Shown here piece after piece: positions 1 through 64,000 of a stretch of 64,000 nt of DNA (position 1 is the first letter of the stretch; each line of letters begins with the position of its first letter). The notes beneath the pieces are model-generated. The model saw only the letters and a program-made list of their open reading frames with translations, ran no database searches and was not told where the DNA came from. This DNA is from Clostridia bacterium (lineage in GTDB: Bacteria; Bacillota; Clostridia; UBA1212; DUPL01), in NCBI GenBank assembly GCA_050951325.1, contig JBMNIW010000004.1:64001-128000 (forward strand), read 5' to 3'. Made by a program: the position numbers and the translations under genes.

Positions 1-12
1 ATAAAAACCTCC
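1..12 (-). other. RBS and probable start codon of the next gene at the window edge (likely frr by synteny)
   Basis: Minus strand reads GGAGGT-ttttAT at 12..1; the usual order is rpsB-tsf-pyrH-frr. The coding sequence itself is outside the window. Confidence 0.5.
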
Positions 13-81
13 ATTCATGCCCTGGCGGGCACATAATATTATTACAATGCAGACCGTAAAATATTATACCACTTGCGCAAA

Positions 82-810
82 TTATTGGCAACTGTCAGCG
101 GACCAGGAAACTATGGTTCCTATTTTTTCTCCACATACCGCCCTTACCATGTTGTATGGGTCCTTTATCGCAAATACATGGATTACTATGTTGTTGTCCA
201 TGCACAGGGAAGTTGCAGTGGAATCCATTACTCCCAATCCCTTGTTCAAAACGTCCGTGTAATTTATATGCTCATACTTCACAGCATTGTCATTCATGTT
301 CGGATCGCAGTTGTAAACGCCATCCACATTCTTTGCAAGGAGTATCACGTCGGCGTCAATTTCCACAGCTCTCAAAGCTGCAGCTGTATCTGTAGTAAAG
401 AAAGGATTTCCAGTACCGCATCCGAAGATAACGACTCTTCCCTTCTCCAAATGTCTTGTTGCTCTGTTTCTGATATATGGCTCTGCAATCTGTTTCATTT
501 CGATTGCTGTCTGTACTCTTACGGTAACACCCAATTTTTCTAGATTGTCAGCCAGAGCCAGTGAATTTATTACCGTAGCAAGCATTCCCATATGATCCGC
601 ACGGGTTCTGTCCATTTTCTTGCTTTTAGCACCTCTCCAGAAGTTTCCTCCTCCCACCACCAGTGCAACATCCACGCCCATATCCTGTATCCTCTTTATA
701 TTCAAGCAGACCTCATTTAAAGTATCCTCATTTATCCCAAACTTGTCTGGTCCTGCCAATGCTTCTCCACTGATTTTAATCAGCACTCTTTTGTAAATCG
801 GTTCCTGCAT
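82..810 (-). CDS. pyrH: UMP kinase
   Basis: [22 protein letters not shown] and [15 protein letters not shown] motifs. Start reassigned to ATG 810 behind an AAGGAGG RBS. Confidence 0.98.
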
Positions 811-835
811 GAAATATTCCTCCTTGTTTACATAT

Positions 836-859
836 AAAAAAAGGGGAACAAAAGTCCCC
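836..859 (-). terminator. Intrinsic terminator after tsf
   Basis: GGGGA/TCCCC stem followed by T7 on the minus strand. Confidence 0.6.
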
Positions 860-866
860 AATATTT

Positions 867-1514
867 TTATTGTATTTGCTTCATTACTTCCTCAGCAAAG
901 TTCTCTTCCTTCTTCTCAAGCCCTTCGCCTCTTTCATATCTTGCAAAACGCCTTATTGAAATTTTTTCTCCAATTGTTGCAATCATTTCTGTTACAACGT
1001 CTTTTACCTTTTTGTCAGGATCCTTTACGAAAGCCTGCTCAAGCAAGCATATTTCCTCAAAATATTTGGAAATTCTGCCGTCAACAATCTTGTCAACGAT
1101 TTTTTCAGGTTTGCCTTCATTGATGGCCTGTGCTTTAAGAATAGCTTTTTCCTTTTCTACTACTTCGGCAGGTACATCCTCAACAGATACATATTGTGGA
1201 TTTGAAGCAGCTATGTGCATAGCGATATCTCTTACAAAATCCTTGAACATGTCGTTCCTGGCTACAAAGTCAGTCTCGCAGTTGACTTCAACCAGAACAC
1301 CTATTCTTCCTCCACCATGAATGTATGCATCAACAAGACCTTCTGTTGCTGTTCTACCTTGTTTCTTTGCAGCAGTTGCAAGACCCTTTTCTCTTAAAAT
1401 CTCAACCGCCTTGTCCATATCTCCGTTTGCCTCAACCAAGGCATTCTTGCAATCCATCATGCCTGCCTGAGTGCGCTCGCGCAACTCCTTAACCATTGCA
1501 GCAGTTATTGTCAT
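867..1514 (-). CDS. tsf: Elongation factor Ts (short form)
   Basis: [16 protein letters not shown] and [10 protein letters not shown] motifs; follows rpsB. Confidence 0.98.
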
Positions 1515-1532
1515 TCCTATACCCCCTTAGTA

Positions 1533-2360
1533 TTATTCTTCCGACTTAGCTGTATCTTCTTCAGCTTCGTCTGCAACTTCTATCTCATCCTGAGGTTCTT
1601 CAACATCTGCAACCTCTTCAACTTCAGTATGTTCCAAAGAGTCGTCTTCTTCAACTTCAGCGTCTTTAGCAAAAGATACCCCTTGTCTTCCTTCCAAAAC
1701 AGCATCGGCCATTGTTGAAGCAATCAATTTTACCGCTCTAATAGCATCGTCATTGCCTGGGATTACATAATCCACTTCGTCAGGATCGCAGTTTGTGTCA
1801 ACGATTGCCACTACTGGTATACCCAGTTTTCTAGCTTCCAATACTGCATTTTTCTCAACTCTTGGGTCAACTACAAAAATAGCTGATGGGAGTTTGTCCA
1901 GTCCCTTGATACCACCTAGGTTCTTCTCGAGCTTGTCTCTCTCTTGTTTCAGTTTGACAACTTCTTTCTTTGGAAGACGTTCAAAAAGCCCCTTCTCTTC
2001 CATTTCGTTAAGCTGATGCAATTTTTCAATTCTTTTTCTGATTGTTTTGAAGTTTGTAAGTGTACCACCAAGCCATCTGTTGTTTACATAGTACATGTCG
2101 CATCTTGTAGCTTCCTCATATATGGAATCTCTTGCCTGCTTCTTGGTACCTACGAAAAGAACTGTTCCGCCATTTCTGGCTACATCAACAAGGAAATAAT
2201 AGGCTTCATCAATCATCTTCACAGTCTTCTGCAAATCTATGATATAGATTCCGTTTCTTTCTGTAAAAATGTACTCAGCCATTTTGGGGTTCCATCTCCT
2301 GGTCTGATGACCAAAATGAACACCCGCTTCAAGTAATTGTTTCATTGAAATAACTGACAT
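1533..2360 (-). CDS. rpsB: 30S ribosomal protein S2
   Basis: [19 protein letters not shown] and [10 protein letters not shown] motifs; acidic C-terminal tail. Confidence 0.99.
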
Positions 2361-2384
2361 AAATAATTTATCCTCCTTTTGTTT

Positions 2385-2462
2385 TAACTTCCGGCATCTT
2401 CAACTCGCTCAAGAGATCCATGTGTTCAGAATCCAACCTTAGCGAATCAGACAACCGTGATT
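2385..2462 (-). ncRNA. rpsB (S2) leader, probable autoregulatory RNA
   Basis: The 5' UTR reads CACGGUUGUCUGAUUCGCU...AGCGAGUUGAAGAUGCCGGAAG, with nested complementary arms in the position expected for an S2 leader. Confidence 0.6.
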
Positions 2463-2481
2463 ATTTTTTTATAACTATCGC

Positions 2482-2510
2482 ATTATACCAGATATCGTTT
2501 AGCATTGCAA
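2482..2510 (-). promoter_or_regulatory. SigA promoter of rpsB-tsf
   Basis: TTGCAA-17-TATAAT with an extended -10 TG. Confidence 0.8.
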
Positions 2511-2685
2511 CATCATTTTTACCCTATACAACGGATAATGCATTGCAAATATATATCAATAAGAAGATAAACAGTTAGCATTATACTCAAAATATCAAAA
2601 CTCAAATTGTAATGCTTTCTGTTTTTTGCCTTTTACTACTTCCAAAAATATATTTAATATTGCAAAACCCCTAATAATCGCTCTT

Positions 2686-3069
2686 TTACTTAACCCTAAA
2701 TATTGAACCCTCTCTAATATAACCCAGTTTCTCATAATATGAATCGACATCGCTCATAACATAGACCGGCTGATCAGGAAAGTCTTGGCATACCCGCTCC
2801 ATTATGCATTTCCCAATCTTTCTTCCCCGATACGTTTTTCTGACCAGCAAATCATATATATAAACGCCAAATCCATCATCTTCACGACAGCGTGCATAAC
2901 CGCACACAACATTCTCATCACAAGCAATATATGTGATGCTTGATTCAAGCGCCTTGATGTATTTGCTGCGGCCATTTTTGCCGTGATAATCTATCCATTC
3001 GTCACCCTCATCCATGAGCAAGTCAAAAAGCGCTTCTTCATCGGTTTTACTGTAGTGCCTGATTTTCAT
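2686..3069 (-). CDS. GNAT family N-acetyltransferase
   Basis: LLVRKTYRGRKIGK acetyl-CoA motif A and YYEKLGY motif; GGAGGAG RBS. Confidence 0.9.
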   Translation of the reverse strand: MKIRHYSKTDEEALFDLLMDEGDEWIDYHGKNGRSKYIKALESSITYIACDENVVCGYARCREDDGFGVYIYDLLVRKTYRGRKIGKCIMERVCQDFPDQPVYVMSDVDSYYEKLGYIREGSIFRVK

Positions 3070-3159
3070 GGCGAAAACTCCTCCAGATGTGCAGCATTAA
3101 AACACTATGTACCCATATTATACTATTTTTTTCATTGTGTTAATATTGTTTTGGTCAAA

Positions 3160-5838
3160 TCATTGCCAAGGCACATATACCGCATCTATTTCAGCAAACC
3201 CCGTGGACAAGTTGGTTTTTTGTATTGAAATTGCATGGGTACCTTCTGTTAGTGGAACAAAAACTTCAACATAAGTCTCATCATCAAAAACTCCCCATCC
3301 CAAATCCGTCTTCTTGTAATTGACAACTGCTGCCTTCTTTCCATTAACAAACAAATCATGACTTGCATCTCCAAAAAATGCTGCATAGTATATTCTGAAA
3401 CAATACATATTATTCTCAGAAACATGAATCTTAAAAGCTATTCCATCTCCAGCTTTATCAATTCCACCTACATGGCTTCCTCTATTATTGGCGTTTCCCA
3501 ATACAATTGAATGTTCAGCCTCCCATCTGTATGCGAAAACTTCACTTTTTCCATCAAACTCAAGACTTTTTATCTTTACCGAAGACACATCTCCTTTAAA
3601 CTCCACTCTGTTGTACATGTTTTGCATTATTGGAAGCGGCAGCGAGAAATATTCCTCACCCTTGTATAAGGAAACACTATCAACAATTTCCCCATTTACA
3701 AGAACATCAATACTTGAATCCTTCTCCACATCGCACCTTATCAATCCTGTATATTTGCCAAGAGGCAATGCACCAAGCCTTGCATTTTCGTCATTTTTGT
3801 CAACAGGTGCAACCACAGTGTCAAAAACATTAAAATCGGGCTCATACAAAACCTTTTCTTTACCGTACCAGGGCATTAGTGAAGCCCTTAACCTGGCAAA
3901 ACCATAAGGTATTAGTCTAATTTTAACCTCTTTGCCATGTTCCGAAACAGGACTTATCGGCAATGTGGATGCACCCTTTATCCTGTCATCATATTCCCAG
4001 GACTCCACAATTGCTCCCTTTGCCTCAATTTCAATCGGAACACTGACTGATTTAAACACAAGATTGTCATAGTCATATCGTTTTTTTCTCTTTACCTTAA
4101 AACCTTCACTTAAATTCAGTGCATAGTTCCAATTGCTTTTTGGCGTTATGTTGTAGGAAGAATACTTTTCAGGAATCTTCCAGTCGGTTGACACATAAGA
4201 AATCTTTTCCCAGTTTTCCTCGATAAACAAGCAGAAAACAAGAGGTCCGTATGTAACCCCAACACTGTTATTCTGCATGAACTTTGTCCTTATCTTCATC
4301 GGCAGTACGATCTTAACCTCGTCCCCGGACTTCCACTCTGCCTCAAGCCTTACAAATGAACCCTCTTTACAACTACCCTTGAAGTCTCCATTTACATATA
4401 TTTTAGCTTCATCACACCATGAGGGAATCCTAATGTACAGAGGCCATGTCTCCTCGTTATCCGCCTCGATTTTTAATAATATGCTGTCTTCAAAAGGATA
4501 ATTGGTTTTCTGCGTTATCATCACATTTGTATTATTACCAACCTGGGCTTTTACAGCATTTGGAGCATATGCAAACGCTAAAAGCCCGCTATCACTTGTT
4601 CTGAACCACAAGTTGGATGCAAAAAGCGGCCAACCCATATGGAAGTTGTGTATGCAGCAGGGATACCCGCCAGGTGTTCCATACACAGATCTGTCTCCAC
4701 CGTCTGAAGAAAAGCCATGATACCCCAAGGTTGCTTCTATCTGATTCTGCATGGTGAAATATACCTGCCCAGTTATTTCTGGTGTAAGCTGTGACGGCAG
4801 TGCATTGAAGCAAACCTTTTCAAGGCTGTCGCCTATCCTTGGGTCTTTCAAATATCTGAATGCTACAATGTCGCTGAACATCTGCTCAACAACAGCACAG
4901 GTTTCCGTTCCTCTTGTCGCCTCAATATCTCCTGACATTTCATCACCATTTGACATTCCATCTATTCTACCGCTAGTCCTGAACAGATTCCGAACTCCTG
5001 AATAATATGTATCCACATAAGTTTTATCTCCTGTCATTCCAAACATAAGCGGAAACAATTTAAAGCTTTGATGGGTGTTGACTATGTGTCCCCAATTCCC
5101 CTTTTCGTAGGCAGACTTCCAATTATCAGCCTGGTTATACAAAAGGTTGCACAAATCGACAAGGTACGATTCCTTCGTTTTATCATACAGCCATTTAGCC
5201 GCATATATGTTGTCACCAGCTCTAGCCTTTCCCCAATCCCTCAATGGATCTTTCTTCAATGCATCCAGCTGGAATCTGAAATATGCATCCAAAAAGCCAA
5301 TTACCCTTTCATCTTCTGTGGCATCATAATATTCTGTTAATGCTATAAGCATGGGCATCATTGCCCAGTAGTCAAAATCCGGCATGCCTGCCTTGGGTCC
5401 TGCCTGTCCATTATCAATCTGACTTTCTATCACCCAGTCTATCCACTTTTGCACTTTTTCTTTAAGTGAGTCATCATCAAGGGCGTATGCAAGATAAACA
5501 AGACCTCTTACGTAATACGGGCCTCTTTCCCAGCTTTCCCCACTACCTCCAAGCCAACCAGAACGATCATCTCCGGTGGTTTTCACATCCGGAGATATGT
5601 CCTCAAACTCTCCAGTAATATTCTTCTTCTGCAAAAGGAGCTGGTTTAAAAGCCAGCCCTTTGCCTCAATATCGCCCAAAGGAATGGGCGAAAGCACTAT
5701 ACTATCCAAATTATGCATGGAAAAACTAACCTCTCTATTGTCTTTATTTATAAACAAGACCAAAATCAAGGATACACTTAAAACACAGATTATCAAAACT
5801 AAAAGAGTTTTAGTTTTTATGCCCTTTTTTTTTAACAA
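3160..5838 (-). CDS. Membrane-anchored GH127/GH146-like beta-L-arabinofuranosidase with C-terminal CBM6/35-like module
   Basis: N-terminal basic plus hydrophobic segment; GWLGG..ESWERGPYY, HIVN, TETC and YPCC (Zn/Cys catalytic motifs); C-terminal WEAE...IYYAA...EIDAV. Confidence 0.85.
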   Translation of the reverse strand: MLKKKGIKTKTLLVLIICVLSVSLILVLFINKDNREVSFSMHNLDSIVLSPIPLGDIEAKGWLLNQLLLQKKNITGEFEDISPDVKTTGDDRSGWLGGSGESWERGPYYVRGLVYLAYALDDDSLKEKVQKWIDWVIESQIDNGQAGPKAGMPDFDYWAMMPMLIALTEYYDATEDERVIGFLDAYFRFQLDALKKDPLRDWGKARAGDNIYAAKWLYDKTKESYLVDLCNLLYNQADNWKSAYEKGNWGHIVNTHQSFKLFPLMFGMTGDKTYVDTYYSGVRNLFRTSGRIDGMSNGDEMSGDIEATRGTETCAVVEQMFSDIVAFRYLKDPRIGDSLEKVCFNALPSQLTPEITGQVYFTMQNQIEATLGYHGFSSDGGDRSVYGTPGGYPCCIHNFHMGWPLFASNLWFRTSDSGLLAFAYAPNAVKAQVGNNTNVMITQKTNYPFEDSILLKIEADNEETWPLYIRIPSWCDEAKIYVNGDFKGSCKEGSFVRLEAEWKSGDEVKIVLPMKIRTKFMQNNSVGVTYGPLVFCLFIEENWEKISYVSTDWKIPEKYSSYNITPKSNWNYALNLSEGFKVKRKKRYDYDNLVFKSVSVPIEIEAKGAIVESWEYDDRIKGASTLPISPVSEHGKEVKIRLIPYGFARLRASLMPWYGKEKVLYEPDFNVFDTVVAPVDKNDENARLGALPLGKYTGLIRCDVEKDSSIDVLVNGEIVDSVSLYKGEEYFSLPLPIMQNMYNRVEFKGDVSSVKIKSLEFDGKSEVFAYRWEAEHSIVLGNANNRGSHVGGIDKAGDGIAFKIHVSENNMYCFRIYYAAFFGDASHDLFVNGKKAAVVNYKKTDLGWGVFDDETYVEVFVPLTEGTHAISIQKTNLSTGFAEIDAVYVPWQ

Positions 5839-6460
5839 TAAGGACTATCACGAGAGCAGCCAAAACAACAACTGCAGCAGGAACTACAACGAACAAAGTA
5901 TTGAAGGAATCTTTTTCCTCAGTAGTGGTTTCCTGTGTTTTTGTAGGTTTGGGCGCTTCTGTTTTAGTTGGAATTGGCGTTTCTGTTGGTTCCGGTGTAG
6001 GCTCCGGAGTGTACAAAGTAACGGGAATAAGTCTGATTGCGTCCAGTTCTGCAAACCCTTCATCCTCTTCCGTTTTTTCAAGCCTTAATGTACATACACC
6101 TGTCGGAAGTGTAACTTCTGTTTCCACATATACATCTTCTGAAAAGGTAGACCAACCCAGTTCAGACTGAGGATACATTATCCTTTCAATCTCCTCATCG
6201 TCAATAAATAGTGTGTGGGAATTGTTTCCCTCAAGGGCCGCCGCATAGTAGATTCTCAGCTTGTAAACACCCGGAGCGGTTGTCTCATCAAGAATAAATT
6301 CAACATATGCACCTGCATTGTCTATCTGCGCTACATGATCACCAGCATTGTTGCACATATAAATAGAAGCCAGTTCCGCCTCATACCTGTCTCCTTCTTC
6401 TGCATGGGCCAGAATTGAAAACATAAGGATTGCAATAATAAGTACAACTATCCTTTTCAT
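5810..6460 (-). CDS. Surface CBM6/CBM35-like protein with PT linker and C-terminal membrane anchor
   Basis: Signal peptide, RYEAE...IYYAA...ELDAI module, TPEPTPEPT linker, TM helix plus KKK. Confidence 0.8.
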   Translation of the reverse strand: MKRIVVLIIAILMFSILAHAEEGDRYEAELASIYMCNNAGDHVAQIDNAGAYVEFILDETTAPGVYKLRIYYAAALEGNNSHTLFIDDEEIERIMYPQSELGWSTFSEDVYVETEVTLPTGVCTLRLEKTEEDEGFAELDAIRLIPVTLYTPEPTPEPTETPIPTKTEAPKPTKTQETTTEEKDSFNTLFVVVPAAVVVLAALVIVLIVKKKGHKN

Positions 6461-6488
6461 TTATCAACACCTCCATCAACTTATGTTA

Positions 6489-6543
6489 ATTCTAGCATTA
6501 ATTCATTCTTCATGAAACTGCAGAAATTGGGAAAAATCGTGCA
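6489..6543 (-). promoter_or_regulatory. Probable AraC-activated promoter of the CBM-GH127 operon
   Basis: TGcTAGAAT extended -10, poor -35, and two TGCA-headed direct repeats 21 bp apart abutting the -35. Confidence 0.45.
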
Positions 6544-6555
6544 ATTTCCGAACAG

Positions 6556-7353
6556 TTACATGTTTCTTGACATGCTTCTCCACTTGGAAGGCGCCATATT
6601 AAATGCCTTAACAAAATTCCTGTAAAATACTGAAACGTCCCCAAATCCCACATCGTAAGCTATTTTCTCAATGGAATAGTCCGTAGTACATAGTAATTTG
6701 CATGCCATCTCAAGTCTGATTTTTGCAAGATACTCAAGAGGTGCTATACCATATCTTTTTTTGAATATGCTTCTTGTGTAATCCTCGGAGAAGTTGACAA
6801 GCTCTGACAAAGTTTTGAGAGTTATGTGTGATTGATAATTCTTTCTCATGTAATCGAGCAAAACCGTACCTGCATTGCATTTGGGCTGTTCTATCTCATT
6901 TTCATAAAAGAACTGCAAGAAATCAAGAAACAGAGACTGCACTTCCAAAATGTCACTTGCACTGTCTAGATGAGCATAAGCAATTCTATCAAGATAGTTT
7001 CTATATACATGAACTTTACACTTTCCTCTTGTTGGCAGTATCAAGGTCTTTGCAGGAAAATATCCGGTATAATCAGAAACTTCCTGGGTGAAGTGGATGT
7101 AATAATATTTGGGGGTTTTACTGGGCCTCAAAGCGCTTTGATAGATGTTTGGTCTTTGTATGTAGAATTCGTCCTTGTTAAGTTCCACCTCTCTGCCGTT
7201 TTCAGTAAAATACAATTTTCCTTCCACCATTATTATTAAAATATACTCCATGTTTTTTCTTGTAATGTGCCACTCTCCCTCTTCAAACTCCCGAAAGGCA
7301 GATATCCTGAACATGGGATATGGGGGAATCTCAAGTTGTATAATATTTTCCAT
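6556..7353 (-). CDS. AraC family transcriptional regulator
   Basis: N-terminal cupin; C-terminal SIEKIAYDVGFGDVSVFYRNFVKAFNMAPSKWR. Start set at ATG 7353 (GGAGG RBS). Confidence 0.93.
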   Translation of the reverse strand: MENIIQLEIPPYPMFRISAFREFEEGEWHITRKNMEYILIIMVEGKLYFTENGREVELNKDEFYIQRPNIYQSALRPSKTPKYYYIHFTQEVSDYTGYFPAKTLILPTRGKCKVHVYRNYLDRIAYAHLDSASDILEVQSLFLDFLQFFYENEIEQPKCNAGTVLLDYMRKNYQSHITLKTLSELVNFSEDYTRSIFKKRYGIAPLEYLAKIRLEMACKLLCTTDYSIEKIAYDVGFGDVSVFYRNFVKAFNMAPSKWRSMSRNM

Positions 7354-7496
7354 ACATTTCCTCCAATGTTCCGAATTATATACATTTCTTTTTAATATTA
7401 TACCATATTCTTTCATATTTTTTGTCATAGCATGTTTACATTTCCATCATTATAACATATAATCTAACTGTTAATACCGATATGGAGGAGATACAT

Positions 7497-8363
7497 ATGA
7501 AAAGAGCTGTTGTATTTCTTGTAATCTTGCTGGTCCTTGTGCAGTTTGCTATTGCAGTAAATGCAAATGAAATTCTGCCAGCAACAGTGAACGCTCTTAA
7601 GTTTGACGCAGAACCTACCTTTGACGGTGTCATCACCGAAGAGGAATGGGGAGAGCCTACACTGAAGGATGTTGTCAATGGTAATCCTGAGCAGGTATTT
7701 TTAACCGCAGGCGCTCCAGAACTTACTTGGACAGCCTGGCTCAGATGGGACTCCAACTATTTCTATCTGGCACTGCAAACACCTGACACCAAACACTCCA
7801 ACAGACAGGAAGGTGCAAATCTTTGGGGTGGAGACTGTGTTCAGCTAAAGCTTGATCCTTTAGGAAATTGGCAGAGCCAGGGACAATCCGACAAAACGTA
7901 CAAATCCGACAAGGCTGTAGACGTTGTTTTTGCTCTCAACAGCAAAATCAATCAAAGCGTGAGCCATTGCTGGAACGAAGGCAAAAATGTTATAGAAGGC
8001 GCAAAAGTCGCCGTAAAACATGAAAACAACATGACCTCCTACGAGATTGCAATTCCATGGGCTTTTCTGGAGGTCGAGGTCGAAGCTGGCGATGATATAG
8101 GACTTGCCATAGGGCGTCTGTCTGCTTCAAACGACTCCGATGATCCAAACCAGGCTTATGACGGATGCCTTGAATGGGGCTCCGGCACTATATTGAACCG
8201 TACCGATCCAGCCGCCTGCGGAACCAACAAGGTAGTCCTGTCAAGCGACAAGGCAGTTGAACCAAATGTTCCAACCGGCGATTCTGCAGCATTCGCTCAA
8301 GCCATCATATTCTTCGTGTTGGCAAGCGTCCTTTTTATTGCAAAGAGAAAAGTAAAGGTATAA
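7497..8363 (+). CDS. Secreted CBM9/DOMON-like sugar-binding protein with sortase-type C-terminal signal
   Basis: Signal peptide; PTFDGVI..EEW, WDSNYFYLA, WGGDCVQ and YEIAIPW motifs; NVPTGD plus TM plus KRKVK. Confidence 0.75.
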   Translation: MKRAVVFLVILLVLVQFAIAVNANEILPATVNALKFDAEPTFDGVITEEEWGEPTLKDVVNGNPEQVFLTAGAPELTWTAWLRWDSNYFYLALQTPDTKHSNRQEGANLWGGDCVQLKLDPLGNWQSQGQSDKTYKSDKAVDVVFALNSKINQSVSHCWNEGKNVIEGAKVAVKHENNMTSYEIAIPWAFLEVEVEAGDDIGLAIGRLSASNDSDDPNQAYDGCLEWGSGTILNRTDPAACGTNKVVLSSDKAVEPNVPTGDSAAFAQAIIFFVLASVLFIAKRKVKV

Positions 8364-8371
8364 CTTCTTTT

Positions 8372-8400
8372 AAGAGCTGTTAAAAACAGCTCTTTTTCTT
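8372..8400 (+). terminator. Intrinsic terminator between convergent genes
   Basis: AAGAGCTGTT-aaa-AACAGCTCTT followed by a T-rich tail. Confidence 0.8.
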
Positions 8401-8401
8401 G

Positions 8402-9127
8402 TTATTTATTCTTCTTGCCATATATGTAAAACACAATACCCAGCACCAACAAACAGACAACGGATACAACAAACAAGGGAGAGTCCGGCGTCCTTACAGC
8501 AGACCCTGCCAAGGTTATTAATATGGCTTTTGGAAGAAGTCCCGCCATTGAATAAATCAAATACTTTTTGAATTCCAGACCCATGGCAGACAAATACACA
8601 CTCGTTATACCTATTGGAGGCACTCCAATAAACCGCATTAGAAATATGTTCATTCGACTGTTGTGAATGTTTTTAAGCCTTTCCAACAACCTACCCTCGT
8701 CATCAATGCGCAGTACAAGCCTTTCAACATATACCCTGCCTAAAAACTTACCCATTATGAAATTTATTGAAAGTTCCAAAAACAACCCGGCAACAAGTAC
8801 AATCATCGCAACAGGCATGCTGAACAGCAAACCTACAAACCCATAAATCAATACTGGTGAGATAACAAACAAAGTCAGCGCTTTGAATGCATAGAATCCA
8901 AGCGTAATTATTATCGTATCAATATAACTTTCGTTGAACTCTGCGAAGGATTCAGAATCAAACCTCATGCTCAATGTATGGATGAACACACCCGCAAGGA
9001 TAAGAGTAATAAAAAGTGGAATTAAACCCACAAGCTCCCGCTTCTTTATTCTTCTTCTCATCCTTTTCAGTTTCTTGTACATCCTGTCCATATCTTTCAT
9101 GAAGTCGTCTTTGTCCTGCATTCGCAC
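8402..9127 (-). CDS. TVP38/TMEM64 (DedA/VTT) family membrane protein
   Basis: Several TM helices; FLMRFIGVPP and YLIYSMAGLLP motifs. Confidence 0.8.
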   Translation of the reverse strand: MRMQDKDDFMKDMDRMYKKLKRMRRRIKKRELVGLIPLFITLILAGVFIHTLSMRFDSESFAEFNESYIDTIIITLGFYAFKALTLFVISPVLIYGFVGLLFSMPVAMIVLVAGLFLELSINFIMGKFLGRVYVERLVLRIDDEGRLLERLKNIHNSRMNIFLMRFIGVPPIGITSVYLSAMGLEFKKYLIYSMAGLLPKAILITLAGSAVRTPDSPLFVVSVVCLLVLGIVFYIYGKKNK

Positions 9128-9184
9128 ACCCGTCCTTGAAAGTAATCAATAACTAATATATGACAGGACAAGAATTATATGATA

Positions 9185-9211
9185 AAAGCCACAGACATTG
9201 TCTGTGGCTTT
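9185..9211 (-). terminator. Terminator after pckG
   Basis: Perfect AAAGCCACAGAC-att-GTCTGTGGCTTT hairpin. Confidence 0.85.
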
Positions 9212-9227
9212 AAAACTTAATTTATTG

Positions 9228-10985
9228 TTACAGGTTGTTGATTCTTTCTTTTTGAGCTTCAAATTGATTTCTAACTTCAACAGGAAGCTTGTCGAACTTG
9301 CCAAGATGCTCTTCCTGACTCTTGAGCTCCTCTATCCAGTCTTCCTTGTTGACGTCAAGAATGCTCTTAAGTGTATCAAGATCAACATCAGTGCCTTCCA
9401 GATCGATATCTCCTGGGTTTGGCAGATATCCTATAGGAGTCTTGACAGCGTCCGCCTTGTCATTGCATCTGTCCAGTATCCAGAGTAGTACTCTGAGGTT
9501 GTCACCGAATCCAGGCCAGATGAACTTGCCTTCGTCATCAAGTCTAAACCAGTTAACATTGAAAATCTTTGGCGGATTTGGAATCTTCCTGCCCATTTCA
9601 ATCCAATGCTGGAAGTACTCGCCCATATTGTATCCGCAGAATGGCAGCATTGCCATAGGATCTCTTCTAACAACTCCAACCTTGCCTGTTGCAGCAGCGG
9701 TTGTCTCGGATGCCATGGTTGCACCTACGTATACACCATGCTCCCAATCAAAGGACTGGTATACGAGCGGAGCAAGTTTTGCACGACGTCCGCCAAATAC
9801 GATAGCCGAAATGGGCACACCGTTTGGATCCTCGAACTTGTCAGAAATGCACGGGCACTGTTTTGCAGGTGCTGTAAATCTTGAGTTTGGATGTGCAGCT
9901 TTGGCATCCATGTCCGGCGTCCATGGATTGCCTCTCCAATCAAGCGCTTTTTCTGGTGCGGGAACACCCATGCCTTCCCACCATACTTCCTTGTTTTCCG
10001 TCAATGCAACGTTTGTAAATATTGTATTCTTTTTTGTGGTCAGAAGCGCATTTGGATTGGACTTCATGCTGGTTCCAGGAGCAACGCCAAAGAAACCTGC
10101 TTCCGGGTTGATTGCCCAGAGTCTTCCGTCCTTGCCAATTCTGAGCCACGCAATATCGTCACCTACTGTCCAGACTTTGTAACCTGCCTTCTTGTACTTC
10201 TCAGGTGGAATCAACATCGCAAGGTTTGTTTTACCGCATGCGCTTGGGAAAGCAGCTGCAATATACTCTACCTTTCCATTTGGATCCTCTATTCCAAGAA
10301 TAAGCATGTGCTCTGCCATCCATCCTTCTCTTCTGCCCAGAGCGCTGGCTATACGAAGTGCAAAGCACTTCTTACCCAGGAGAACATTTCCGCCGTAGCC
10401 GGAACCTATGGACCAGATTGCATTATCCTCTGGGAAGTGGCATATGAATCTCTTCTCTGGATCCAACTCTCCCTTGGAATGGAGTCCTTTAACAAAATCA
10501 TTGGAATCGCCAAGGAAATCCATTGCAATTTTTCCTATGCGAGTCATTATTCTCATATTCAAAACAACATAAATACTGTCTGTAATCTCGATACCAACTT
10601 TGCTGAATTCAGAACCTGGAGGTCCCATCAAGTATGGGATAACATACATTGTCCTACCCTTCATTGAACCATTGAACAAATTGCCTAGTCTTGCATAAGC
10701 GTAGCTTTTCTCCATCCAATTGTTAGTAGGACCTGCATTTTCCTTTTTTGAGGTACAAATGAAAGTAAGATGTTCCACGCGGGCAACATCATTTTCCGCA
10801 GTTCTATGATAATAGCATCCGGGATATGTTTCTTGGTTAAGTTCGACAAGCTCTCCTGTAGACAAAGCCTGTTTTGTAAGTCTGTCTTTTTCTTCTTCGG
10901 AGCCATCGATCCACACAATTTCATCGGGTTGTGTCAATTGAGCCATCTGCTCTACCCATTCATTTACATATTTGTTGTTATACAT
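9228..10985 (-). CDS. pckG: Phosphoenolpyruvate carboxykinase (GTP)
   Basis: GSGYGGNVLLGKKCFALR, AFPSACGKTNLAM, VGDDIAW and RRDPMAMLPFCGY motifs. Confidence 0.98.
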   Translation of the reverse strand: MYNNKYVNEWVEQMAQLTQPDEIVWIDGSEEEKDRLTKQALSTGELVELNQETYPGCYYHRTAENDVARVEHLTFICTSKKENAGPTNNWMEKSYAYARLGNLFNGSMKGRTMYVIPYLMGPPGSEFSKVGIEITDSIYVVLNMRIMTRIGKIAMDFLGDSNDFVKGLHSKGELDPEKRFICHFPEDNAIWSIGSGYGGNVLLGKKCFALRIASALGRREGWMAEHMLILGIEDPNGKVEYIAAAFPSACGKTNLAMLIPPEKYKKAGYKVWTVGDDIAWLRIGKDGRLWAINPEAGFFGVAPGTSMKSNPNALLTTKKNTIFTNVALTENKEVWWEGMGVPAPEKALDWRGNPWTPDMDAKAAHPNSRFTAPAKQCPCISDKFEDPNGVPISAIVFGGRRAKLAPLVYQSFDWEHGVYVGATMASETTAAATGKVGVVRRDPMAMLPFCGYNMGEYFQHWIEMGRKIPNPPKIFNVNWFRLDDEGKFIWPGFGDNLRVLLWILDRCNDKADAVKTPIGYLPNPGDIDLEGTDVDLDTLKSILDVNKEDWIEELKSQEEHLGKFDKLPVEVRNQFEAQKERINNL

Positions 10986-11107
10986 ATTTCTACCTCTTTC
11001 TGAGCATTAAAATTTTATAAATAAAAATGCCTATTTTATTATATCTTATTAGCAATAAAATACAATAATAAGGAATTAAAATAACTTATAACATTTTATT
11101 AACTTTT

Positions 11108-11983
11108 TTATTTTGTGTGAATATCGTACAAAATATTCGAAAGAGTACCAAATTCTTCACCCGAAAGAACCTCTCCCCTTATGGAAATACCCTTGCCCAT
11201 CTCTTCCAAAGCCTTGCAAACGTCTTCTCTTGTAACATTTAAATAGGGAGCATTGGAAAGACTGTTTGCAAGGGTTTTCCTTCTCTGGGCAAAAGAAGCC
11301 TTCAGCACCTTGAAGAAGAAATCCTGGTCCTTGAGGTGAAATGGTCTTTCTTTCCTTACGTCAAACCGTATCACGCTTGAATCCACATTGGGTTTTGGTA
11401 TGAAAACAGACGGTGAAACTTTAAAAAGACTTTTGGGATAGGCAAAGTAGTTGACAGCAACAGTAAGCATGCCGTATTCCTTCCCTCCGGGTTTTGCACA
11501 AATTCTCTCCGCCACTTCCTTTTGAACCAAAAACGTCATGGACTCAAGATTCATTACATTCTCCTCAAGAAATTTCATGATTATTGGTGTTGTAATATAA
11601 TATGGAAGGTTGGCAACAACCTTTACATTTTTATCAGAGCAATACTTTTCAATAATTTCCTTGTTTATGTCAAGCTTCAAAACATCCTCGTTGACAATCT
11701 CAATGTTTTCATAGTCCTCCTTGAGATGCTCCAGCACCGGGATGAGCTTTTTGTCAATTTCCACGGCAATAACCTTATTTGCCCTCTCGGCAAGATACGA
11801 TGTCATAACGCCAAGACCCGGTCCTATTTCGATAACACAGTCATCCTTGTCTATATCCGCAGATAAAACAATTTTCTCCACAATGTTATAATCGTGGAGA
11901 AAATTCTGTCCAAGTTTTTTTACAGGTTCAATGTTGTAAACCTTCATCAATTCTTTTGTATTGATTTTCTTTCCTCTTTCCAA
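11108..11983 (-). CDS. rsmA: 16S rRNA dimethyladenosine transferase
   Basis: KKLGQNFL, EIGPGLG, VVANLPYYITTPI and QRRKTL motifs. Confidence 0.97.
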   Translation of the reverse strand: MERGKKINTKELMKVYNIEPVKKLGQNFLHDYNIVEKIVLSADIDKDDCVIEIGPGLGVMTSYLAERANKVIAVEIDKKLIPVLEHLKEDYENIEIVNEDVLKLDINKEIIEKYCSDKNVKVVANLPYYITTPIIMKFLEENVMNLESMTFLVQKEVAERICAKPGGKEYGMLTVAVNYFAYPKSLFKVSPSVFIPKPNVDSSVIRFDVRKERPFHLKDQDFFFKVLKASFAQRRKTLANSLSNAPYLNVTREDVCKALEEMGKGISIRGEVLSGEEFGTLSNILYDIHTK

Positions 11984-12041
11984 ATTGATCCAATCTTCCT
12001 TTCAGGGATAACTCAATTAGTGTATTTAGCTGATATATATT

Positions 12042-13097
12042 TTATCCCCTTAACGAAAAAACATCAATAGATTGGTCATGCAAAACATAAACTTTTACTT
12101 TCTTTATGCCCCATCTGAAGCATTCTTCCTCGGTGTCCATGAACAAATCAATCTTGTGACCCTTGATTGCACCACCGGTATCCCATGCCACGCAAAAACC
12201 GTAATCCCATACTCCATACATACCTTCGACATAAAGTTTTGTACCAAGCGGAATCACAGTTGGATCCACTGCCACAACACCGACTCTTGCCCTCTTGCCA
12301 GGCATATGTACTGCATAACCCCACTTTTCGCAGGCTGTGTACGCAGTTGCAGTCATTTCATACGCTTGCGTATAGCTGACTGTCTGACCTCTCGAGTTGA
12401 CAAAGTTTGCAATGGTTCCGTAAGCAATTATTTCCTTGATCGGATTCACTGTTATCTTGTCAGATACGAGAGTGCGTGAAATTTCCACATTTTCTTCTTT
12501 GATTACACGGTATACCAAGGTTCTTACACCTTCCCTACCCGGGGTAAGTACCTTAGTCTGACCCTTCAGCAGATAGTTTGACGGAACGTATTCCGTCTCA
12601 TATTCAATTGTTATGTTCTCAATATCATATTCTTCCTGTATCCTTACGATGGATAGATTCATCCCATTTTCGGTTATCTCATCCAGCTCCGCTCCTATTA
12701 CCAAATCCCGGGCAGTAAGCTCTATATCGTTCTGTTCCAACACTTCTGAAACTGTTGACTGTCGGGATTTAATCATTACTTCCCTGCCTTCAACATTTAC
12801 AGTAAGTGTAATTGGGGTTTCGATCTCAATGAAATCGACTCCGGAAAGGGATGTATCTATATCATGATTTATGTAGTCGTCTTCTGTAAGATTAATACCT
12901 GCTACCGATAAGGCCTCCTTTACGGTTCTACCGGTGGTCGTAACATCAATAAGTGTTCCGTTGTAACATATGGTAACCGTGTTTATGTTGCTGGCGAAGA
13001 TCCCGGACGCCAAAGCTATGGACATTACTGTCACGCCAATAAGCATTACAGGATATCTAACCAACGCAAACAGTTTAGCATATTTACCTTTCTTCAA
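12042..13097 (-). CDS. YabE-like cell wall protein (DUF348 repeats, G5, 3D domain)
   Basis: N-terminal TM; ATAY, VAVDPTVIPLGT and DTGGAIKGHKIDLF 3D motifs; lies between tatD and rsmA. Confidence 0.9.
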   Translation of the reverse strand: MKKGKYAKLFALVRYPVMLIGVTVMSIALASGIFASNINTVTICYNGTLIDVTTTGRTVKEALSVAGINLTEDDYINHDIDTSLSGVDFIEIETPITLTVNVEGREVMIKSRQSTVSEVLEQNDIELTARDLVIGAELDEITENGMNLSIVRIQEEYDIENITIEYETEYVPSNYLLKGQTKVLTPGREGVRTLVYRVIKEENVEISRTLVSDKITVNPIKEIIAYGTIANFVNSRGQTVSYTQAYEMTATAYTACEKWGYAVHMPGKRARVGVVAVDPTVIPLGTKLYVEGMYGVWDYGFCVAWDTGGAIKGHKIDLFMDTEEECFRWGIKKVKVYVLHDQSIDVFSLRG

Positions 13098-13142
13098 AGT
13101 ATCAACTCCTGTTAAGTATGTTTACAGCTAAACACCTGTCAG

Positions 13143-13171
13143 ATTCTATTATATCTTATGCAAAGTGTCAA
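13143..13171 (-). promoter_or_regulatory. SigA promoter of the yabE-like gene
   Basis: TTGACA-17-TAGAAT. Confidence 0.8.
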
Positions 13172-13187
13172 CTTTTTAGTAAAAACT

Positions 13188-13247
13188 TTGTGCACTGTGC
13201 ACAACATTTCATAAAATATTCCAGTTACGCTTGTGCACTATACACAA
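13188..13247. promoter_or_regulatory. Pair of 17-bp palindromic operators
   Basis: TTGTGCACTGTGCACAA (13188-13204) and TTGTGCACTATACACAA (13231-13247). Confidence 0.65.
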
Positions 13248-13999
13248 AAAAAACGCTTTGCATTGATATTTGTCAGTTCAACAAGTTCTTCGTAATCCAT
13301 TCCTTTTATCTCAGCAATTTTTCTTGCAACATATGAAAGGTACATGGACTCGTTTCTTCTTCCTCTGTACGGTACGGGAGTCATATATGGTGCGTCCGTT
13401 TCCAGCATAAGCCTGTCATTTGGTATGGCATCCAATGCCTTTACAATCTTTTTGGCATTCTTGAACGTAACAACTCCACCTATCGAATAGTATAAATCAA
13501 GCTTGTTTGCCTCAAGTGCAGTCTCGAAACTTCCGGTAAAGCAGTGCAGAACCCCTCCAATATCATTGACTCTTTCTTCCTTGAGAATTCTGAGAGTCTC
13601 TTCAGTTGCTTCCCTGGAATGGATAACAACCGGCTTTTTAACTTCCCTGGCCAGATTGATATTTGCCCTAAAACTCTTAACCTGAATTTCTCTCGGGGAA
13701 AAATCATAGTGGAAATCAAGGCCTGTCTCCCCGATTGCCACCACATTATCATCAAGCGCCCTTTTGTAAAGCTGCTCCATAACCTCCTCCGAGAAGCTGT
13801 TTGCATTATGCGGATGAATGCCGCAGGTTGCATATACGAAGTTGTACGTATTTGCAAGCTCTATGCATGCATCCGTAGTCTTCAAATCCTGGGCTGCATT
13901 TACGATAAAATGGACGTACTCCTTATTACGCATTAAAGTTTCATGCCGGTCCTCGTCAAAAGCGCTGTCATCATAATGTGCGTGAGTGTCTACAAACAT
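13238..13999 (-). CDS. tatD: TatD family deoxyribonuclease
   Basis: DTHAH, GIHPH, IGETGLD, IHSREA and LETDAPY motifs. Confidence 0.95.
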   Translation of the reverse strand: MFVDTHAHYDDSAFDEDRHETLMRNKEYVHFIVNAAQDLKTTDACIELANTYNFVYATCGIHPHNANSFSEEVMEQLYKRALDDNVVAIGETGLDFHYDFSPREIQVKSFRANINLAREVKKPVVIHSREATEETLRILKEERVNDIGGVLHCFTGSFETALEANKLDLYYSIGGVVTFKNAKKIVKALDAIPNDRLMLETDAPYMTPVPYRGRRNESMYLSYVARKIAEIKGMDYEELVELTNINAKRFFCV

Positions 14000-14011
14000 T
14001 TTTACATCCTT

Positions 14012-14878
14012 TCACAGATCCGAGTATAATCCTTCAACTTCCCTTACATCCTTGATTATAATGAATGCATCCGGGTCATGTCGGTCTATTATCCTTCTCA
14101 AAGCCGTAAGCTGCCGGTTATATATCACGCAAATCAATATATCGATATGCGCACCTGTATACATGCCGGTTCCAGCCATCTTTGTAGTCCCCCTATCAAG
14201 CTCCGTCATTACGTCTTTTGCAATGTCTTCCGCCTTGTTTGTCATCACATATACTTCTTTCGCATAGTGGAGACCTGCTTCCACCACATCAATAAGTTTT
14301 GAAGTTAGGAAGATGGTTATTCCCGCATAAAGGGCAAAAACAGGTTTTTCATACGTTATGGCCACCAGTGTAAGGATTAATATGTCCATTGCAAGAAGCA
14401 GCTGTCCCAATGACAGCCATGAAAACTTTCTCTGCAGAAGTCTTGCTGCAATGTCGGTTCCTCCTGTCGTAAAACCTGCTCTGAAGATGAGACCGAGTCC
14501 CATGCCGTACAAAACACCACCCCAAATACTCGAAAGGATAAAATCATTTACGACACCATCGGTGGTTAATCCGATTTTGTCTGAAATGCCTATCCAGTTT
14601 ATTACGGAAAGTACGTCTATCATGATGGAAAAAAGAATCGTTCCAACAAAACTTCTGAATATGAATGATTTTCCTAGAACCTTGTACCCTGCAATGAACA
14701 AGGGGATGTTAAGAATGGCGGTCAACGTACCTACTGGAATCAGACCCTTTGTAAGCATGTTTATAATTACTGCAATTCCGGAAACACCGCCGGGGGCGAT
14801 GTCTCCAGGTATCAGTATCAAATTAAAGCTTATTCCGGCTATGATTGCGCCTAATAACAATAAAAGTATTTTCTTCAA
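14012..14878 (-). CDS. YitT family membrane protein
   Basis: APGGVSGIA, TTGGTDI, RGTT...GMYTG and DPDAFI motifs. Confidence 0.92.
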   Translation of the reverse strand: MKKILLLLLGAIIAGISFNLILIPGDIAPGGVSGIAVIINMLTKGLIPVGTLTAILNIPLFIAGYKVLGKSFIFRSFVGTILFSIMIDVLSVINWIGISDKIGLTTDGVVNDFILSSIWGGVLYGMGLGLIFRAGFTTGGTDIAARLLQRKFSWLSLGQLLLAMDILILTLVAITYEKPVFALYAGITIFLTSKLIDVVEAGLHYAKEVYVMTNKAEDIAKDVMTELDRGTTKMAGTGMYTGAHIDILICVIYNRQLTALRRIIDRHDPDAFIIIKDVREVEGLYSDL

Positions 14879-14920
14879 ACTACAGCCCTCCGATATAAAT
14901 TATTCCTAATTGTATAAGAA

Positions 14921-15649
14921 CTATTCCTCGCTGTAGTTGTGATATACCTCTATTACATCATCATTATCTTCCAGGGCATCTATAAGTTTTGCAAACTTTT
15001 CCCTGTCCTCTTCATTTTCAAGCTTCACGTAGGACTGGGGAACCATTGTAATTGAAGCTTCTGCAAATTTGTATCCCTTTTTCTCCAAAACATCCCTTAC
15101 ACTTGAAAAGGAAGAAGGAGCAGTGGCAATCTCATAAGCACCATCAATATTTGAAAAATCTTCAGCTTCCGTTTCAAGCACATCCATCATCAATGTATCT
15201 TCTTCAAAACTTCCATCGTCTTCAATAACAATAATACCCTTTCTATCAAACATAAAGGACACACAGTTGGTTGCTCCAAGATTTCCACCATATTTGTCGA
15301 AATAGTGTCTCATTTCACCAGCTGTTCTGTTACGGTTGTCTGTAACAGCCTCAACTATGACTGCAACTCCTGAAGGACCGTAACCTTCATAGGTAATTTC
15401 CTCCATGTTGTCACTCATGCCCTCGCCTGAAGCCCTTTTAATACTTCTTTGTATGTTATCATTGGGCATGTTGTTGGCCTTGGCTTTTGCAATAACATCC
15501 TTGAGTCTTGAGTTTGTTTCAGGGTCCGGACCGCCTTCGCGTACGGCAACCTGAATCTCCCTGCCAAGCTTTGTAAATATTTTTGCTCTCTGAGCGTCAG
15601 TTTTGCTCTTTTTATGCTTTATATTAGCCCACTTAGAATGACCAGCCAT
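14921..15649 (-). CDS. YebC/PmpR family protein
   Basis: [24 protein letters not shown] and TDNRNRT motifs. Confidence 0.97.
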
Positions 15650-15709
15650 AAAATTCCTCCAAATTATATAAATTTATCACATCAATTATATTCGAATTTC
15701 ACCAAACCT

Positions 15710-16336
15710 TCAAGTAACAGGGTAATATTCCTTTTCCCCTAAACTTAAATAATTCTTGCCATTCGTAACCTCATTGACAATGTTGACCACCTTGTCAACT
15801 TCATCCTCCTCCACAATATATGTAACAGTGACATTTTCACCAAACACGGGAGCTTGCGCCATTTTGTCCGCAAGAGCGTTCTGCAGCTTTCCATAAAAAG
15901 TATACTCCACTGTGACACTAACAGGCTGACACAGAACCATTCTGCAAAGTCCTGCGTCGGCAATTGCCAATGAAGCAGCTTTTCCATATGCCCTTACAAG
16001 ACCTGCTGCACCAAGCAAGACCCCTCCAAAGTATCTGGTAACTACAATCACCGCATTCGTGATATCCTGTTTTCGCAAAACATCCAATACAGGAATACCA
16101 CCAGTTCCCTGCGGCTCGCCATCGTCAGAATATCTGGAAACGACTTGTCCGTCCTCATTTACAATGTACGCATAGACATTGTGCCTCGCTCCTTTGTTCA
16201 TACCCTTAATCTTTTCAATATAATCAATGCACTCCTGTTCAGTTGAAACAGGCTTTGCATATCCTATGAACTCGGACCGTTTTTCAACATATGTTCCGCT
16301 GCCCTCTTTTGATAAAGTAATATATGACCTGCTCAT
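15710..16336 (-). CDS. YigZ/IMPACT family protein
   Basis: [11 protein letters not shown] and [19 protein letters not shown] motifs. Confidence 0.95.
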
Positions 16337-18135
16337 ACATTCCCTCTTTCAAATTCTCGTATTTTATGCATGTACTGGTTTGGAAGAGTGCCTGTAACTT
16401 TTATCCCATCCTCCGTATACTGTTCATCTTTCACCACTCCCTTTTCATGCAAAAAAGGAAGCACCCAAGCCTCTTTGTAAGGCACCAATATATCAAATTC
16501 TTCAAAAAACCTTGTAAAGAAGTCAAAAATACCCTTTTTAAGTTCATCAAGGCCTTCTCCAGTCCTGGCAGAAACGTAAAAAGTCTTGGCAAACACCCTG
16601 CCAGGCTTTACAACACCTCCATCACTGACGATATCCATCTTGTTCACCACAAGATACTTGGGTTTGTTTGCAGCACCGATGTCCTTTAATATAGACTCTA
16701 CCACTTCAATTCTTTCATCCAGATCAGGACTTGTGGCATCCACCACATGAAGAAGCAAATCCGCCTGGGTTGCCTCTTCCAATGTAGACTTGAAGGCCTC
16801 CACAAGATGAGTTGGCAGCTTTTTAATAAAGCCAACAGTATCAACAAGAAGATAGGTGCTGTTGTCTTCGGTAATCATTTTCCTAACTGTTGAATCCAAA
16901 GTCGCAAACAGCTTGTCCTCTACAAAAACCCCCGCCTCACAAAGGCAGTTCATAAGAGACGACTTTCCTGCATTCGTGTAACCCACCAATGAAATAACAG
17001 GAACTTCATTTTTTATTCTTTCTTTCCTCAGAACTTCCCTTTTAGATGCTATCTCCTTCAATCTGCGCTGCAGATAGTTAATTTTTCTGTTTATCGCCCG
17101 CCTGTCGGTTTCAAGCTTGGTCTCACCGGGGCCTCTTGTTCCGATACCGCCTCCGAGTCTTGACAGAATCTGACCCATTCCCGTAAGTCTTGGCAGCCTG
17201 TATTGAAGCTGCGCCAGTTCCACCTGCAATTTACCTTCCAGGCTTGTTGCCCTCTTGGCAAAAATGTCAAGAATGAGAGCGGTTCTGTCAATTATCTTTA
17301 CACCGGTAATCTCCTCCAAATTTCTTATCTGGGCGTAGCTGAGTTCATCGTCGAATATTACCAAATCAGCATTCAACGATTGCCTGTGAAAGGCCAGCTC
17401 CTCCGCCAAACCTTTACCGATGTAATATCTTGCATCAATGGATGCTCTTTTCTGGACAAAGCTGCCCACTACCAAAGCTCCCGCCGTTCTTGCCAGCTCG
17501 GCAAGCTCGTCAAGGTAAGCTTCGTCCTCTCTTGTGGATACCCCCACCAATATGGCTCTTTCCTGCTCTTCCTGAGTCACTTCCACTATTGTAGAAGTTA
17601 TAACGTCTGTTTCCTCAACAATTTCAAACAACTCATCAAACTTGTCCAGCTCTTTCATGCTGTATGGACCGTACAACTTCGTATTTGAAAGCCTCTCTTC
17701 CTCATCTCTTTCCAGCATTGTGACGGATACACCCGTAACATGAGGCTTGTCATTGTAATTAACAACGCCAATGACAATCATGCCGTCCAGTCTTAGAGTC
17801 TTGAGGGAATTCAAGTCCACATCCGAAGGCAGGCTTGAACCACCGGGATGGGTGTGTAAAAACCTTATGCCGGACAACCTGTTTGTTCCCCTTCTGTTAT
17901 CCATAAATGGAAGGGAAACAGACCTGTCGTCCCCTATTACGATGGCTTCAACCCTGTTTCTTCTATTAATATATATACCAATTTCCTTGCCAGTCTCTCC
18001 CGTAATGTAAGCCATTATATTAACAAGTTCAATCGGCACAAAACTTTCAGGCGATTGCACTGAATCTATAAATGTTTCAAGATAATCCAGATGAGCTTGT
18101 TTTACAGCTTGTGTGTTTCCAAGAACTTTTCCCAT
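16333..18135 (-). CDS. hflX: GTPase HflX, long form with N-terminal extension
   Basis: [28 protein letters not shown] and NKMD motifs. Start set at ATG 18135 (GGAGG RBS). Confidence 0.96.
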
Positions 18136-18193
18136 ATACCCTCCAAAACATGTACTTATTCTATTGTACCCCAAATTTAATAAGTTTGGCAAA

Positions 18194-19708
18194 TCATATC
18201 TTTTGTATTGGACGTTGGGGAAATTTGTTAAGATAGAAAAGCGATGCAACCAGAAAGCCGCAAATGCATGACAGTCCTCCAGCCAACATCCATCCATAAT
18301 GATATTTTTTTAAATACTCTAAAAAGAAGGTGCCAGCCGAGAATATGACAATTGCAGGCAGCATGGGTTTAAGCAGCCACTCTCTCAGATCAAGAAACAT
18401 CCGGGTTTGATAAACGAGATATAGAATATCTATGGTTGTCATTATCAGCATGCTTGCAAAGGATCCGACAATATATCCGTTAACACCATATATGGGCACT
18501 ACAAACCATACAAAACTAATCCTGACTATATATCCCACTGTTGTGCTGAAAAGAGCATATCCCTGTTTCCCAAGGCCGTTCAGAATTCCCATCATTGTCT
18601 GCTGAAGATAAAGGAGTATGCATAGCCAGGACATGTTTTTCAATATGCTTCCCACATCCTGACCTTTGTATAAAAAATCTCCAATATAATCTCCGAAGGT
18701 GTAGAACAGGGAAAAACATGCAAATCCAAGGAGGAAACTTAATTTTATGCACCTGGATATCCTGAGATTTGCCAGCTTGTGTCTTTTCAAGGACAAAGCC
18801 TGGGATATGGCAGGTACCAATTGGGTTGCAAGAGCTGAGGTGATTACTGTTGGAAAGTATATTAAAGGACTTGCCATGCCGGAAAGTCTTCCCAACGCTT
18901 CAATACTTGACTTGTAGTCAAGTCCGCCTGCCAGAAACCTTGCAGGCAAAAGGATGGCCTCCACCGCCCCCATAATTGAAGTAAGCAGCCTGTTTATTGA
19001 TACGGGGATCGATCTTTTTGCAATAACGATTGCTGTCTTTCTTCTTGAAAGGGTTGCTGATTTTAAATATGGCTTTTTTGTTTCCTTGTAGAAAACACAA
19101 CCTACCACCAATAGGTTGGCCATTTCCCCAATGGCTGCCGATACCGTTGCAAGAGCGCAGGCATAGGCCAGATCCTGCCCTGCAATCTTTACAGCCAAAA
19201 CAAAAATAACCCCAATCCTCACAATTTGTTCAACCACTTGGGATATGGCAGTGGGGGTTACATGCATGGAGCCGTAAAAATATCCTCTAATACTTGAAGC
19301 TGCTGCCACAATAGGTATGCAGGGAGCCAGAAGGACCAGGGAAAGATAAGTTCTTTCATCCCCCAATATGTTCACTGCAATATATTTTGCAAACAAAACT
19401 AGAAGACCGCTTATTAACAAACCAAGACTAAGAAGAAAGGCAAATCCTGTTTTTGCGATTCTAAGAGCGTTTTTCTCATTGCCTCTCGCCCTTTCCTGCG
19501 CTGTCATGCTGGATACGGATATAGATACACCTGACGTAAGCGTAAGAATAATGAGACTGTAGACAGGGGATGTCAGTTGAAAAAGCCCCATACCTTCTGC
19601 CCCAATCAGGTTTGACATGAATATTCTGTTTGCAAATCCCATCAACCTGACAATAAAGCCTGCGATAATCAGCTTGACGGCTCCGGTTTTGTATGTTTCC
19701 TTGCGCAT
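18194..19708 (-). CDS. spoVB: Stage V sporulation protein B / MurJ-family flippase
   Basis: [26 protein letters not shown] and ILNGLGKQ motifs; many TM helices. Confidence 0.85.
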
Positions 19709-19744
19709 GTGACCAATCCATAAAAACAAGATTCTCTATAATTC

Positions 19745-20854
19745 TTATGCACTGGTCTTCTCTTTATTACTCCTTGAATAAATCCAAGCTATAACCAATC
19801 CTGCAAAGAAACCTCCGAAATGGCCGTAGTTGTCTATACCTTCAACGAACAATCCGTATAACAGATTGAAGGCAATCATGTATGCAAAAATGAAATAGTT
19901 CCCTCTTCTTCTAAAGAGATATCCCTTCTTTGAAAAGAACATCGCATATATTAAAAATCCTCCTAGCCCCATTATGCAGCCTGATGCGCCCAATGAAAGG
20001 TAGGTTGTAAAGAAATATGACAATATATTGCCTGAAAGTCCTGAAACAAAGTACAGAACAAGAAACTTCTTCTTGGGCAAATGAGGTAAAATTATATTGC
20101 CAAAATAGTAAAGAGACAGCATGTTTCCTGCCAAATGTGCAATATCCGCATGCAGGAACATGGAGGTAACAAGCCTCCACGTCTCTCCATTCCTTATTAA
20201 TTCATTATTCTGTATGCCCAATTCTGTTAGAGGCATCACACCTGATTTAAAGTAGATGTAGCCGTCAACAAGAAAAATGAATAAATTTACGAGAATCAGG
20301 ACAAATGCAACATTAAACAGACCGACTTTCGCAAGCGGCCTTAATTCACTCTGCATTTGGACATATTCTCTTTTCTGCTTGTCCAGCGTATCATCAATGC
20401 TGGAGGTTTTAAGATTATCCAGACTTCTTTCAAGAGCTTTTCTTAATTTTCTGTCCATGGGTTTTCTGCCCGTCATTGTGGAGTAGGACAGATTGTCCGA
20501 ATCTACAAAGATTGCTTCACACAGAAGACCCCGTTCATAACATTCGTCAAATTTGTCTGACAAAGCATGTTTGAATTCTTCGACAAGCATCTTTTCACCT
20601 GTGATCAGAAAATAAAAGAAAACATTTTTTGACTGCGGTGTATACATGATACTGTCGATTAATCTGTCAAGATTAAAAATGACTAAATCAGATGTGATTT
20701 CTCTTGCATTTAAAGTATATACAATAGACTCCGCACCCAATTCCCTTTTATATAACATCGGGTTTCCCGATTTGTCATCTATATAGCCAGCATTATTTAT
20801 TAGCGACAGCGAAACAAGCTTTAAAATGTTTGCAGACTTATCCGCGTCGTACAT
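19745..20854 (-). CDS. Rhomboid intramembrane serine protease with soluble N-terminal domain
   Basis: WRLVTSMFLH, HLAGNM, GASG and GHFGG motifs. Confidence 0.93.
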   Translation of the reverse strand: MYDADKSANILKLVSLSLINNAGYIDDKSGNPMLYKRELGAESIVYTLNAREITSDLVIFNLDRLIDSIMYTPQSKNVFFYFLITGEKMLVEEFKHALSDKFDECYERGLLCEAIFVDSDNLSYSTMTGRKPMDRKLRKALERSLDNLKTSSIDDTLDKQKREYVQMQSELRPLAKVGLFNVAFVLILVNLFIFLVDGYIYFKSGVMPLTELGIQNNELIRNGETWRLVTSMFLHADIAHLAGNMLSLYYFGNIILPHLPKKKFLVLYFVSGLSGNILSYFFTTYLSLGASGCIMGLGGFLIYAMFFSKKGYLFRRRGNYFIFAYMIAFNLLYGLFVEGIDNYGHFGGFFAGLVIAWIYSRSNKEKTSA

Positions 20855-21320
20855 AACCTCCGCCTCTTTTGCTTTCTGTGCTTTTTCTTAGAGCGCTTAG
20901 TTTCTCATCGCTGTCTTTCATGAATTTGTTCAACTTGTCTTCAAAGGAACTGCTGTCTTTGGAAGACTCGTACACAGGAGGCTGAGAATAAAGCAAGTTT
21001 CCTTTGCTCTGAAAATTGCCTTTGTTTTGCTTTCTTTCCTGTTTCTTGTACTCCCTCTTGATACTCTTTGGTATCTCTCCCTGTTCCAGTTCAAGATAAC
21101 GTTTCAAAGACAAACTCAATTTTCCGTCCTTTTCAACTGAAAGGGCAACAGCTTTCACTGTCTGTCCCACTTTTAAGTAATCATTAATGTCACTTACGTA
21201 ACCTGTTGAAATTTCAGATATGTGTATCAGACCTGTAGTTCCATCCTGGATTTGAACAAAGGCACCAAATGCTGTGATACCCGTAACTTTCCCTTCTACA
21301 ATGTCATTGACATTTACCAT
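20838..21320 (-). CDS. S1 RNA-binding domain protein (YabR-like)
   Basis: GKVTGITAFGAFV, GLIHISEIS and SFEDKLNKFMKDS motifs. Confidence 0.92.
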   Translation of the reverse strand: MVNVNDIVEGKVTGITAFGAFVQIQDGTTGLIHISEISTGYVSDINDYLKVGQTVKAVALSVEKDGKLSLSLKRYLELEQGEIPKSIKREYKKQERKQNKGNFQSKGNLLYSQPPVYESSKDSSSFEDKLNKFMKDSDEKLSALRKSTESKRGGGYVRRG

Positions 21321-21340
21321 AAAATAAATAAGACCTCCTG

Positions 21341-21610
21341 CTATTTTTCATTAATAAAAACTATTTCGTCTTTTTTTACATAGCCCAGCTTTTCTCTGGC
21401 TTTCCTTTCAATATATTCATAGGTGCCTATCATCTCCTGCTCTTCCTTCAGCTTGTCGTTGTATTCAGTTTCAGCCTGGATTTGCTCCTGCATGTCATGA
21501 TAGTTCTTCATGTTCCTATCCAAAATGCTTTGCTGGCTAAGCAGTATCACTATTAGATTGACAATTATGCCTATAAATATAATGTTTCTGAGATTAAACA
21601 GTTTTTTCAT
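21341..21610 (-). CDS. divIC: Septum formation initiator (DivIC/FtsB family)
   Basis: TM, coiled coil and YIERKAREKLGYVK motif; lies between yabQ and the S1 gene. Confidence 0.85.
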   Translation of the reverse strand: MKKLFNLRNIIFIGIIVNLIVILLSQQSILDRNMKNYHDMQEQIQAETEYNDKLKEEQEMIGTYEYIERKAREKLGYVKKDEIVFINEK

Positions 21611-21745
21611 AACCATTACCTCATCTTTTCTTTGGTATACCGGTATTATATATTGTTTTATTATCAAGGTCTAGTACCTTTTTTATTAATTCAACAACTT
21701 TATGGACATATTAGCACAACAGGATATAATTGGCAACACCTGTTA

Positions 21746-22195
21746 TTATTTTTCTTTTGAATTCTTTCTTTTTTCAAACATCTTTTTTATCTTTGCTACC
21801 AGCCTAACAGGTGCTGACAATATTTTAAACAAAAGATAAATTATCCAAAACAGTATTTTATTAATAATCTGAGATATCAATGCCCAATATATTAGAATGC
21901 CACACACCAGACCAAGTATCATAAAGCCTCTTATTTCGCCGTCGTTGAATACCACCACGACAAAAATGAAAATGGCAAACGCCAAAAGCGCAAACAACAC
22001 ATCCTCTATATGGACAGCATAAGTTACCTCTTTGTAAGCTGTTTTGGTTGCTTTGCGGACTGCCCTGAAAAAATCAAAAAGAAGCGCAATAACACCTCCG
22101 GCAGCCATCATGATTAAAAACAGCTCAAGAGATCTGCCAATCATCAAACCTTCATTCAAAGCGTTTCCTGCACTCACCAGAAAAATAGTATTCAT
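21746..22195 (-). CDS. yabQ: Spore cortex protein YabQ
   Basis: LFDFFR, IEDVLF and NDGEIRGF motifs; follows yabP. Confidence 0.88.
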   Translation of the reverse strand: MNTIFLVSAGNALNEGLMIGRSLELFLIMMAAGGVIALLFDFFRAVRKATKTAYKEVTYAVHIEDVLFALLAFAIFIFVVVVFNDGEIRGFMILGLVCGILIYWALISQIINKILFWIIYLLFKILSAPVRLVAKIKKMFEKRKNSKEK

Positions 22196-22482
22196 CTGAA
22201 CATGGAGGCAAATACGCCTTTACCCTTTCCTTTCTTTTTGTCGTCATACTCAAGACTGTAAACAAAGCCGGTAACCACCAGATCATGATGCTCAAGACTA
22301 AGCTTGCCTATCTTTAACCCCTCTCCTCTTACAAGCATCTTTCCAAGCTCGGTTTCCAATGCCACATATGTATCATCAAAACCGTAAACGTCAAGAACTC
22401 CTGATATTCTGAGACGTTCCCTGTTATCCATAGAAACATTGTGTCCCGTTGTATTTGCCAGGATTTTTCTCTCCTCTGCCAT
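22192..22482 (-). CDS. yabP: Sporulation protein YabP
   Basis: NRERLRISGVLDV..FD, LETELG..RGEGL motifs. Confidence 0.92.
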   Translation of the reverse strand: MAEERKILANTTGHNVSMDNRERLRISGVLDVYGFDDTYVALETELGKMLVRGEGLKIGKLSLEHHDLVVTGFVYSLEYDDKKKGKGKGVFASMFR

Positions 22483-22499
22483 ATGCCTCACCTCAACCA

Positions 22500-22528
22500 A
22501 TAATATGCTTGAAATTTGTCCTTTATTC
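22500..22528 (-). promoter_or_regulatory. Probable SigE promoter of yabPQ
   Basis: GAATA...CATATTAT; yabP is SigE-controlled in Bacillus. Confidence 0.55.
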
Positions 22529-22590
22529 TTTTATTCTTTTGTGTTATACTTCTTTTTGCATGTGGAGAATAATACGAGAGGTGTATATAG

Positions 22591-24375
22591 ATGGCTCGTA
22601 AAACGCGAATTGAGCTGAATGATTTTGATGAAATTATAAATGACGAAAGATATATTATAGATAAAGAAGCCAAGAAAGAAAAAAGAAGAGAAAAAAGGGA
22701 GAAAAGAAGGCTTATCGCCGAATACGACAAGGATGATTTGATTGGCAAAGCAGAACGCAAGCACAAGGCGACTATAATTAGTTTGATAGCAGCAGGTAGT
22801 CTTGTTATCATCTTCTTTATAACCACTATAATAATCTCAGCCACTCTTAACAAGGGAGAGGTTTATGCAGGCGTATATTTCAACAACTACAGCCTTTATG
22901 GAATGACAAAGAAAGAAATTGAAGACTATATTAACAAAACATATATAGATCCATTTAAAAACAAAAAGCTCATAATCTCTTACGAAGACAAGGAAATTGT
23001 AACAACACTTTACGATGTTACCAAAACACCGGACCCTAAAAAGGTTGCTGATGACGCATATAAGGTAGCTAGAAACGGAAACATCTATTCACGATTGTTC
23101 AAAGTCATGAACTTGAAGTCGGAACCGGTCAAAATGAAATTTACTCTTTCTTTGGACAAGGAGATACTGGAACAGCTCATAAACAATCTGAAAGACGAAC
23201 TGTATGAGGCAAAAGAAGACCCCAGCTACAAGATACTGCCAAACTCAGTAGTTTTCAGGGGTGGAAAAAACGGCAGTGAAATGAATCAGTTGAAACTTGA
23301 AAACGACATAAACGATGCGATTTACGAACTATTGGAAACAAAAAACGGCACCAGTGTTGAAAAGGTTGTTGTGGAAATATCAACAATCAAATTCAAACCA
23401 TTGAATGTTGATGAAATATTCAACGAGGTTTATGTTAAACCTGTTGATTCCACTTATGACAGAATATCACCAAAAGAAATACTTATAACTGATTCCACAC
23501 CTGGTAAAAAACTGGACAGAGATGCTCTTAATAATATAGTAAGCAGAATAAACAAGGGCGAAAACGTCATATTTGAAGAGTTGCCAATACTGGATGTTGA
23601 ACCTGAAATAACGAGGGAATTCCTTGAAAGCACTCTGGTAAACTACACTATCGCCACCTCTTCCAACAAGAATAATAACAATGACGACATGACCGACCCT
23701 GCTAGAATGGAAGACAGAGCTACTAATATTCAAAAATGTGTGGATGCACTGAATCGCTACATCCTTTTCCCTGGCGAAGAGTTCAACTTCTGGGAAGCTT
23801 TGGGCACCTTCAACGAAAGCACAGGTTACGTATATGCTTTCGACAACTCCGCAGCTGCGGAACAAAAGGTCTTGGGCGGTGGCATTTCCCAAGTTGCTTC
23901 CGCACTTTACCTGGCAGCCTTTACAAGCGAGCTTGAAATAGTGGAGCACCACAACTATCCGTATACAGTAAACTATGGTCCTCTTGGTTTTGACGCACAT
24001 GTTGTAAAAGGATCAAAGAACCTGATATTTAAAAACACACTGGAGTTTCCAATAAGGATTGTTTGCTCCTATGAGGATGAAACGATAAAGGTAGAGATAC
24101 TCGGAACCGATACAAACAGCAATGTACGCATAAGAACAAGCTCTACAACAAAGGCAATAAGCTATGATACGGAATACATTGATGATCCAAACCTGCCTGA
24201 AGGTACTGAGTTTATCACAAAAGGCGGCATAATGGGCTACGAGGTTCAGCTGTTCAAGAGAATAATTATGAATGGAGTGGAACTCCTAAGCGAGCATATT
24301 GGAACTGTCGTATACCAGCCAAGAAATCAGGTAATCACAAGAGGAACAGGACAAATCGAAGATATTGAAGAATAG
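22591..24375 (+). CDS. VanW family protein (PG-binding 4, VanW, G5 domains)
   Basis: N-terminal TM; RATNI, PGEEFNF and GGGISQVASALY motifs; C-terminal G5-like domain. Confidence 0.9.
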   Translation: MARKTRIELNDFDEIINDERYIIDKEAKKEKRREKREKRRLIAEYDKDDLIGKAERKHKATIISLIAAGSLVIIFFITTIIISATLNKGEVYAGVYFNNYSLYGMTKKEIEDYINKTYIDPFKNKKLIISYEDKEIVTTLYDVTKTPDPKKVADDAYKVARNGNIYSRLFKVMNLKSEPVKMKFTLSLDKEILEQLINNLKDELYEAKEDPSYKILPNSVVFRGGKNGSEMNQLKLENDINDAIYELLETKNGTSVEKVVVEISTIKFKPLNVDEIFNEVYVKPVDSTYDRISPKEILITDSTPGKKLDRDALNNIVSRINKGENVIFEELPILDVEPEITREFLESTLVNYTIATSSNKNNNNDDMTDPARMEDRATNIQKCVDALNRYILFPGEEFNFWEALGTFNESTGYVYAFDNSAAAEQKVLGGGISQVASALYLAAFTSELEIVEHHNYPYTVNYGPLGFDAHVVKGSKNLIFKNTLEFPIRIVCSYEDETIKVEILGTDTNSNVRIRTSSTTKAISYDTEYIDDPNLPEGTEFITKGGIMGYEVQLFKRIIMNGVELLSEHIGTVVYQPRNQVITRGTGQIEDIEE

Positions 24376-24433
24376 GAGCCTAATTCGGCTCCTTTACTTT
24401 TGACATATAAAAAAGCCCACTTGCTGTGAGCTT
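24374..24433. terminator. Back-to-back terminators for the vanW-like gene (+) and rpmE (-)
   Basis: AGGAGCC/GGCTCCT plus T-tract on the plus strand; AAGCTCAC/GTGGGCTT plus T-tract on the minus strand. Confidence 0.7.
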
Positions 24434-24444
24434 GATTATATCTC

Positions 24445-24642
24445 TTAGAATCCATATCTCTTGTTGAATTTTTCAACACGTCCACCAGTATCCACCAGTT
24501 TCGCCTTACCCGTATAGAAAGGATGGCACTTTGAGCATATCTCAACGCTAATATTTTCTCTAGTTGATAAAGTGGAAAAGGATTCTCCACATGCACATTT
24601 CGCAACTGTCTCTATTAGATTAGGATGAATGTTCTTTTTCAT
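24445..24642 (-). CDS. rpmE: 50S ribosomal protein L31 (Zn-binding type)
   Basis: [21 protein letters not shown] and [10 protein letters not shown] motifs. Confidence 0.98.
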
Positions 24643-24700
24643 TTTTGTCACCTTCCTTCATACTCATTGCTGCATGCCATATTTTTGGACAACATAGTGT

Positions 24701-24729
24701 ATTATACCATGTTGCAATGTTATGTGCAA
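24701..24729 (-). promoter_or_regulatory. SigA promoter of rpmE
   Basis: TTGCAC-17-TATAAT with TG extension. Confidence 0.75.
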
Positions 24730-24768
24730 TACTTGATATTTAAATAATTTCAGCAAAAATGGAATTTC

Positions 24769-26469
24769 TTAATACTTGTAACTGTCATTGAATGATGTAT
24801 TTATCATCTTTATAAACTCAACATTGGTCTTTGTTTGCATAAGTTTGTTTATCAACATCTCGGTAACATCGGCCGTGCCCAGGTTGGCCATTGCCTTCCT
24901 TACCGTATAAATTGCGTTCAGTTCACTCTCTGATAACAGAAGTTCTTCCCTTCGTGTACCTGACTTGTTTATATCAATGGCAGGGAAAATACGTTTTTCA
25001 GAAAGTTTTCTATCCAAGTGCAGCTCCATGTTTCCTGTTCCCTTGAACTCCTCGAAAATCACATCGTCAAGACGGCTGCCCGTTTCAATCAAGGCAGTAG
25101 CTACTATGGTCAGACTTCCTCCTTCACGCAGGTTCCTCGCAGAACCAAAAAACTTCTTTGGTTTGAACAATGCTCCAGGATCCAATCCACCTGACAGGGA
25201 CCTACCCGTAGGTGTAATTGTCAGGTTGTATGCCCTTGATAGCCTTGTCAGGCTGTCAAGAAGAACAATTACATCCTTGCCGTGTTCAACAAGCCTTTGA
25301 GCGCGTTCCAAAACCATTTCCGCCACTTTTATGTGTCTTTCAGGCATTTCGTCAAATGTAGAGGAAATAACCTCACCCTTTACAGACTCTTTCATATCCG
25401 TAACTTCTTCAGGTCTTTCGTCTATAAGCAGCACAATAAGTTCCATCTCGGGATAATTGACAGAAACCGCATTGGCAATCTTCTTGAGCAGAACAGTTTT
25501 TCCCGCCTTGGGCGGTGAAACAATTATTCCCCTCTGCCCTTTGCCTATTGGCGCTATTAAGTCGATTAGACGTGTGGACAATTCGTTCGAATCTGTTTCC
25601 AATACAATTTTTGAATCCGGATATATGGGAGTAAGCTTGTCAAAAGATTTTCTTTTTGACATCGATTCAGGTGGAAATCCATTTATCGAATTGATATAGT
25701 ACAAAGCCTGATATTTTTCGTTATCCTTCTGGAATCTGCTCTTCCCTATAATCCTGTCTCCTGTTCTCAGATTAAATCTTTTGATGTAAACAGGGGAAAC
25801 GTATACGTCCTTGCTACCGGATACATAACTGCCGATTCTTAGGAATCCGTAATTGTCAGGCAAAATGTCAAGAATACCATCAACATCATTGTCTGAATGT
25901 GGATCATATTTCGTTTTGTTGTTTTCCTGTCTTCCGTTTACAGGTTCATTAGTTGATTCCTGCGTGTCTTCAACGATTTGTGTAGATTTTTCTTCTTCCT
26001 TTGATTCTTCTTTTTCCACGGCTTCGGTTACTACCTTCTCAGTTTCTTCAGTTTTCTTGGATTCATCCTCTTTAATGGTGTCGGCACTTTGTGCAGCACC
26101 ATTTCTTCTGAAAACTACAGCAGGCTCAAACTTTTTGAAGGTTATCTCCGGTTCTTTTGTATCATCATCGCTGTTGACAATCTGTCTAGCCAATATCAAA
26201 GGAGCTCTCTCTGGTTTCTTCTCCTTTGGAGGTCTGCCTCTTCTTCTTGGTTTGGCAGTCTCATCTGCTGCAGCTTCAGTCTTCTCCGCTTCTTCTTCAG
26301 GAGGCATGTTTTCCAAAGCAGCAGCTATTTTGCTTTTATAATCCGGAATCTCTTTAATAGCTTCAATGAGACCCGTTTTATTGTATGTTGTGGGTGATTT
26401 CACACCAATTTTTTTCGCAATAATGCGAAGATCCTTTATGTTTTTTTGATGAAGTTCTATATCTTCCAT
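24769..26469 (-). CDS. rho: Transcription termination factor Rho with long N-terminal insertion
   Basis: GKGQRG..PPKAGKT, DERPEEVTD and FEEFKGTGNMEL motifs. Confidence 0.98.
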   Translation of the reverse strand: MEDIELHQKNIKDLRIIAKKIGVKSPTTYNKTGLIEAIKEIPDYKSKIAAALENMPPEEEAEKTEAAADETAKPRRRGRPPKEKKPERAPLILARQIVNSDDDTKEPEITFKKFEPAVVFRRNGAAQSADTIKEDESKKTEETEKVVTEAVEKEESKEEEKSTQIVEDTQESTNEPVNGRQENNKTKYDPHSDNDVDGILDILPDNYGFLRIGSYVSGSKDVYVSPVYIKRFNLRTGDRIIGKSRFQKDNEKYQALYYINSINGFPPESMSKRKSFDKLTPIYPDSKIVLETDSNELSTRLIDLIAPIGKGQRGIIVSPPKAGKTVLLKKIANAVSVNYPEMELIVLLIDERPEEVTDMKESVKGEVISSTFDEMPERHIKVAEMVLERAQRLVEHGKDVIVLLDSLTRLSRAYNLTITPTGRSLSGGLDPGALFKPKKFFGSARNLREGGSLTIVATALIETGSRLDDVIFEEFKGTGNMELHLDRKLSEKRIFPAIDINKSGTRREELLLSESELNAIYTVRKAMANLGTADVTEMLINKLMQTKTNVEFIKMINTSFNDSYKY

Positions 26470-26594
26470 CAATACACCACCTTATTACATATTTTTTACC
26501 ATATATTTTCCATACTACCATAATAATCAATTTAGGGGGGATAACAAGTCTAACAGATGAAGACCAATTTGAACTGAGCGAATTGCTCATGAAT

Positions 26595-26623
26595 ATAATA
26601 CACAATAATGTAAAAAATGTCAA
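26595..26623 (-). promoter_or_regulatory. SigA promoter of rho
   Basis: TTGACA-17-TATTAT with TG extension. Confidence 0.75.
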
Positions 26624-27633
26624 CACGAAAGGTTTCTATGCTTTATACGTATATCATCACCTACAAACTCCAAAAGTTCGAATCCTCCTATTATCCGGGA
26701 TGCAACCCTTTCACCATAAGCGGAGAATATATTCTTTAGACTGAGATTAGTTGAAATTATGGTTTTGCAAATTCTTTTCCTGGACATTAGTTCCCTTGAA
26801 TTTAAAATGTCCAAGAGTTCGGCATATCTCGAACCAGTCTGCCTCTCCGTTCCCAAATCATCTATAATCAGAAGTTCCGCATTTGTCAAAAGTTCATCCA
26901 GCTCAATTGCCTTTTCACGTTCTTCCTCATCCTGCGAGTACTTGGAAGCTATGTTGTCAAACAAATCCGGAGCACTCATGTATACCACTGGAATTCCCTT
27001 TTCAATAAGTGCTATTGCAATGCAGTTGCACATAAAAGTCTTTCCAAGACCTGCTTTCCCTACAAATATAAGATTGTCTGCTTGTTTTGTATGAAAGTTC
27101 CTTACAAATTCCTTGCATCTTGCAAGATTTTTTGCCTGGATTTCACGCGGAGACTCTTTCGCTTTATACCTTTCCACATCTGGTTCGGCAGGATACAAAT
27201 CAAGGTCATAATCTTTAAAAGTTCCACCTGCACGGGTGACATTTGAATCCTTCAAAAGACTTTTTATAAGAAGGCTCTTGAAACAAGAACACCTTGAAGA
27301 ACCGGAATCACTCTTAATATATCCTGTATCCTTACAATACATGCATGTATGAACATTGTCAAGATAATCCGCAGGATAACCACATCTGGAAATTAAAGCT
27401 CTCTTTCTACCTATGGTTTCATTGAGTTTTTGCTTGATTTCGTCTTTTCTGTAATCTCCGTTTATTGCACTCAAACCAAGTCTTATTCCCAGTTTGCGAA
27501 TTTCATCATCAAGGACTGCAATCTGTGGAACCTTGGAAAATATCTCTTCTTTTCTCTTATCAGCAAGGAGCATTGCATTAAATCTTCTTTTCTCGAGTTC
27601 GTCATTGACCTCTTTGTAGATTCTCTTCCTCAT
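26620..27633 (-). CDS. DnaC/DnaI-like helicase loader ATPase
   Basis: CxxC/CxC zinc site, GKAGLGKT, LLIIDDLGTE, ISTNL and RVASRI motifs. Confidence 0.9.
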   Translation of the reverse strand: MRKRIYKEVNDELEKRRFNAMLLADKRKEEIFSKVPQIAVLDDEIRKLGIRLGLSAINGDYRKDEIKQKLNETIGRKRALISRCGYPADYLDNVHTCMYCKDTGYIKSDSGSSRCSCFKSLLIKSLLKDSNVTRAGGTFKDYDLDLYPAEPDVERYKAKESPREIQAKNLARCKEFVRNFHTKQADNLIFVGKAGLGKTFMCNCIAIALIEKGIPVVYMSAPDLFDNIASKYSQDEEEREKAIELDELLTNAELLIIDDLGTERQTGSRYAELLDILNSRELMSRKRICKTIISTNLSLKNIFSAYGERVASRIIGGFELLEFVGDDIRIKHRNLSC

Positions 27634-28646
27634 TTAGTCTCCTTTCTTTTGTACAGGTTTTCAAAAAACTCATCGTCATACTGTCTTTCCTCGTAATTTC
27701 TCATTTGAGGAACATCATCCCTATAGCTTGCAGGCTTTGTCTTCCTGCCTTTATCCTGAGCATATTTCTTTCTGCGTTCTTCCTCATAGACATTTATCAT
27801 GTCAACCGTATTCAGTCCGTTCTTGAACCACTCTGTTATCATTGCATCGAATATACGAATTGAAAACTTGGGTCTGCTCGTTGACTTCTTTAAAGCAATC
27901 TCAATTATATCAAAATCATACTTGTATGTATAGAACCACTTGGCTACAATTTCTTCCTCGTACTCGGTAAGATTTCTGCCAAGCCTCAGCTTGTTCGTTA
28001 TCTTCCTTACAAGCTCTCTAAACTTCTCATAGCGCAAGAGGTATTCTTCCACATCCTGCACCGATTTAATGTTTCTCTTTGCCCACTCCTGGGCAACTTT
28101 TCTTATGTACGGCTTTGTCATGACACCATTTGTCTGACAATGCTGGAACAGCATATACATTGCATCAGGACTGAAGCCGTATTGATGAAACCAAAGCTCT
28201 ATTTCAGAATACCAGCTTCCGGGCATCATGCCGCCAAAAAACCTGTCGCTAATCAGCTTTACAACCTGGTTTCTAGCCTGATTTTCATTTAAATCCTCAA
28301 TCTCCACATCATCAGGCATAATGGAAGTTATTTTCCTGTAAAACCTGTTAAGCTCCTTTTGATTTATGTCGCAAACGGCAATGATTCCTCCTTGAACGCT
28401 CATAAGTCCGATTGCTTCTAGTTCAATTAATTTCTCCATCAACACACTTTTGTCTATGCCTAAGGTTTTTGCTATCGCATCTTCCGTATACTCCTGGTTA
28501 AGTTTGGACAAGTAAACGCAGTAAACATATATCTTGACGCCCAAAGGATCAAGACCCGGCAAGTAGTCTGAAAAGAACAAATCGCTTATTGGCGTTTGTT
28601 CGAACATGGGATTGTACGTTTTTTCAATTCTTTTAGGTTTGTCCAA
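27630..28646 (-). CDS. DnaD domain replication protein
   Basis: N-terminal winged helix and two DnaD-like repeats (YIRKVAQEW, MITEWFKNG); coupled to the loader gene. Confidence 0.88.
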   Translation of the reverse strand: MDKPKRIEKTYNPMFEQTPISDLFFSDYLPGLDPLGVKIYVYCVYLSKLNQEYTEDAIAKTLGIDKSVLMEKLIELEAIGLMSVQGGIIAVCDINQKELNRFYRKITSIMPDDVEIEDLNENQARNQVVKLISDRFFGGMMPGSWYSEIELWFHQYGFSPDAMYMLFQHCQTNGVMTKPYIRKVAQEWAKRNIKSVQDVEEYLLRYEKFRELVRKITNKLRLGRNLTEYEEEIVAKWFYTYKYDFDIIEIALKKSTSRPKFSIRIFDAMITEWFKNGLNTVDMINVYEEERRKKYAQDKGRKTKPASYRDDVPQMRNYEERQYDDEFFENLYKRKETK

Positions 28647-28663
28647 AACAATTCTCCTTTATG

Positions 28664-29866
28664 TTAATTAATTGGTGCAGTTCCAACCTTTACCGCATGC
28701 ACAACGAAACGTCCGTCATTGTAATTGTACCTGTGACAGGTGGAAAGAGTCAGTATGTCGTCCCTTGAAGACAGAACAATGTCGGTTTTTACCACTGATT
28801 TCTTCTGCAATCCTCTGGCAAATTTAAGAAAAGCCTCAGGGGTTGAAAAATATGTTTGGATGTAATAATCATCCGTGGTGGTTTCGTAAGCAGAAAATAT
28901 TTTCCAAACGGTGACACCTTCTTTTGTATAGGTGTAAAGGTACTGGTGCTTGAAAAATACTTCCTCTTTCTGATAATACTTGAGCTTGCCAAACATGTTT
29001 CCGTTTCTCATGTTGTGCCCATATATTATATTATTACTCCCAATTTTATTGTCCTTGCCTGAACTTGATATCCTTTCAGGCCTGTTTCTGTAGTCAAGGA
29101 ACAGCGAACCTGATGATCTATGCTCCTTGTCTATGTCTCTCTTCAGATAAAACTCGTTGTCATTGGCTTGAAGGACATAGTAATCTATCTCTGCCCCTTC
29201 ACCATAAAGCCACATTACAAAATCACTGTTTCTTGCTTCATTCTCCAGCAAGGACTGCAAAGTGGCCACCTGTGGATATGTAATTCTTGGGGGAGTCGCC
29301 ATTGGATACTCAGGGATCTCCCTGTCAGGAGTAACTTCTATCAAGCTGCCCTTACCTATATTATACTGCTCCCTTATCCTGATCATATGTTCATGGTCCG
29401 CCACATATCCATAAATCTGCTCACCAATCATTCCAAGAGCAAAAAGCATTACCGCAAGTGCAACGGATCTGCCAAACTTGTAAAACAAGAGATTCAGTTT
29501 TCTTCTCTCTCTTTCCTTGGCAGACAATTTCCTTTTCTTTTTCTTGGGAGTTATTACTTTTACGGCAATATTTTCATTAAAATCTACAAGATTTCCTCTG
29601 TCAGGCACTAAAAAATGAGGAGGAAAATCAAACATGAGGTTTTGTCCTTCCTTCAGCCTGAAAACCTTTGATTTACTGATGGAAGTTCCCTCTTCAAGTT
29701 GCTTGTTCAAAACTTCCTCGTGTTTAAGGACATCACGAATCTCTATCTCGACTTCATCTGCCAGCTTGTCGAAATATGAATCTCCCTCGTGTATCTTCTC
29801 TATCTTTGCCATCTTATTTATATCATCCAACGTCTTCTCAACATCTTCATTATTCATATCGTGCAT
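28664..29866 (-). CDS. srtB: Class B sortase with long N-terminal cytoplasmic region
   Basis: VLQANDNEFYL, GSLFLDYRN, IYGHNM, TLSTC and GRFVV motifs. Start set at ATG 29866 (GGGGAG RBS). Confidence 0.9.
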   Translation of the reverse strand: MHDMNNEDVEKTLDDINKMAKIEKIHEGDSYFDKLADEVEIEIRDVLKHEEVLNKQLEEGTSISKSKVFRLKEGQNLMFDFPPHFLVPDRGNLVDFNENIAVKVITPKKKKRKLSAKERERRKLNLLFYKFGRSVALAVMLFALGMIGEQIYGYVADHEHMIRIREQYNIGKGSLIEVTPDREIPEYPMATPPRITYPQVATLQSLLENEARNSDFVMWLYGEGAEIDYYVLQANDNEFYLKRDIDKEHRSSGSLFLDYRNRPERISSSGKDNKIGSNNIIYGHNMRNGNMFGKLKYYQKEEVFFKHQYLYTYTKEGVTVWKIFSAYETTTDDYYIQTYFSTPEAFLKFARGLQKKSVVKTDIVLSSRDDILTLSTCHRYNYNDGRFVVHAVKVGTAPIN

Positions 29867-29941
29867 GAATATCTCCCCAATATAGATTCGATATATATAA
29901 TATACAAAACGAGGCAAAAAATCAAACAGAATAAAGTTACC

Positions 29942-30190
29942 AAAACGTGCTGTAGGTATACAGATACTGGTTTTGTAAGAAAATTTCCTCTTTCCGGTAC
30001 ATCTTGAGCCTGAAGAACATGATAATTCAGCTCTGTGCCTTCCTCCTCCAATGTTTCAACGCCATCATGTGTTCATGGTCAGCACATACCCATATATCTG
30101 CTCACTTATCATTGCAAGAGAAAAATTTGTAGAACATCATGTTTAAAAAATAATATTCTGTCCTTCCTTAAGTCTGAAAACTTTCACCAT
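29942..30190 (-). pseudogene. Highly deleted remnant of a tandem srtB paralogue
   Basis: RBS plus ATG, then collinear blocks KVFRLKEGQN, LNMMFYKF, FSLAMISEQIYGYV/DHEHM, EGTELNYHVLQAQD and KEEIFLQNQYLYTY that match srtB; frameshifted. Confidence 0.85.
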
Positions 30191-30260
30191 ATCACTCCAA
30201 CTTATTAACTGAATATCATGATACACTATGAACCAGGAAAAATCAAACTATTGAGCACAA

Positions 30261-30968
30261 CTAAATATGGAACTTCTTCCTCATTTCATCCTTTACCCTC
30301 TTTTTCCTTTCAACTACAAGCATAACCAAAGATACAAGGACAAGAGGCACGAACACTATCAGTGACCACTGAAGTTGAACATTGTCGTCCATATACATGT
30401 CTGTAACAATTTCAATAACCACCACCATGAGAGCAGTAAAGCTGAAGAAAAACGCCATCATTTTCAATACCCCAAACACCACATACTTTGCAGCCAGTAT
30501 AATGATTAGTATGAAAAACGATGCACAGATAACAATCGGCAGCGCAAGAGACATAAACCATCCCTTTACCGGCACTATTTTCTCTATAAGCCAGAGGCCT
30601 AAACTCAGCGAAATTGTTCCTATTAAAAGGGATATTACATCTCTGTGCTTCCTCACCACAATAGGCGGCAGTACAAATGACCATAGAACACCCATTGCAA
30701 TTGCCACATACAAGGACCAGGTTGCCTTTTCACTGATGACGTAATCGACAATCACACAGGTTAAAGCAGGAAGAAAAGACAAAATGGTCGCAAGAAGGGC
30801 AGTCATCATCCTGTTTTCTGCCGGCAGGACGATATCATATCTTCTTGGGTAAGCCCTCTCCGCATTCTCATTGTAAGGCTTTCTGGGATTGACAACCTTC
30901 GTGTCACATAATGGACAATGGCTTTCTGATTCTCTTAATTCAACACCACAATTGACACAGTATGACAT
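30261..30968 (-). CDS. Zinc-ribbon membrane protein (DUF6320-like)
   Basis: YCVNCG..CPLC, six TM helices, C-terminal KKFHI. Confidence 0.75.
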   Translation of the reverse strand: MSYCVNCGVELRESESHCPLCDTKVVNPRKPYNENAERAYPRRYDIVLPAENRMMTALLATILSFLPALTCVIVDYVISEKATWSLYVAIAMGVLWSFVLPPIVVRKHRDVISLLIGTISLSLGLWLIEKIVPVKGWFMSLALPIVICASFFILIIILAAKYVVFGVLKMMAFFFSFTALMVVVIEIVTDMYMDDNVQLQWSLIVFVPLVLVSLVMLVVERKKRVKDEMRKKFHI

Positions 30969-30970
30969 GT

Positions 30971-32245
30971 TTATTCACCCTCATAATTTTTATTGCTTTC
31001 AATTTTTACAGGTATGCCCATTTTGACAAGAGAGGTAAAAAAGTCCCTCTCCACATCACTGTCAATCAGCTTGCTGGTAAATGTAATGTTCAACTTATCT
31101 TTGAACCCCACTGCAGAAACAGCATGGGCATTGTTTCTCTGCCTGTTAAGTATGAAGTCAAACCTTTCCACATAAGGCATCATTTCATCGGGAAGGTTCA
31201 TCTTTCCGATGTTGCTGAAAGTACATGTGGTAAGGGATTCTCCATACATTCTGTAGGCCATAAGCATTCCAAAATTCTTTATAAACAAAGGCAGAATCTT
31301 CAAGAAAGGATTCCTTTCGCTTGAAATGTTTGTACTCATCATTGCATTCATGTTCTTCTCATTTATGTTTAATCCCATGAAATGATGCACCTGCGTTACT
31401 ATCTCCTCAAAGGTATAGTTTCCGTAGGCCGGATCCACCCCGGGATTCGCATACAATACAAAATTTCTAAATGTCTTGCTTGGATAAAAAGCTCTTAAGT
31501 TCACAGGAATGCATATCTTTACAGGTTTCTTTTTTCTTGCACCTTCCCTTTCCTGCCTGTCCAAAAAGCATTTAATAAGCAATGCACACAAAAACTCTGT
31601 TATTGTAACCTTGTACTCTTTTGTCTTTTCGGAAAGCTTTCTAAGATTTATCTGTCCCGTAATTATCTTTATCTCGTTGTACTTAAGCTCGACACCTTTA
31701 GGATGATATGCTTTCCTTTCCTTCCTCGGCTTGTTTACCCTGAAGGAAGCATATTTTTGATATGAATCCTCCATTTCATCATCCGAAGGCTTCTCATTTA
31801 TATCCAGAACTCCATGAGCATTTGGTATTTCAACTCCGCCCAATTTGAGATAATTGGCAGCAAGAGTTTTAAGAAACAGCATGGAGCTGTTTCCATCCGC
31901 AATAACATGGAACATCTCAACTGCTATTCGTCTTTCATAATATCTGACCCTGAACAGAAAGCGGTTCTTGTTCGTTCTAAACCTTCTTAAAGGATTTGCA
32001 GAATCCTCTGAGACCTGAGGGCAGCCCTCCCTGTGCTCCAGGTAGTACCAGAAAAGTCCCTTTTTCATGGCAAGGGAGAAATTGGGAAACCTGGGCAGCG
32101 TCATCTCAAGAGCTTTCTGCAGCCTGTCAGGATCAATTTCCTCATTCAGGGTAATTGATACTCTGAAATTGTTGGACCACATTGAATTTTTTGTAACAGG
32201 AAAAATTTTTGCAGCGTTATCAAGTCTATACCATTTCTTCTCCAT
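30971..32245 (-). CDS. Alcohol acetyltransferase / condensation-domain protein
   Basis: WYRLDNAAKIF, HxxxDG (FHVIADG), PVNLR and FSNIG motifs. Confidence 0.85.
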   Translation of the reverse strand: MEKKWYRLDNAAKIFPVTKNSMWSNNFRVSITLNEEIDPDRLQKALEMTLPRFPNFSLAMKKGLFWYYLEHREGCPQVSEDSANPLRRFRTNKNRFLFRVRYYERRIAVEMFHVIADGNSSMLFLKTLAANYLKLGGVEIPNAHGVLDINEKPSDDEMEDSYQKYASFRVNKPRKERKAYHPKGVELKYNEIKIITGQINLRKLSEKTKEYKVTITEFLCALLIKCFLDRQEREGARKKKPVKICIPVNLRAFYPSKTFRNFVLYANPGVDPAYGNYTFEEIVTQVHHFMGLNINEKNMNAMMSTNISSERNPFLKILPLFIKNFGMLMAYRMYGESLTTCTFSNIGKMNLPDEMMPYVERFDFILNRQRNNAHAVSAVGFKDKLNITFTSKLIDSDVERDFFTSLVKMGIPVKIESNKNYEGE

Positions 32246-33122
32246 CGGACAACCCTTCCATAAACTCCTTGATTTCATTCAATGCTTCTATTGATTCGGG
32301 CACTTCAAAACCGTGCCATACATGCCACATTCCCTCAAATATGCTGAGCTTTGCTTCCACATTCGCCTCTTTAAGCCTTTCATACAAAATTTTCGAATCA
32401 TCAAGCAGCACTTCATCGGAACCTACATGAACAAGAACAGGACAGAATCCTGTAAAATCACCATATACGGGTGATATGTATGGATTTTTCAAGTACTCTC
32501 CATGACTGTACTTGAGCGCTGCAATTCTGAGCTCGTCGCTGGAAAGAATCGGGTCTTTTTTATCCAAGGTTTTGTGGGATTCATTCGTTATGGTTAGATC
32601 CGCCCAGGCGGACAATGTAACCATGCCTATAGGGAGTTCCATGTTGTTATCCTTTAGATAAAGCCCAAGAGCAAGGGCAAGACCCCCTCCTGCGCTTTCT
32701 CCCACAACCACAATGTTTTTAGGATTATAATCTTTTGTCAAATGCTTCCACACCTTCACCGCATCTTCAAGAGCTCTGGGAAAGGGGTTTTCAGGAGCGA
32801 GTCCGTACTCAAAAGTTAAAACACGGCTTTCAGTAACCTGGCATAGGAGACCTGCAACAGGTCTTGAGCTTATAATCGAACCGCTCAAATACGCCCCTCC
32901 GTGTACAAATAAAATGATTTTAGCGGAGTTCTCCTCCTTGGGAATAATCCATTCAGCTTGACACGGGAAATCCGGAGCCGGAGATAGTCCTACTTCCTTT
33001 GGCACACCTTTTATAACTCCCAAAAGATTGTGTCCTTTTCTCCTCTTGTTCAAGCCAAGGCTGTTTATTATTGGTTTTACAGCTTTCATGCCTATTCCTA
33101 AAAATTTTCCTGATTTGCTCAC
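32226..33122 (-). CDS. HSL-family alpha/beta hydrolase (esterase)
   Basis: HGGAY, LAPENPFP, GESAGG and GMWHVW motifs. Confidence 0.92.
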   Translation of the reverse strand: MSKSGKFLGIGMKAVKPIINSLGLNKRRKGHNLLGVIKGVPKEVGLSPAPDFPCQAEWIIPKEENSAKIILFVHGGAYLSGSIISSRPVAGLLCQVTESRVLTFEYGLAPENPFPRALEDAVKVWKHLTKDYNPKNIVVVGESAGGGLALALGLYLKDNNMELPIGMVTLSAWADLTITNESHKTLDKKDPILSSDELRIAALKYSHGEYLKNPYISPVYGDFTGFCPVLVHVGSDEVLLDDSKILYERLKEANVEAKLSIFEGMWHVWHGFEVPESIEALNEIKEFMEGLSDGEEMV

Positions 33123-33182
33123 TTTCTTAATCCCCTTTCAACTCCTCACTATATTATACCATACAAACTAAATTCATACATA

Positions 33183-33211
33183 TTGTATTTGCCTTAATCA
33201 GAGTATATAAT
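33183..33211 (+). promoter_or_regulatory. SigA promoter of the helicase-like gene
   Basis: TTGTAT-17-TATAAT followed by a GGAGG RBS. Confidence 0.6.
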
Positions 33212-33242
33212 GTTTATACAAATATTTTCGGAGGTATGAAAA

Positions 33243-34817
33243 ATGCTGGACAGATCTCTTCAAAACTGCGAGATTGTTTCAAATATCAATATGGAAAGAA
33301 AGGAAGACTTTGAATTTCTTTGCAACCATATTGTCCTGTGCATAAGAACCAACAACAAGCCAAACAGGCTGTATACAAACTTTGTAAACACCCATACGGG
33401 GAATATAAAGCAAAAGGAGAAGGTGGACGAAAGGGAAGCCCCATTGAGGCATGCAGGTTTCCCAGAAAAGGAAGGTCATCTTGCAAACGGACAAAGGGAT
33501 GCCATAAACAATTTGAACTTTATGAAAAGCGGAGAGTTTTTCTCTGTTAAATATGCAAATACCGATATAAAACTTTCCACCATCAAATCCATGGTGTTTA
33601 ACAACTTGATTCAATCCGCTCTGGGAAGCGGTCCTGCCCCTATCACAGTCTATGCAGGCAATGATGAAACCATAAAAGATTTACTGGCATATATGAACAT
33701 GCAGGACGAGGGAAACACGCTGTGCAAAAGATGGTTGGAAGGAATAAATACTATTGCCACATACGTAAACGACAAGTACGATGCTCGTGAATTCCAGGCG
33801 ATTACAAAAGACGGAAAAGGCTTCATTACTAAAAAGGACGAAATGGTCGCCATTGATGATATGAAGCAGAAGTTCATGTACAACTGTTTCCTGCTTTTTG
33901 ACAGGAACTTTACCGATCTGACCACATGCCGCGACCTGCTTCAGACAAGGCTTGTCCTTCTGGAGGATGCAAAGAAAAGAATAATCGAAGCTTCCCAAAA
34001 TTTGAACTTTGACAAATCACCACAGGAACTTAAACGGAAACTTGATGAAGATATTTCAAAGTTCACTGACAGGCAAAACAAGTTGAATGCCAGACTAAAT
34101 GAATGGAAGGAATATTTCAACTCTCTTCCAAAAGGACTTAAATTCCTTGTGAAGAAAAAGATTCAGGAGAAATTTGAAGGTTTCGTACAGGATGAAGAAA
34201 AAGATATCTTTTCATCCGACTCAACCTATGAAGATGTAGAAAAACATTACAATGACAAGATACAGACTGTAAAGAATGGGCTTGATGACTACAAGAAAGA
34301 CAAAAAGTATGCTTTCGATGTGTTAGATGCACTTGATGCCTTGAAAAACCTTGGAATTGACATTGAAAATAAGCTGACAAGTCTAACACTGGATGAAGTA
34401 AATGAGATTCTTGACAGCACAGTCCGCTATCATCAGGTATGGTATGCCCTCCATTATTACGAATGCAGGTGGCTTATGGGAGAATACTCCCTCAAAGACG
34501 TTTACAAGCATTTGGTTACAAAAGATGTTATAGAAAGAAGATATCGCCGTCTTTCCATGATTACACCACTTCTTGTAATGAATTTTGAGGATGTTCCCTA
34601 CAACTTCTTTGCCTATGTATCGGAGGACAAACCCATCTCCCCCATTACCGACTTCATGGATCTGTTGATTCTGGATAATGCGGATACAATTCCTGCAGGA
34701 GTTGGCGCAAATGTCTTTTTCCTTGCCAAACAGGCAGTTGTCTTTGGAAAAGAAGAAAAATTGAACGACAGCGTGTTTGACGTATCAAGCAAAAGCTGCA
34801 TTGTGAATATTGATTAG
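33243..34817 (+). CDS. Degenerate DNA2/NAM7-like (SF1) helicase-fold protein, probably inactive
   Basis: Q motif (GQRDA), HYYECRWL, TPLLV and DLLILDNA...AKQAVVFG are collinear with SF1 domain 1, but Walker A and the DE pair are lost. Confidence 0.65.
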   Translation: MLDRSLQNCEIVSNINMERKEDFEFLCNHIVLCIRTNNKPNRLYTNFVNTHTGNIKQKEKVDEREAPLRHAGFPEKEGHLANGQRDAINNLNFMKSGEFFSVKYANTDIKLSTIKSMVFNNLIQSALGSGPAPITVYAGNDETIKDLLAYMNMQDEGNTLCKRWLEGINTIATYVNDKYDAREFQAITKDGKGFITKKDEMVAIDDMKQKFMYNCFLLFDRNFTDLTTCRDLLQTRLVLLEDAKKRIIEASQNLNFDKSPQELKRKLDEDISKFTDRQNKLNARLNEWKEYFNSLPKGLKFLVKKKIQEKFEGFVQDEEKDIFSSDSTYEDVEKHYNDKIQTVKNGLDDYKKDKKYAFDVLDALDALKNLGIDIENKLTSLTLDEVNEILDSTVRYHQVWYALHYYECRWLMGEYSLKDVYKHLVTKDVIERRYRRLSMITPLLVMNFEDVPYNFFAYVSEDKPISPITDFMDLLILDNADTIPAGVGANVFFLAKQAVVFGKEEKLNDSVFDVSSKSCIVNID

Positions 34818-35641
34818 ACTACTGCAAAAGTGGCTTCATATTCTTTTAGTTTCCAGAAAATATCGTATACGCTGCTTCCAATTTTCTCAAGAGCGGCCAA
34901 ATCAATTGAATAAGGCTCGTCCTTATTCAATTGATTTACAATTAATTTTAACAGTACTGCCAATTCCTTGTGCAGTTTCTTGCCCACATACCATCTTTTA
35001 TCCACGGGAAAGGAGTATTTGTCCGCATCGATATTCCTTGCCCTCAATCTGCTCTGGACAACACATATTGCATAAAGGTCTGCAAGCAAAACGCATCCAA
35101 GATGTCTCTTTCTAATATCCACGTCAATGAATTGAATATTCTCACTTATCAATGTCTTTCTCTGGCATATCTTTTTTACCTCAGGATATTCCTTGCTCAT
35201 AAGCTCGTATGCAATCATCCGCGATGCAAATGCGTTCCAGAAAGCATAACCCATCATGGAGTCAATTTCAAACTCATCCTCCCCTATTCTATTCCTGTCA
35301 TACTCTCCCTTGTGTATTGCATACACTTTCGCAAGTTCCGAATACAGGGCAAAGGTAAAGTATTTTTCCGTTGAGTACGGTCTGTTGGTAACCAGCACAT
35401 AAGCACAGTCCTCATACACCAAAGAAACGCTCCTCAAAAATGTAGTACGCTCATTAAGTTCTTCAAGGGACAACTTGTCCTCTCCTTTAACCTGGCTTAT
35501 CTCTTTTATCCTGTCCTGTATCTGCTCATTGTGACAAAACTCCACGTATATTTCATATTTCGAAAAGTCAACATTGCAATACTCATCAAAGAACCTTTCC
35601 TTTTTGACATTCAACAGCTCAATAACTTCACGTTTGACCAT
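34814..35641 (-). CDS. Hypothetical protein, paralogue of the upstream gene
   Basis: Long ORF with RBS; shares KERF, AYVL, YSELAKVY, GYAFW, LADL and EPY.I motifs with 35663-36460. Confidence 0.75.
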   Translation of the reverse strand: MVKREVIELLNVKKERFFDEYCNVDFSKYEIYVEFCHNEQIQDRIKEISQVKGEDKLSLEELNERTTFLRSVSLVYEDCAYVLVTNRPYSTEKYFTFALYSELAKVYAIHKGEYDRNRIGEDEFEIDSMMGYAFWNAFASRMIAYELMSKEYPEVKKICQRKTLISENIQFIDVDIRKRHLGCVLLADLYAICVVQSRLRARNIDADKYSFPVDKRWYVGKKLHKELAVLLKLIVNQLNKDEPYSIDLAALEKIGSSVYDIFWKLKEYEATFAVV

Positions 35642-35662
35642 AATTCTTCACTCCCTTCATAA

Positions 35663-36460
35663 TCAAGAACCTGTCAGACCCTTGTAATCGAACATGGCAT
35701 CATCAAATTTTCTCAGCTCAACTCCAAGTTTTATTAATATCTTCTCAGAGATGATATATGGTTCTTCCTTGAGACTTTGTTCGAGCAGTATCTCATGGAT
35801 GTTGTCCGCATGCATTTTGACTCGTGCACCAAGTATAAAGGTGTCATCTATGGGAAAAGAGATATTCCTTGCACCAAGTTTCTTTCTCAACATAAGAACG
35901 GAAAACAAATCCGCCAAAGGATAAAAACCTGTAAGCTGGTTTATTCCCACATAAGGCAGTTTGGCAAAACCTGAACTTATGTATCTGATATCGGTACAAA
36001 GCTCCCTAATTCTGGAATACTCTTCTGAAAGCAGTTTGTTGGCTATAAATTTGGTGGCGTATTCAATCCAGAATCCGTACCCGATAAGGCAGTTTGCATT
36101 AAAGGAAAATTGCAGTATGTCGCTTCTTTTTACACAGCAGCTTCTTGTTACATAAATTCTCGCCATTTCAGTATACACAGCGCCGGTTACGTAAAAATCC
36201 GTCAGTTTTGGCACATCCTTTATCAATACATATGCCTTGTCCTGATATATAAGTGTGGTGGCATTTGACAGTTCGCCCTGTTCATTCAGGGACATTAATG
36301 TGAACAAGTCCCTGCCGTTCCTTTCAAATATGCCTTCTATCCTTTCAAGCAGCTTGTCCTCCCTGGCAATTTCAATATCTACCGGGTATTCCTTCAGGAT
36401 ATTGCAGGGAAACTTGGAAAGGAAGCGCTCTTTTGCACTTAGAATAGAGATGGTTTTCAT
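35663..36460 (-). CDS. Hypothetical protein, paralogue of the downstream gene
   Basis: AAGGAGG RBS before ATG 36460; shares the motifs listed for 34814-35641. Confidence 0.75.
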   Translation of the reverse strand: MKTISILSAKERFLSKFPCNILKEYPVDIEIAREDKLLERIEGIFERNGRDLFTLMSLNEQGELSNATTLIYQDKAYVLIKDVPKLTDFYVTGAVYTEMARIYVTRSCCVKRSDILQFSFNANCLIGYGFWIEYATKFIANKLLSEEYSRIRELCTDIRYISSGFAKLPYVGINQLTGFYPLADLFSVLMLRKKLGARNISFPIDDTFILGARVKMHADNIHEILLEQSLKEEPYIISEKILIKLGVELRKFDDAMFDYKGLTGS

Positions 36461-36492
36461 TCGGGGGAACCTCCTTGAGGGGGTAATATACA

Positions 36493-36549
36493 AAAAAGCT
36501 CCTCACAAAAATTAACGCAGACTTTTATTCGTTAATTCGTATAAGGAGC
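36493..36549 (-). terminator. Long intrinsic terminator hairpin
   Basis: GCTCCTTATACGAATTAACG / CGTTAATTTTTGTGAGGAGC stem of about 20 bp with G-U pairs, followed by T5. Confidence 0.75.
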
Positions 36550-36582
36550 ATTCATTACTACGTATCTATTCAGTTTAACCTT

Positions 36583-36611
36583 ATTCTAATATGTCCAATT
36601 CCATTTGTCAA
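36583..36611 (-). promoter_or_regulatory. SigA promoter just downstream of glpK
   Basis: TTGACA-17-TAGAAT. Confidence 0.7.
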
Positions 36612-36619
36612 ATATTACT

Positions 36620-38095
36620 TCATTTTTGTGTAACAAGGCCTACTGCCCATTTCCATCTGTCAATTATTTTACGTCTTTCATCCTTCGTCATTTCCGGCAC
36701 AAACTTTCTGTCTACCTTGTATTTCTGTCTTATCTCATCCTTTGATTCAAAGAACCCAACCGTAAGACCCGCAAGCAAAGCAGCACCAAAACCGGTGGAT
36801 TCCGTCATCTTCGGCCTTACAATCTCCATATTTGTTATATCTGCCTGGAACTGCATGAGGAAGTTGTTGCTTGTAGCTCCTCCGTCCACCTTGAGACTTG
36901 ATATGTCCACCTTGGCATCCTGTTTAATGACTTCAATAACATCCCTACACTGGAATGCTATGGATTCAAGAGCGGCTCTTGCAATATGATACTTGTTCGT
37001 CCCCCTGGTTATGCCAAACATGGAGCCTCTTACATCCATGTTCCAATAAGGTGCACCCAGACCTGTAAATGCAGGAACAAAAACAACGCCCAAACTGTCC
37101 TTCACCTTTAAGGCAAACTCTTCCGACTGGGCTGAACTCTCAAGTATTCCAAGTTCGTCCCTAAGCCACTGGATTACAGAACCTCCTGTAAACACGCTGC
37201 CTTCAACAGCATACTTCCTCATGACGCCCACATCCGATGCAAGAGTTGTTATCATGCCGCTGTCGCTTTGTATAAACTCATCGCCTGTATTTACCAGCAA
37301 AAAGCATCCGGTTCCATAGGTGTTCTTCATATCGCCTTTTTCAAAACAATTCTGCCCAAACAAGGAGGATTGCTGGTCTCCGCTTAAGGCTGCAATAGGT
37401 ATCGTATGGCCAAAACAAGTCGTTTCTCCAAATACATGCCCTGAAGGGCAAACCTCCGGAAGCATGCTTTTTGGAATATCAAACTCTGAAAGAAGCCTTT
37501 CATCCCACTTCATGTCCCTTATATTAAAAAGCATTGTCCTCGAGGCATTTGTACTATCTGTCATGTGCTTTTTTGTGAAATTGTACAAAAGCCAGGAATC
37601 TACAGTACCAAAAAGCAAATCTCCGTTTTTGGCCCTGTCATACGCACCTTCCACATTGTCAAGAATCCACTTAACCTTTGTGGCGGAGAAATATGCGTCA
37701 ACTATCAAACCTGTATTCTCTTTTATATAACCAAAAAGCTCCTTGCGTCTCTTAATCTCGTCACACATGGAGGCACTTCGCCTGCACTGCCATACAATGG
37801 CATTGTAGACAGGCTCTCCAGTGTATCTGTCCCAGACGATTGCAGTCTCCCTTTGGTTCGTAATGCCAATTGCACAAATTTCCGCAGCAGAAATTCCCGC
37901 CTCTTTTATAACATCATTAATTACACTGAAGGACGACTCATATACTTCCTTAGGATCATGCTCAACCCATCCCGCATTCGGATATATTTGAGTCAGCTCT
38001 TTCTGCTTCTTGTGAATCAGATTCAAGTCTCTATCAAAAAGAAGCGCCTTTGACGATGTGGTACCCTGGTCAAGACTAATGACATACTTTTTCAA
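36620..38095 (-). CDS. glpK: Glycerol kinase
   Basis: DQGTTSS, GITNQRET, VWQCRR, GDQQ, KNTYGTGCF and VDGGA motifs. Confidence 0.96.
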   Translation of the reverse strand: MKKYVISLDQGTTSSKALLFDRDLNLIHKKQKELTQIYPNAGWVEHDPKEVYESSFSVINDVIKEAGISAAEICAIGITNQRETAIVWDRYTGEPVYNAIVWQCRRSASMCDEIKRRKELFGYIKENTGLIVDAYFSATKVKWILDNVEGAYDRAKNGDLLFGTVDSWLLYNFTKKHMTDSTNASRTMLFNIRDMKWDERLLSEFDIPKSMLPEVCPSGHVFGETTCFGHTIPIAALSGDQQSSLFGQNCFEKGDMKNTYGTGCFLLVNTGDEFIQSDSGMITTLASDVGVMRKYAVEGSVFTGGSVIQWLRDELGILESSAQSEEFALKVKDSLGVVFVPAFTGLGAPYWNMDVRGSMFGITRGTNKYHIARAALESIAFQCRDVIEVIKQDAKVDISSLKVDGGATSNNFLMQFQADITNMEIVRPKMTESTGFGAALLAGLTVGFFESKDEIRQKYKVDRKFVPEMTKDERRKIIDRWKWAVGLVTQK

Positions 38096-38967
38096 CTTAC
38101 TGCCTCCTCGATAAAATCAAGAATATCCTTAAAAACCATTTCCCTGTTCAGCTCATTCAGAAGCTCGTGCCTGCAGTCTTCGTACAGTTTCACCCTTACA
38201 TCCTTGACATTTGCCTTCTTCATCCTCTCGACAAGCTTCAAAACACCTTTTCCGTTGTTTGAAACCGGATCCCTGTCCCCTGATACAAACAAATATTTTA
38301 AATCCTTGTCTAGGCTTTTTGCCCATTTTGAGCTATTTACTTCTTTCAAAACCTTGAACATCTCAAAATATGCTTTAGATGTAAAAGTAAAACCGCACAA
38401 ATCATCTTTCACATAATCCACAACTCTTTCGTGGTCTCTTGTCAGCCAGTCAAAATCCGTCCTGGTTGGCTTGAAAGCTTTGTTGTACATGCCGAAACTT
38501 AAACGAGACAGCAGTTTGCTCTCATGTTTTTCGCCTCTAAACAAAACTTCAATACCAGCAATAAATTTGGCAAGAGGAATAATTCCATTTACCCCCTGGG
38601 TTCCGCTAAAAACATATGCATCGAATTCACCTTTGTGTTTTGATGCGATGTATTCTGCAAAAAACGAACCCATGGAATGTCCAAAGCAAATGATCCTCAT
38701 GCCATTATACATTTCCCTAATACTCTTGTTTAACTCCAAAACAGCCTTCACAACATCCTCATGGCTTTTGAAATACCCCTTTTTTTCACCCACAGACCTG
38801 CCGTGTCCAGGCAGGTCTGTACCGCAAACCACATACCCATGATCATTCAAAAATGACGCAAACTCTCTGTATCGATCAAAATGTTCCGCCATGCCGTGTA
38901 TGACATGCACGACACCTTTGATATTATTCACAGGAGTAAAGATATATGTTCCGCCTACTTGATTCAT
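38092..38967 (-). CDS. Lysophospholipase/monoacylglycerol lipase-like alpha/beta hydrolase
   Basis: HGMAEH..RY, GHSMGS and RHELLNE motifs. Confidence 0.9.
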   Translation of the reverse strand: MNQVGGTYIFTPVNNIKGVVHVIHGMAEHFDRYREFASFLNDHGYVVCGTDLPGHGRSVGEKKGYFKSHEDVVKAVLELNKSIREMYNGMRIICFGHSMGSFFAEYIASKHKGEFDAYVFSGTQGVNGIIPLAKFIAGIEVLFRGEKHESKLLSRLSFGMYNKAFKPTRTDFDWLTRDHERVVDYVKDDLCGFTFTSKAYFEMFKVLKEVNSSKWAKSLDKDLKYLFVSGDRDPVSNNGKGVLKLVERMKKANVKDVRVKLYEDCRHELLNELNREMVFKDILDFIEEAVS

Positions 38968-40892
38968 TTTTCAATATACTCCTTTATGATATTGAAATTT
39001 TCAGCAAACTCAATCAAGGCTTTTATGTTTATGGCACTCTCCCAGGGTCTGTACTGGGTTCCGGAACTCTTGAGGTCGTTGTAGTATTCGCACCAGGTGT
39101 ATGTTCTGTCAACCAGATTGAGAGTATCCTCATAAATGCGCATTATTGCCCTTAAGAACACATCAAACCTTTCATCCTCCTTGTCGATAACTTTCATAAC
39201 CTCGTTCAAACTGCCAAGAAGGAAACCAAAGTCATATCCTAGGTTTCTGTCCATGCCTGATGCAGAGGGTATTCTACCCGTTTCAAGATATTTCAAAGAT
39301 ATCTCATAAATCTCATTCATTATGTCATTAATGGTGATAACGGTTGAATTGATAAAAATCGGAAGAAGCAGAACACTTTTCAGCTTATGCACTTTCTTGT
39401 GGTTCCTGAACTCCCTTTCTCCAAGGACTTCCTTTTCAAGACAATCCACACACAGATAAAGCGCTTCCTTGCTCTTTTCAATCCAGCCAAAATATCCGCA
39501 GTAGCCTTCACAAACACCATGTCTGTACATTGGCTTTTCATCGTCCGTTATTCTGTCGGGATTGTTGGTTATGAGTTTTCCGTCAACAAAGAAATTCCTT
39601 GCATAAAGCTTCCTACACTCATCCACTTTCTCCTTTATGTGGCTTACATCAAAGTCAATTCCCAATCGTTTAACTTCATTCATGAATTTGAGAGCCGAAT
39701 CAATAAACATGAGTGTTGCTTCGGAGGATCCGTCGAAAATCGCATTCCTTGGCAGTATTCCGCCAGCAATGTATGTTTCATCACCATTGAATGGCAGCAT
39801 GCCGTTTACTACCTGACTGATTTGTGCCTCCAGAGCCCACTTCAAAAGTGGCAAAAACTCGTCAAAAAGCCTTCTCCTCTCGCCCTCGTCCTCCACGAAA
39901 CCCAGGTAGTCAAAGAACATAAGGACTATATATCCGGTTATCTCTACATCATCATTTTCATGTATGTGCATGACACCCCTCAGACCCATGCCGTGAGCGT
40001 TGTTTATCCTTCCCTCTCGCTTGAACTCATTGAGGAAGAAATACAAAACACCAAGAGCTTCTTCCTTCATGCCCAGCTTAAGCATCCCCCTTACAACACC
40101 ATACTGGTCTCTTACATAACCCAGATGATAAGGATATCCTGCAATAACTCCGCCTTCCTCATGCTGCTGTGTCTTAATATTAATCACGTTGGATTCTATC
40201 GCCTTTAGGAGTGTATCCCTCATCGGCATATCCAGAGGAATCATGGATTCAAAATCGGGAAGGTTGTTAAAATACTCTGCGTATCTATCTCTTGCCTTTT
40301 TCTTTTCATCTTCCACATTCAATTCAAAATACTTTTTCGTTTCCTCTACCGTATCTGGATAATGCCCACCGGCTACAAAGGCGATCCTTCCGCCGCCCTC
40401 AAGATAAATATTCCTTCCATCAAAAGTAATGTTTTCTCCATTTGCATTCGAAATCACGATGGATGCGTACATGTGTCCAACCAAAGGGTATGAAAAGTAG
40501 ATGTATGTACCTGAGATGATTTTAAGCTCAAAAACTTTAACATCACTCTTTCCATACTTGAAGGATACATCCTTTACCATTACATAATCATGAACCGATA
40601 TGGTATGGACAATATCATCGCCTTCAATATCCCTTACAAAAACAGGAGCCTCACTAAAACAAAAATCCTTTATTACAGCGCCCTTTACATTGTATGTGTA
40701 AAAGTTAGTATTTGGCTCCTTTTCAACAGCCATATCATTAAATGTTTTTTTGTATTTGTCTGTTACTCGTATTTCGCCAAAGGAAGGCAGACTGTAAAAC
40801 GGACCAAAGAATTGAAACACATCTGCATTATGATGATAGGTAAGTACTTTACCATTGCCGCATGCATGTACGGAAAAACTATTTATCTGCAT
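38964..40892 (-). CDS. Six-hairpin (GH15/GH63-like) glycoside hydrolase
   Basis: GGVIAG...YVRDQYG, E.TGY, C-terminal WCEYY...RPWESA. Start set at ATG 40892 (GGAGGA RBS). Confidence 0.6.
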   Translation of the reverse strand: MQINSFSVHACGNGKVLTYHHNADVFQFFGPFYSLPSFGEIRVTDKYKKTFNDMAVEKEPNTNFYTYNVKGAVIKDFCFSEAPVFVRDIEGDDIVHTISVHDYVMVKDVSFKYGKSDVKVFELKIISGTYIYFSYPLVGHMYASIVISNANGENITFDGRNIYLEGGGRIAFVAGGHYPDTVEETKKYFELNVEDEKKKARDRYAEYFNNLPDFESMIPLDMPMRDTLLKAIESNVINIKTQQHEEGGVIAGYPYHLGYVRDQYGVVRGMLKLGMKEEALGVLYFFLNEFKREGRINNAHGMGLRGVMHIHENDDVEITGYIVLMFFDYLGFVEDEGERRRLFDEFLPLLKWALEAQISQVVNGMLPFNGDETYIAGGILPRNAIFDGSSEATLMFIDSALKFMNEVKRLGIDFDVSHIKEKVDECRKLYARNFFVDGKLITNNPDRITDDEKPMYRHGVCEGYCGYFGWIEKSKEALYLCVDCLEKEVLGEREFRNHKKVHKLKSVLLLPIFINSTVITINDIMNEIYEISLKYLETGRIPSASGMDRNLGYDFGFLLGSLNEVMKVIDKEDERFDVFLRAIMRIYEDTLNLVDRTYTWCEYYNDLKSSGTQYRPWESAINIKALIEFAENFNIIKEYIEK

Positions 40893-41000
40893 ATTATCCT
40901 CCAACTTTATATTATTTTCACCCATTATATCACAAAACCTGATACAGTTTTCATTTTTGTGCTATAATTATCATGAAAATTTATATCAAAGGAGTTTCAC

Positions 41001-43154
41001 ATGAACATCGTAAGAAAAATAGCAAAAGAACTTGATATTAAAGAGTATCAGGTGGAAAACACCATCAAGCTTATCGATGAAGGAAACACCATCCCCTTCA
41101 TAGCAAGATACAGAAAAGAAGCCCACGGCTCATTAGACGACACAACCTTGAGAGAACTGGAAAAAAAACTAAATTACCTAAGAAATCTTGAAAGCAAAAA
41201 AGAAGAAGTAAAAAATCTGCTTGAAAAACAAGGCGTTCTGGATGAAAAATTGACTCAGGAAATCAACAAGGCGGACACTTTGTCTGAAATTGAAGACATC
41301 TACAGACCCTATAGACCAAAAAGAAGAACAAGAGCCACTATAGCAAAGGAAAAAGGTCTTAATCCATTGGCAGAAACAATTTATCAGCAGATAAGAATAG
41401 GCATGCCCTTGGAAGAATATATTCAGAAATTCATAGACGACAACAAGGATACCGTTACAGTAGAGTCTCTTGAAGAAGCAATAAACGGAGTCAGCGATAT
41501 AATTGCTGAATTTGTCAGCGATGATGCTGAAATCAGAAAAAGAGTAAGAGGCCACTTTATCCTAAACAGCCAGATAGTATCAAAGGCTACCGACCCGGAA
41601 ACGGATTCAGTTTACTCAAACTACTACGACTATACGGAATCAACAATAAAAATTGCAGACCACAGAATACTTGCAGTCAACAGGGGTGAAAAGGAAGGCT
41701 TTTTAAAAGTCACAATCCAGGTTAACAAGGAAAATGTACTTAGACTAATAAACAACTATGTAATGAAAGAAGATTGCCAGTACCGTAACTTTATAGAAAG
41801 AGCCATTGAAGACTCCTATACCCGCCTCATAGAGCCCTCCATTGAAAGAGAGATAAGAAACTCCCTTACAGAAAGGGCTGTTGAAGGCGCTATAAAAAAC
41901 TTTTCCAAAAACCTCAAACAACTTCTTATGCAGAGGCCGCTGAAAGGTAAAGTTGTAATGGGAATAGACCCTGCATACAGGACCGGATGCAAATTTGCTG
42001 TTTGTGATGACACAGGCAAAGTTCTGGATACAGGAGTCATCTATCCCACTCCACCCCACAACAAGGTTGAAGAAGCTGCAAAAATGCTCAAAGCAGCAAT
42101 CGAAAAACATAATGTAGATGTAATATCAATAGGAAACGGTACCGCTTCCGGTGAAACGGAGATGTTTGTTGCATCACTGTTAAAGGATATTAAAAGAAAC
42201 ATCGGATACATCGTAGTAAACGAAGCCGGCGCCAGTGTTTACTCAGCCTCCGAACTTGCTGCAGAAGAATTCCCCGATTTCGATGTTGCATTAAGAAGTG
42301 CCGTATCCATTGCAAGAAGACTGCAGGACCCGCTGGCAGAGCTTGTAAAGATTGATCCAAAGGCTATTGGTGTAGGACAGTATCAGCACGACATGCCCAC
42401 CAATCTTTTGGACTCCGCCCTGAAGGGTGTGGTGGAAGACAGCGTCAATACAGTCGGAGTTGACTTGAATACCGCCTCCTTCTCCATCCTCTCCTATGTT
42501 TCCGGCATAAACACATCAGTTGCAAGGGAGATAGTAAAGTATAGGGAAGAAAACGGCAAGTTTAAAAACAGGAAAGAACTTCTCAAGGTTCCCAAACTTG
42601 GTGCTAAGACCTTTGAAATGTGCGCAGGTTTCTTAAGAATTCCAGAAAGCGAGGATTTTCTAGACAACACTGCAGTTCACCCCGAATCCTACGGACCTGC
42701 AAGGAAACTACTGGATATGTGCGGAATAGAGTCCACAAAGGACTTGAAACTGGTTGAGGAAAGAGCGAAAAAAATTGGAGTTGATAAAATAGCCAGGACC
42801 ATTGAAGTGGGAGTCCCAACCCTTTCCGACATAATTGAGGAAATAAAGAAGCCAGGAAGAGATATAAGGGATACATTGCCCTCTCCAATTGTTCGCACCG
42901 AAATTCTCACCCTTGAAAACCTGAAGGAAGGCATGATTCTGACCGGAACTGTAAGGAATGTAATAGACTTTGGAGCCTTTGTAGACATTGGCGTTCACCA
43001 GGACGGTCTTGTGCACATATCTGAAATCTGCGATAAGTACATCAAACATCCCTCTGAAGTTCTAGGAGTGGGAGATATAATCAAAGTCAAGGTTATAGGT
43101 GTTGACATTGACAGAAAAAGAATATCTCTCAGCATGAAAAACATTCCACAATAG
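41001..43154 (+). CDS. tex: Tex family RNA-binding transcriptional accessory protein
   Basis: TIPFIARYRKE, DPAYRTGCK, ARRLQDPLAELVKIDPK motifs; C-terminal S1 domain. Confidence 0.97.
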   Translation: MNIVRKIAKELDIKEYQVENTIKLIDEGNTIPFIARYRKEAHGSLDDTTLRELEKKLNYLRNLESKKEEVKNLLEKQGVLDEKLTQEINKADTLSEIEDIYRPYRPKRRTRATIAKEKGLNPLAETIYQQIRIGMPLEEYIQKFIDDNKDTVTVESLEEAINGVSDIIAEFVSDDAEIRKRVRGHFILNSQIVSKATDPETDSVYSNYYDYTESTIKIADHRILAVNRGEKEGFLKVTIQVNKENVLRLINNYVMKEDCQYRNFIERAIEDSYTRLIEPSIEREIRNSLTERAVEGAIKNFSKNLKQLLMQRPLKGKVVMGIDPAYRTGCKFAVCDDTGKVLDTGVIYPTPPHNKVEEAAKMLKAAIEKHNVDVISIGNGTASGETEMFVASLLKDIKRNIGYIVVNEAGASVYSASELAAEEFPDFDVALRSAVSIARRLQDPLAELVKIDPKAIGVGQYQHDMPTNLLDSALKGVVEDSVNTVGVDLNTASFSILSYVSGINTSVAREIVKYREENGKFKNRKELLKVPKLGAKTFEMCAGFLRIPESEDFLDNTAVHPESYGPARKLLDMCGIESTKDLKLVEERAKKIGVDKIARTIEVGVPTLSDIIEEIKKPGRDIRDTLPSPIVRTEILTLENLKEGMILTGTVRNVIDFGAFVDIGVHQDGLVHISEICDKYIKHPSEVLGVGDIIKVKVIGVDIDRKRISLSMKNIPQ

Positions 43155-43162
43155 GTGATATC

Positions 43163-45799
43163 ATGAGGTTTTCCACGGAAAGGTTGCTTTCTCTGACTTT
43201 CGTAATTGTTTTAGTTGTAATCATGCTTGTGTCCATCAGGCATGATTACGACAAAAAACCACCCACAGGTCATTTGGAACTGACTGTGGGAGAGGTTTGC
43301 ATATTTTCACTCATGGATAATAAATACATAAAATATAATCTTGAAAAGGACACTGAATACGAAATCTATCTTGACATGGATGCAAAAACCTTCACGGATA
43401 CATACATAGGCCTTTCTATAGACAAAGGAAATATCCAAATTGACGGAAAAGACACAAACAATACCTTGGTTCCAATATCAAACAGCAAACCAATAACCAT
43501 AAAATCAGACAGTGATGCAAACCTTACCGTCTCCGTCTTTACATACAACAAAAGCATAAACAAGGAAATACTATATACCAGCAACTTTAATTTCCTAAGC
43601 AGTATCAATGACTTCTCCAACGAGAAAGAGGATTTGATTCTGGTTCTGACAGGAGATATCAAAACGACTGAAACGTTGATTATTAAAAGACCCTGCGAAT
43701 TCTTCTTGAATGGATTCAACTTTGAATCCACACAAGACTTCATTGTGGATTTTGAATCCACCAAACCATTTATAATTCACATGAGAGATAAAAAACAGAT
43801 CAGGGTTAATGCCTTCTATGCCAATACTCCAAACAGCGACATAACTATTGACAAGATCTTTTTCAAGGATGAGCCCGAATACGCAGTAAGAGCAAAGACC
43901 TTGAACGGAAAATCCATCGGCACAAAAACAACTGTAAAAAGTGCTGAAAAGTTCCTTCAGCTTTTAGATGACAATCACTACCCTTACCTTTATCCGGATA
44001 CAACAATTTCAGTTGGCAATTTTATTCTCGATAACAAGGCTGTTGAATCCTTTTACAACACTTTCAAGAAGGAAATAACAGTTACAAAGCCTGTCAGGCT
44101 CGTTATTAATAAAGGGTTTGAAATAAAGGATGTCGTGTTAAATATCCAAACGGATGAAAAAGGCACCTTGGTAGTTAATGTGGATGAAAATGCAAACTTC
44201 AGCTATCACCATATTTCAATAGATGCCCCAAACTGCTCCCTTTTATGGACAAATTCCGCTCCTAAAGAAGATTATGTGGCAAAATACATGAATGTTCAAA
44301 CATATCAGGGAAAGCCTGTAAACAGCTTTCTTGGCGGCAATGGAAAAGGAAGAATTATAGAATTTGCCAGCAATGACTCTCTGGGTCTGGAGTGGGTGGT
44401 GAAGGGAAATGTAATTGAAGCACAAATCCCCTTTGATACCAGCGACATACAGCTTGCCGATATTGAAATAAGTTTTATGACAAGTGAAGGCACAGCTGAA
44501 ATAGATAAGAAATATGTAAAAGATAATAATTTGGTAGATCTGCATGAATCCCCCTTGATTGTCGTTACCGATGAAAAAGGCAAAACAAGAACTTACATGG
44601 TATCAGTAAAGAGAAAAGCAAACTCTCTTCCAATAATCTACATATACACCGATGACTATAGAACAATCGATTCAAAGGAAGAATACATACCAGGTTCCTT
44701 CATGATGGATGCGGACCATGTAGATGGGAACTATACAATTCCAACTACAAGTATGAATATTAGGGGGAGAGGCAATTCCACCTGGAGACTTTTTGACAAG
44801 AAACCATATAGAATCAAATTTGATGAAAAGGTATCTTTGTTTGGCCTTGCACCTAACAGGGACTGGGTGCTCCTTGCAAACTATGCAGACCACTCCCTGC
44901 TAAGAAATTACGTTGCCATGGAAATGGGCAAGAAACTTACAAACCTTGAATTCACACCTTCTTCCTACCCTGTTGACTTGTTTGTTAACGGTGAATACAT
45001 GGGTGTGTATTCAATTGGCGAACAGATAGAAGTTGCAAAAAGCCGTGTTGATATTGACGAGGACTATGACGATCCTGACACCGGATATCTCCTTGAGGTA
45101 GGAGGAACTGACAATGTCCTTGAACTGGGTGTCGACTTTTTCCACTCCATGCTTCTTAAGTGGGTCGCCATAAAGAGTCCGGACACAAGGGCAATGTCAA
45201 AAGAACACTTTGACTTCATATCGCAATTTACAAAGGATGCAGACAATGCCATAGTCAGAAATCTGGATTATGAAAACTATGTAGACATTGACTCGGTAAT
45301 TGATTGGGTTATTCTACATGAATTTACCTGCAACCTCGATTCAGGATTTAGAAGAAGCTGTTTTCTTTACAAGGATAAAGGCGGAAAACTCCGCATGGGA
45401 CCCATATGGGACTTCGACCTTGCCTTTGGCAACTACTTCAGAGACAACTCTTATGACACATGGTTTACCTGCGGTGGAGAAACTTTGGGAAGCACCTGGA
45501 CTACTTTCCTTTACCAGTATCCTAAGTTTAACGAGAAATACAAAACGAGATGGAACGAGGTTAAGGATGTACTAAAAGATACCGCCCTTTCTGCAGTCAC
45601 CAACGGTAAAAACATGGTTTACAAGTCTGCAATGTACAACTTTGAAAAATGGAATAAGTTGCTTGGCAACAAAACTTCCCTGCAGCCTGAGCATATTAGG
45701 GAGATGAAAACCTATGACGACCATATCAACTATCTCCTAAATTTCATAAATACCCGTTTCGAGTGGCTTGACAACGCTATAAACAACCTGCCCTCGTAG
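43163..45799 (+). CDS. CotH kinase family protein with long N-terminal extracellular region
   Basis: N-terminal TM; IRGRGNST, KKPYRIKF, WVLLAN and GPIWDFDLAFG motifs. Confidence 0.88.
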   Translation: MRFSTERLLSLTFVIVLVVIMLVSIRHDYDKKPPTGHLELTVGEVCIFSLMDNKYIKYNLEKDTEYEIYLDMDAKTFTDTYIGLSIDKGNIQIDGKDTNNTLVPISNSKPITIKSDSDANLTVSVFTYNKSINKEILYTSNFNFLSSINDFSNEKEDLILVLTGDIKTTETLIIKRPCEFFLNGFNFESTQDFIVDFESTKPFIIHMRDKKQIRVNAFYANTPNSDITIDKIFFKDEPEYAVRAKTLNGKSIGTKTTVKSAEKFLQLLDDNHYPYLYPDTTISVGNFILDNKAVESFYNTFKKEITVTKPVRLVINKGFEIKDVVLNIQTDEKGTLVVNVDENANFSYHHISIDAPNCSLLWTNSAPKEDYVAKYMNVQTYQGKPVNSFLGGNGKGRIIEFASNDSLGLEWVVKGNVIEAQIPFDTSDIQLADIEISFMTSEGTAEIDKKYVKDNNLVDLHESPLIVVTDEKGKTRTYMVSVKRKANSLPIIYIYTDDYRTIDSKEEYIPGSFMMDADHVDGNYTIPTTSMNIRGRGNSTWRLFDKKPYRIKFDEKVSLFGLAPNRDWVLLANYADHSLLRNYVAMEMGKKLTNLEFTPSSYPVDLFVNGEYMGVYSIGEQIEVAKSRVDIDEDYDDPDTGYLLEVGGTDNVLELGVDFFHSMLLKWVAIKSPDTRAMSKEHFDFISQFTKDADNAIVRNLDYENYVDIDSVIDWVILHEFTCNLDSGFRRSCFLYKDKGGKLRMGPIWDFDLAFGNYFRDNSYDTWFTCGGETLGSTWTTFLYQYPKFNEKYKTRWNEVKDVLKDTALSAVTNGKNMVYKSAMYNFEKWNKLLGNKTSLQPEHIREMKTYDDHINYLLNFINTRFEWLDNAINNLPS

Positions 45800-45804
45800 A
45801 AAAA

Positions 45805-45833
45805 GTAATATTTGCGAAAGCTTGTCATATAAT
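45805..45833 (+). promoter_or_regulatory. Possible SigE-type sporulation promoter
   Basis: GTAATATT...CATATAAT upstream of 45863. Confidence 0.4.
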
Positions 45834-45862
45834 TTACCATAACTATTTAGTGAGGGATATGT

Positions 45863-46942
45863 ATGAGCTTTAACAATGGATATTACTTTTTCGAGCATAG
45901 TGACAAAAGCGTAAGCGGGTATATCATGTTCAGAAAGTCAAACGGCTCTGTACGCGTTCAAGTTTTGGTTGAAGGACTTAACGTACCTGCTGACAAAGGA
46001 CAAGTGTATCTATCAAATGCGCAGGGTGACAAGCTGCATTTGGCGGATGTGCCTTTGAGAAAGATGAAAAACGGAAGAAGGAGCGTAAACTGCGACGTAC
46101 GCTTCAATGAAAACAGGAAATCATTAAACAGTTTTGACTGCGCCCACATAGTTGTCAGGAACAAATCCGTCATTGAAGCTTTTTCTGGGAAAGTTAGAAA
46201 CTTTGACAGGGACATGTTCAACGACAATTACCAAAAGAAGCCTGAAAAAACTGCTGCTCCTGAGAAAAAGGAGTTGGACAAGATCGAAGAAAAACCAAAA
46301 CCAGAACTCAAACCCATGCCAGAACCAAAACCGCTTGTTGATATTGAAACCAAACCCGAGATAAAAGAGGAAAAACCTCCCGAGCCGCAGAAAACTGCAA
46401 ACGACACAACAAACGGCCGTACAATTGCGCCTTCAAAAACAGAGCAATTTACAAAACCGCAGAACATGGAAAAACCCAGCTTTGACTGGGATGAATTCCT
46501 GAACAAGGAGCTAAAGGCAGCCGACATAAACAAGGAAGTCAAGAAGGAAGAGAAATATCCTGACGACACCTTCAATGAAATGCTCCTTCCCTTTGATCCA
46601 TTCAATACTACCAACAAGGCTTACAACTGGTGGGTTGCAGACAACTATCAGCAGGCATCCGACGCCTTCAAGGCAATAAATGTACTTATGCCCACAATAA
46701 TAACAAAGTTTCTGTACAACAATATTGAAAACCACAAACATGCACTGATTGGCAGATACGAGCAGGACGGACGGAAATTCGTAATACTGGGCATACCCTC
46801 TGCCAATGTCATAACCAACTCCGTTGCCCGCTGGATGAAGTGTTCCGTCTTTTATACGGATACAGAATATGTTGGGTATCTCCTCTACTACATAGACGCA
46901 AAAACATCTTCATTGGTAAAGGCGGTGCCCCAGGAAGACTAA
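45863..46942 (+). CDS. Hypothetical two-domain protein with P/E/K-rich linker
   Basis: 359-aa ORF with RBS and host-like codon usage; low-complexity central region. Confidence 0.75.
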   Translation: MSFNNGYYFFEHSDKSVSGYIMFRKSNGSVRVQVLVEGLNVPADKGQVYLSNAQGDKLHLADVPLRKMKNGRRSVNCDVRFNENRKSLNSFDCAHIVVRNKSVIEAFSGKVRNFDRDMFNDNYQKKPEKTAAPEKKELDKIEEKPKPELKPMPEPKPLVDIETKPEIKEEKPPEPQKTANDTTNGRTIAPSKTEQFTKPQNMEKPSFDWDEFLNKELKAADINKEVKKEEKYPDDTFNEMLLPFDPFNTTNKAYNWWVADNYQQASDAFKAINVLMPTIITKFLYNNIENHKHALIGRYEQDGRKFVILGIPSANVITNSVARWMKCSVFYTDTEYVGYLLYYIDAKTSSLVKAVPQED

Positions 46943-46944
46943 AA

Positions 46945-47469
46945 TCAAATACCAAAAATCAAGGATATGAAAACCCCTGCATAGAAGGCGGAAACAAAAC
47001 TTGCTACAAGAGCCGCTGTCAAAACATTGGGGGTTTTCCTTATTCTTGTATTCTGGGTGTATACAGTCAATGTATAAAGTATGGTTTCAGTAGAACCCAT
47101 CATTACAGACGCAATCATGCCGGCTTTTGAATCCGCACCGTAAGTCTTGAATATGTCTGCAAGAAGTGCCAATGAGCCGCTGCCAGACACTGGTCTCATT
47201 ATCAAAAAAGGAACAAGGGCGTCATCAAGGCCAAGAAAGCTGGTAACAGGGTGTAAAAAAGAAACCAGAATATCCAATGCTCCGGATGCCCTGAAAACGC
47301 TGATTGCTACAATCAGACCTACAAGGGAAGGAAGAAGCTTTACAATGGTGGTTGCTCCTTCCTTTGCTCCCACTATAAAAGAATCAAAACATTTCACCTT
47401 TCTGAACACTCCGGAAACGAGAATTAAAAGCACCATTACCGGTATTACATAGGAGATGAATTGAGTCAT
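46945..47469 (-). CDS. spmB: Spore maturation protein B
   Basis: FRASGALD, RPVSGSGS and MMGSTET motifs. Confidence 0.95.
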   Translation of the reverse strand: MTQFISYVIPVMVLLILVSGVFRKVKCFDSFIVGAKEGATTIVKLLPSLVGLIVAISVFRASGALDILVSFLHPVTSFLGLDDALVPFLIMRPVSGSGSLALLADIFKTYGADSKAGMIASVMMGSTETILYTLTVYTQNTRIRKTPNVLTAALVASFVSAFYAGVFISLIFGI

Positions 47470-48047
47470 TACCGCTTCCTCCTTCCATCAAGGATAAAAA
47501 AAACAAGAAGAGCGGTTATAAGGGTAAGAACTGATGTAATCCATATAGGCACCAAAACATCTGCAGGATTCTTCGCTCCGAATGAATTTCTCAAGGCAAT
47601 AATGGTTGTAGGTACAAGTTGAAGGCATGCGGAATTTACAACGAGAAACAAACATGTGCTTTTTCTGGCAGTGGTGTTTGGATTTGTCCTTTCAAGTTCA
47701 TGGACTGCAGCAATTCCTGATGGAGTGGCTCCATTACCCAAACCTAGAAAGTTCGCTGTCAGGTTTGTGACAATATGCTTTTCTGCTTCCTTGTTGTACC
47801 TTGTTTCAGGAAACAGTTTCCTAATAACGGGACTGATTAGTTTTGATATGAAGTTAATGCCTCCCGCATCCTGAAATATGCGCATCAAGCCACACCAAAG
47901 GGAAACCACTCCCAAAAGACCTATGCAGAAAGTAACCGCATCATTTGACGCATCCAACAAGGTTTTGCCAACGGCATCAATTTTTCCGTTGGCAATACCA
48001 ACGACCAGACCAACAATCAACAAAGCAACCCAGATATAATTTAGCAT
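47469..48047 (-). CDS. spmA: Spore maturation protein A
   Basis: MLNYIW, LWCGLMRI, ANFLGLGNGATP and PTTIIALR motifs. Confidence 0.95.
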   Translation of the reverse strand: MLNYIWVALLIVGLVVGIANGKIDAVGKTLLDASNDAVTFCIGLLGVVSLWCGLMRIFQDAGGINFISKLISPVIRKLFPETRYNKEAEKHIVTNLTANFLGLGNGATPSGIAAVHELERTNPNTTARKSTCLFLVVNSACLQLVPTTIIALRNSFGAKNPADVLVPIWITSVLTLITALLVFFILDGRRKR

Positions 48048-48076
48048 ATTACCTACCCATTGGGATTCCTTTTTAA

Positions 48077-48105
48077 TATATATGCCTGGACAATTCCAAA
48101 TATTT
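48077..48105 (-). promoter_or_regulatory. Possible SigE promoter of spmAB
   Basis: AAATATTT...CATATATA; spmAB is SigE-controlled in model sporeformers. Confidence 0.4.
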
Positions 48106-48133
48106 GTTTAAATATTAATTTATCCTATTTCTA

Positions 48134-48162
48134 TTGACTTTAATTTACATCTAGGGTATGAT
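48134..48162 (+). promoter_or_regulatory. SigA promoter of abrB
   Basis: TTGACT-17-TATGAT. Confidence 0.75.
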
Positions 48163-48201
48163 GATAGGTGTAAATATTTTTGTAAAGGGGAGGAGAATAA
48201 T

Positions 48202-48444
48202 ATGATGAAATCAACGGGTATAGTTAGACGAGTTGACGAGCTAGGTAGAGTTGTACTTCCCATTGAGCTTAGAAGAACACTCGACATCCAAGAAAAAGAC
48301 GCTCTCGAGATCTACGTGGATGCCAATTCAATCATATTGAAGAAATATGAACCATCCTGTGTATTCTGCGGGAATGCCAGAGATGTGATTCAATACAAGG
48401 GAAAGAATATTTGCCCGGATTGCATTTATGACCTTAAGAAATAA
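48202..48444 (+). CDS. abrB: AbrB family transition-state regulator
   Basis: MKSTGIVRRVDELGRVVLPIELRR; C-terminal CxxC...CxxC. Confidence 0.95.
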   Translation: MMKSTGIVRRVDELGRVVLPIELRRTLDIQEKDALEIYVDANSIILKKYEPSCVFCGNARDVIQYKGKNICPDCIYDLKK

Positions 48445-48462
48445 CATAATATATAGGCGCTA

Positions 48463-49299
48463 TCAAAGGGTAGTGCCTTTTTTTCTTTCATAAATTGCAT
48501 AAACATCGTTTCTCGAAAGACCAGTTTCCTTTGCAACTTCTTTAATCGCATTGTTTCTCTTTAGACCACTTTCAATCTTTTCATTTACCATGTTGAATAT
48601 TTCAACCTCTTCGTATTCTATTACTTCTTCTACTTCCCGATTCCCTTCAATAACGATAACGAACTCTCCTCTTGGATTGTTTTCTTCATAGAACCCAATC
48701 AAGCTGTCCACACTACCCCATTTCAATTCTTCAAACTTTTTCGTAAGTTCTCTGGCAAGGCAAATCTTCCTGTCTACTACATGTTCTTTCAATTCCTTAA
48801 GGGTGGAGAGTATGTTGTGTGGAGCCTCATAAAACACAAGTGTTCTTTTTTCATCAGAAATCCTTTTAAGGACTTCCCTTCTCTTTTTCTTATCCTGAGG
48901 TAGGAATCCTTCAAAAACAAAACTTCTTGTATTGAAACCAGATAAAACAACACCCATTATCAAAGCGCAGGGACCGGGTATCAGAGTATATTCAATACCA
49001 TTTTCAATTGCGAGTTTCACCAAATCCTCTCCCGGATCAGAAATACCGGGAGTACCCGCATCGGTAACATACGCAATGGATTCTCCGTTTTTCAGCTTCT
49101 CTATCAACTTTTCACCCAATGTATCCTTGTTGTGCTCATGGTAACTTACAAGAGGTTTTCTAATATCAAAACGCATAAGAAGCTTTGCGGTATGCCTTGT
49201 ATCTTCCGCTGCAATCAAATCCACACTCCTTAATGTATCAAGTGCTCTTATGGATATGTCCTCAAGATTCCCTATTGGTGTTGCAATTAAATACAGCAT
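48463..49299 (-). CDS. rsmI: 16S rRNA C1402 2'-O-methyltransferase
   Basis: ATPIGNLED, AEDTR, DAGTPGISDPG and RELTKKFEE motifs. Confidence 0.97.
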   Translation of the reverse strand: MLYLIATPIGNLEDISIRALDTLRSVDLIAAEDTRHTAKLLMRFDIRKPLVSYHEHNKDTLGEKLIEKLKNGESIAYVTDAGTPGISDPGEDLVKLAIENGIEYTLIPGPCALIMGVVLSGFNTRSFVFEGFLPQDKKKRREVLKRISDEKRTLVFYEAPHNILSTLKELKEHVVDRKICLARELTKKFEELKWGSVDSLIGFYEENNPRGEFVIVIEGNREVEEVIEYEEVEIFNMVNEKIESGLKRNNAIKEVAKETGLSRNDVYAIYERKKGTTL

Positions 49300-49308
49300 T
49301 TTCTTCTC

Positions 49309-50028
49309 CTATAAATTAACTTTTTCCTCAATCATTTTGCACGACAGATTAGGGTCCACAAGTACGGGAGTACCCACTTTCAAATTCTCACCACCATACA
49401 AGTTTGCCTTAAGCAAAAACAGTATGGGACTGCTTGAAAGCTTTGAATGTACAAACCTTATCAATTTAGGTTCTAGTTTGTACTTTCTTAATGCAACCAA
49501 AGTGTCGCACAGCCTGTCCGGTCTGTTCACCATATACAAGGTGCCTTTTGGCACCAGTACCTGAGCTGCTCCTTTTACAATATCCTCAATGGTGCAAAGA
49601 ATCTCATGCCTGGCAGCAGCATTGCTTTCATTAACATTCATCAGACCAGTCCCAAGTTTTTTATACGGGGGATTTGTAACAACCACATCGAAGCTGGCTT
49701 TAGGAAAGTAGTCAAGTATGTTTTTGACATCTCCCCTTACAATGGAAATCCTGTCGTTCAAATTGTTCAAACTGACGCTTCTTGCTGCCATGTCGGCAAT
49801 ATGGTCCTGTATCTCAAGACCTGCAAATAAGCTTTCCAAGTTCTTGTATGACAAAAGTATGGGGATGATTCCTGATCCGGTTCCTATGTCAAGAACTCTT
49901 TGTTTTCCCTTCAGTTCTGCAAAAAGCGACAAAAGGATGCTGTCAGTACCAAATCTAAAACTGTCATTTTTCTGTATTATTCTTAAATTGCCAATCATCA
50001 AGTCTTCTATTCTTTCATCCGGATGCAT
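49309..50028 (-). CDS. tRNA1(Val) A37 N6-methyltransferase (YabB-like)
   Basis: FRFGTDSILL, LDIGTGSG, NPPY and ARHE motifs. Confidence 0.92.
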   Translation of the reverse strand: MHPDERIEDLMIGNLRIIQKNDSFRFGTDSILLSLFAELKGKQRVLDIGTGSGIIPILLSYKNLESLFAGLEIQDHIADMAARSVSLNNLNDRISIVRGDVKNILDYFPKASFDVVVTNPPYKKLGTGLMNVNESNAAARHEILCTIEDIVKGAAQVLVPKGTLYMVNRPDRLCDTLVALRKYKLEPKLIRFVHSKLSSSPILFLLKANLYGGENLKVGTPVLVDPNLSCKMIEEKVNL

Positions 50029-50046
50029 AAAAAAACCCCTTTAATC

Positions 50047-50080
50047 AAAAAAGCTTGCTTGAAACCAAGCAAACTTTTTT
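50047..50080 (-). terminator. Terminator after the ferredoxin gene
   Basis: TTGCTTG/CAAGCAA stem flanked by A6 and T6 tracts. Confidence 0.7.
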
Positions 50081-50107
50081 ATCCATTATTCCAAAGTCAT
50101 GTACAAA

Positions 50108-50278
50108 TTAATCCTGTGGCTTTGGAGCATCAGTAGGGCATACAGCCGCGCAGCTACCACAATCTATGCATTGCTCAGCATCTATTACGTAAATATCACC
50201 CTCTGAAATGCAATCTGTTGGACACTCTGGCACGCACGCTCCGCATGCAATGCAGTCATCTGTAATATGATATGCCAT
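50108..50278 (-). CDS. fdx: 2[4Fe-4S] ferredoxin (56 aa; absent from the ORF track)
   Basis: Manual translation MAYHITDDCIACGACVPECPTDCISEGDIYVIDAEQCIDCGSCAAVCPTDAPKPQD has two CxxCxxCxxxCP motifs; GGGGGTG RBS. Confidence 0.97.
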   Translation of the reverse strand: MAYHITDDCIACGACVPECPTDCISEGDIYVIDAEQCIDCGSCAAVCPTDAPKPQD

Positions 50279-50331
50279 AAATACACCCCCAAATAATTTA
50301 CGTACTATTTTATTTTACCACCAATTGCGTT

Positions 50332-51207
50332 TTAGTCAAGGTCTTCCTCTAAATCCTGTAAACCAAGTTTGAAATTATCCACATCGCAAACATCCGCATC
50401 CCTGATAACCTTGATTTCAGAAACCGAATATGTAGTGAGCTCGGTTTCGTTTTCCTTGTCCAGCCTTACCTGAACATTCTCCTTTAGAAGATTGGAAGAA
50501 ACAACAACTCCATTACCGTCAGGAGTTTCCACCACCGCCCCTACCCCGGGCACTACGGACAACGCTTGTTCGTAAGCATCCTGCTCGTAATTCAGGCAGC
50601 ACATGAGTCTACCGCAAGTGCCCGAAATTTTGTTTGGACTCAGGGAAAGTCCCTGCTCCTTTGCCATTCTTATGGACACCGGCTGAAACTCACCAAGGCA
50701 AGAAGTGCAGCACAAAACTCTTCCGCACACTCCAAGGCCTCCAATGGTCTTGGCTTCGTCTCTTACTCCTACCTGCCTGAGCTCAATACGGGTTTTAAAT
50801 ATTGCCGCAAGATCCTTTACAAGCTCTCTGAAATCTATTCGTCCATCTGCAGTGAAATAAAAGAGAAGCTTGTTATTGTCAAAGGTATACTCGCAGTCTA
50901 TCAGCTTCATTGCAAGCCCGTGCTCGTTAATCTTGTCAAGGCAGATGCCGTGTGCTCTTTTTGCCTTCTCAATATTCTTAAGATGTGTTTCATGGTCTTC
51001 TTCCGTAGCTACACGGACCACATCCTTCAGCGGAGGAACGATCTCCTCATCATCCACCATTCTGTGTGGAATGACCACTTCCCCATACTCAAGTTCCCTG
51101 GAAGTTTCAACAATTACATATGTCCCTTTGTCAAACTTTTGACCTTTGGGATTAAAATAATATATCTTACCATTCGGTCTGAATCTTACTCCTACTACCT
51201 CAATCAT
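50332..51207 (-). CDS. ricT: PSP1/RicT (YaaT) stage 0 sporulation family protein
   Basis: GRIDFRELVKDLA, GVCGRVLCC and SGTCGRLMCCL motifs. Start set at ATG 51207. Confidence 0.93.
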   Translation of the reverse strand: MIEVVGVRFRPNGKIYYFNPKGQKFDKGTYVIVETSRELEYGEVVIPHRMVDDEEIVPPLKDVVRVATEEDHETHLKNIEKAKRAHGICLDKINEHGLAMKLIDCEYTFDNNKLLFYFTADGRIDFRELVKDLAAIFKTRIELRQVGVRDEAKTIGGLGVCGRVLCCTSCLGEFQPVSIRMAKEQGLSLSPNKISGTCGRLMCCLNYEQDAYEQALSVVPGVGAVVETPDGNGVVVSSNLLKENVQVRLDKENETELTTYSVSEIKVIRDADVCDVDNFKLGLQDLEEDLD

Positions 51208-52192
51208 TAATGACCTCCTGTAGTTTAACCAACATAAGTTCGCAAGACAGCTTGAAGTTGACATTTCTTCCTATGCGTTTCCACGTAGCATCAACAACTT
51301 CAATGCACTCCTTGGCTTTATGGTAGCCTAGTTTGCGTGCAAGGCCGTAAAGCTCCTTATCGTAACCTGCATTTTGTATTTTCACATTCCGTGAATATCT
51401 GGACATAATCATTATGTCCCTGTATATAGACATAAAGGTATAAAATACAAAATCCCTCTTATCCTGATATCCCTCAATAACCTTCATCGCTTGCTTTCTT
51501 TCAGCGACACCGCCGCTTGTAACCTTAACAACACTATTTATGATATCCTTTCTTAACACTTCCACATCAGAATCAATAAGCGATAGAGCACGTCCGGGAA
51601 TTCCGTCCGCATAAGAATATATCATGTCGTTAGATTCCACACCGTTTCTCTTAAATATTTCTCCTATCTCTTCGTCAGTATTCCTGGAAAAATCCATTCT
51701 GCTCAATCTTGATTTAACCGTCTCCAACAAAAGGGACACATTCTGGCAAACAAGCACAAGCACTACATATTCCGGCGGTTCCTCCAATGTTTTTAAAAGA
51801 GCATTCTGCGCCTGTACAGTCATTTTCTCCGCATTATTTATCACATAAAAACTCCTCCTCCCATAAAGAGGAGCTCTTGTCATCGATTCCTGTATTTCTC
51901 GTATCGCATCTATTCCAATAGCATTTTTGCCCTCAGGCTCGGATATAATTTTGTAGTCCGGATTCGTATCGCTTCCATGCAATTTACAGCTGGTGCAAAC
52001 ACCGCATACTTCGCCTCTATTTGTTGTTTCTCCCATGCACATAACCAGCTGGGCAAACCTTTTTGCGATGCTTTTACGACCAATCCCTTCAGGACCAACA
52101 AACAGATAGGCATGTCCTATCCTGCCCGACTCTGCAATATCGAGCAAGGTCCTTTTCACTTTATCCTGCCCTGCTATATCTTCAAAAACCAT
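51200..52192 (-). CDS. holB: DNA polymerase III delta' subunit
   Basis: HAYLFVGPEGIG, CGVCTSC and AQNALLKTLEEPP motifs. Confidence 0.95.
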   Translation of the reverse strand: MVFEDIAGQDKVKRTLLDIAESGRIGHAYLFVGPEGIGRKSIAKRFAQLVMCMGETTNRGEVCGVCTSCKLHGSDTNPDYKIISEPEGKNAIGIDAIREIQESMTRAPLYGRRSFYVINNAEKMTVQAQNALLKTLEEPPEYVVLVLVCQNVSLLLETVKSRLSRMDFSRNTDEEIGEIFKRNGVESNDMIYSYADGIPGRALSLIDSDVEVLRKDIINSVVKVTSGGVAERKQAMKVIEGYQDKRDFVFYTFMSIYRDIMIMSRYSRNVKIQNAGYDKELYGLARKLGYHKAKECIEVVDATWKRIGRNVNFKLSCELMLVKLQEVIND

Positions 52193-52217
52193 GATATATC
52201 TTTAAATAATGCCTCCA

Positions 52218-52553
52218 TTAATACTTCTGAAATCTTTCAACATCAAGTACAAATACTGTCGCTCCGCCTACAGTTACTTCTACCGGGTATGACATGTATA
52301 CCCCTCCTCCAATGGCGGAACTATTGGTGACTGAAGAATCTATAATCTGTTTTCGACTTCTTGATTTTGACTCAATTATCTGCAGCACCTGATCCACGCG
52401 GGACTCGTCAACACCAACCAGCAGTGTGGTATTTCCTGACTTCAAGAATCCACCTGATGAACACATTTTGGTTACCATAAAACCATTTTTATTTAGTTCA
52501 TCCATTACTCTTGGTGCATCGTCATCGTGCACAATCGCCAATACCAGTTTCAT
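52218..52553 (-). CDS. darA: Cyclic di-AMP receptor (PII-like DarA/PstA)
   Basis: SSGGFLKSGNTTLLVG and VGGATVFV motifs. Confidence 0.93.
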   Translation of the reverse strand: MKLVLAIVHDDDAPRVMDELNKNGFMVTKMCSSGGFLKSGNTTLLVGVDESRVDQVLQIIESKSRSRKQIIDSSVTNSSAIGGGVYMSYPVEVTVGGATVFVLDVERFQKY

Positions 52554-52582
52554 AAGCTTGCCCTCCTAACATTGGATTAGCT

Positions 52583-53983
52583 CTATTTTATCACATTTAT
52601 CCTTTCAATACAATAACTCCGACATATATCGGCATGGGCATCGTTTATTCTGTCATATGGGAAAATTACCGGTATTCCGGGAGGATATGGTATAACAAAC
52701 TGACTGCTTATCCTGCCGACGGCTTCCTTAACATCAACAGTCTCATACTCAAGATTCATGTATGTTTCAAAGTTGGGAAGATTTATCTCCCTAATCTCGC
52801 CCTTGTACACCCTTATACTCTTCTCTTCAACCTCTACCTTTGACAGTTCGTCATAGACTGACACAAGAGTATCAAAAAGCCTTTCAATAACATCTTTATC
52901 ATCTGCGCATGTCAATATGAAAACAACGCAGTTGTCATTGTACATCTCGCAATATACTCCCCTGTCAGCCAGCATTCTTGCAAAATGGACGCCCTTCCCT
53001 TTTACACATACAACAAGCCTTGTAATGTCCTTTTCAAAGCCACAGCCGTCAAATATTATGTAATCCTCATACTTCTCAAGACGTGAAACAAAGTCATTGA
53101 GGCTGTCTGCAAGCTCATCAAGTCTCTCTCTGCCCATATTTTTCATATACTCTCTTGTGAAATCCAGCGTGGCCAGTATTAAAAAGCTCGGGCTTGTCGT
53201 TTCTATAACCTTTAACGCCCTGAAAACCTTATCCTTGTACTTGTTGTCTGCAATATGCAAGAACGCACCCTGATTCAATGACTGCAACGTTTTATGGGCA
53301 CTCTGCACACACATGTCGCACCCCTGGCTCAGTGCACTTTCAGGAATTTTCTTGTTAAAACCAAAATGACCACCGTGGGCTTCATCCACAAGAACCACGC
53401 CTTTATTCTCATGTATGATTTCTGATATGGCTGCCAGGTCTGCACAGACTCCGTAATAGTTGGGTCTTGTCATAACAATCCCCTTTGAATCAGGAAACAT
53501 TTCATACGCTTTTCTTACATCCTCCGGTGTAATTGCCAGTGGAATCAATGTATCCTCATCCACTTTAACAGGCACAACAACCACATTGCAGCCAGTTACC
53601 ATTAAAGCATTGAATACGGACATATGACAGTCAGAAGATACAAAAACCGTATCCCCCCTTCTGAAGGATGAATAAATCATCGCATGAACACCGCAGGTGG
53701 AACCATTCACCAAAAAGAAGGAAGATGCAGCACCATAGGTTGACGCTGTAAGTTCCATCGCCTTTAATATTGCACCTTTGGGGTCATGCAGACTGTCAAC
53801 TCCTAATGTTTCAGTTACATCATGTTTTGCAACTTCCGCAAGATTTCTTAAAAAGGACGAGTATTCCTCTGTCAGGAAAGGATGGGAATAAGAAAAAAGC
53901 ATGCCCGCTTTATGACCGGGCATGTGCATTGATATTTTCTCCTTTTTCGCATGTTGAACAAGCATGTCAACTATTGGCATCAT
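52583..53983 (-). CDS. Orn/Lys/Arg decarboxylase (YaaO-like, PLP-dependent)
   Basis: HMPGHK, VNGSTCG, VDEAHG, QSAHKTL and PYPPGIP motifs. Confidence 0.92.
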   Translation of the reverse strand: MMPIVDMLVQHAKKEKISMHMPGHKAGMLFSYSHPFLTEEYSSFLRNLAEVAKHDVTETLGVDSLHDPKGAILKAMELTASTYGAASSFFLVNGSTCGVHAMIYSSFRRGDTVFVSSDCHMSVFNALMVTGCNVVVVPVKVDEDTLIPLAITPEDVRKAYEMFPDSKGIVMTRPNYYGVCADLAAISEIIHENKGVVLVDEAHGGHFGFNKKIPESALSQGCDMCVQSAHKTLQSLNQGAFLHIADNKYKDKVFRALKVIETTSPSFLILATLDFTREYMKNMGRERLDELADSLNDFVSRLEKYEDYIIFDGCGFEKDITRLVVCVKGKGVHFARMLADRGVYCEMYNDNCVVFILTCADDKDVIERLFDTLVSVYDELSKVEVEEKSIRVYKGEIREINLPNFETYMNLEYETVDVKEAVGRISSQFVIPYPPGIPVIFPYDRINDAHADICRSYCIERINVIK

Positions 53984-55140
53984 ATTCTTGCTACACCTGT
54001 ATCTCTTGCAGCCTGTGCTACAGCTTCCGCAACAACCCTTGCCACATCCTTGTTGAAAGGATCGGGTATTACATAATCGGGATTAAGCTCGTTTTCGTGA
54101 ATCAGATCCGCCAAAGCCTTTGCTGCTGCAATTTTCATTTCATCATTTATATCGCTGGCCCTTACATCAAGCGCACCTCTGAAAATGCCCGGGAATGCAA
54201 GGACATTGTTAATCTGATTAGGAAAATCGCTTCTGCCGGTGCCAACCACACGGGCTCCTGCATTCTTTGCATCATCAGGCAAAATCTCAGGAATGGGATT
54301 TGCAAGAGCAAATATCACAGGTTCCTCTGCCATGGACTGAACCATCTCAGGAGTAACCATGTTCGGACCCGACACACCTATAAATACATCTGCGCCCTTG
54401 ATTACTTCTGCAAGAGTTCCTTTTTTCATTTGAGTGTTGGTAATGTCAGCCATCATGACCTTTTCACTGTTCAAATCTTCCCTGCCTTTGTAGATGGCGC
54501 CCTTTCTGTCACACAGGACAACATTTTTAAGCCCCATGGACATGAGAAGCTTTGTAATGGCTATACCGGCAGCTCCACTGCCATTCACAACCACTTCGAC
54601 ATCCTCCAGCTTCTTGTTGACGATTTTAAGGCCATTCAACATGGCAGCAAGAACAACAACAGCCGTTCCATGCTGGTCGTCATGGAATATGGGGATATCG
54701 CATACTTCCTTCAACCTTCTCTCTATTTCAAAACATCTTGGTGCTGAAATGTCTTCCAGATTCACGCCGCCAAAACTGCCGGACAAAAGACTGATAGTCT
54801 TGACTATCTCATCCACATCTTTTGAGCGAATACAAAGAGGAATTGCATCCACATCTCCAAATTCCTTGAAAAGAACGCATTTTCCTTCCATAACTGGCAT
54901 TCCTGCTTCAGGACCAATGTCGCCAAGGCCGAGTACGGCAGTACCGTCCGTTACAACACATACAGTGTTCCATCTTCTTGTGTAAATATAGGATTTGTCA
55001 ACATCCTTGCTTATTTCCTTGCAGGGCTCTGCAACTCCTGGTGTATAGGCCACAGCAAGCTCGTCTCTGTTACTTACCTGCGCCCTTACCTTTACCTCTA
55101 TTTTACCTTGCCATTCTTCATGCTTTTTTAGTGCGTCCAT
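53980..55140 (-). CDS. NAD(P)-dependent malic enzyme
   Basis: YTPGVAEPC, GTAVLGLGDIG, FHDDQHGTA and PNQINNVLAFPG motifs. Confidence 0.97.
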   Translation of the reverse strand: MDALKKHEEWQGKIEVKVRAQVSNRDELAVAYTPGVAEPCKEISKDVDKSYIYTRRWNTVCVVTDGTAVLGLGDIGPEAGMPVMEGKCVLFKEFGDVDAIPLCIRSKDVDEIVKTISLLSGSFGGVNLEDISAPRCFEIERRLKEVCDIPIFHDDQHGTAVVVLAAMLNGLKIVNKKLEDVEVVVNGSGAAGIAITKLLMSMGLKNVVLCDRKGAIYKGREDLNSEKVMMADITNTQMKKGTLAEVIKGADVFIGVSGPNMVTPEMVQSMAEEPVIFALANPIPEILPDDAKNAGARVVGTGRSDFPNQINNVLAFPGIFRGALDVRASDINDEMKIAAAKALADLIHENELNPDYVIPDPFNKDVARVVAEAVAQAARDTGVARI

Positions 55141-55156
55141 AAATACCCTCCATAAA

Positions 55157-55447
55157 TTATAGTCCTAGCTTTAAAGCCATTATTTCTTTAATTTCCAAAT
55201 CTATTTCCTTTTCTATTCTTGCTATATCTTTTGCAATATCTTCTATGGTTTCCTCAACCTTGATTTTTTTGAAATCTTTCGTGTGGGTCCGGGTTTGCTT
55301 GCCGGACTTTGCGTAGTTTTCATTTCTCCTTGCTCCAGAGACATTCTTCCTATTTTCGTTTATGCCCTGCTCGGTATCCTTATCCATTCTTCTTCTATGA
55401 TTGGGAGCTCTTCGATTGTTCTTACCCCTGTTAATATTCTCCGACAT
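55157..55447 (-). CDS. Hypothetical protein (disordered basic N-terminus, C-terminal coiled coil)
   Basis: GGAGG RBS; overlaps the upstream gene; EETIEDIAKDIARIEKEIDLEIKEI helix. Confidence 0.75.
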   Translation of the reverse strand: MSENINRGKNNRRAPNHRRRMDKDTEQGINENRKNVSGARRNENYAKSGKQTRTHTKDFKKIKVEETIEDIAKDIARIEKEIDLEIKEIMALKLGL

Positions 55448-56039
55448 CCAACTGCCTCCATTTCCTTATGGTAATAATCTCATTGTCATCATTGTTGATA
55501 TATACATTAAATCTATTACACTCTTCTTTAATGTATTTTCCCTCTTCCACCAGCACGTCATAATATCTTTCAAGTGCCAAATCATCAAAAAACGAAAACT
55601 CTTCCCTTACTTTATACAACACCCTGTTCAAATACAAATTTTCAGAACAATCGTACAAAATGGGTTCGTCCCGCCTCCTGTCAAAATCCTCAATCTGATG
55701 TGGTAGCAAGGTGCATTGTATCAGGCATTCGGGTTTTCTGTAAGTACCGAGCCTGTACTCACGGATGGGAACAAGACTTGATTCATAAAGAGACATATTC
55801 TCCTCATCATACAGCGCTCCTTCCGCTATGTAGGAAGCATCATCAGGCGCTTTTATTTTCACGGCCTTGTAGGTATCATCATAAAACTTTGTGCTGTCGG
55901 CAGGATGCAGATACGTGAGAAGAAATCTTTTTTTGAATTCATTTACCGTTATCTCCCTCTCGAAATACTGGTTCAGTTTTATGCCGCAATCCATTACTTC
56001 CTCAGCGCTGTCAATTTTTGTAAAATAAAACACCTTCAA
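55431..56039 (-). CDS. Hypothetical protein
   Basis: TTG start behind GGAGGAG; has its own promoter. Confidence 0.8.
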   Translation of the reverse strand: MKVFYFTKIDSAEEVMDCGIKLNQYFEREITVNEFKKRFLLTYLHPADSTKFYDDTYKAVKIKAPDDASYIAEGALYDEENMSLYESSLVPIREYRLGTYRKPECLIQCTLLPHQIEDFDRRRDEPILYDCSENLYLNRVLYKVREEFSFFDDLALERYYDVLVEEGKYIKEECNRFNVYINNDDNEIITIRKWRQLDVGEY

Positions 56040-56073
56040 TGTATGACTCCTCCCATGCCGATCTCAATTAGAG

Positions 56074-56102
56074 ATTATAGCAAAAACAAGGAGTTATTGC
56101 AA
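56074..56102 (-). promoter_or_regulatory. SigA promoter marking the end of the Tad-like operon and the start of the next unit
   Basis: TTGCAA-17-TATAAT with TG extension. Confidence 0.8.
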
Positions 56103-56110
56103 ATAAAACG

Positions 56111-56602
56111 TCAAATATTAATGCTGAAACCCGATACACTTAAAAAACTTTCTTGTTCAGATACCAGAAATACGTAAATGCCATCACCCAGCTCATTAAA
56201 AAAAGAATCCTCCACCCCATTATATGCAATTTCTATCCTCGCTGCCTTATCGATCAGCATATTCAAGACCCGGTTTACACAAACTGACCTTTCATCATCT
56301 TCAACATAAACAGTTTCTGATTCGCTTTCCGTCATGCCTGCAACAACGTCCTCGTAAACAAATATCATAACCTTGACATTTTGAGATGTAGGAAGAGCCT
56401 TCACACTTTCAAAGCATTTATCTCTGTCAAGCACCAGATTTCCGTCATCAAAGGAAATACAGTTAACAATCTCTCTGCCTAATAGATTCAAATTCCTTTT
56501 TTCGTCCCGCTTTAAAAATCCTTCATTAATAGTATTAATGCCCGTTAATGCAATCATCAAAAACATCCAGATTGCAACAACCCATGCAACCAGCTGATGC
56601 AT
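56111..56602 (-). CDS. Pilin/pseudopilin-like protein 5
   Basis: N-terminal hydrophobic helix and small soluble domain; last gene of the Tad-like operon. Confidence 0.55.
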   Translation of the reverse strand: MHQLVAWVVAIWMFLMIALTGINTINEGFLKRDEKRNLNLLGREIVNCISFDDGNLVLDRDKCFESVKALPTSQNVKVMIFVYEDVVAGMTESESETVYVEDDERSVCVNRVLNMLIDKAARIEIAYNGVEDSFFNELGDGIYVFLVSEQESFLSVSGFSINI

Positions 56603-56610
56603 ATTACCAC

Positions 56611-57021
56611 CTACGCAATTATCGAAACCTTAACACCTGCAGGTCTTAAGACCACTCCGGTAACCTTTTCGAAAATGGAAGGCTCCAGGCTGTACGCCAC
56701 AATCGTAAGCCTGTCGCCTGGATCAAGCTTTCTATTCAATATGTCTTCAATTTTGTAATATGTATCTGTCTGACCGGCCATAACACAGACCTCCAGCTTC
56801 ATTTCAACACAAAAGTCTCCCATTTTTGACAGGTCTTCGTTCAGATACGCCCAAACCTCGTCCGACAACATTCCTTTTGTGCTGACAGTTTCAGCCACAT
56901 CAAACAAAAGATCGTTGGTTCTTTCATTGACACCCGCATATATGCAAAATGATACGCCCGACAATATCAAATACACAAATACGAATATCGAAAGAAAGTT
57001 AGCAATAACCTTGCCGGCCAT
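56611..57021 (-). CDS. Pilin/pseudopilin-like protein 4 (TadE-like)
   Basis: MAGKVIA plus TM, amphipathic helix, KGML and LDPGDRLTI motifs. Confidence 0.6.
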   Translation of the reverse strand: MAGKVIANFLSIFVFVYLILSGVSFCIYAGVNERTNDLLFDVAETVSTKGMLSDEVWAYLNEDLSKMGDFCVEMKLEVCVMAGQTDTYYKIEDILNRKLDPGDRLTIVAYSLEPSIFEKVTGVVLRPAGVKVSIIA

Positions 57022-57046
57022 CCAGACACCTCCCTAAAAAAATCGC

Positions 57047-57409
57047 CTACGCAGTTGCCTGTGATTCAATCACAAACAGTATTTCCTTCAACGAACCGTC
57101 TTCCTTGTAGGTTTTGGTCATCCTGTACAGAGCGGTATCACTGACCTTATCAATGTCATCCATTGTCGCTTCCTGCTGGCTATCATCAAGATACACCTTT
57201 ATGCCAAGCAATGCGGCATTCTTGATATAATATTTTACAGTATTCTTTGACACCAGCGAGCTGTCATTAATCATCATGTTTAGCCTTGTCTGATCCGCAC
57301 TCACAATGTCGGATGTGTCCCTAAAACCACTCATCTGTCCAATAACTGCATAACTTATCAAACCCAAAGTTAGAACAATAATAACTATGGAAGCAATTAC
57401 CTTCTCCAT
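57047..57409 (-). CDS. Pilin-like protein 3
   Basis: MEKVIA plus TM; paralogue of its neighbours. Start set at ATG 57409. Confidence 0.6.
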   Translation of the reverse strand: MEKVIASIVIIVLTLGLISYAVIGQMSGFRDTSDIVSADQTRLNMMINDSSLVSKNTVKYYIKNAALLGIKVYLDDSQQEATMDDIDKVSDTALYRMTKTYKEDGSLKEILFVIESQATA

Positions 57410-57422
57410 CAATATTCCCCTT

Positions 57423-57833
57423 TCAATTTGATTGATCAATCATGGTTACCTGGACACGAATCACTTTTCCATCATGTCCGGTTTGCTTGTTCAACTTGAA
57501 CATTGCTCTTGAAGACAGCGACTCCATGTCTTTTGCTATCACTTGCTTGAATTCATTGTTTATCACCGAGTCTGTGTTCGGTACTACAAAACACTTGATA
57601 TTATTTGATTCATACACAAATTCATATTCAAGCTTGTCCATATTATCAAAATATCTTTGAACTTCCTCTTTACCGATTATGCTCCCATCTTTTACTCTTA
57701 AATTTAGTGCAGATGCGTCACTGCCTATGTGGTCTGAAATGTCCTTGTACTGACTGTTGACCTGGAACAAGCCATATCCAATCAGGCCAACAGTAACAAC
57801 CAGTAAAACACATAAAGCAATTACCTTTTCCAA
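57423..57833 (-). CDS. Pilin-like protein 2
   Basis: TTG start, MEKVIA plus TM; paralogue of its neighbours. Confidence 0.6.
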   Translation of the reverse strand: MEKVIALCVLLVVTVGLIGYGLFQVNSQYKDISDHIGSDASALNLRVKDGSIIGKEEVQRYFDNMDKLEYEFVYESNNIKCFVVPNTDSVINNEFKQVIAKDMESLSSRAMFKLNKQTGHDGKVIRVQVTMIDQSN

Positions 57834-57861
57834 TTAGTACATCCCCCCGTATGTTTTTATC

Positions 57862-57937
57862 AGGTTTGGGATATACTTGCCAAGGACAAAGCTTCCCCCC
57901 AACAACTTCGCCTTCAGGCAAGCATCTCCAACAACCT
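57862..57937 (-). other. Long intergenic RNA stem-loop
   Basis: AGGUU-G-UUGGAGAUGCUUGCC..AAGGCGAAG pairs with CUUUGUCCUU-GGCAAGUAUAUCCCAAACCU; no U-tract follows. Confidence 0.6.
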
Positions 57938-57939
57938 TT

Positions 57940-58335
57940 TCATTTCATGGATGTAAACTCAATTTCGACAATGCCGGCACTTTCATCAGAGCGCATTATC
58001 CTTACTTCAAACACACCCTGCGGGTCTATTGGATAAGTATCAGGATCGTATGCCTCCCCCTCATAAACACAAGATCCGTTTATCATATCCCAAACCCTTA
58101 TAACCGCACCTCCTTTTAATTCATAATACCGGATTGCCGCTATTACATCCGTGCCCAGACATTTTGAGCCATCCCGTAGATTGGGCAGCATCACCTCCTT
58201 TATCTTTTCACTGTAATCGGCCTTTTCAGCCATGGTATTCAGAAGGGCGCTGTTCTGCTGGTATAAAGGTATGATAAATATTAATAAAGACAAAACCAGC
58301 GCACCTATTACCACCTCTGCCACAACCTTGTCCAT
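57940..58335 (-). CDS. Pilin-like protein 1
   Basis: MDKVVA plus TM; GTDVIAAIRYY and a C-terminal beta hairpin are shared with its paralogues. Confidence 0.6.
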   Translation of the reverse strand: MDKVVAEVVIGALVLSLLIFIIPLYQQNSALLNTMAEKADYSEKIKEVMLPNLRDGSKCLGTDVIAAIRYYELKGGAVIRVWDMINGSCVYEGEAYDPDTYPIDPQGVFEVRIMRSDESAGIVEIEFTSMK

Positions 58336-58339
58336 AACA

Positions 58340-58987
58340 TCACCATCCAAAACCGCTAATTTCCAGCATCTCTATCCAAGGTGCCAGCAAATATAATACA
58401 AGCACCGTTAAGGCAACAAACAATCCCAACACTCCAACTATATTGATTATCTCAACTTTCTTCTTTACTTTCCTTATGCTCTCCCTTTTCTCCCTAGCAA
58501 AATCATCCTTTATAGTTTTTACTGACAAATCAAAATCATAGTTGCATGCCATGTCAAGTTTTTCATAAAAAAGCTTGACTTCCAAATCCTTTGCACTGGC
58601 CTTAAGTTCCTGGTAGAATATTTCAGTGTCAGTACTGCTTTTCTGGTGAGCTTCATATATCGCCACAAGATCCTTTTTAAAATGCTCCGACCTTGCTATC
58701 AGTGATTTCATGAGTTTTCCAAAGTCTACTGGTTTTACACTGCCGCATATAACAAACAGCTTTTTTAGAAAGTACAGCTCTTTTGCAAGTTTCGTCTTTA
58801 GATATACCTTTTTTAAAGACCTGTAGACCTCGGGCAAAAAGTAGCCAACACAGCTTGCAATAATGATTCTGTATATGTAAAGTAACTTGTTAATACCATT
58901 ATCCACCATCAAATCTGTAAAAAACATGGACAAGCCAAATATGAGACATACTCCCATACAAACAACATTCGCCTTTATACTTCTCAT
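58340..58987 (-). CDS. TadC-like platform membrane protein
   Basis: Two N-terminal TMs, helical cytoplasmic domain and a C-terminal TM; follows the TadB-like gene. Confidence 0.6.
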   Translation of the reverse strand: MRSIKANVVCMGVCLIFGLSMFFTDLMVDNGINKLLYIYRIIIASCVGYFLPEVYRSLKKVYLKTKLAKELYFLKKLFVICGSVKPVDFGKLMKSLIARSEHFKKDLVAIYEAHQKSSTDTEIFYQELKASAKDLEVKLFYEKLDMACNYDFDLSVKTIKDDFAREKRESIRKVKKKVEIINIVGVLGLFVALTVLVLYLLAPWIEMLEISGFGW

Positions 58988-58990
58988 TCT

Positions 58991-59950
58991 CTACGACCTC
59001 TCTATAACAAATATGAGAAAAGCAAACCCAACAAGAATCGCATAGTACACAAGTCCAAGCATTATGCCTCCCCTGCCTGAATAAAACTGAATCGACTCCG
59101 CTCCTAATACCTTTTCATTAAAAATCCTCGCTGCAGGCACTGCAAAGGCAAAGGCAAGTCCCATTCCAATATACCCAAGAGCTGCAGCACTCAAGTCTTT
59201 ACTGTTTTCTATGTCATCTATGATGTCTTCAAGCATGTCGTTGAACTGTCCCTTAACAACCTCGTCCCCGCCGTTGTAATATGCATGCCAGATAAGCTCC
59301 AGTAGAAGAGACATATGTATGTTGGAATACTTTCCATCAATAGCGCTGAAGGTGTCCTTTATCCTATCCATATCATTCTGCTTCAGTGCATCGTATATCC
59401 TAATCATATCGCCCCTGATGCTCTTGTGGAAATCCTCGATGCTGACACCTATACACTTCACAATATTATTTAGGCTTGCATATCTTGCACTCAAAATCCT
59501 CAAGGTTTCAGGCATATGGCTTAAAAACCTTTTGTTGGCATACGACGCAAGGAATATAAGGCCGAGACAGACAATGGATGCAAATAGAAGAAGGTAAAAC
59601 ATTGCAATATACCATAGAGGAAAGAACACCACTGTCAAAACGCCTGCAAGTATCAGAAAAACCAAGACAAACAGAATCAAAAACAACGTAGCATATCTCA
59701 TGTTCACTGCATAGGATTTGGCATTGAATATGGAGAGTTTTAGAGACAGATCTTTCATCAGCCTTGCCAGGAATCTCGATCTGGCAAGAAAAGTACACAT
59801 ACTGTCAACTCTCTTTTCAAACAGGAGTTTTGAATCAACATTTCCATATTTTACTCTGTCTTTGAACTTGACTGCATGATATACACCATATGAAATTACC
59901 ATCACTCCACTTGTGGTGCATATGAATACCAAAGGCAAATACTCAACCAT
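58991..59950 (-). CDS. TadB-like platform membrane protein
   Basis: N-terminal TMs, FLSHMPETLRIL helix of the GspF/TadB type and two C-terminal TMs; directly follows the ATPase. Confidence 0.65.
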   Translation of the reverse strand: MVEYLPLVFICTTSGVMVISYGVYHAVKFKDRVKYGNVDSKLLFEKRVDSMCTFLARSRFLARLMKDLSLKLSIFNAKSYAVNMRYATLFLILFVLVFLILAGVLTVVFFPLWYIAMFYLLLFASIVCLGLIFLASYANKRFLSHMPETLRILSARYASLNNIVKCIGVSIEDFHKSIRGDMIRIYDALKQNDMDRIKDTFSAIDGKYSNIHMSLLLELIWHAYYNGGDEVVKGQFNDMLEDIIDDIENSKDLSAAALGYIGMGLAFAFAVPAARIFNEKVLGAESIQFYSGRGGIMLGLVYYAILVGFAFLIFVIERS

Positions 59951-61595
59951 TCACATGACTCCCTTCAAATATACTCAACCCTTCTTCCATTACTTCTGAA
60001 CTTGCATACCTTGCCAGCTTGTCAAGATAGAAGTCTGATGGAGGCTCCACAAACACCCAATCCTCCCTTTCCATGTCATAACAAACTATCTCCCTAAGGT
60101 GGTACCTTCTTCCAAGAACCAGATCCTTTAACGCCTTTATACCAAGAATGTACAACTTTTTCTCCATCTCCCGCATGTCATCCACATTTGAGCCGAACTC
60201 GCAGTCCTCTCTGTCTATACATATCTCATGTATGCTCATTACCTTAATCCTCCCATCCTTCAGCCTTCCCAGATGAATAATCAAATCAATACTGCCCGCA
60301 ATATCCTCTTCCGCTGTATTCTTGTCGTTGTACATGGATGTCCTAAGCATGAGATTCCGTAGGTTTGGAACAACCTCTTGCGGTGAAAAAGAATGCATTG
60401 TGGCACAAACGCCAGCATTCAACCTCAATGCACTGTTTACAAGCTCCGCCACCTCTTCAGGCATTGTAATCTCACTGACACAAAGGACATCTCTAGATGT
60501 CTTTAAAAGATACGCAAAGCATTCGGAGAGGTTCTTTTTGTCATTCTCCACAAGAGTAATTACATTCTTTGACGGATATTTCCTGCTTACCTGCAGCTCA
60601 TTCTGTGGGTCCAGTATTCCAATTCCCCAGGAATCCGGGTACTTTTCCAGCATGGAAAGTAGAAAAGTGCTCTTTCCCACTCCCATGTCTGAGCCGGTGA
60701 CAAAAAAGCTGCCTCTTCCCGCCTGATTCATAATAAGGAACCTGTAAATCCCATCATTGATTGTGTTATACTTGTCCCTCATTTCTTCAAGAGTAATATT
60801 CTTCAAATTGAATATTCTCTCATTGTAGTACGCATCATCCGTACTGGGAGTTACTTCGTATCCTGCCACACTTATTCTGTTAAAATTGTTCTTGGAAGTT
60901 ACAACAATTGGATTTTGTCTGTCGTAGTTCAGTGATGAGTTCTGCGTTGTTTTCTTCTGAATGTTCAGTATGGTTCCGACACTGTCAAAGGACAAAAACA
61001 CAAGTCTTATCTTTCTACCCTTGTATGTAATATAAACATAATCCTTGTTAAGGACACCTATTTCGTTAATATCCTGGTTCTGCAAACTGTCTATGCAGTC
61101 CTGTCCATAGGCAAACGCATACAAAAGAATGGACAAAAATATGCATCTTTCCCTTTTGCTTTTGTATCTCCTTGTTATTGTGTCATCTTTATCCTCATTC
61201 CTTACTATCTCCCTTAGCTCCACCCAGGTAAGAACGTTTTCCACATGGTATTTGTCAATCATTTCTCCCAATCTTCTATTCTCCAGGAGGAACTCAAACA
61301 CTATCTGCGGTTCGTTGTCCAGAATGTTATCAAAGTTAATTATCCCCACCGTTTCCTTGTCCACATCAAATAGTTTACCGGATGACAACACCCTCACGTA
61401 ATAGTCTATTATATTGTTCCTTGCGTCCGCATCTCCTCTTGCAGCCATATCCTTAAGCTCTGTCATCATATTTATGGCAGACTCCGCCTGTTTCAAATCT
61501 ACATGGTAAACGGACATATACAACTCCACATCCGTAAGTATTCCCGAAACCTTGTTAAGAAGCCTTGTCCACTTTATATCCCTTGAAAGACTCAT
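59943..61595 (-). CDS. CpaF/TadA-like (VirB11/PulE superfamily) assembly ATPase
   Basis: INEI, Walker A GSDMGVGKST, Asp box LDPQNEL, Walker B VLCVSEI, His box ATMHS and IDLIIHL motifs. Confidence 0.85.
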   Translation of the reverse strand: MSLSRDIKWTRLLNKVSGILTDVELYMSVYHVDLKQAESAINMMTELKDMAARGDADARNNIIDYYVRVLSSGKLFDVDKETVGIINFDNILDNEPQIVFEFLLENRRLGEMIDKYHVENVLTWVELREIVRNEDKDDTITRRYKSKRERCIFLSILLYAFAYGQDCIDSLQNQDINEIGVLNKDYVYITYKGRKIRLVFLSFDSVGTILNIQKKTTQNSSLNYDRQNPIVVTSKNNFNRISVAGYEVTPSTDDAYYNERIFNLKNITLEEMRDKYNTINDGIYRFLIMNQAGRGSFFVTGSDMGVGKSTFLLSMLEKYPDSWGIGILDPQNELQVSRKYPSKNVITLVENDKKNLSECFAYLLKTSRDVLCVSEITMPEEVAELVNSALRLNAGVCATMHSFSPQEVVPNLRNLMLRTSMYNDKNTAEEDIAGSIDLIIHLGRLKDGRIKVMSIHEICIDREDCEFGSNVDDMREMEKKLYILGIKALKDLVLGRRYHLREIVCYDMEREDWVFVEPPSDFYLDKLARYASSEVMEEGLSIFEGSHVNG

Positions 61596-62275
61596 GGACC
61601 ACTCACCTTGTTTACAAGATGCAGCCTTGTATCCAAATATCCTGTTAAAAGAGCATTGTTCAGCGTCCTGAACTCCTCTTCATTCACTGCAAGAATTATG
61701 GTGTAAAATCCGTCACTGTCCTTCAAATACTCACATTTGCCATTTACATTGGTACACAATATGTCATAAATCCTAATCCTGCTTATGACTTCCTGGTAGG
61801 AACCGTCCGGGAATCTTGCAATTATGTCCACATAGGTTCCCTTCATTGCAAGTTCTCCCACCAGACTTTTAACTTTGAATTCCTTAAGTCTTCTAGTGCT
61901 TGAGAACTCCTCCTCATCCTGTCCTACAAGGTCAAAAGATATCTGCTGCCCTTTAACAACCGTATACTTCAGCATCCTGTCTTTTATCAAATCAAAATCA
62001 CAAACAGCATTCTCAACGATCAGGTTTGCGGGCACTTTAACAACCTCAAAATTATTCCTGTTCACATCAGTTAGAACCACTCCTGACATAAGAGGGGTTT
62101 CTCCCTTGTATGTCAACACATCAACAAATGCGCCCGTACTCTTTTTATACATCTCCTCGTACACAAGGGATGTTTTCTTCTTAACCTGAGGAATTATCAA
62201 AAAGGTGTACAACGCCGCCAAAAGAGCAAGAGATGCAAGATAAATTGCCACGGTAAAGAAAGCACTCTTCTTCAT
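61592..62275 (-). CDS. CpaB/RcpC-like SAF-domain protein
   Basis: N-terminal TM, SAF-like VVKVPANLI...VVKGQQI, then GTYVDII and IILAVNEEE of the RcpC type. Confidence 0.7.
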   Translation of the reverse strand: MKKSAFFTVAIYLASLALLAALYTFLIIPQVKKKTSLVYEEMYKKSTGAFVDVLTYKGETPLMSGVVLTDVNRNNFEVVKVPANLIVENAVCDFDLIKDRMLKYTVVKGQQISFDLVGQDEEEFSSTRRLKEFKVKSLVGELAMKGTYVDIIARFPDGSYQEVISRIRIYDILCTNVNGKCEYLKDSDGFYTIILAVNEEEFRTLNNALLTGYLDTRLHLVNKVSGP

Positions 62276-62279
62276 ACAA

Positions 62280-63851
62280 TCAACCTCCCACCCGCATAAG
62301 CTTTGAAATTACAGTATCATAGCTTGACGCAATGTCGCATACATCATCATTTACATAATAGCTTCCCTTGACATTTCTTGAAACAAGTCTTCTTCTGTCA
62401 TATGGAATTGCGCCCAAATACTTGCTCCTACCCACAATCATGGAAATACCCGACTCAGGAAGACTTACCTTGTCTATGTAATCCCAGGCCACATACCTTA
62501 AATTTTCCTCCGATATGTATCCCTTTTGGGACAACCTGTGGTAATATGCACAGCACAATTGTATGTCGTCAACATTGGCATAAGGAACTGCAATTACATA
62601 GTCTGAATTTAGCATCATTGCATTCTTTACTGGTGACATTAGTCTTTCTTCTGCCGCCACTATTACAAGGTCGAAATTGTTGTATGCCCAGTGACAGAAA
62701 TTCCTCACATCCCTGACATCGTGAATTTCAAGTTCATCAAATATGCCACTTCGTGCAATATATAAATTACTGTTTGCGTCAAAGCTTTTTAAAAGGCCAC
62801 GCCTTACCCATTCTCTTGCGCTTCTGCCAAGATACGTCTTCATCCCATAATTCAGGCTGAAGATATCGCTCTCCGATACATAGGATGCATTTGATGTGCC
62901 GGAAAGATAATATGTAATAATATTATCCGTATCTGCAAGTTCGAATATGGCTGTTTTGTAATTCAGGAAAGTAGCCGCCACATACGCAAGCTCGCAGGCA
63001 AAACCCATGTTCCCATCCACTGTAACAACAATTCTCTTGTACCGGTTTACATATCTCACACTATTTATTTTTGCATTCACAGAAGTACGGGCATTTTTCT
63101 CCCCTTCTTTAAGGAGTTTAATCTCCCTCTTAAGCTCTTTCACATCAGCAAACCTGTCTTCTGGCTCAAACTTCATGCATTTCTCAAGAACTTTTCCAAA
63201 CTTCCCATATTCCTTAAGTCTCTTTCTGTTTACAGGAGGTTTTCCGGACATTGAATAAAGAAGCACTGCGCCTATTGAGTAAATGTCACTTGACAGCATG
63301 GGCTTGCCATACAAAACCTCCGGCGCTGAATATATTTCAGTCCCAAGAACCTTTGTCGTATATTCCTCAATATTCACCGCATTTTCTGATATGTGATAAG
63401 AAGCTTCAAAGTCGCAAATCCAGATTCTTTCAAGCTTTGAATCCACCAGGATATTGGACGGCTTCAAATCTACAAAAGCGTAGGGACCATCGGAGTGTTC
63501 ATGCATTTTTTCAATTACGTCGCACAGAAGCAAACCAAAATCCATGCATTGTTTTCCATCAATGCATCCTTTTTCTTTTATGTACTCTTCCAAGGTAATG
63601 GCCTCAATCCATTCACGGACAAGATACCGAAAATCACCTTCTTCGAAGCTGCATATGAACTTCGGAACAAAATCAAAGGAGAATGAACTAACTACTTTAA
63701 CCTCATTAACTCCACAAAGGTCATCACGGTCCCAACGCTTGATGCAAACTTCCTTGTCTGTTGCCATATCAATCGCCCGCTTAACCTTATCAGACGATGT
63801 ATCGTCAATAACCCTAAAGCGCTCACTCAAGCATACTTTCAGCTCACTCAC
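62280..63851 (-). CDS. Ser/Thr protein kinase fused to a ParA/MinD/CpaE-like domain
   Basis: VCIK, DLKPSNIL, DFE, GT..YSAPE, DIYSIG and P.DR kinase motifs; C-terminal ELAY..KTAIFE, FDLVIV, SDYVIAV and LGAIPYD. GTG 63851 has an AGGTGG RBS (alternative start 63881). Confidence 0.85.
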   Translation of the reverse strand: MSELKVCLSERFRVIDDTSSDKVKRAIDMATDKEVCIKRWDRDDLCGVNEVKVVSSFSFDFVPKFICSFEEGDFRYLVREWIEAITLEEYIKEKGCIDGKQCMDFGLLLCDVIEKMHEHSDGPYAFVDLKPSNILVDSKLERIWICDFEASYHISENAVNIEEYTTKVLGTEIYSAPEVLYGKPMLSSDIYSIGAVLLYSMSGKPPVNRKRLKEYGKFGKVLEKCMKFEPEDRFADVKELKREIKLLKEGEKNARTSVNAKINSVRYVNRYKRIVVTVDGNMGFACELAYVAATFLNYKTAIFELADTDNIITYYLSGTSNASYVSESDIFSLNYGMKTYLGRSAREWVRRGLLKSFDANSNLYIARSGIFDELEIHDVRDVRNFCHWAYNNFDLVIVAAEERLMSPVKNAMMLNSDYVIAVPYANVDDIQLCCAYYHRLSQKGYISEENLRYVAWDYIDKVSLPESGISMIVGRSKYLGAIPYDRRRLVSRNVKGSYYVNDDVCDIASSYDTVISKLMRVGG

Positions 63852-63887
63852 GAATAACCACCTGCTTCGGTTTTTAGTCACAAATTA

Positions 63888-63916
63888 ATGATATCAGGTG
63901 TTTTTTTCTAAGTCCA
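63888..63916 (-). promoter_or_regulatory. SigA promoter of the Tad-like operon
   Basis: TGGACT-17-TATCAT with TG extension. Confidence 0.6.
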
Positions 63917-63967
63917 GCTTGGGCTTATTTCCCAAAAGTGATTTTTAGTTTTGCATTGTATGTAAAT

Positions 63968-64000
63968 AAAAAAACACCGTATCCTCCAAGAAATACGGTG
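63968..64000 (-). terminator. Terminator of the upstream transcription unit
   Basis: CACCGTAT/ATACGGTG stem followed by T7 on the minus strand. Confidence 0.75.

Follow-up and report, generated by a model that had tools for sequence, protein, structure and literature searches.

How is a Tad-like machine to be controlled when the ParA-like protein encoded beside it has no nucleotide-binding loop? For Tad and other type IV filament machines, both positioning and licensing are ascribed to TadZ/CpaE, a ParA/MinD protein that binds nucleotide. The locus considered here lies in a window of 64,000 nucleotides from a Clostridia bacterium (assembly GCA_050951325.1, contig JBMNIW010000004.1, positions 64,001 to 128,000). 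The first gene of its Tad-like cluster encodes a Hanks-type kinase joined to a domain with the ParA/MinD fold and no P-loop. A preliminary description, made from the letters of the window, had already proposed that an attached kinase replaces the nucleotide switching of the localization factor and may phosphorylate CpaF or the platform proteins. The sections of that proposal that concern architecture can be judged from models, family alignments and gene order; the sections that concern mechanism have to be weighed against other accounts.

The extent of the gene is as first described (62280-63851): a Shine-Dalgarno sequence precedes the GTG at 63851, and database protein P0001, 523 aa, is 100% identical counted from that start, so these limits are correct. 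The enclosing frame on the ORF list runs 62280..63881 on the minus strand. Features of the gene and its surroundings are collected in the table; promoter-like sites in the region number 25, against 23.6 in shuffled sequence, which is no excess. The protein itself is, by prediction, soluble and cytoplasmic, with no transmembrane segment: its best 19-residue Kyte-Doolittle mean is 1.28, where the adjoining membrane proteins reach 2.3-3.3. A Pfam search of the 523 aa found no PASTA domain, and the earlier account of a kinase with neither membrane anchor nor PASTA sensor holds on both counts. In the full-length model the whole-protein pTM is only 0.51 despite two confident domains, and the segment between them is modelled at very low confidence; the kinase and ParA-like modules would thus be independent of each other.

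Table. Features of the kinase-fusion gene, its flanks and the downstream Tad-like cluster (positions in the window)
Feature	Position	Strand	Basis
Terminator-like hairpin with T-run, closing the upstream gene	63975..64000	-	Consensus scan; consensus match only
Promoter-like site with TG-extended -10	63888-63916	-	Consensus scan; consensus match only
Shine-Dalgarno AGGTGG	63858..63863	-	6 nt 5' of the GTG start, read from sequence
Whole gene, 523 aa plus stop	62280..63851	-	ORF list, GTG start with RBS, identical database protein P0001
Hanks-type kinase domain, residues ~8-255	63087..63830	-	Pfam PF00069, model, Foldseek
Beta3 lysine K38 codon (EVCIK)	63738..63740	-	Invariant in 12/12 relatives and 30/30 fusions
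Catalytic loop DLKPSN (D128-N133)	63453..63470	-	D128 and N133 invariant in 30/30 fusions
DFE (147-149) replacing DFG	63405..63413	-	D147 invariant in 30/30 fusions
Flexible linker, residues 253-270	63042..63095	-	pLDDT <50 in full-length model
ParA/MinD-fold domain without Walker A, residues 271-523	62283..63041	-	Model, Foldseek, family profile against PDB, ESM Atlas neighbours
P-loop remnant IVVTVDGNMGFACE, a strand and a helix joined by a two-residue turn	62991..63032	-	Alignments and modelled secondary structure
CpaB/RcpC-position protein, 227 aa, single-pass membrane (tentative label)	61592..62275	-	TIGR03177 at E=0.03 only
CpaF/TadA-like secretion ATPase, 550 aa, Walker A GSDMGVGKST	59943..61595	-	CpaF best PDB sequence match, 3.5e-9; TIGR03819 TadA 4.5e-10
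TadB-position polytopic membrane protein, 319 aa	58991..59950	-	Position and hydrophobicity; no Pfam match; in 6/9 loci
TadC-position membrane protein, 215 aa	58340..58987	-	Position and hydrophobicity; no Pfam match
Five small proteins (130-163 aa), one N-terminal hydrophobic helix each	56111..58350	-	ORFs; kept in 6/9 loci

The C-terminal half, searched alone, has no sequence match in Pfam, NCBIfam or the PDB, and a 10-sequence profile of the domain drew chance-level matches only from the PDB (0.34 and 0.5). Its assignment comes from structure. AlphaFold2 modelled residues 266-523 with a pLDDT of 79.1 and a pTM of 0.83, and Foldseek returned 209 PDB matches to this model at E<=1e-3; the best 50 of the 209 are all ParA, MinD, Soj, McdA, FlhG, BcsQ, NifH-like or related chains. 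At the top stand 5tvk_B (4e-9) and MinD 4v02 (7.6e-9), with TM 0.64-0.67; for matches of the ParA/MinD class TM values run from 0.57 to 0.67. The two-domain Eubacterium rectale protein 3fkq, presumably the TadZ described by Xu et al. (2012), comes at rank 28 (1.2e-6). A profile built from 26 family sequences did reach this class in the PDB: MinD at 7.8e-6 (6riq_C) and at 7.2e-5, and ParA delta at 6.5e-4. The segment FEYIICDSPAG...ADEAIVVTNPE of MinD lines up with the profile in register. Weak Pfam AAA_31 matches occur in 7 of 105 relatives. On the strength of the model, then, this half is a ParA/MinD fold, and the topology read from the last ~260 aa in the preliminary description stands.

What the fold has lost is its loop. 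The deviant Walker A consensus of ParA/MinD ATPases is KGGxxGK[ST]; the 523-aa protein carries VDGNMGFACE in its place, and the position from beta1 through the loop to alpha1 is filled by VTVDGNMGFACE. In the full-length model a strand at 274-279 is followed by a helix at 282-294, which would leave two residues only at the place of the Walker A loop, in keeping with the reduction of the motif to DGNMGF noted at the outset. Within this remnant D279, N281, F284 and E287 are invariant in 12 of 12 relatives, and N281 and F284 in all 30 fusions aligned. The Walker B or switch II Asp is not conserved either: after FDxVI the sequence is AAEE here, and TDR, VNR or LVN in relatives. With Walker A absent and Walker B unconserved, ATP-sandwich dimerization of the kind used by MinD and ParA is not to be expected.

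This is no one-off decay, as the P-loop-less domain is shared by 129 cluster representatives (50% identity), together with a conserved NxxFxxE motif at the P-loop position (NxxF[AG]CEL[AG]Y in full), and Walker A at the first loop of the domain was found in 0 of 127 relatives. By sequence comparison the loss is an old, family-wide trait with a conserved motif of its own. Kinase domains are present in 48 of the 129, and the architecture is thereby found elsewhere. The P-loop is missing also from relatives that have a fully canonical kinase and from those that have none. The canonical-kinase form makes up a second subfamily, with at least 113 further cluster representatives at 90% identity. Elsewhere the domain stands by itself, follows N-terminal regions of other kinds or, in one case, precedes a GGDEF domain; the non-kinase forms include proteins of 430-590 aa, and the N-terminal 150 aa of one non-kinase relative (P0094) matched only unnamed clusters in the ESM Atlas. 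In present annotation members are called merely ‘serine/threonine protein kinase’ or ‘hypothetical protein’, and two relatives are labelled ‘BcsQ’ by JGI. A tblastn search of plasmids gave 196 records, each matching the kinase domain only, and none covering 80% of the query. One metagenomic protein, P0222, carries kinase, P-loop-less domain and T2SSE ATPase in a single reading frame. Its source is one sequence on one 3.4-kb contig, and no second fusion of kinase, ParA-like domain and ATPase was present among the 120 proteins listed out of 145; P0222 may reflect a lost stop codon. Neither a kinase-ParA/TadZ-like fusion nor a P-loop-less ParA/MinD family is described in the literature searched, which took in few subscription journals; the P-loop-less family is widespread and apparently unstudied.

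The N-terminal half matches Pfam PF00069 (Pkinase) at 97.2 bits, with a cut-off of 31.7 (E=1.4e-27), which places the assignment far above chance; the NCBIfam Stk1 model matches the kinase in part (1.4e-19). This region of the full-length model has pLDDT mostly >90, and its best Foldseek matches are PknB 1o6y (2.2e-14, TM 0.75 on target) and Staphylococcus aureus Stk1. The motifs reported at first are all there: the VCIK Lys, DLKPSN, SAPE (175-178) and DIYSIG (D189). So are the departures from the canon. The beta1-beta2 turn, IDDTSSDKV, has zero glycine, so the GxGxxG Gly-rich loop is missing; the catalytic loop holds conserved D128, K130 and N133, and FV replaces HR, giving FVD for HRD and thus a non-RD kinase; DFE stands for DFG.

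The kinase-fusion gene opens a cluster that continues with a CpaB-like protein, a CpaF-like ATPase, two platform-like proteins and five small membrane proteins. One gene separates the fusion from the ATPase, and the fusion is the sole ParA/MinD-fold protein of the cluster; this supports a CpaE/TadZ-like placement. The CpaB and pilin labels are weak, and CpaB, TadB/C and pilin are assigned mostly by position. A profile search of the PDB with the CpaB-like neighbour gave nothing relevant. The five small proteins lack the G/xxxxE prepilin motif, their N-termini starting MEKVIAT...; they may be described as pilin-like and leaderless, the term ‘pilin’ being a weak one for them. A SpoIIIA-like sporulation channel was also considered for the operon and dropped: the ATPase best matches CpaF, and there was no other support.

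Comparison was extended to nine related loci, each from a distinct Clostridia MAG species; the sample covers one part of the family, the canonical-kinase subfamily and other members lying outside it. In seven of the nine, a homologue of the CpaB-like gene follows the kinase gene, and the order kinase, CpaB-like, CpaF-like ATPase is kept on the same strand; the remaining cluster genes are kept in 6/9, and the seventh locus ends at a contig end. Across these seven loci the ATPase is 54-59% identical, and the kinase fusion is far less conserved, at 29-34%.

One way to understand these observations is to regard the protein as a two-module soluble regulator of the adjoining Tad-like machine, a kinase with a pseudo-ParA domain that docks on the CpaF-like motor. 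This is the preferred reading, and a tentative one, held at somewhat less than even confidence. Its first module would be a non-RD Hanks-type Ser/Thr kinase with DFE for DFG and without the Gly-rich loop, in which the activation-segment Thr is kept; its second would be a ParA/MinD-fold pseudo-ATPase, which could have no ATP-driven dimerization switch since the Walker A loop is cut to a two-residue turn. The second module would fill the role that falls to the ParA-like half of TadZ/CpaE in classical Tad systems, docking at the membrane on the CpaF-like motor or around it; the kinase, flexibly tethered, would stand in for the receiver-like domain of TadZ; and the kinase would gate assembly or activity of the machine by phosphorylating itself or machine components. 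In its favour stand the conserved gene order, P0222 and a PP2C phosphatase gene upstream; against it stand two related loci with the fusion and no Tad-like genes, the missing Gly-rich loop, HRD His/Arg and DFG Gly, the lower conservation of the fusion than of the ATPase, and neighbour labels assigned mostly by position. A complex prediction for the CpaF-like ATPase with the ParA-like domain scored 0.01 against a mark of 0.32; run without controls, it counts neither way.

A rather different account, an unlikely one, would make the protein a general signalling kinase, with the ParA-like domain as an oligomerization or input module, with other targets (expression of surface or adhesion genes, or sporulation-linked wall remodelling), and with the Tad-like genes as mere neighbours in this clade. 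Two of the nine loci, L005 and L006, lend themselves to it. There the kinase fusion is intact at the same chromosomal site, with no Tad-like genes or ATPase; in their stead stand an adhesin of thioester type (TED/SpaA) and a protein of 212-219 aa, which in L005 (219 aa) is unrelated to the CpaB-like neighbour. Association with the pilus-like machine is thus optional. The settings in which the P-loop-less domain occurs away from kinases fit this account as well, as do the upstream genes: a CwlD-like amidase in all five loci scanned and, in the same orientation in 3/3 loci with enough upstream sequence, a gene for a PP2C phosphatase (Stp1/IreP-like, E ~1e-33). Mere neighbourhood, however, sits poorly with a protein that is the sole ParA-fold member of a cluster type that normally has one, according to PMC13170226 and PMC11407121. 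It fits no better with P0222, in which a CpaF-type ATPase is either next door or part of the same protein, or with a same-strand order that is maintained with the CpaF-like ATPase in 7/9 species-level loci while the kinase itself is only ~30% identical.

The regulator favoured above supposes a working kinase. A pseudokinase has usually lost its beta3 Lys, its catalytic Asp or the Asp of its DFG motif. In the present protein K38, E50, D128, N133, D147, T166, P177, E178, D189 and G194 are invariant in 30/30 fusions, in an alignment whose mean column identity is 29%; the pair formed by the beta3 Lys and the alphaC Glu (K38, E50) is intact throughout, as is the activation-segment Thr (T166). Conservation of the catalytic residues in homologues, on which the kinase claim had been made to hang, is thus found. 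In the motif table, 31 of the 54 kinase fusions aligned have Glu as the third residue of DFG, and this conservation of the replacement itself points to an active site that was changed rather than abandoned. As far as sequence can tell, this Hanks-type Ser/Thr kinase, atypical as it is, is probably still catalytic. A scaffold without phosphotransferase activity, in which phosphotransfer has been lost in this subfamily and both halves are dead enzymes that organize the machine by contacts, is the improbable opposite. Its attraction is that the Gly-rich loop, the HRD His and Arg and the DFG Gly are lost in 31/54 aligned fusions (all three are kept in 20/54, GxGG being retained in 20/54 sister fusions) and that the domain joined to it is a pseudo-enzyme too; precedent exists as well, since secretion systems do use pseudokinases (PMC11217815). 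The EssB/YukC pseudokinase of type VIIb secretion is an example of such a scaffold. All this has to be set against the invariance of K38, E50, D128, N133, D147 and the Thr, and against the conserved Glu.

The conservation of N281, F284 and E287 at the P-loop place across 129 relatives suggests a function beyond folding, but a ligand-driven switch, in which the ParA-like domain would still bind a nucleotide or phosphate ligand non-canonically through Asn/Glu at the helix N-terminus, is very improbable for a loop of two residues with no Gly-Lys-Ser/Thr and a variable Walker B position.

The docking regulator can be extended into a bolder scheme, speculative and, taken whole, unlikely. In the NxxFxxE pseudo-ATPase family, the ATP assembly switch of TadZ/CpaE would have passed to Ser/Thr phosphorylation; the tethered kinase, opposed by the upstream PP2C, would time the formation of a pseudo-ParA ring round the CpaF-like motor and so switch on a Tad-derived surface machine with leaderless pilins in Gram-positive gut anaerobes; and the active site (DFE, no Gly loop) would be re-engineered, not dead. 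If the mechanism is true, phosphorylation in place of an ATP switch would be a new control logic for Tad and type IV filament machines, and one at work in gut Clostridia that are abundant and for the most part uncultured. The family is in any event a large group of pseudo-ATPases, a ParA/MinD fold minus its nucleotide loop, joined to a eukaryote-like kinase. Its canonical and remodelled kinase subfamilies form a natural pair for probing what a DFE kinase with no Gly loop is capable of. The question is open to test, since one protein of the canonical subfamily (P0255) carries the name of a cultured species, Clostridium thermosuccinogenes.

Among known systems, the Tad-like pilus cluster of TANB77, an uncultured gut order, is a near parallel in setting. 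According to PMC11680825, it too is divergent and comes from uncultured gut Clostridia, with CpaB, ParA-like proteins, TadA and TadB/C, and with a run of single-helix ‘pilin-like’ proteins beyond annotation by sequence alone; it differs in having two separate ParA-like proteins (TadZ and CpaE) and no kinase, a word that appears nowhere in the paper. The same source indicates that related pilus-like clusters in gut Clostridia are already of medical interest.

The kinase half shares with PknB and Stk1 its fold and catalytic core, including the conserved Lys, Glu, Asp, Asn and Asp. Unlike them, it comes without transmembrane segment, PASTA or Gly-rich loop, is non-RD with DFE for DFG, and has a C-terminal ParA-like pseudo-ATPase in place of a sensor. 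The other half agrees with the deviant-Walker-A ATPases MinD, ParA and BcsQ in overall fold and order of secondary structure, and departs from them in having no Walker A and an unconserved Walker B.

Joining of parts is not foreign to these machines. TadZ-TadA fusions are known (bioRxiv 10.64898/2026.07.08.737194), and the database holds 771-aa CbiA+T2SSE proteins as well as FHA+T2SSE proteins (P0360, P0380 and P0384). Neither the 10-sequence profile against the PDB nor hhalign linked the domain to TadZ by sequence; the probability of 0.4% returned by hhalign for the family profile against P0362, a fusion of TadZ-TadA type, is uninformative, the target being a single sequence. The likeness to TadZ/CpaE is one of fold, of two-domain build, of solubility and of place: a gene at the head of a cluster, near a CpaF/TadA-like ATPase and platform-like genes, encoding the only ParA-fold protein there. 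CpaE dimers form a ring around CpaF in situ (PMC13170226). The differences are two. The loop is a two-residue turn here, where TadZ has the Walker-A-like consensus K/RGGxGxS/T given in bioRxiv 10.64898/2026.07.08.737194; and a Hanks kinase stands where TadZ has an atypical receiver domain at its N-terminus, this receiver-like domain being what the kinase has displaced in the architecture.

The kinase-fusion gene begins where the preliminary description placed it. The mechanical ORF runs over 62280..63881 on the minus strand; the coordinates 62280-63851 are right because the GTG at 63851 has a ribosome-binding site, AGGTGG, at a spacing of 6 nt, and because P0001, a database protein of 523 aa that is 100% identical to the fusion, starts exactly there. 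With a terminator-like hairpin plus T-run and a promoter-like site just upstream, the gene seems to open its transcription unit; such calls are consensus matches, and the promoter-like count of the region is not above that of shuffles. The protein was also said to have neither a transmembrane segment nor a PASTA domain, and this stands: hydropathy over 19 residues finds no membrane segment (highest mean 1.28, against 2.3-3.3 in neighbouring membrane proteins), and the Pfam scan finds no PASTA domain.

Pfam and NCBIfam models do not match the C-terminal half alone, and a 10-sequence profile of the domain found nothing real in the PDB. The predicted model of residues 266-523 (pLDDT 79.1, pTM 0.83, with a low-confidence insertion at model residues 54-73) drew 209 PDB matches at E<=1e-3, and all those shown to rank 50 of the 209 are of the ParA/MinD class: Borrelia ParA 5tvk (4e-9), MinD 4v02 (7.6e-9, TM 0.64-0.67); ParA 3ea0, McdA, FlhG, Soj, BcsQ, NifH/BchL, CooC and HypB; and, at rank 28 (1.2e-6), the two-domain E. 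rectale protein 3fkq, which we take to be the TadZ of Xu et al. 2012. Sequence backs the model, since a 26-sequence profile, with stand-alone relatives added, matches MinD (7.8e-6 and 7.2e-5), in register with the MinD segment FEYIICDSPAG...ADEAIVVTNPE, then ParA 'delta' (6.5e-4), then Wzc and ParA2. Weak AAA_31 matches occur in 7 of 105 relatives scanned with Pfam, and in the ESM Atlas the domain is nearest to unnamed Bacillota clusters (0.95), then to MinD/ParA clusters (0.93). The ParA/MinD topology first suggested for this half is thereby borne out as a predicted fold; domain alignments are shallow (10-30 sequences), and the structural evidence consists of models.

Run against 1.84 billion cluster representatives, the domain profile returned 129 proteins with E<=1e-3, of which 61 reach <=1e-10 and 20 reach <=1e-30. 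None of 127 new relatives has a Walker A motif at the first loop of the domain, the lone regex match lying in the linker that precedes it; common to them in its place is h-h-x-x-N-x-x-F-[AG]-C-E-L-[AG]-Y. A search of other genomes for the same architecture had been suggested, and it succeeds: a purpose-built profile finds a kinase region in 48 of the 129 (in four, only C-lobe tails on truncated ORFs), and Pfam Pkinase matches 42 of the 105 longer relatives scanned. The remaining relatives are stand-alone, at ~250-330 aa, or carry an unannotated N-terminal region of 150-300 aa. One protein among the 105, P0152 (602 aa), follows the P-loop-less ParA-like domain with a GGDEF diguanylate cyclase domain (Pfam E=2.5e-50), another signalling output on the same pseudo-ATPase domain. 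A search with P0073, a member with a canonical kinase, returned at least 120 proteins; all 113 that were new among the matches listed match the domain profile, and 103 of them carry NxxFxxE. Source names among these listed matches include 'serine/threonine protein kinase' (one from Clostridium thermosuccinogenes, others from Acetivibrionales and Clostridiaceae MAGs) and, twice, the JGI name 'cellulose biosynthesis protein BcsQ', by which automatic annotation glimpsed the ParA-like half and nothing further. Judged from these searches, the P-loop-less fusion is a family, not an accident. Full-text searches, mostly of literature outside subscription journals, turned up no account of a kinase joined to a P-loop-less ParA-like domain, and none of a ParA/MinD family that lacks the P-loop.

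A scan of GTDB species genomes gave nine loci, all in Clostridia MAGs from gut-type sources; the neighbourhoods discussed are these nine, of one subfamily, plus the window. Seven have the kinase fusion followed by a CpaB-like gene and the ATPase gene, and six of these have the whole cluster, L009 ending at a contig end. Compared with the window, the fusion is 29-34% identical, the CpaB-like protein 35-39% and the ATPase 54-59%; at these loci the regulator evolves much faster than the motor. L005 and L006 have the same flanks and an intact kinase fusion, but at this chromosomal site the Tad-like genes give way to genes for a helical protein of 212-219 aa and for an adhesin of the thioester-domain (TED)/SpaA kind, which carries a signal peptide and a sorting signal of the VNPxTG type. 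The strongest case for a general signalling kinase with incidental neighbours comes from these two adhesin loci; beside the seven loci that keep the motor gene, we regard this as somewhat unlikely.

The window ends 119 nt upstream of the listed ORF (149 nt upstream of GTG 63851), so the upstream genes are known from other loci. A CwlD-like spore-cortex amidase (207.9 bits, just under the cut-off of 221.55) lies directly 5' of the kinase gene in all five loci scanned; two conserved unannotated proteins (~225 and 280-320 aa) precede it. Farther upstream, in each of the three loci with enough sequence, is an Stp1/IreP-like PP2C phosphatase, three genes from the kinase in L001 and separated from it by three inserted redox genes in L006 and L007; it is a candidate for the opposing phosphatase. 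The window itself belongs to a spore-former chromosome, with yabP, yabQ, divIC and an S1-domain gene arranged in their customary order, and also encodes CotH-kinase-domain and sortase-domain proteins.

Features of the window and of related loci
Feature	Sequence	Position	Strand	Basis or remark
Kinase fusion, 523 aa	window	62280-63851	-	GTG start
Terminator-like hairpin + T-run	window	64000..63975	-	consensus match, just 5' of kinase-fusion gene
Promoter-like site	window	63916..63888	-	consensus match, just 5' of kinase-fusion gene
Single-pass 227-aa protein, CpaB position	window	3' of kinase fusion	-	TIGR03177 E=0.03 only
550-aa ATPase	window	59943-61595	-	best PDB sequence matches CpaF, 3.5e-9; weak match to TadA model
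Two membrane proteins, TadB and TadC positions	window	3' of ATPase	-	position; without Pfam match
Five small proteins with a single N-terminal hydrophobic helix each	window	56111-58350	-	ORFs
Promoter-like site of 202-aa protein	window	56103-56074		
Two unannotated genes (202 and 96 aa)	window	55157-56039	-	
878-aa CotH-kinase-domain protein	window	43163-45799	+	
417-aa sortase-domain protein	window	28664-29917	-	
yabP, yabQ, divIC, S1-domain gene	window	20838-22500	-	
CwlD-like amidase	L001; L003; L005; L006; L007	6864-7637; 2506-3294; 1825-2718; 8959-9777; 9020-9796		TIGR02883
PP2C phosphatase	L001; L007; L006	3375-5219; 816-2348; 829-2436	same as kinase	E ~1e-33, long C-terminal extension
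Replacement (adhesin) genes	L005; L006	4484-7563; 11561-14559		

Downstream, on the same strand, follow in order the genes at the CpaB position, for the ATPase, at the TadB and TadC positions, and for the five small proteins. The CpaB-position protein has no match in the PDB. The small proteins start MEKVIAT... in most loci and show no leader or G/xxxxE prepilin motif, and a scan of 60 window ORFs turned up no prepilin peptidase; in a filament machine, if the cluster encodes one, the small-protein subunits are not classical prepilins. A survey of Gram-positive pili reports tad-like loci without a recognisable prepilin in some Clostridia and never mentions 'kinase' (PMC3244431); in the gut order TANB77, a divergent Tad-like cluster is on record whose 'pilin-like' proteins have a single helix and which likewise lacks a kinase (PMC11680825). 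After the cluster come two unannotated genes: the 202-aa protein is found in five of the nine loci, both adhesin loci included, and has its own promoter-like site; the 96-aa protein is basic, its C-terminal ~35-44 residues being 57-73% identical in five loci.

In P0222, a metagenomic protein of 980 aa from a 3.4-kb contig, one frame joins a canonical kinase, a P-loop-less domain and a T2SSE CpaF-type ATPase (Walker A GKGAAGKT). Being a single sequence, it could reflect either a genuine fusion or the loss of a stop codon; at the least it shows adjacency of kinase fusion and ATPase. A targeted search yielded no second such fusion among the 120 of 145 proteins listed; the same 120 include 771-aa CbiA+T2SSE (TadZ-TadA-like) fusions among P0361-P0383, for example from Candidatus Avelusimicrobium faecicola, and three CpaF-type ATPases with an N-terminal FHA domain (P0360, P0380 and P0384). 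Both kinds are relevant to the regulation of Tad motors.

The Pfam Pkinase model covers residues 22-243 in the 523-aa form, with E=1.4e-27 (97.2 bits; cut-off 31.7). A structure comparison had been proposed for this half: an AlphaFold2 model of the whole protein, built on 30 aligned sequences (mean pLDDT 84.4), puts it mostly above 90 in pLDDT, and its closest PDB structures are M. tuberculosis PknB 1o6y (2.2e-14, TM 0.75 on target) and S. aureus Stk1/PknB. Every motif listed in the preliminary description is found: EVCIK, DLKPSN, SAPE and DIYSIG, with a beta1-beta2 turn, IDDTSSDKV, without glycine, FVD for HRD and DFE for DFG. Across 30 fusions (mean column identity 29%) K38, E50, D128, N133, D147, T166, P177, E178, D189 and G194 are invariant, the first five being catalytic residues whose retention in homologues had been at issue; T166 is part of the activation segment and stands a few residues ahead of the P+1 loop, presumably where activating phospho-threonines sit, by analogy with PknB and PKA. 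Among 54 aligned kinase fusions, 20 are fully canonical (GxGG...VY, WAIK, [YF]RD, DFG, TVYIGTRGYAAPEQ), 31, including the window's, are re-modelled (without the Gly loop, non-RD, D-[FYLH]-E), and three are other variants; the re-modelled form is probably derived, since the canonical set is the one seen in other Hanks kinases. The kept Lys, Glu, Asp, Asn and Asp, with a conserved Glu at the old Gly position, make the active site look changed rather than abandoned, and a scaffold made of two dead enzymes is, to our minds, unlikely. The profile and the catalytic core place the protein in the protein-kinase superfamily, the Gly-rich loop being absent.

In the other half, loss of the P-loop holds good. 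The Walker A position reads IVVTV-DGN-MGFACELAYVAA, and the model passes from a strand (274-279) to a helix (282-294) through a turn of two residues, as against an eight-residue phosphate loop; the Walker B position is also variable across the family. Such a domain should be unable to use ATP in the ParA/MinD manner, and that it is still a ligand switch, of a non-canonical kind, is very improbable. Despite its fold the protein is not filed as a ParA/MinD ATPase, because it has neither a Walker A nor a conserved Walker B; nor is it a TadZ, because both sequence-defining features of TadZ/CpaE are lacking, although it may work like one.

The reading we lean towards, tentatively, makes the pseudo-ParA domain a docking module and the kinase a control module. 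The former would dock on the machine, the latter would phosphorylate itself or parts of the machine, and the upstream PP2C would perhaps oppose it; the linker between the halves is disordered (pLDDT <50; whole-protein pTM 0.51 in the full-length model). Type VI secretion, as summarised in PMC11217815, is a precedent for kinase/FHA control of a secretion machine. For Caulobacter, PMC13170226 assigns CpaE to the ParA/MinD proteins, notes its receiver-like domain, and fits six CpaE dimers into a ring that encircles the CpaF motor. Like CpaE, the kinase fusion has this genetic position and fold, and it is the only such protein in its cluster; unlike in CpaE, the place of the receiver-like domain is taken by a kinase.
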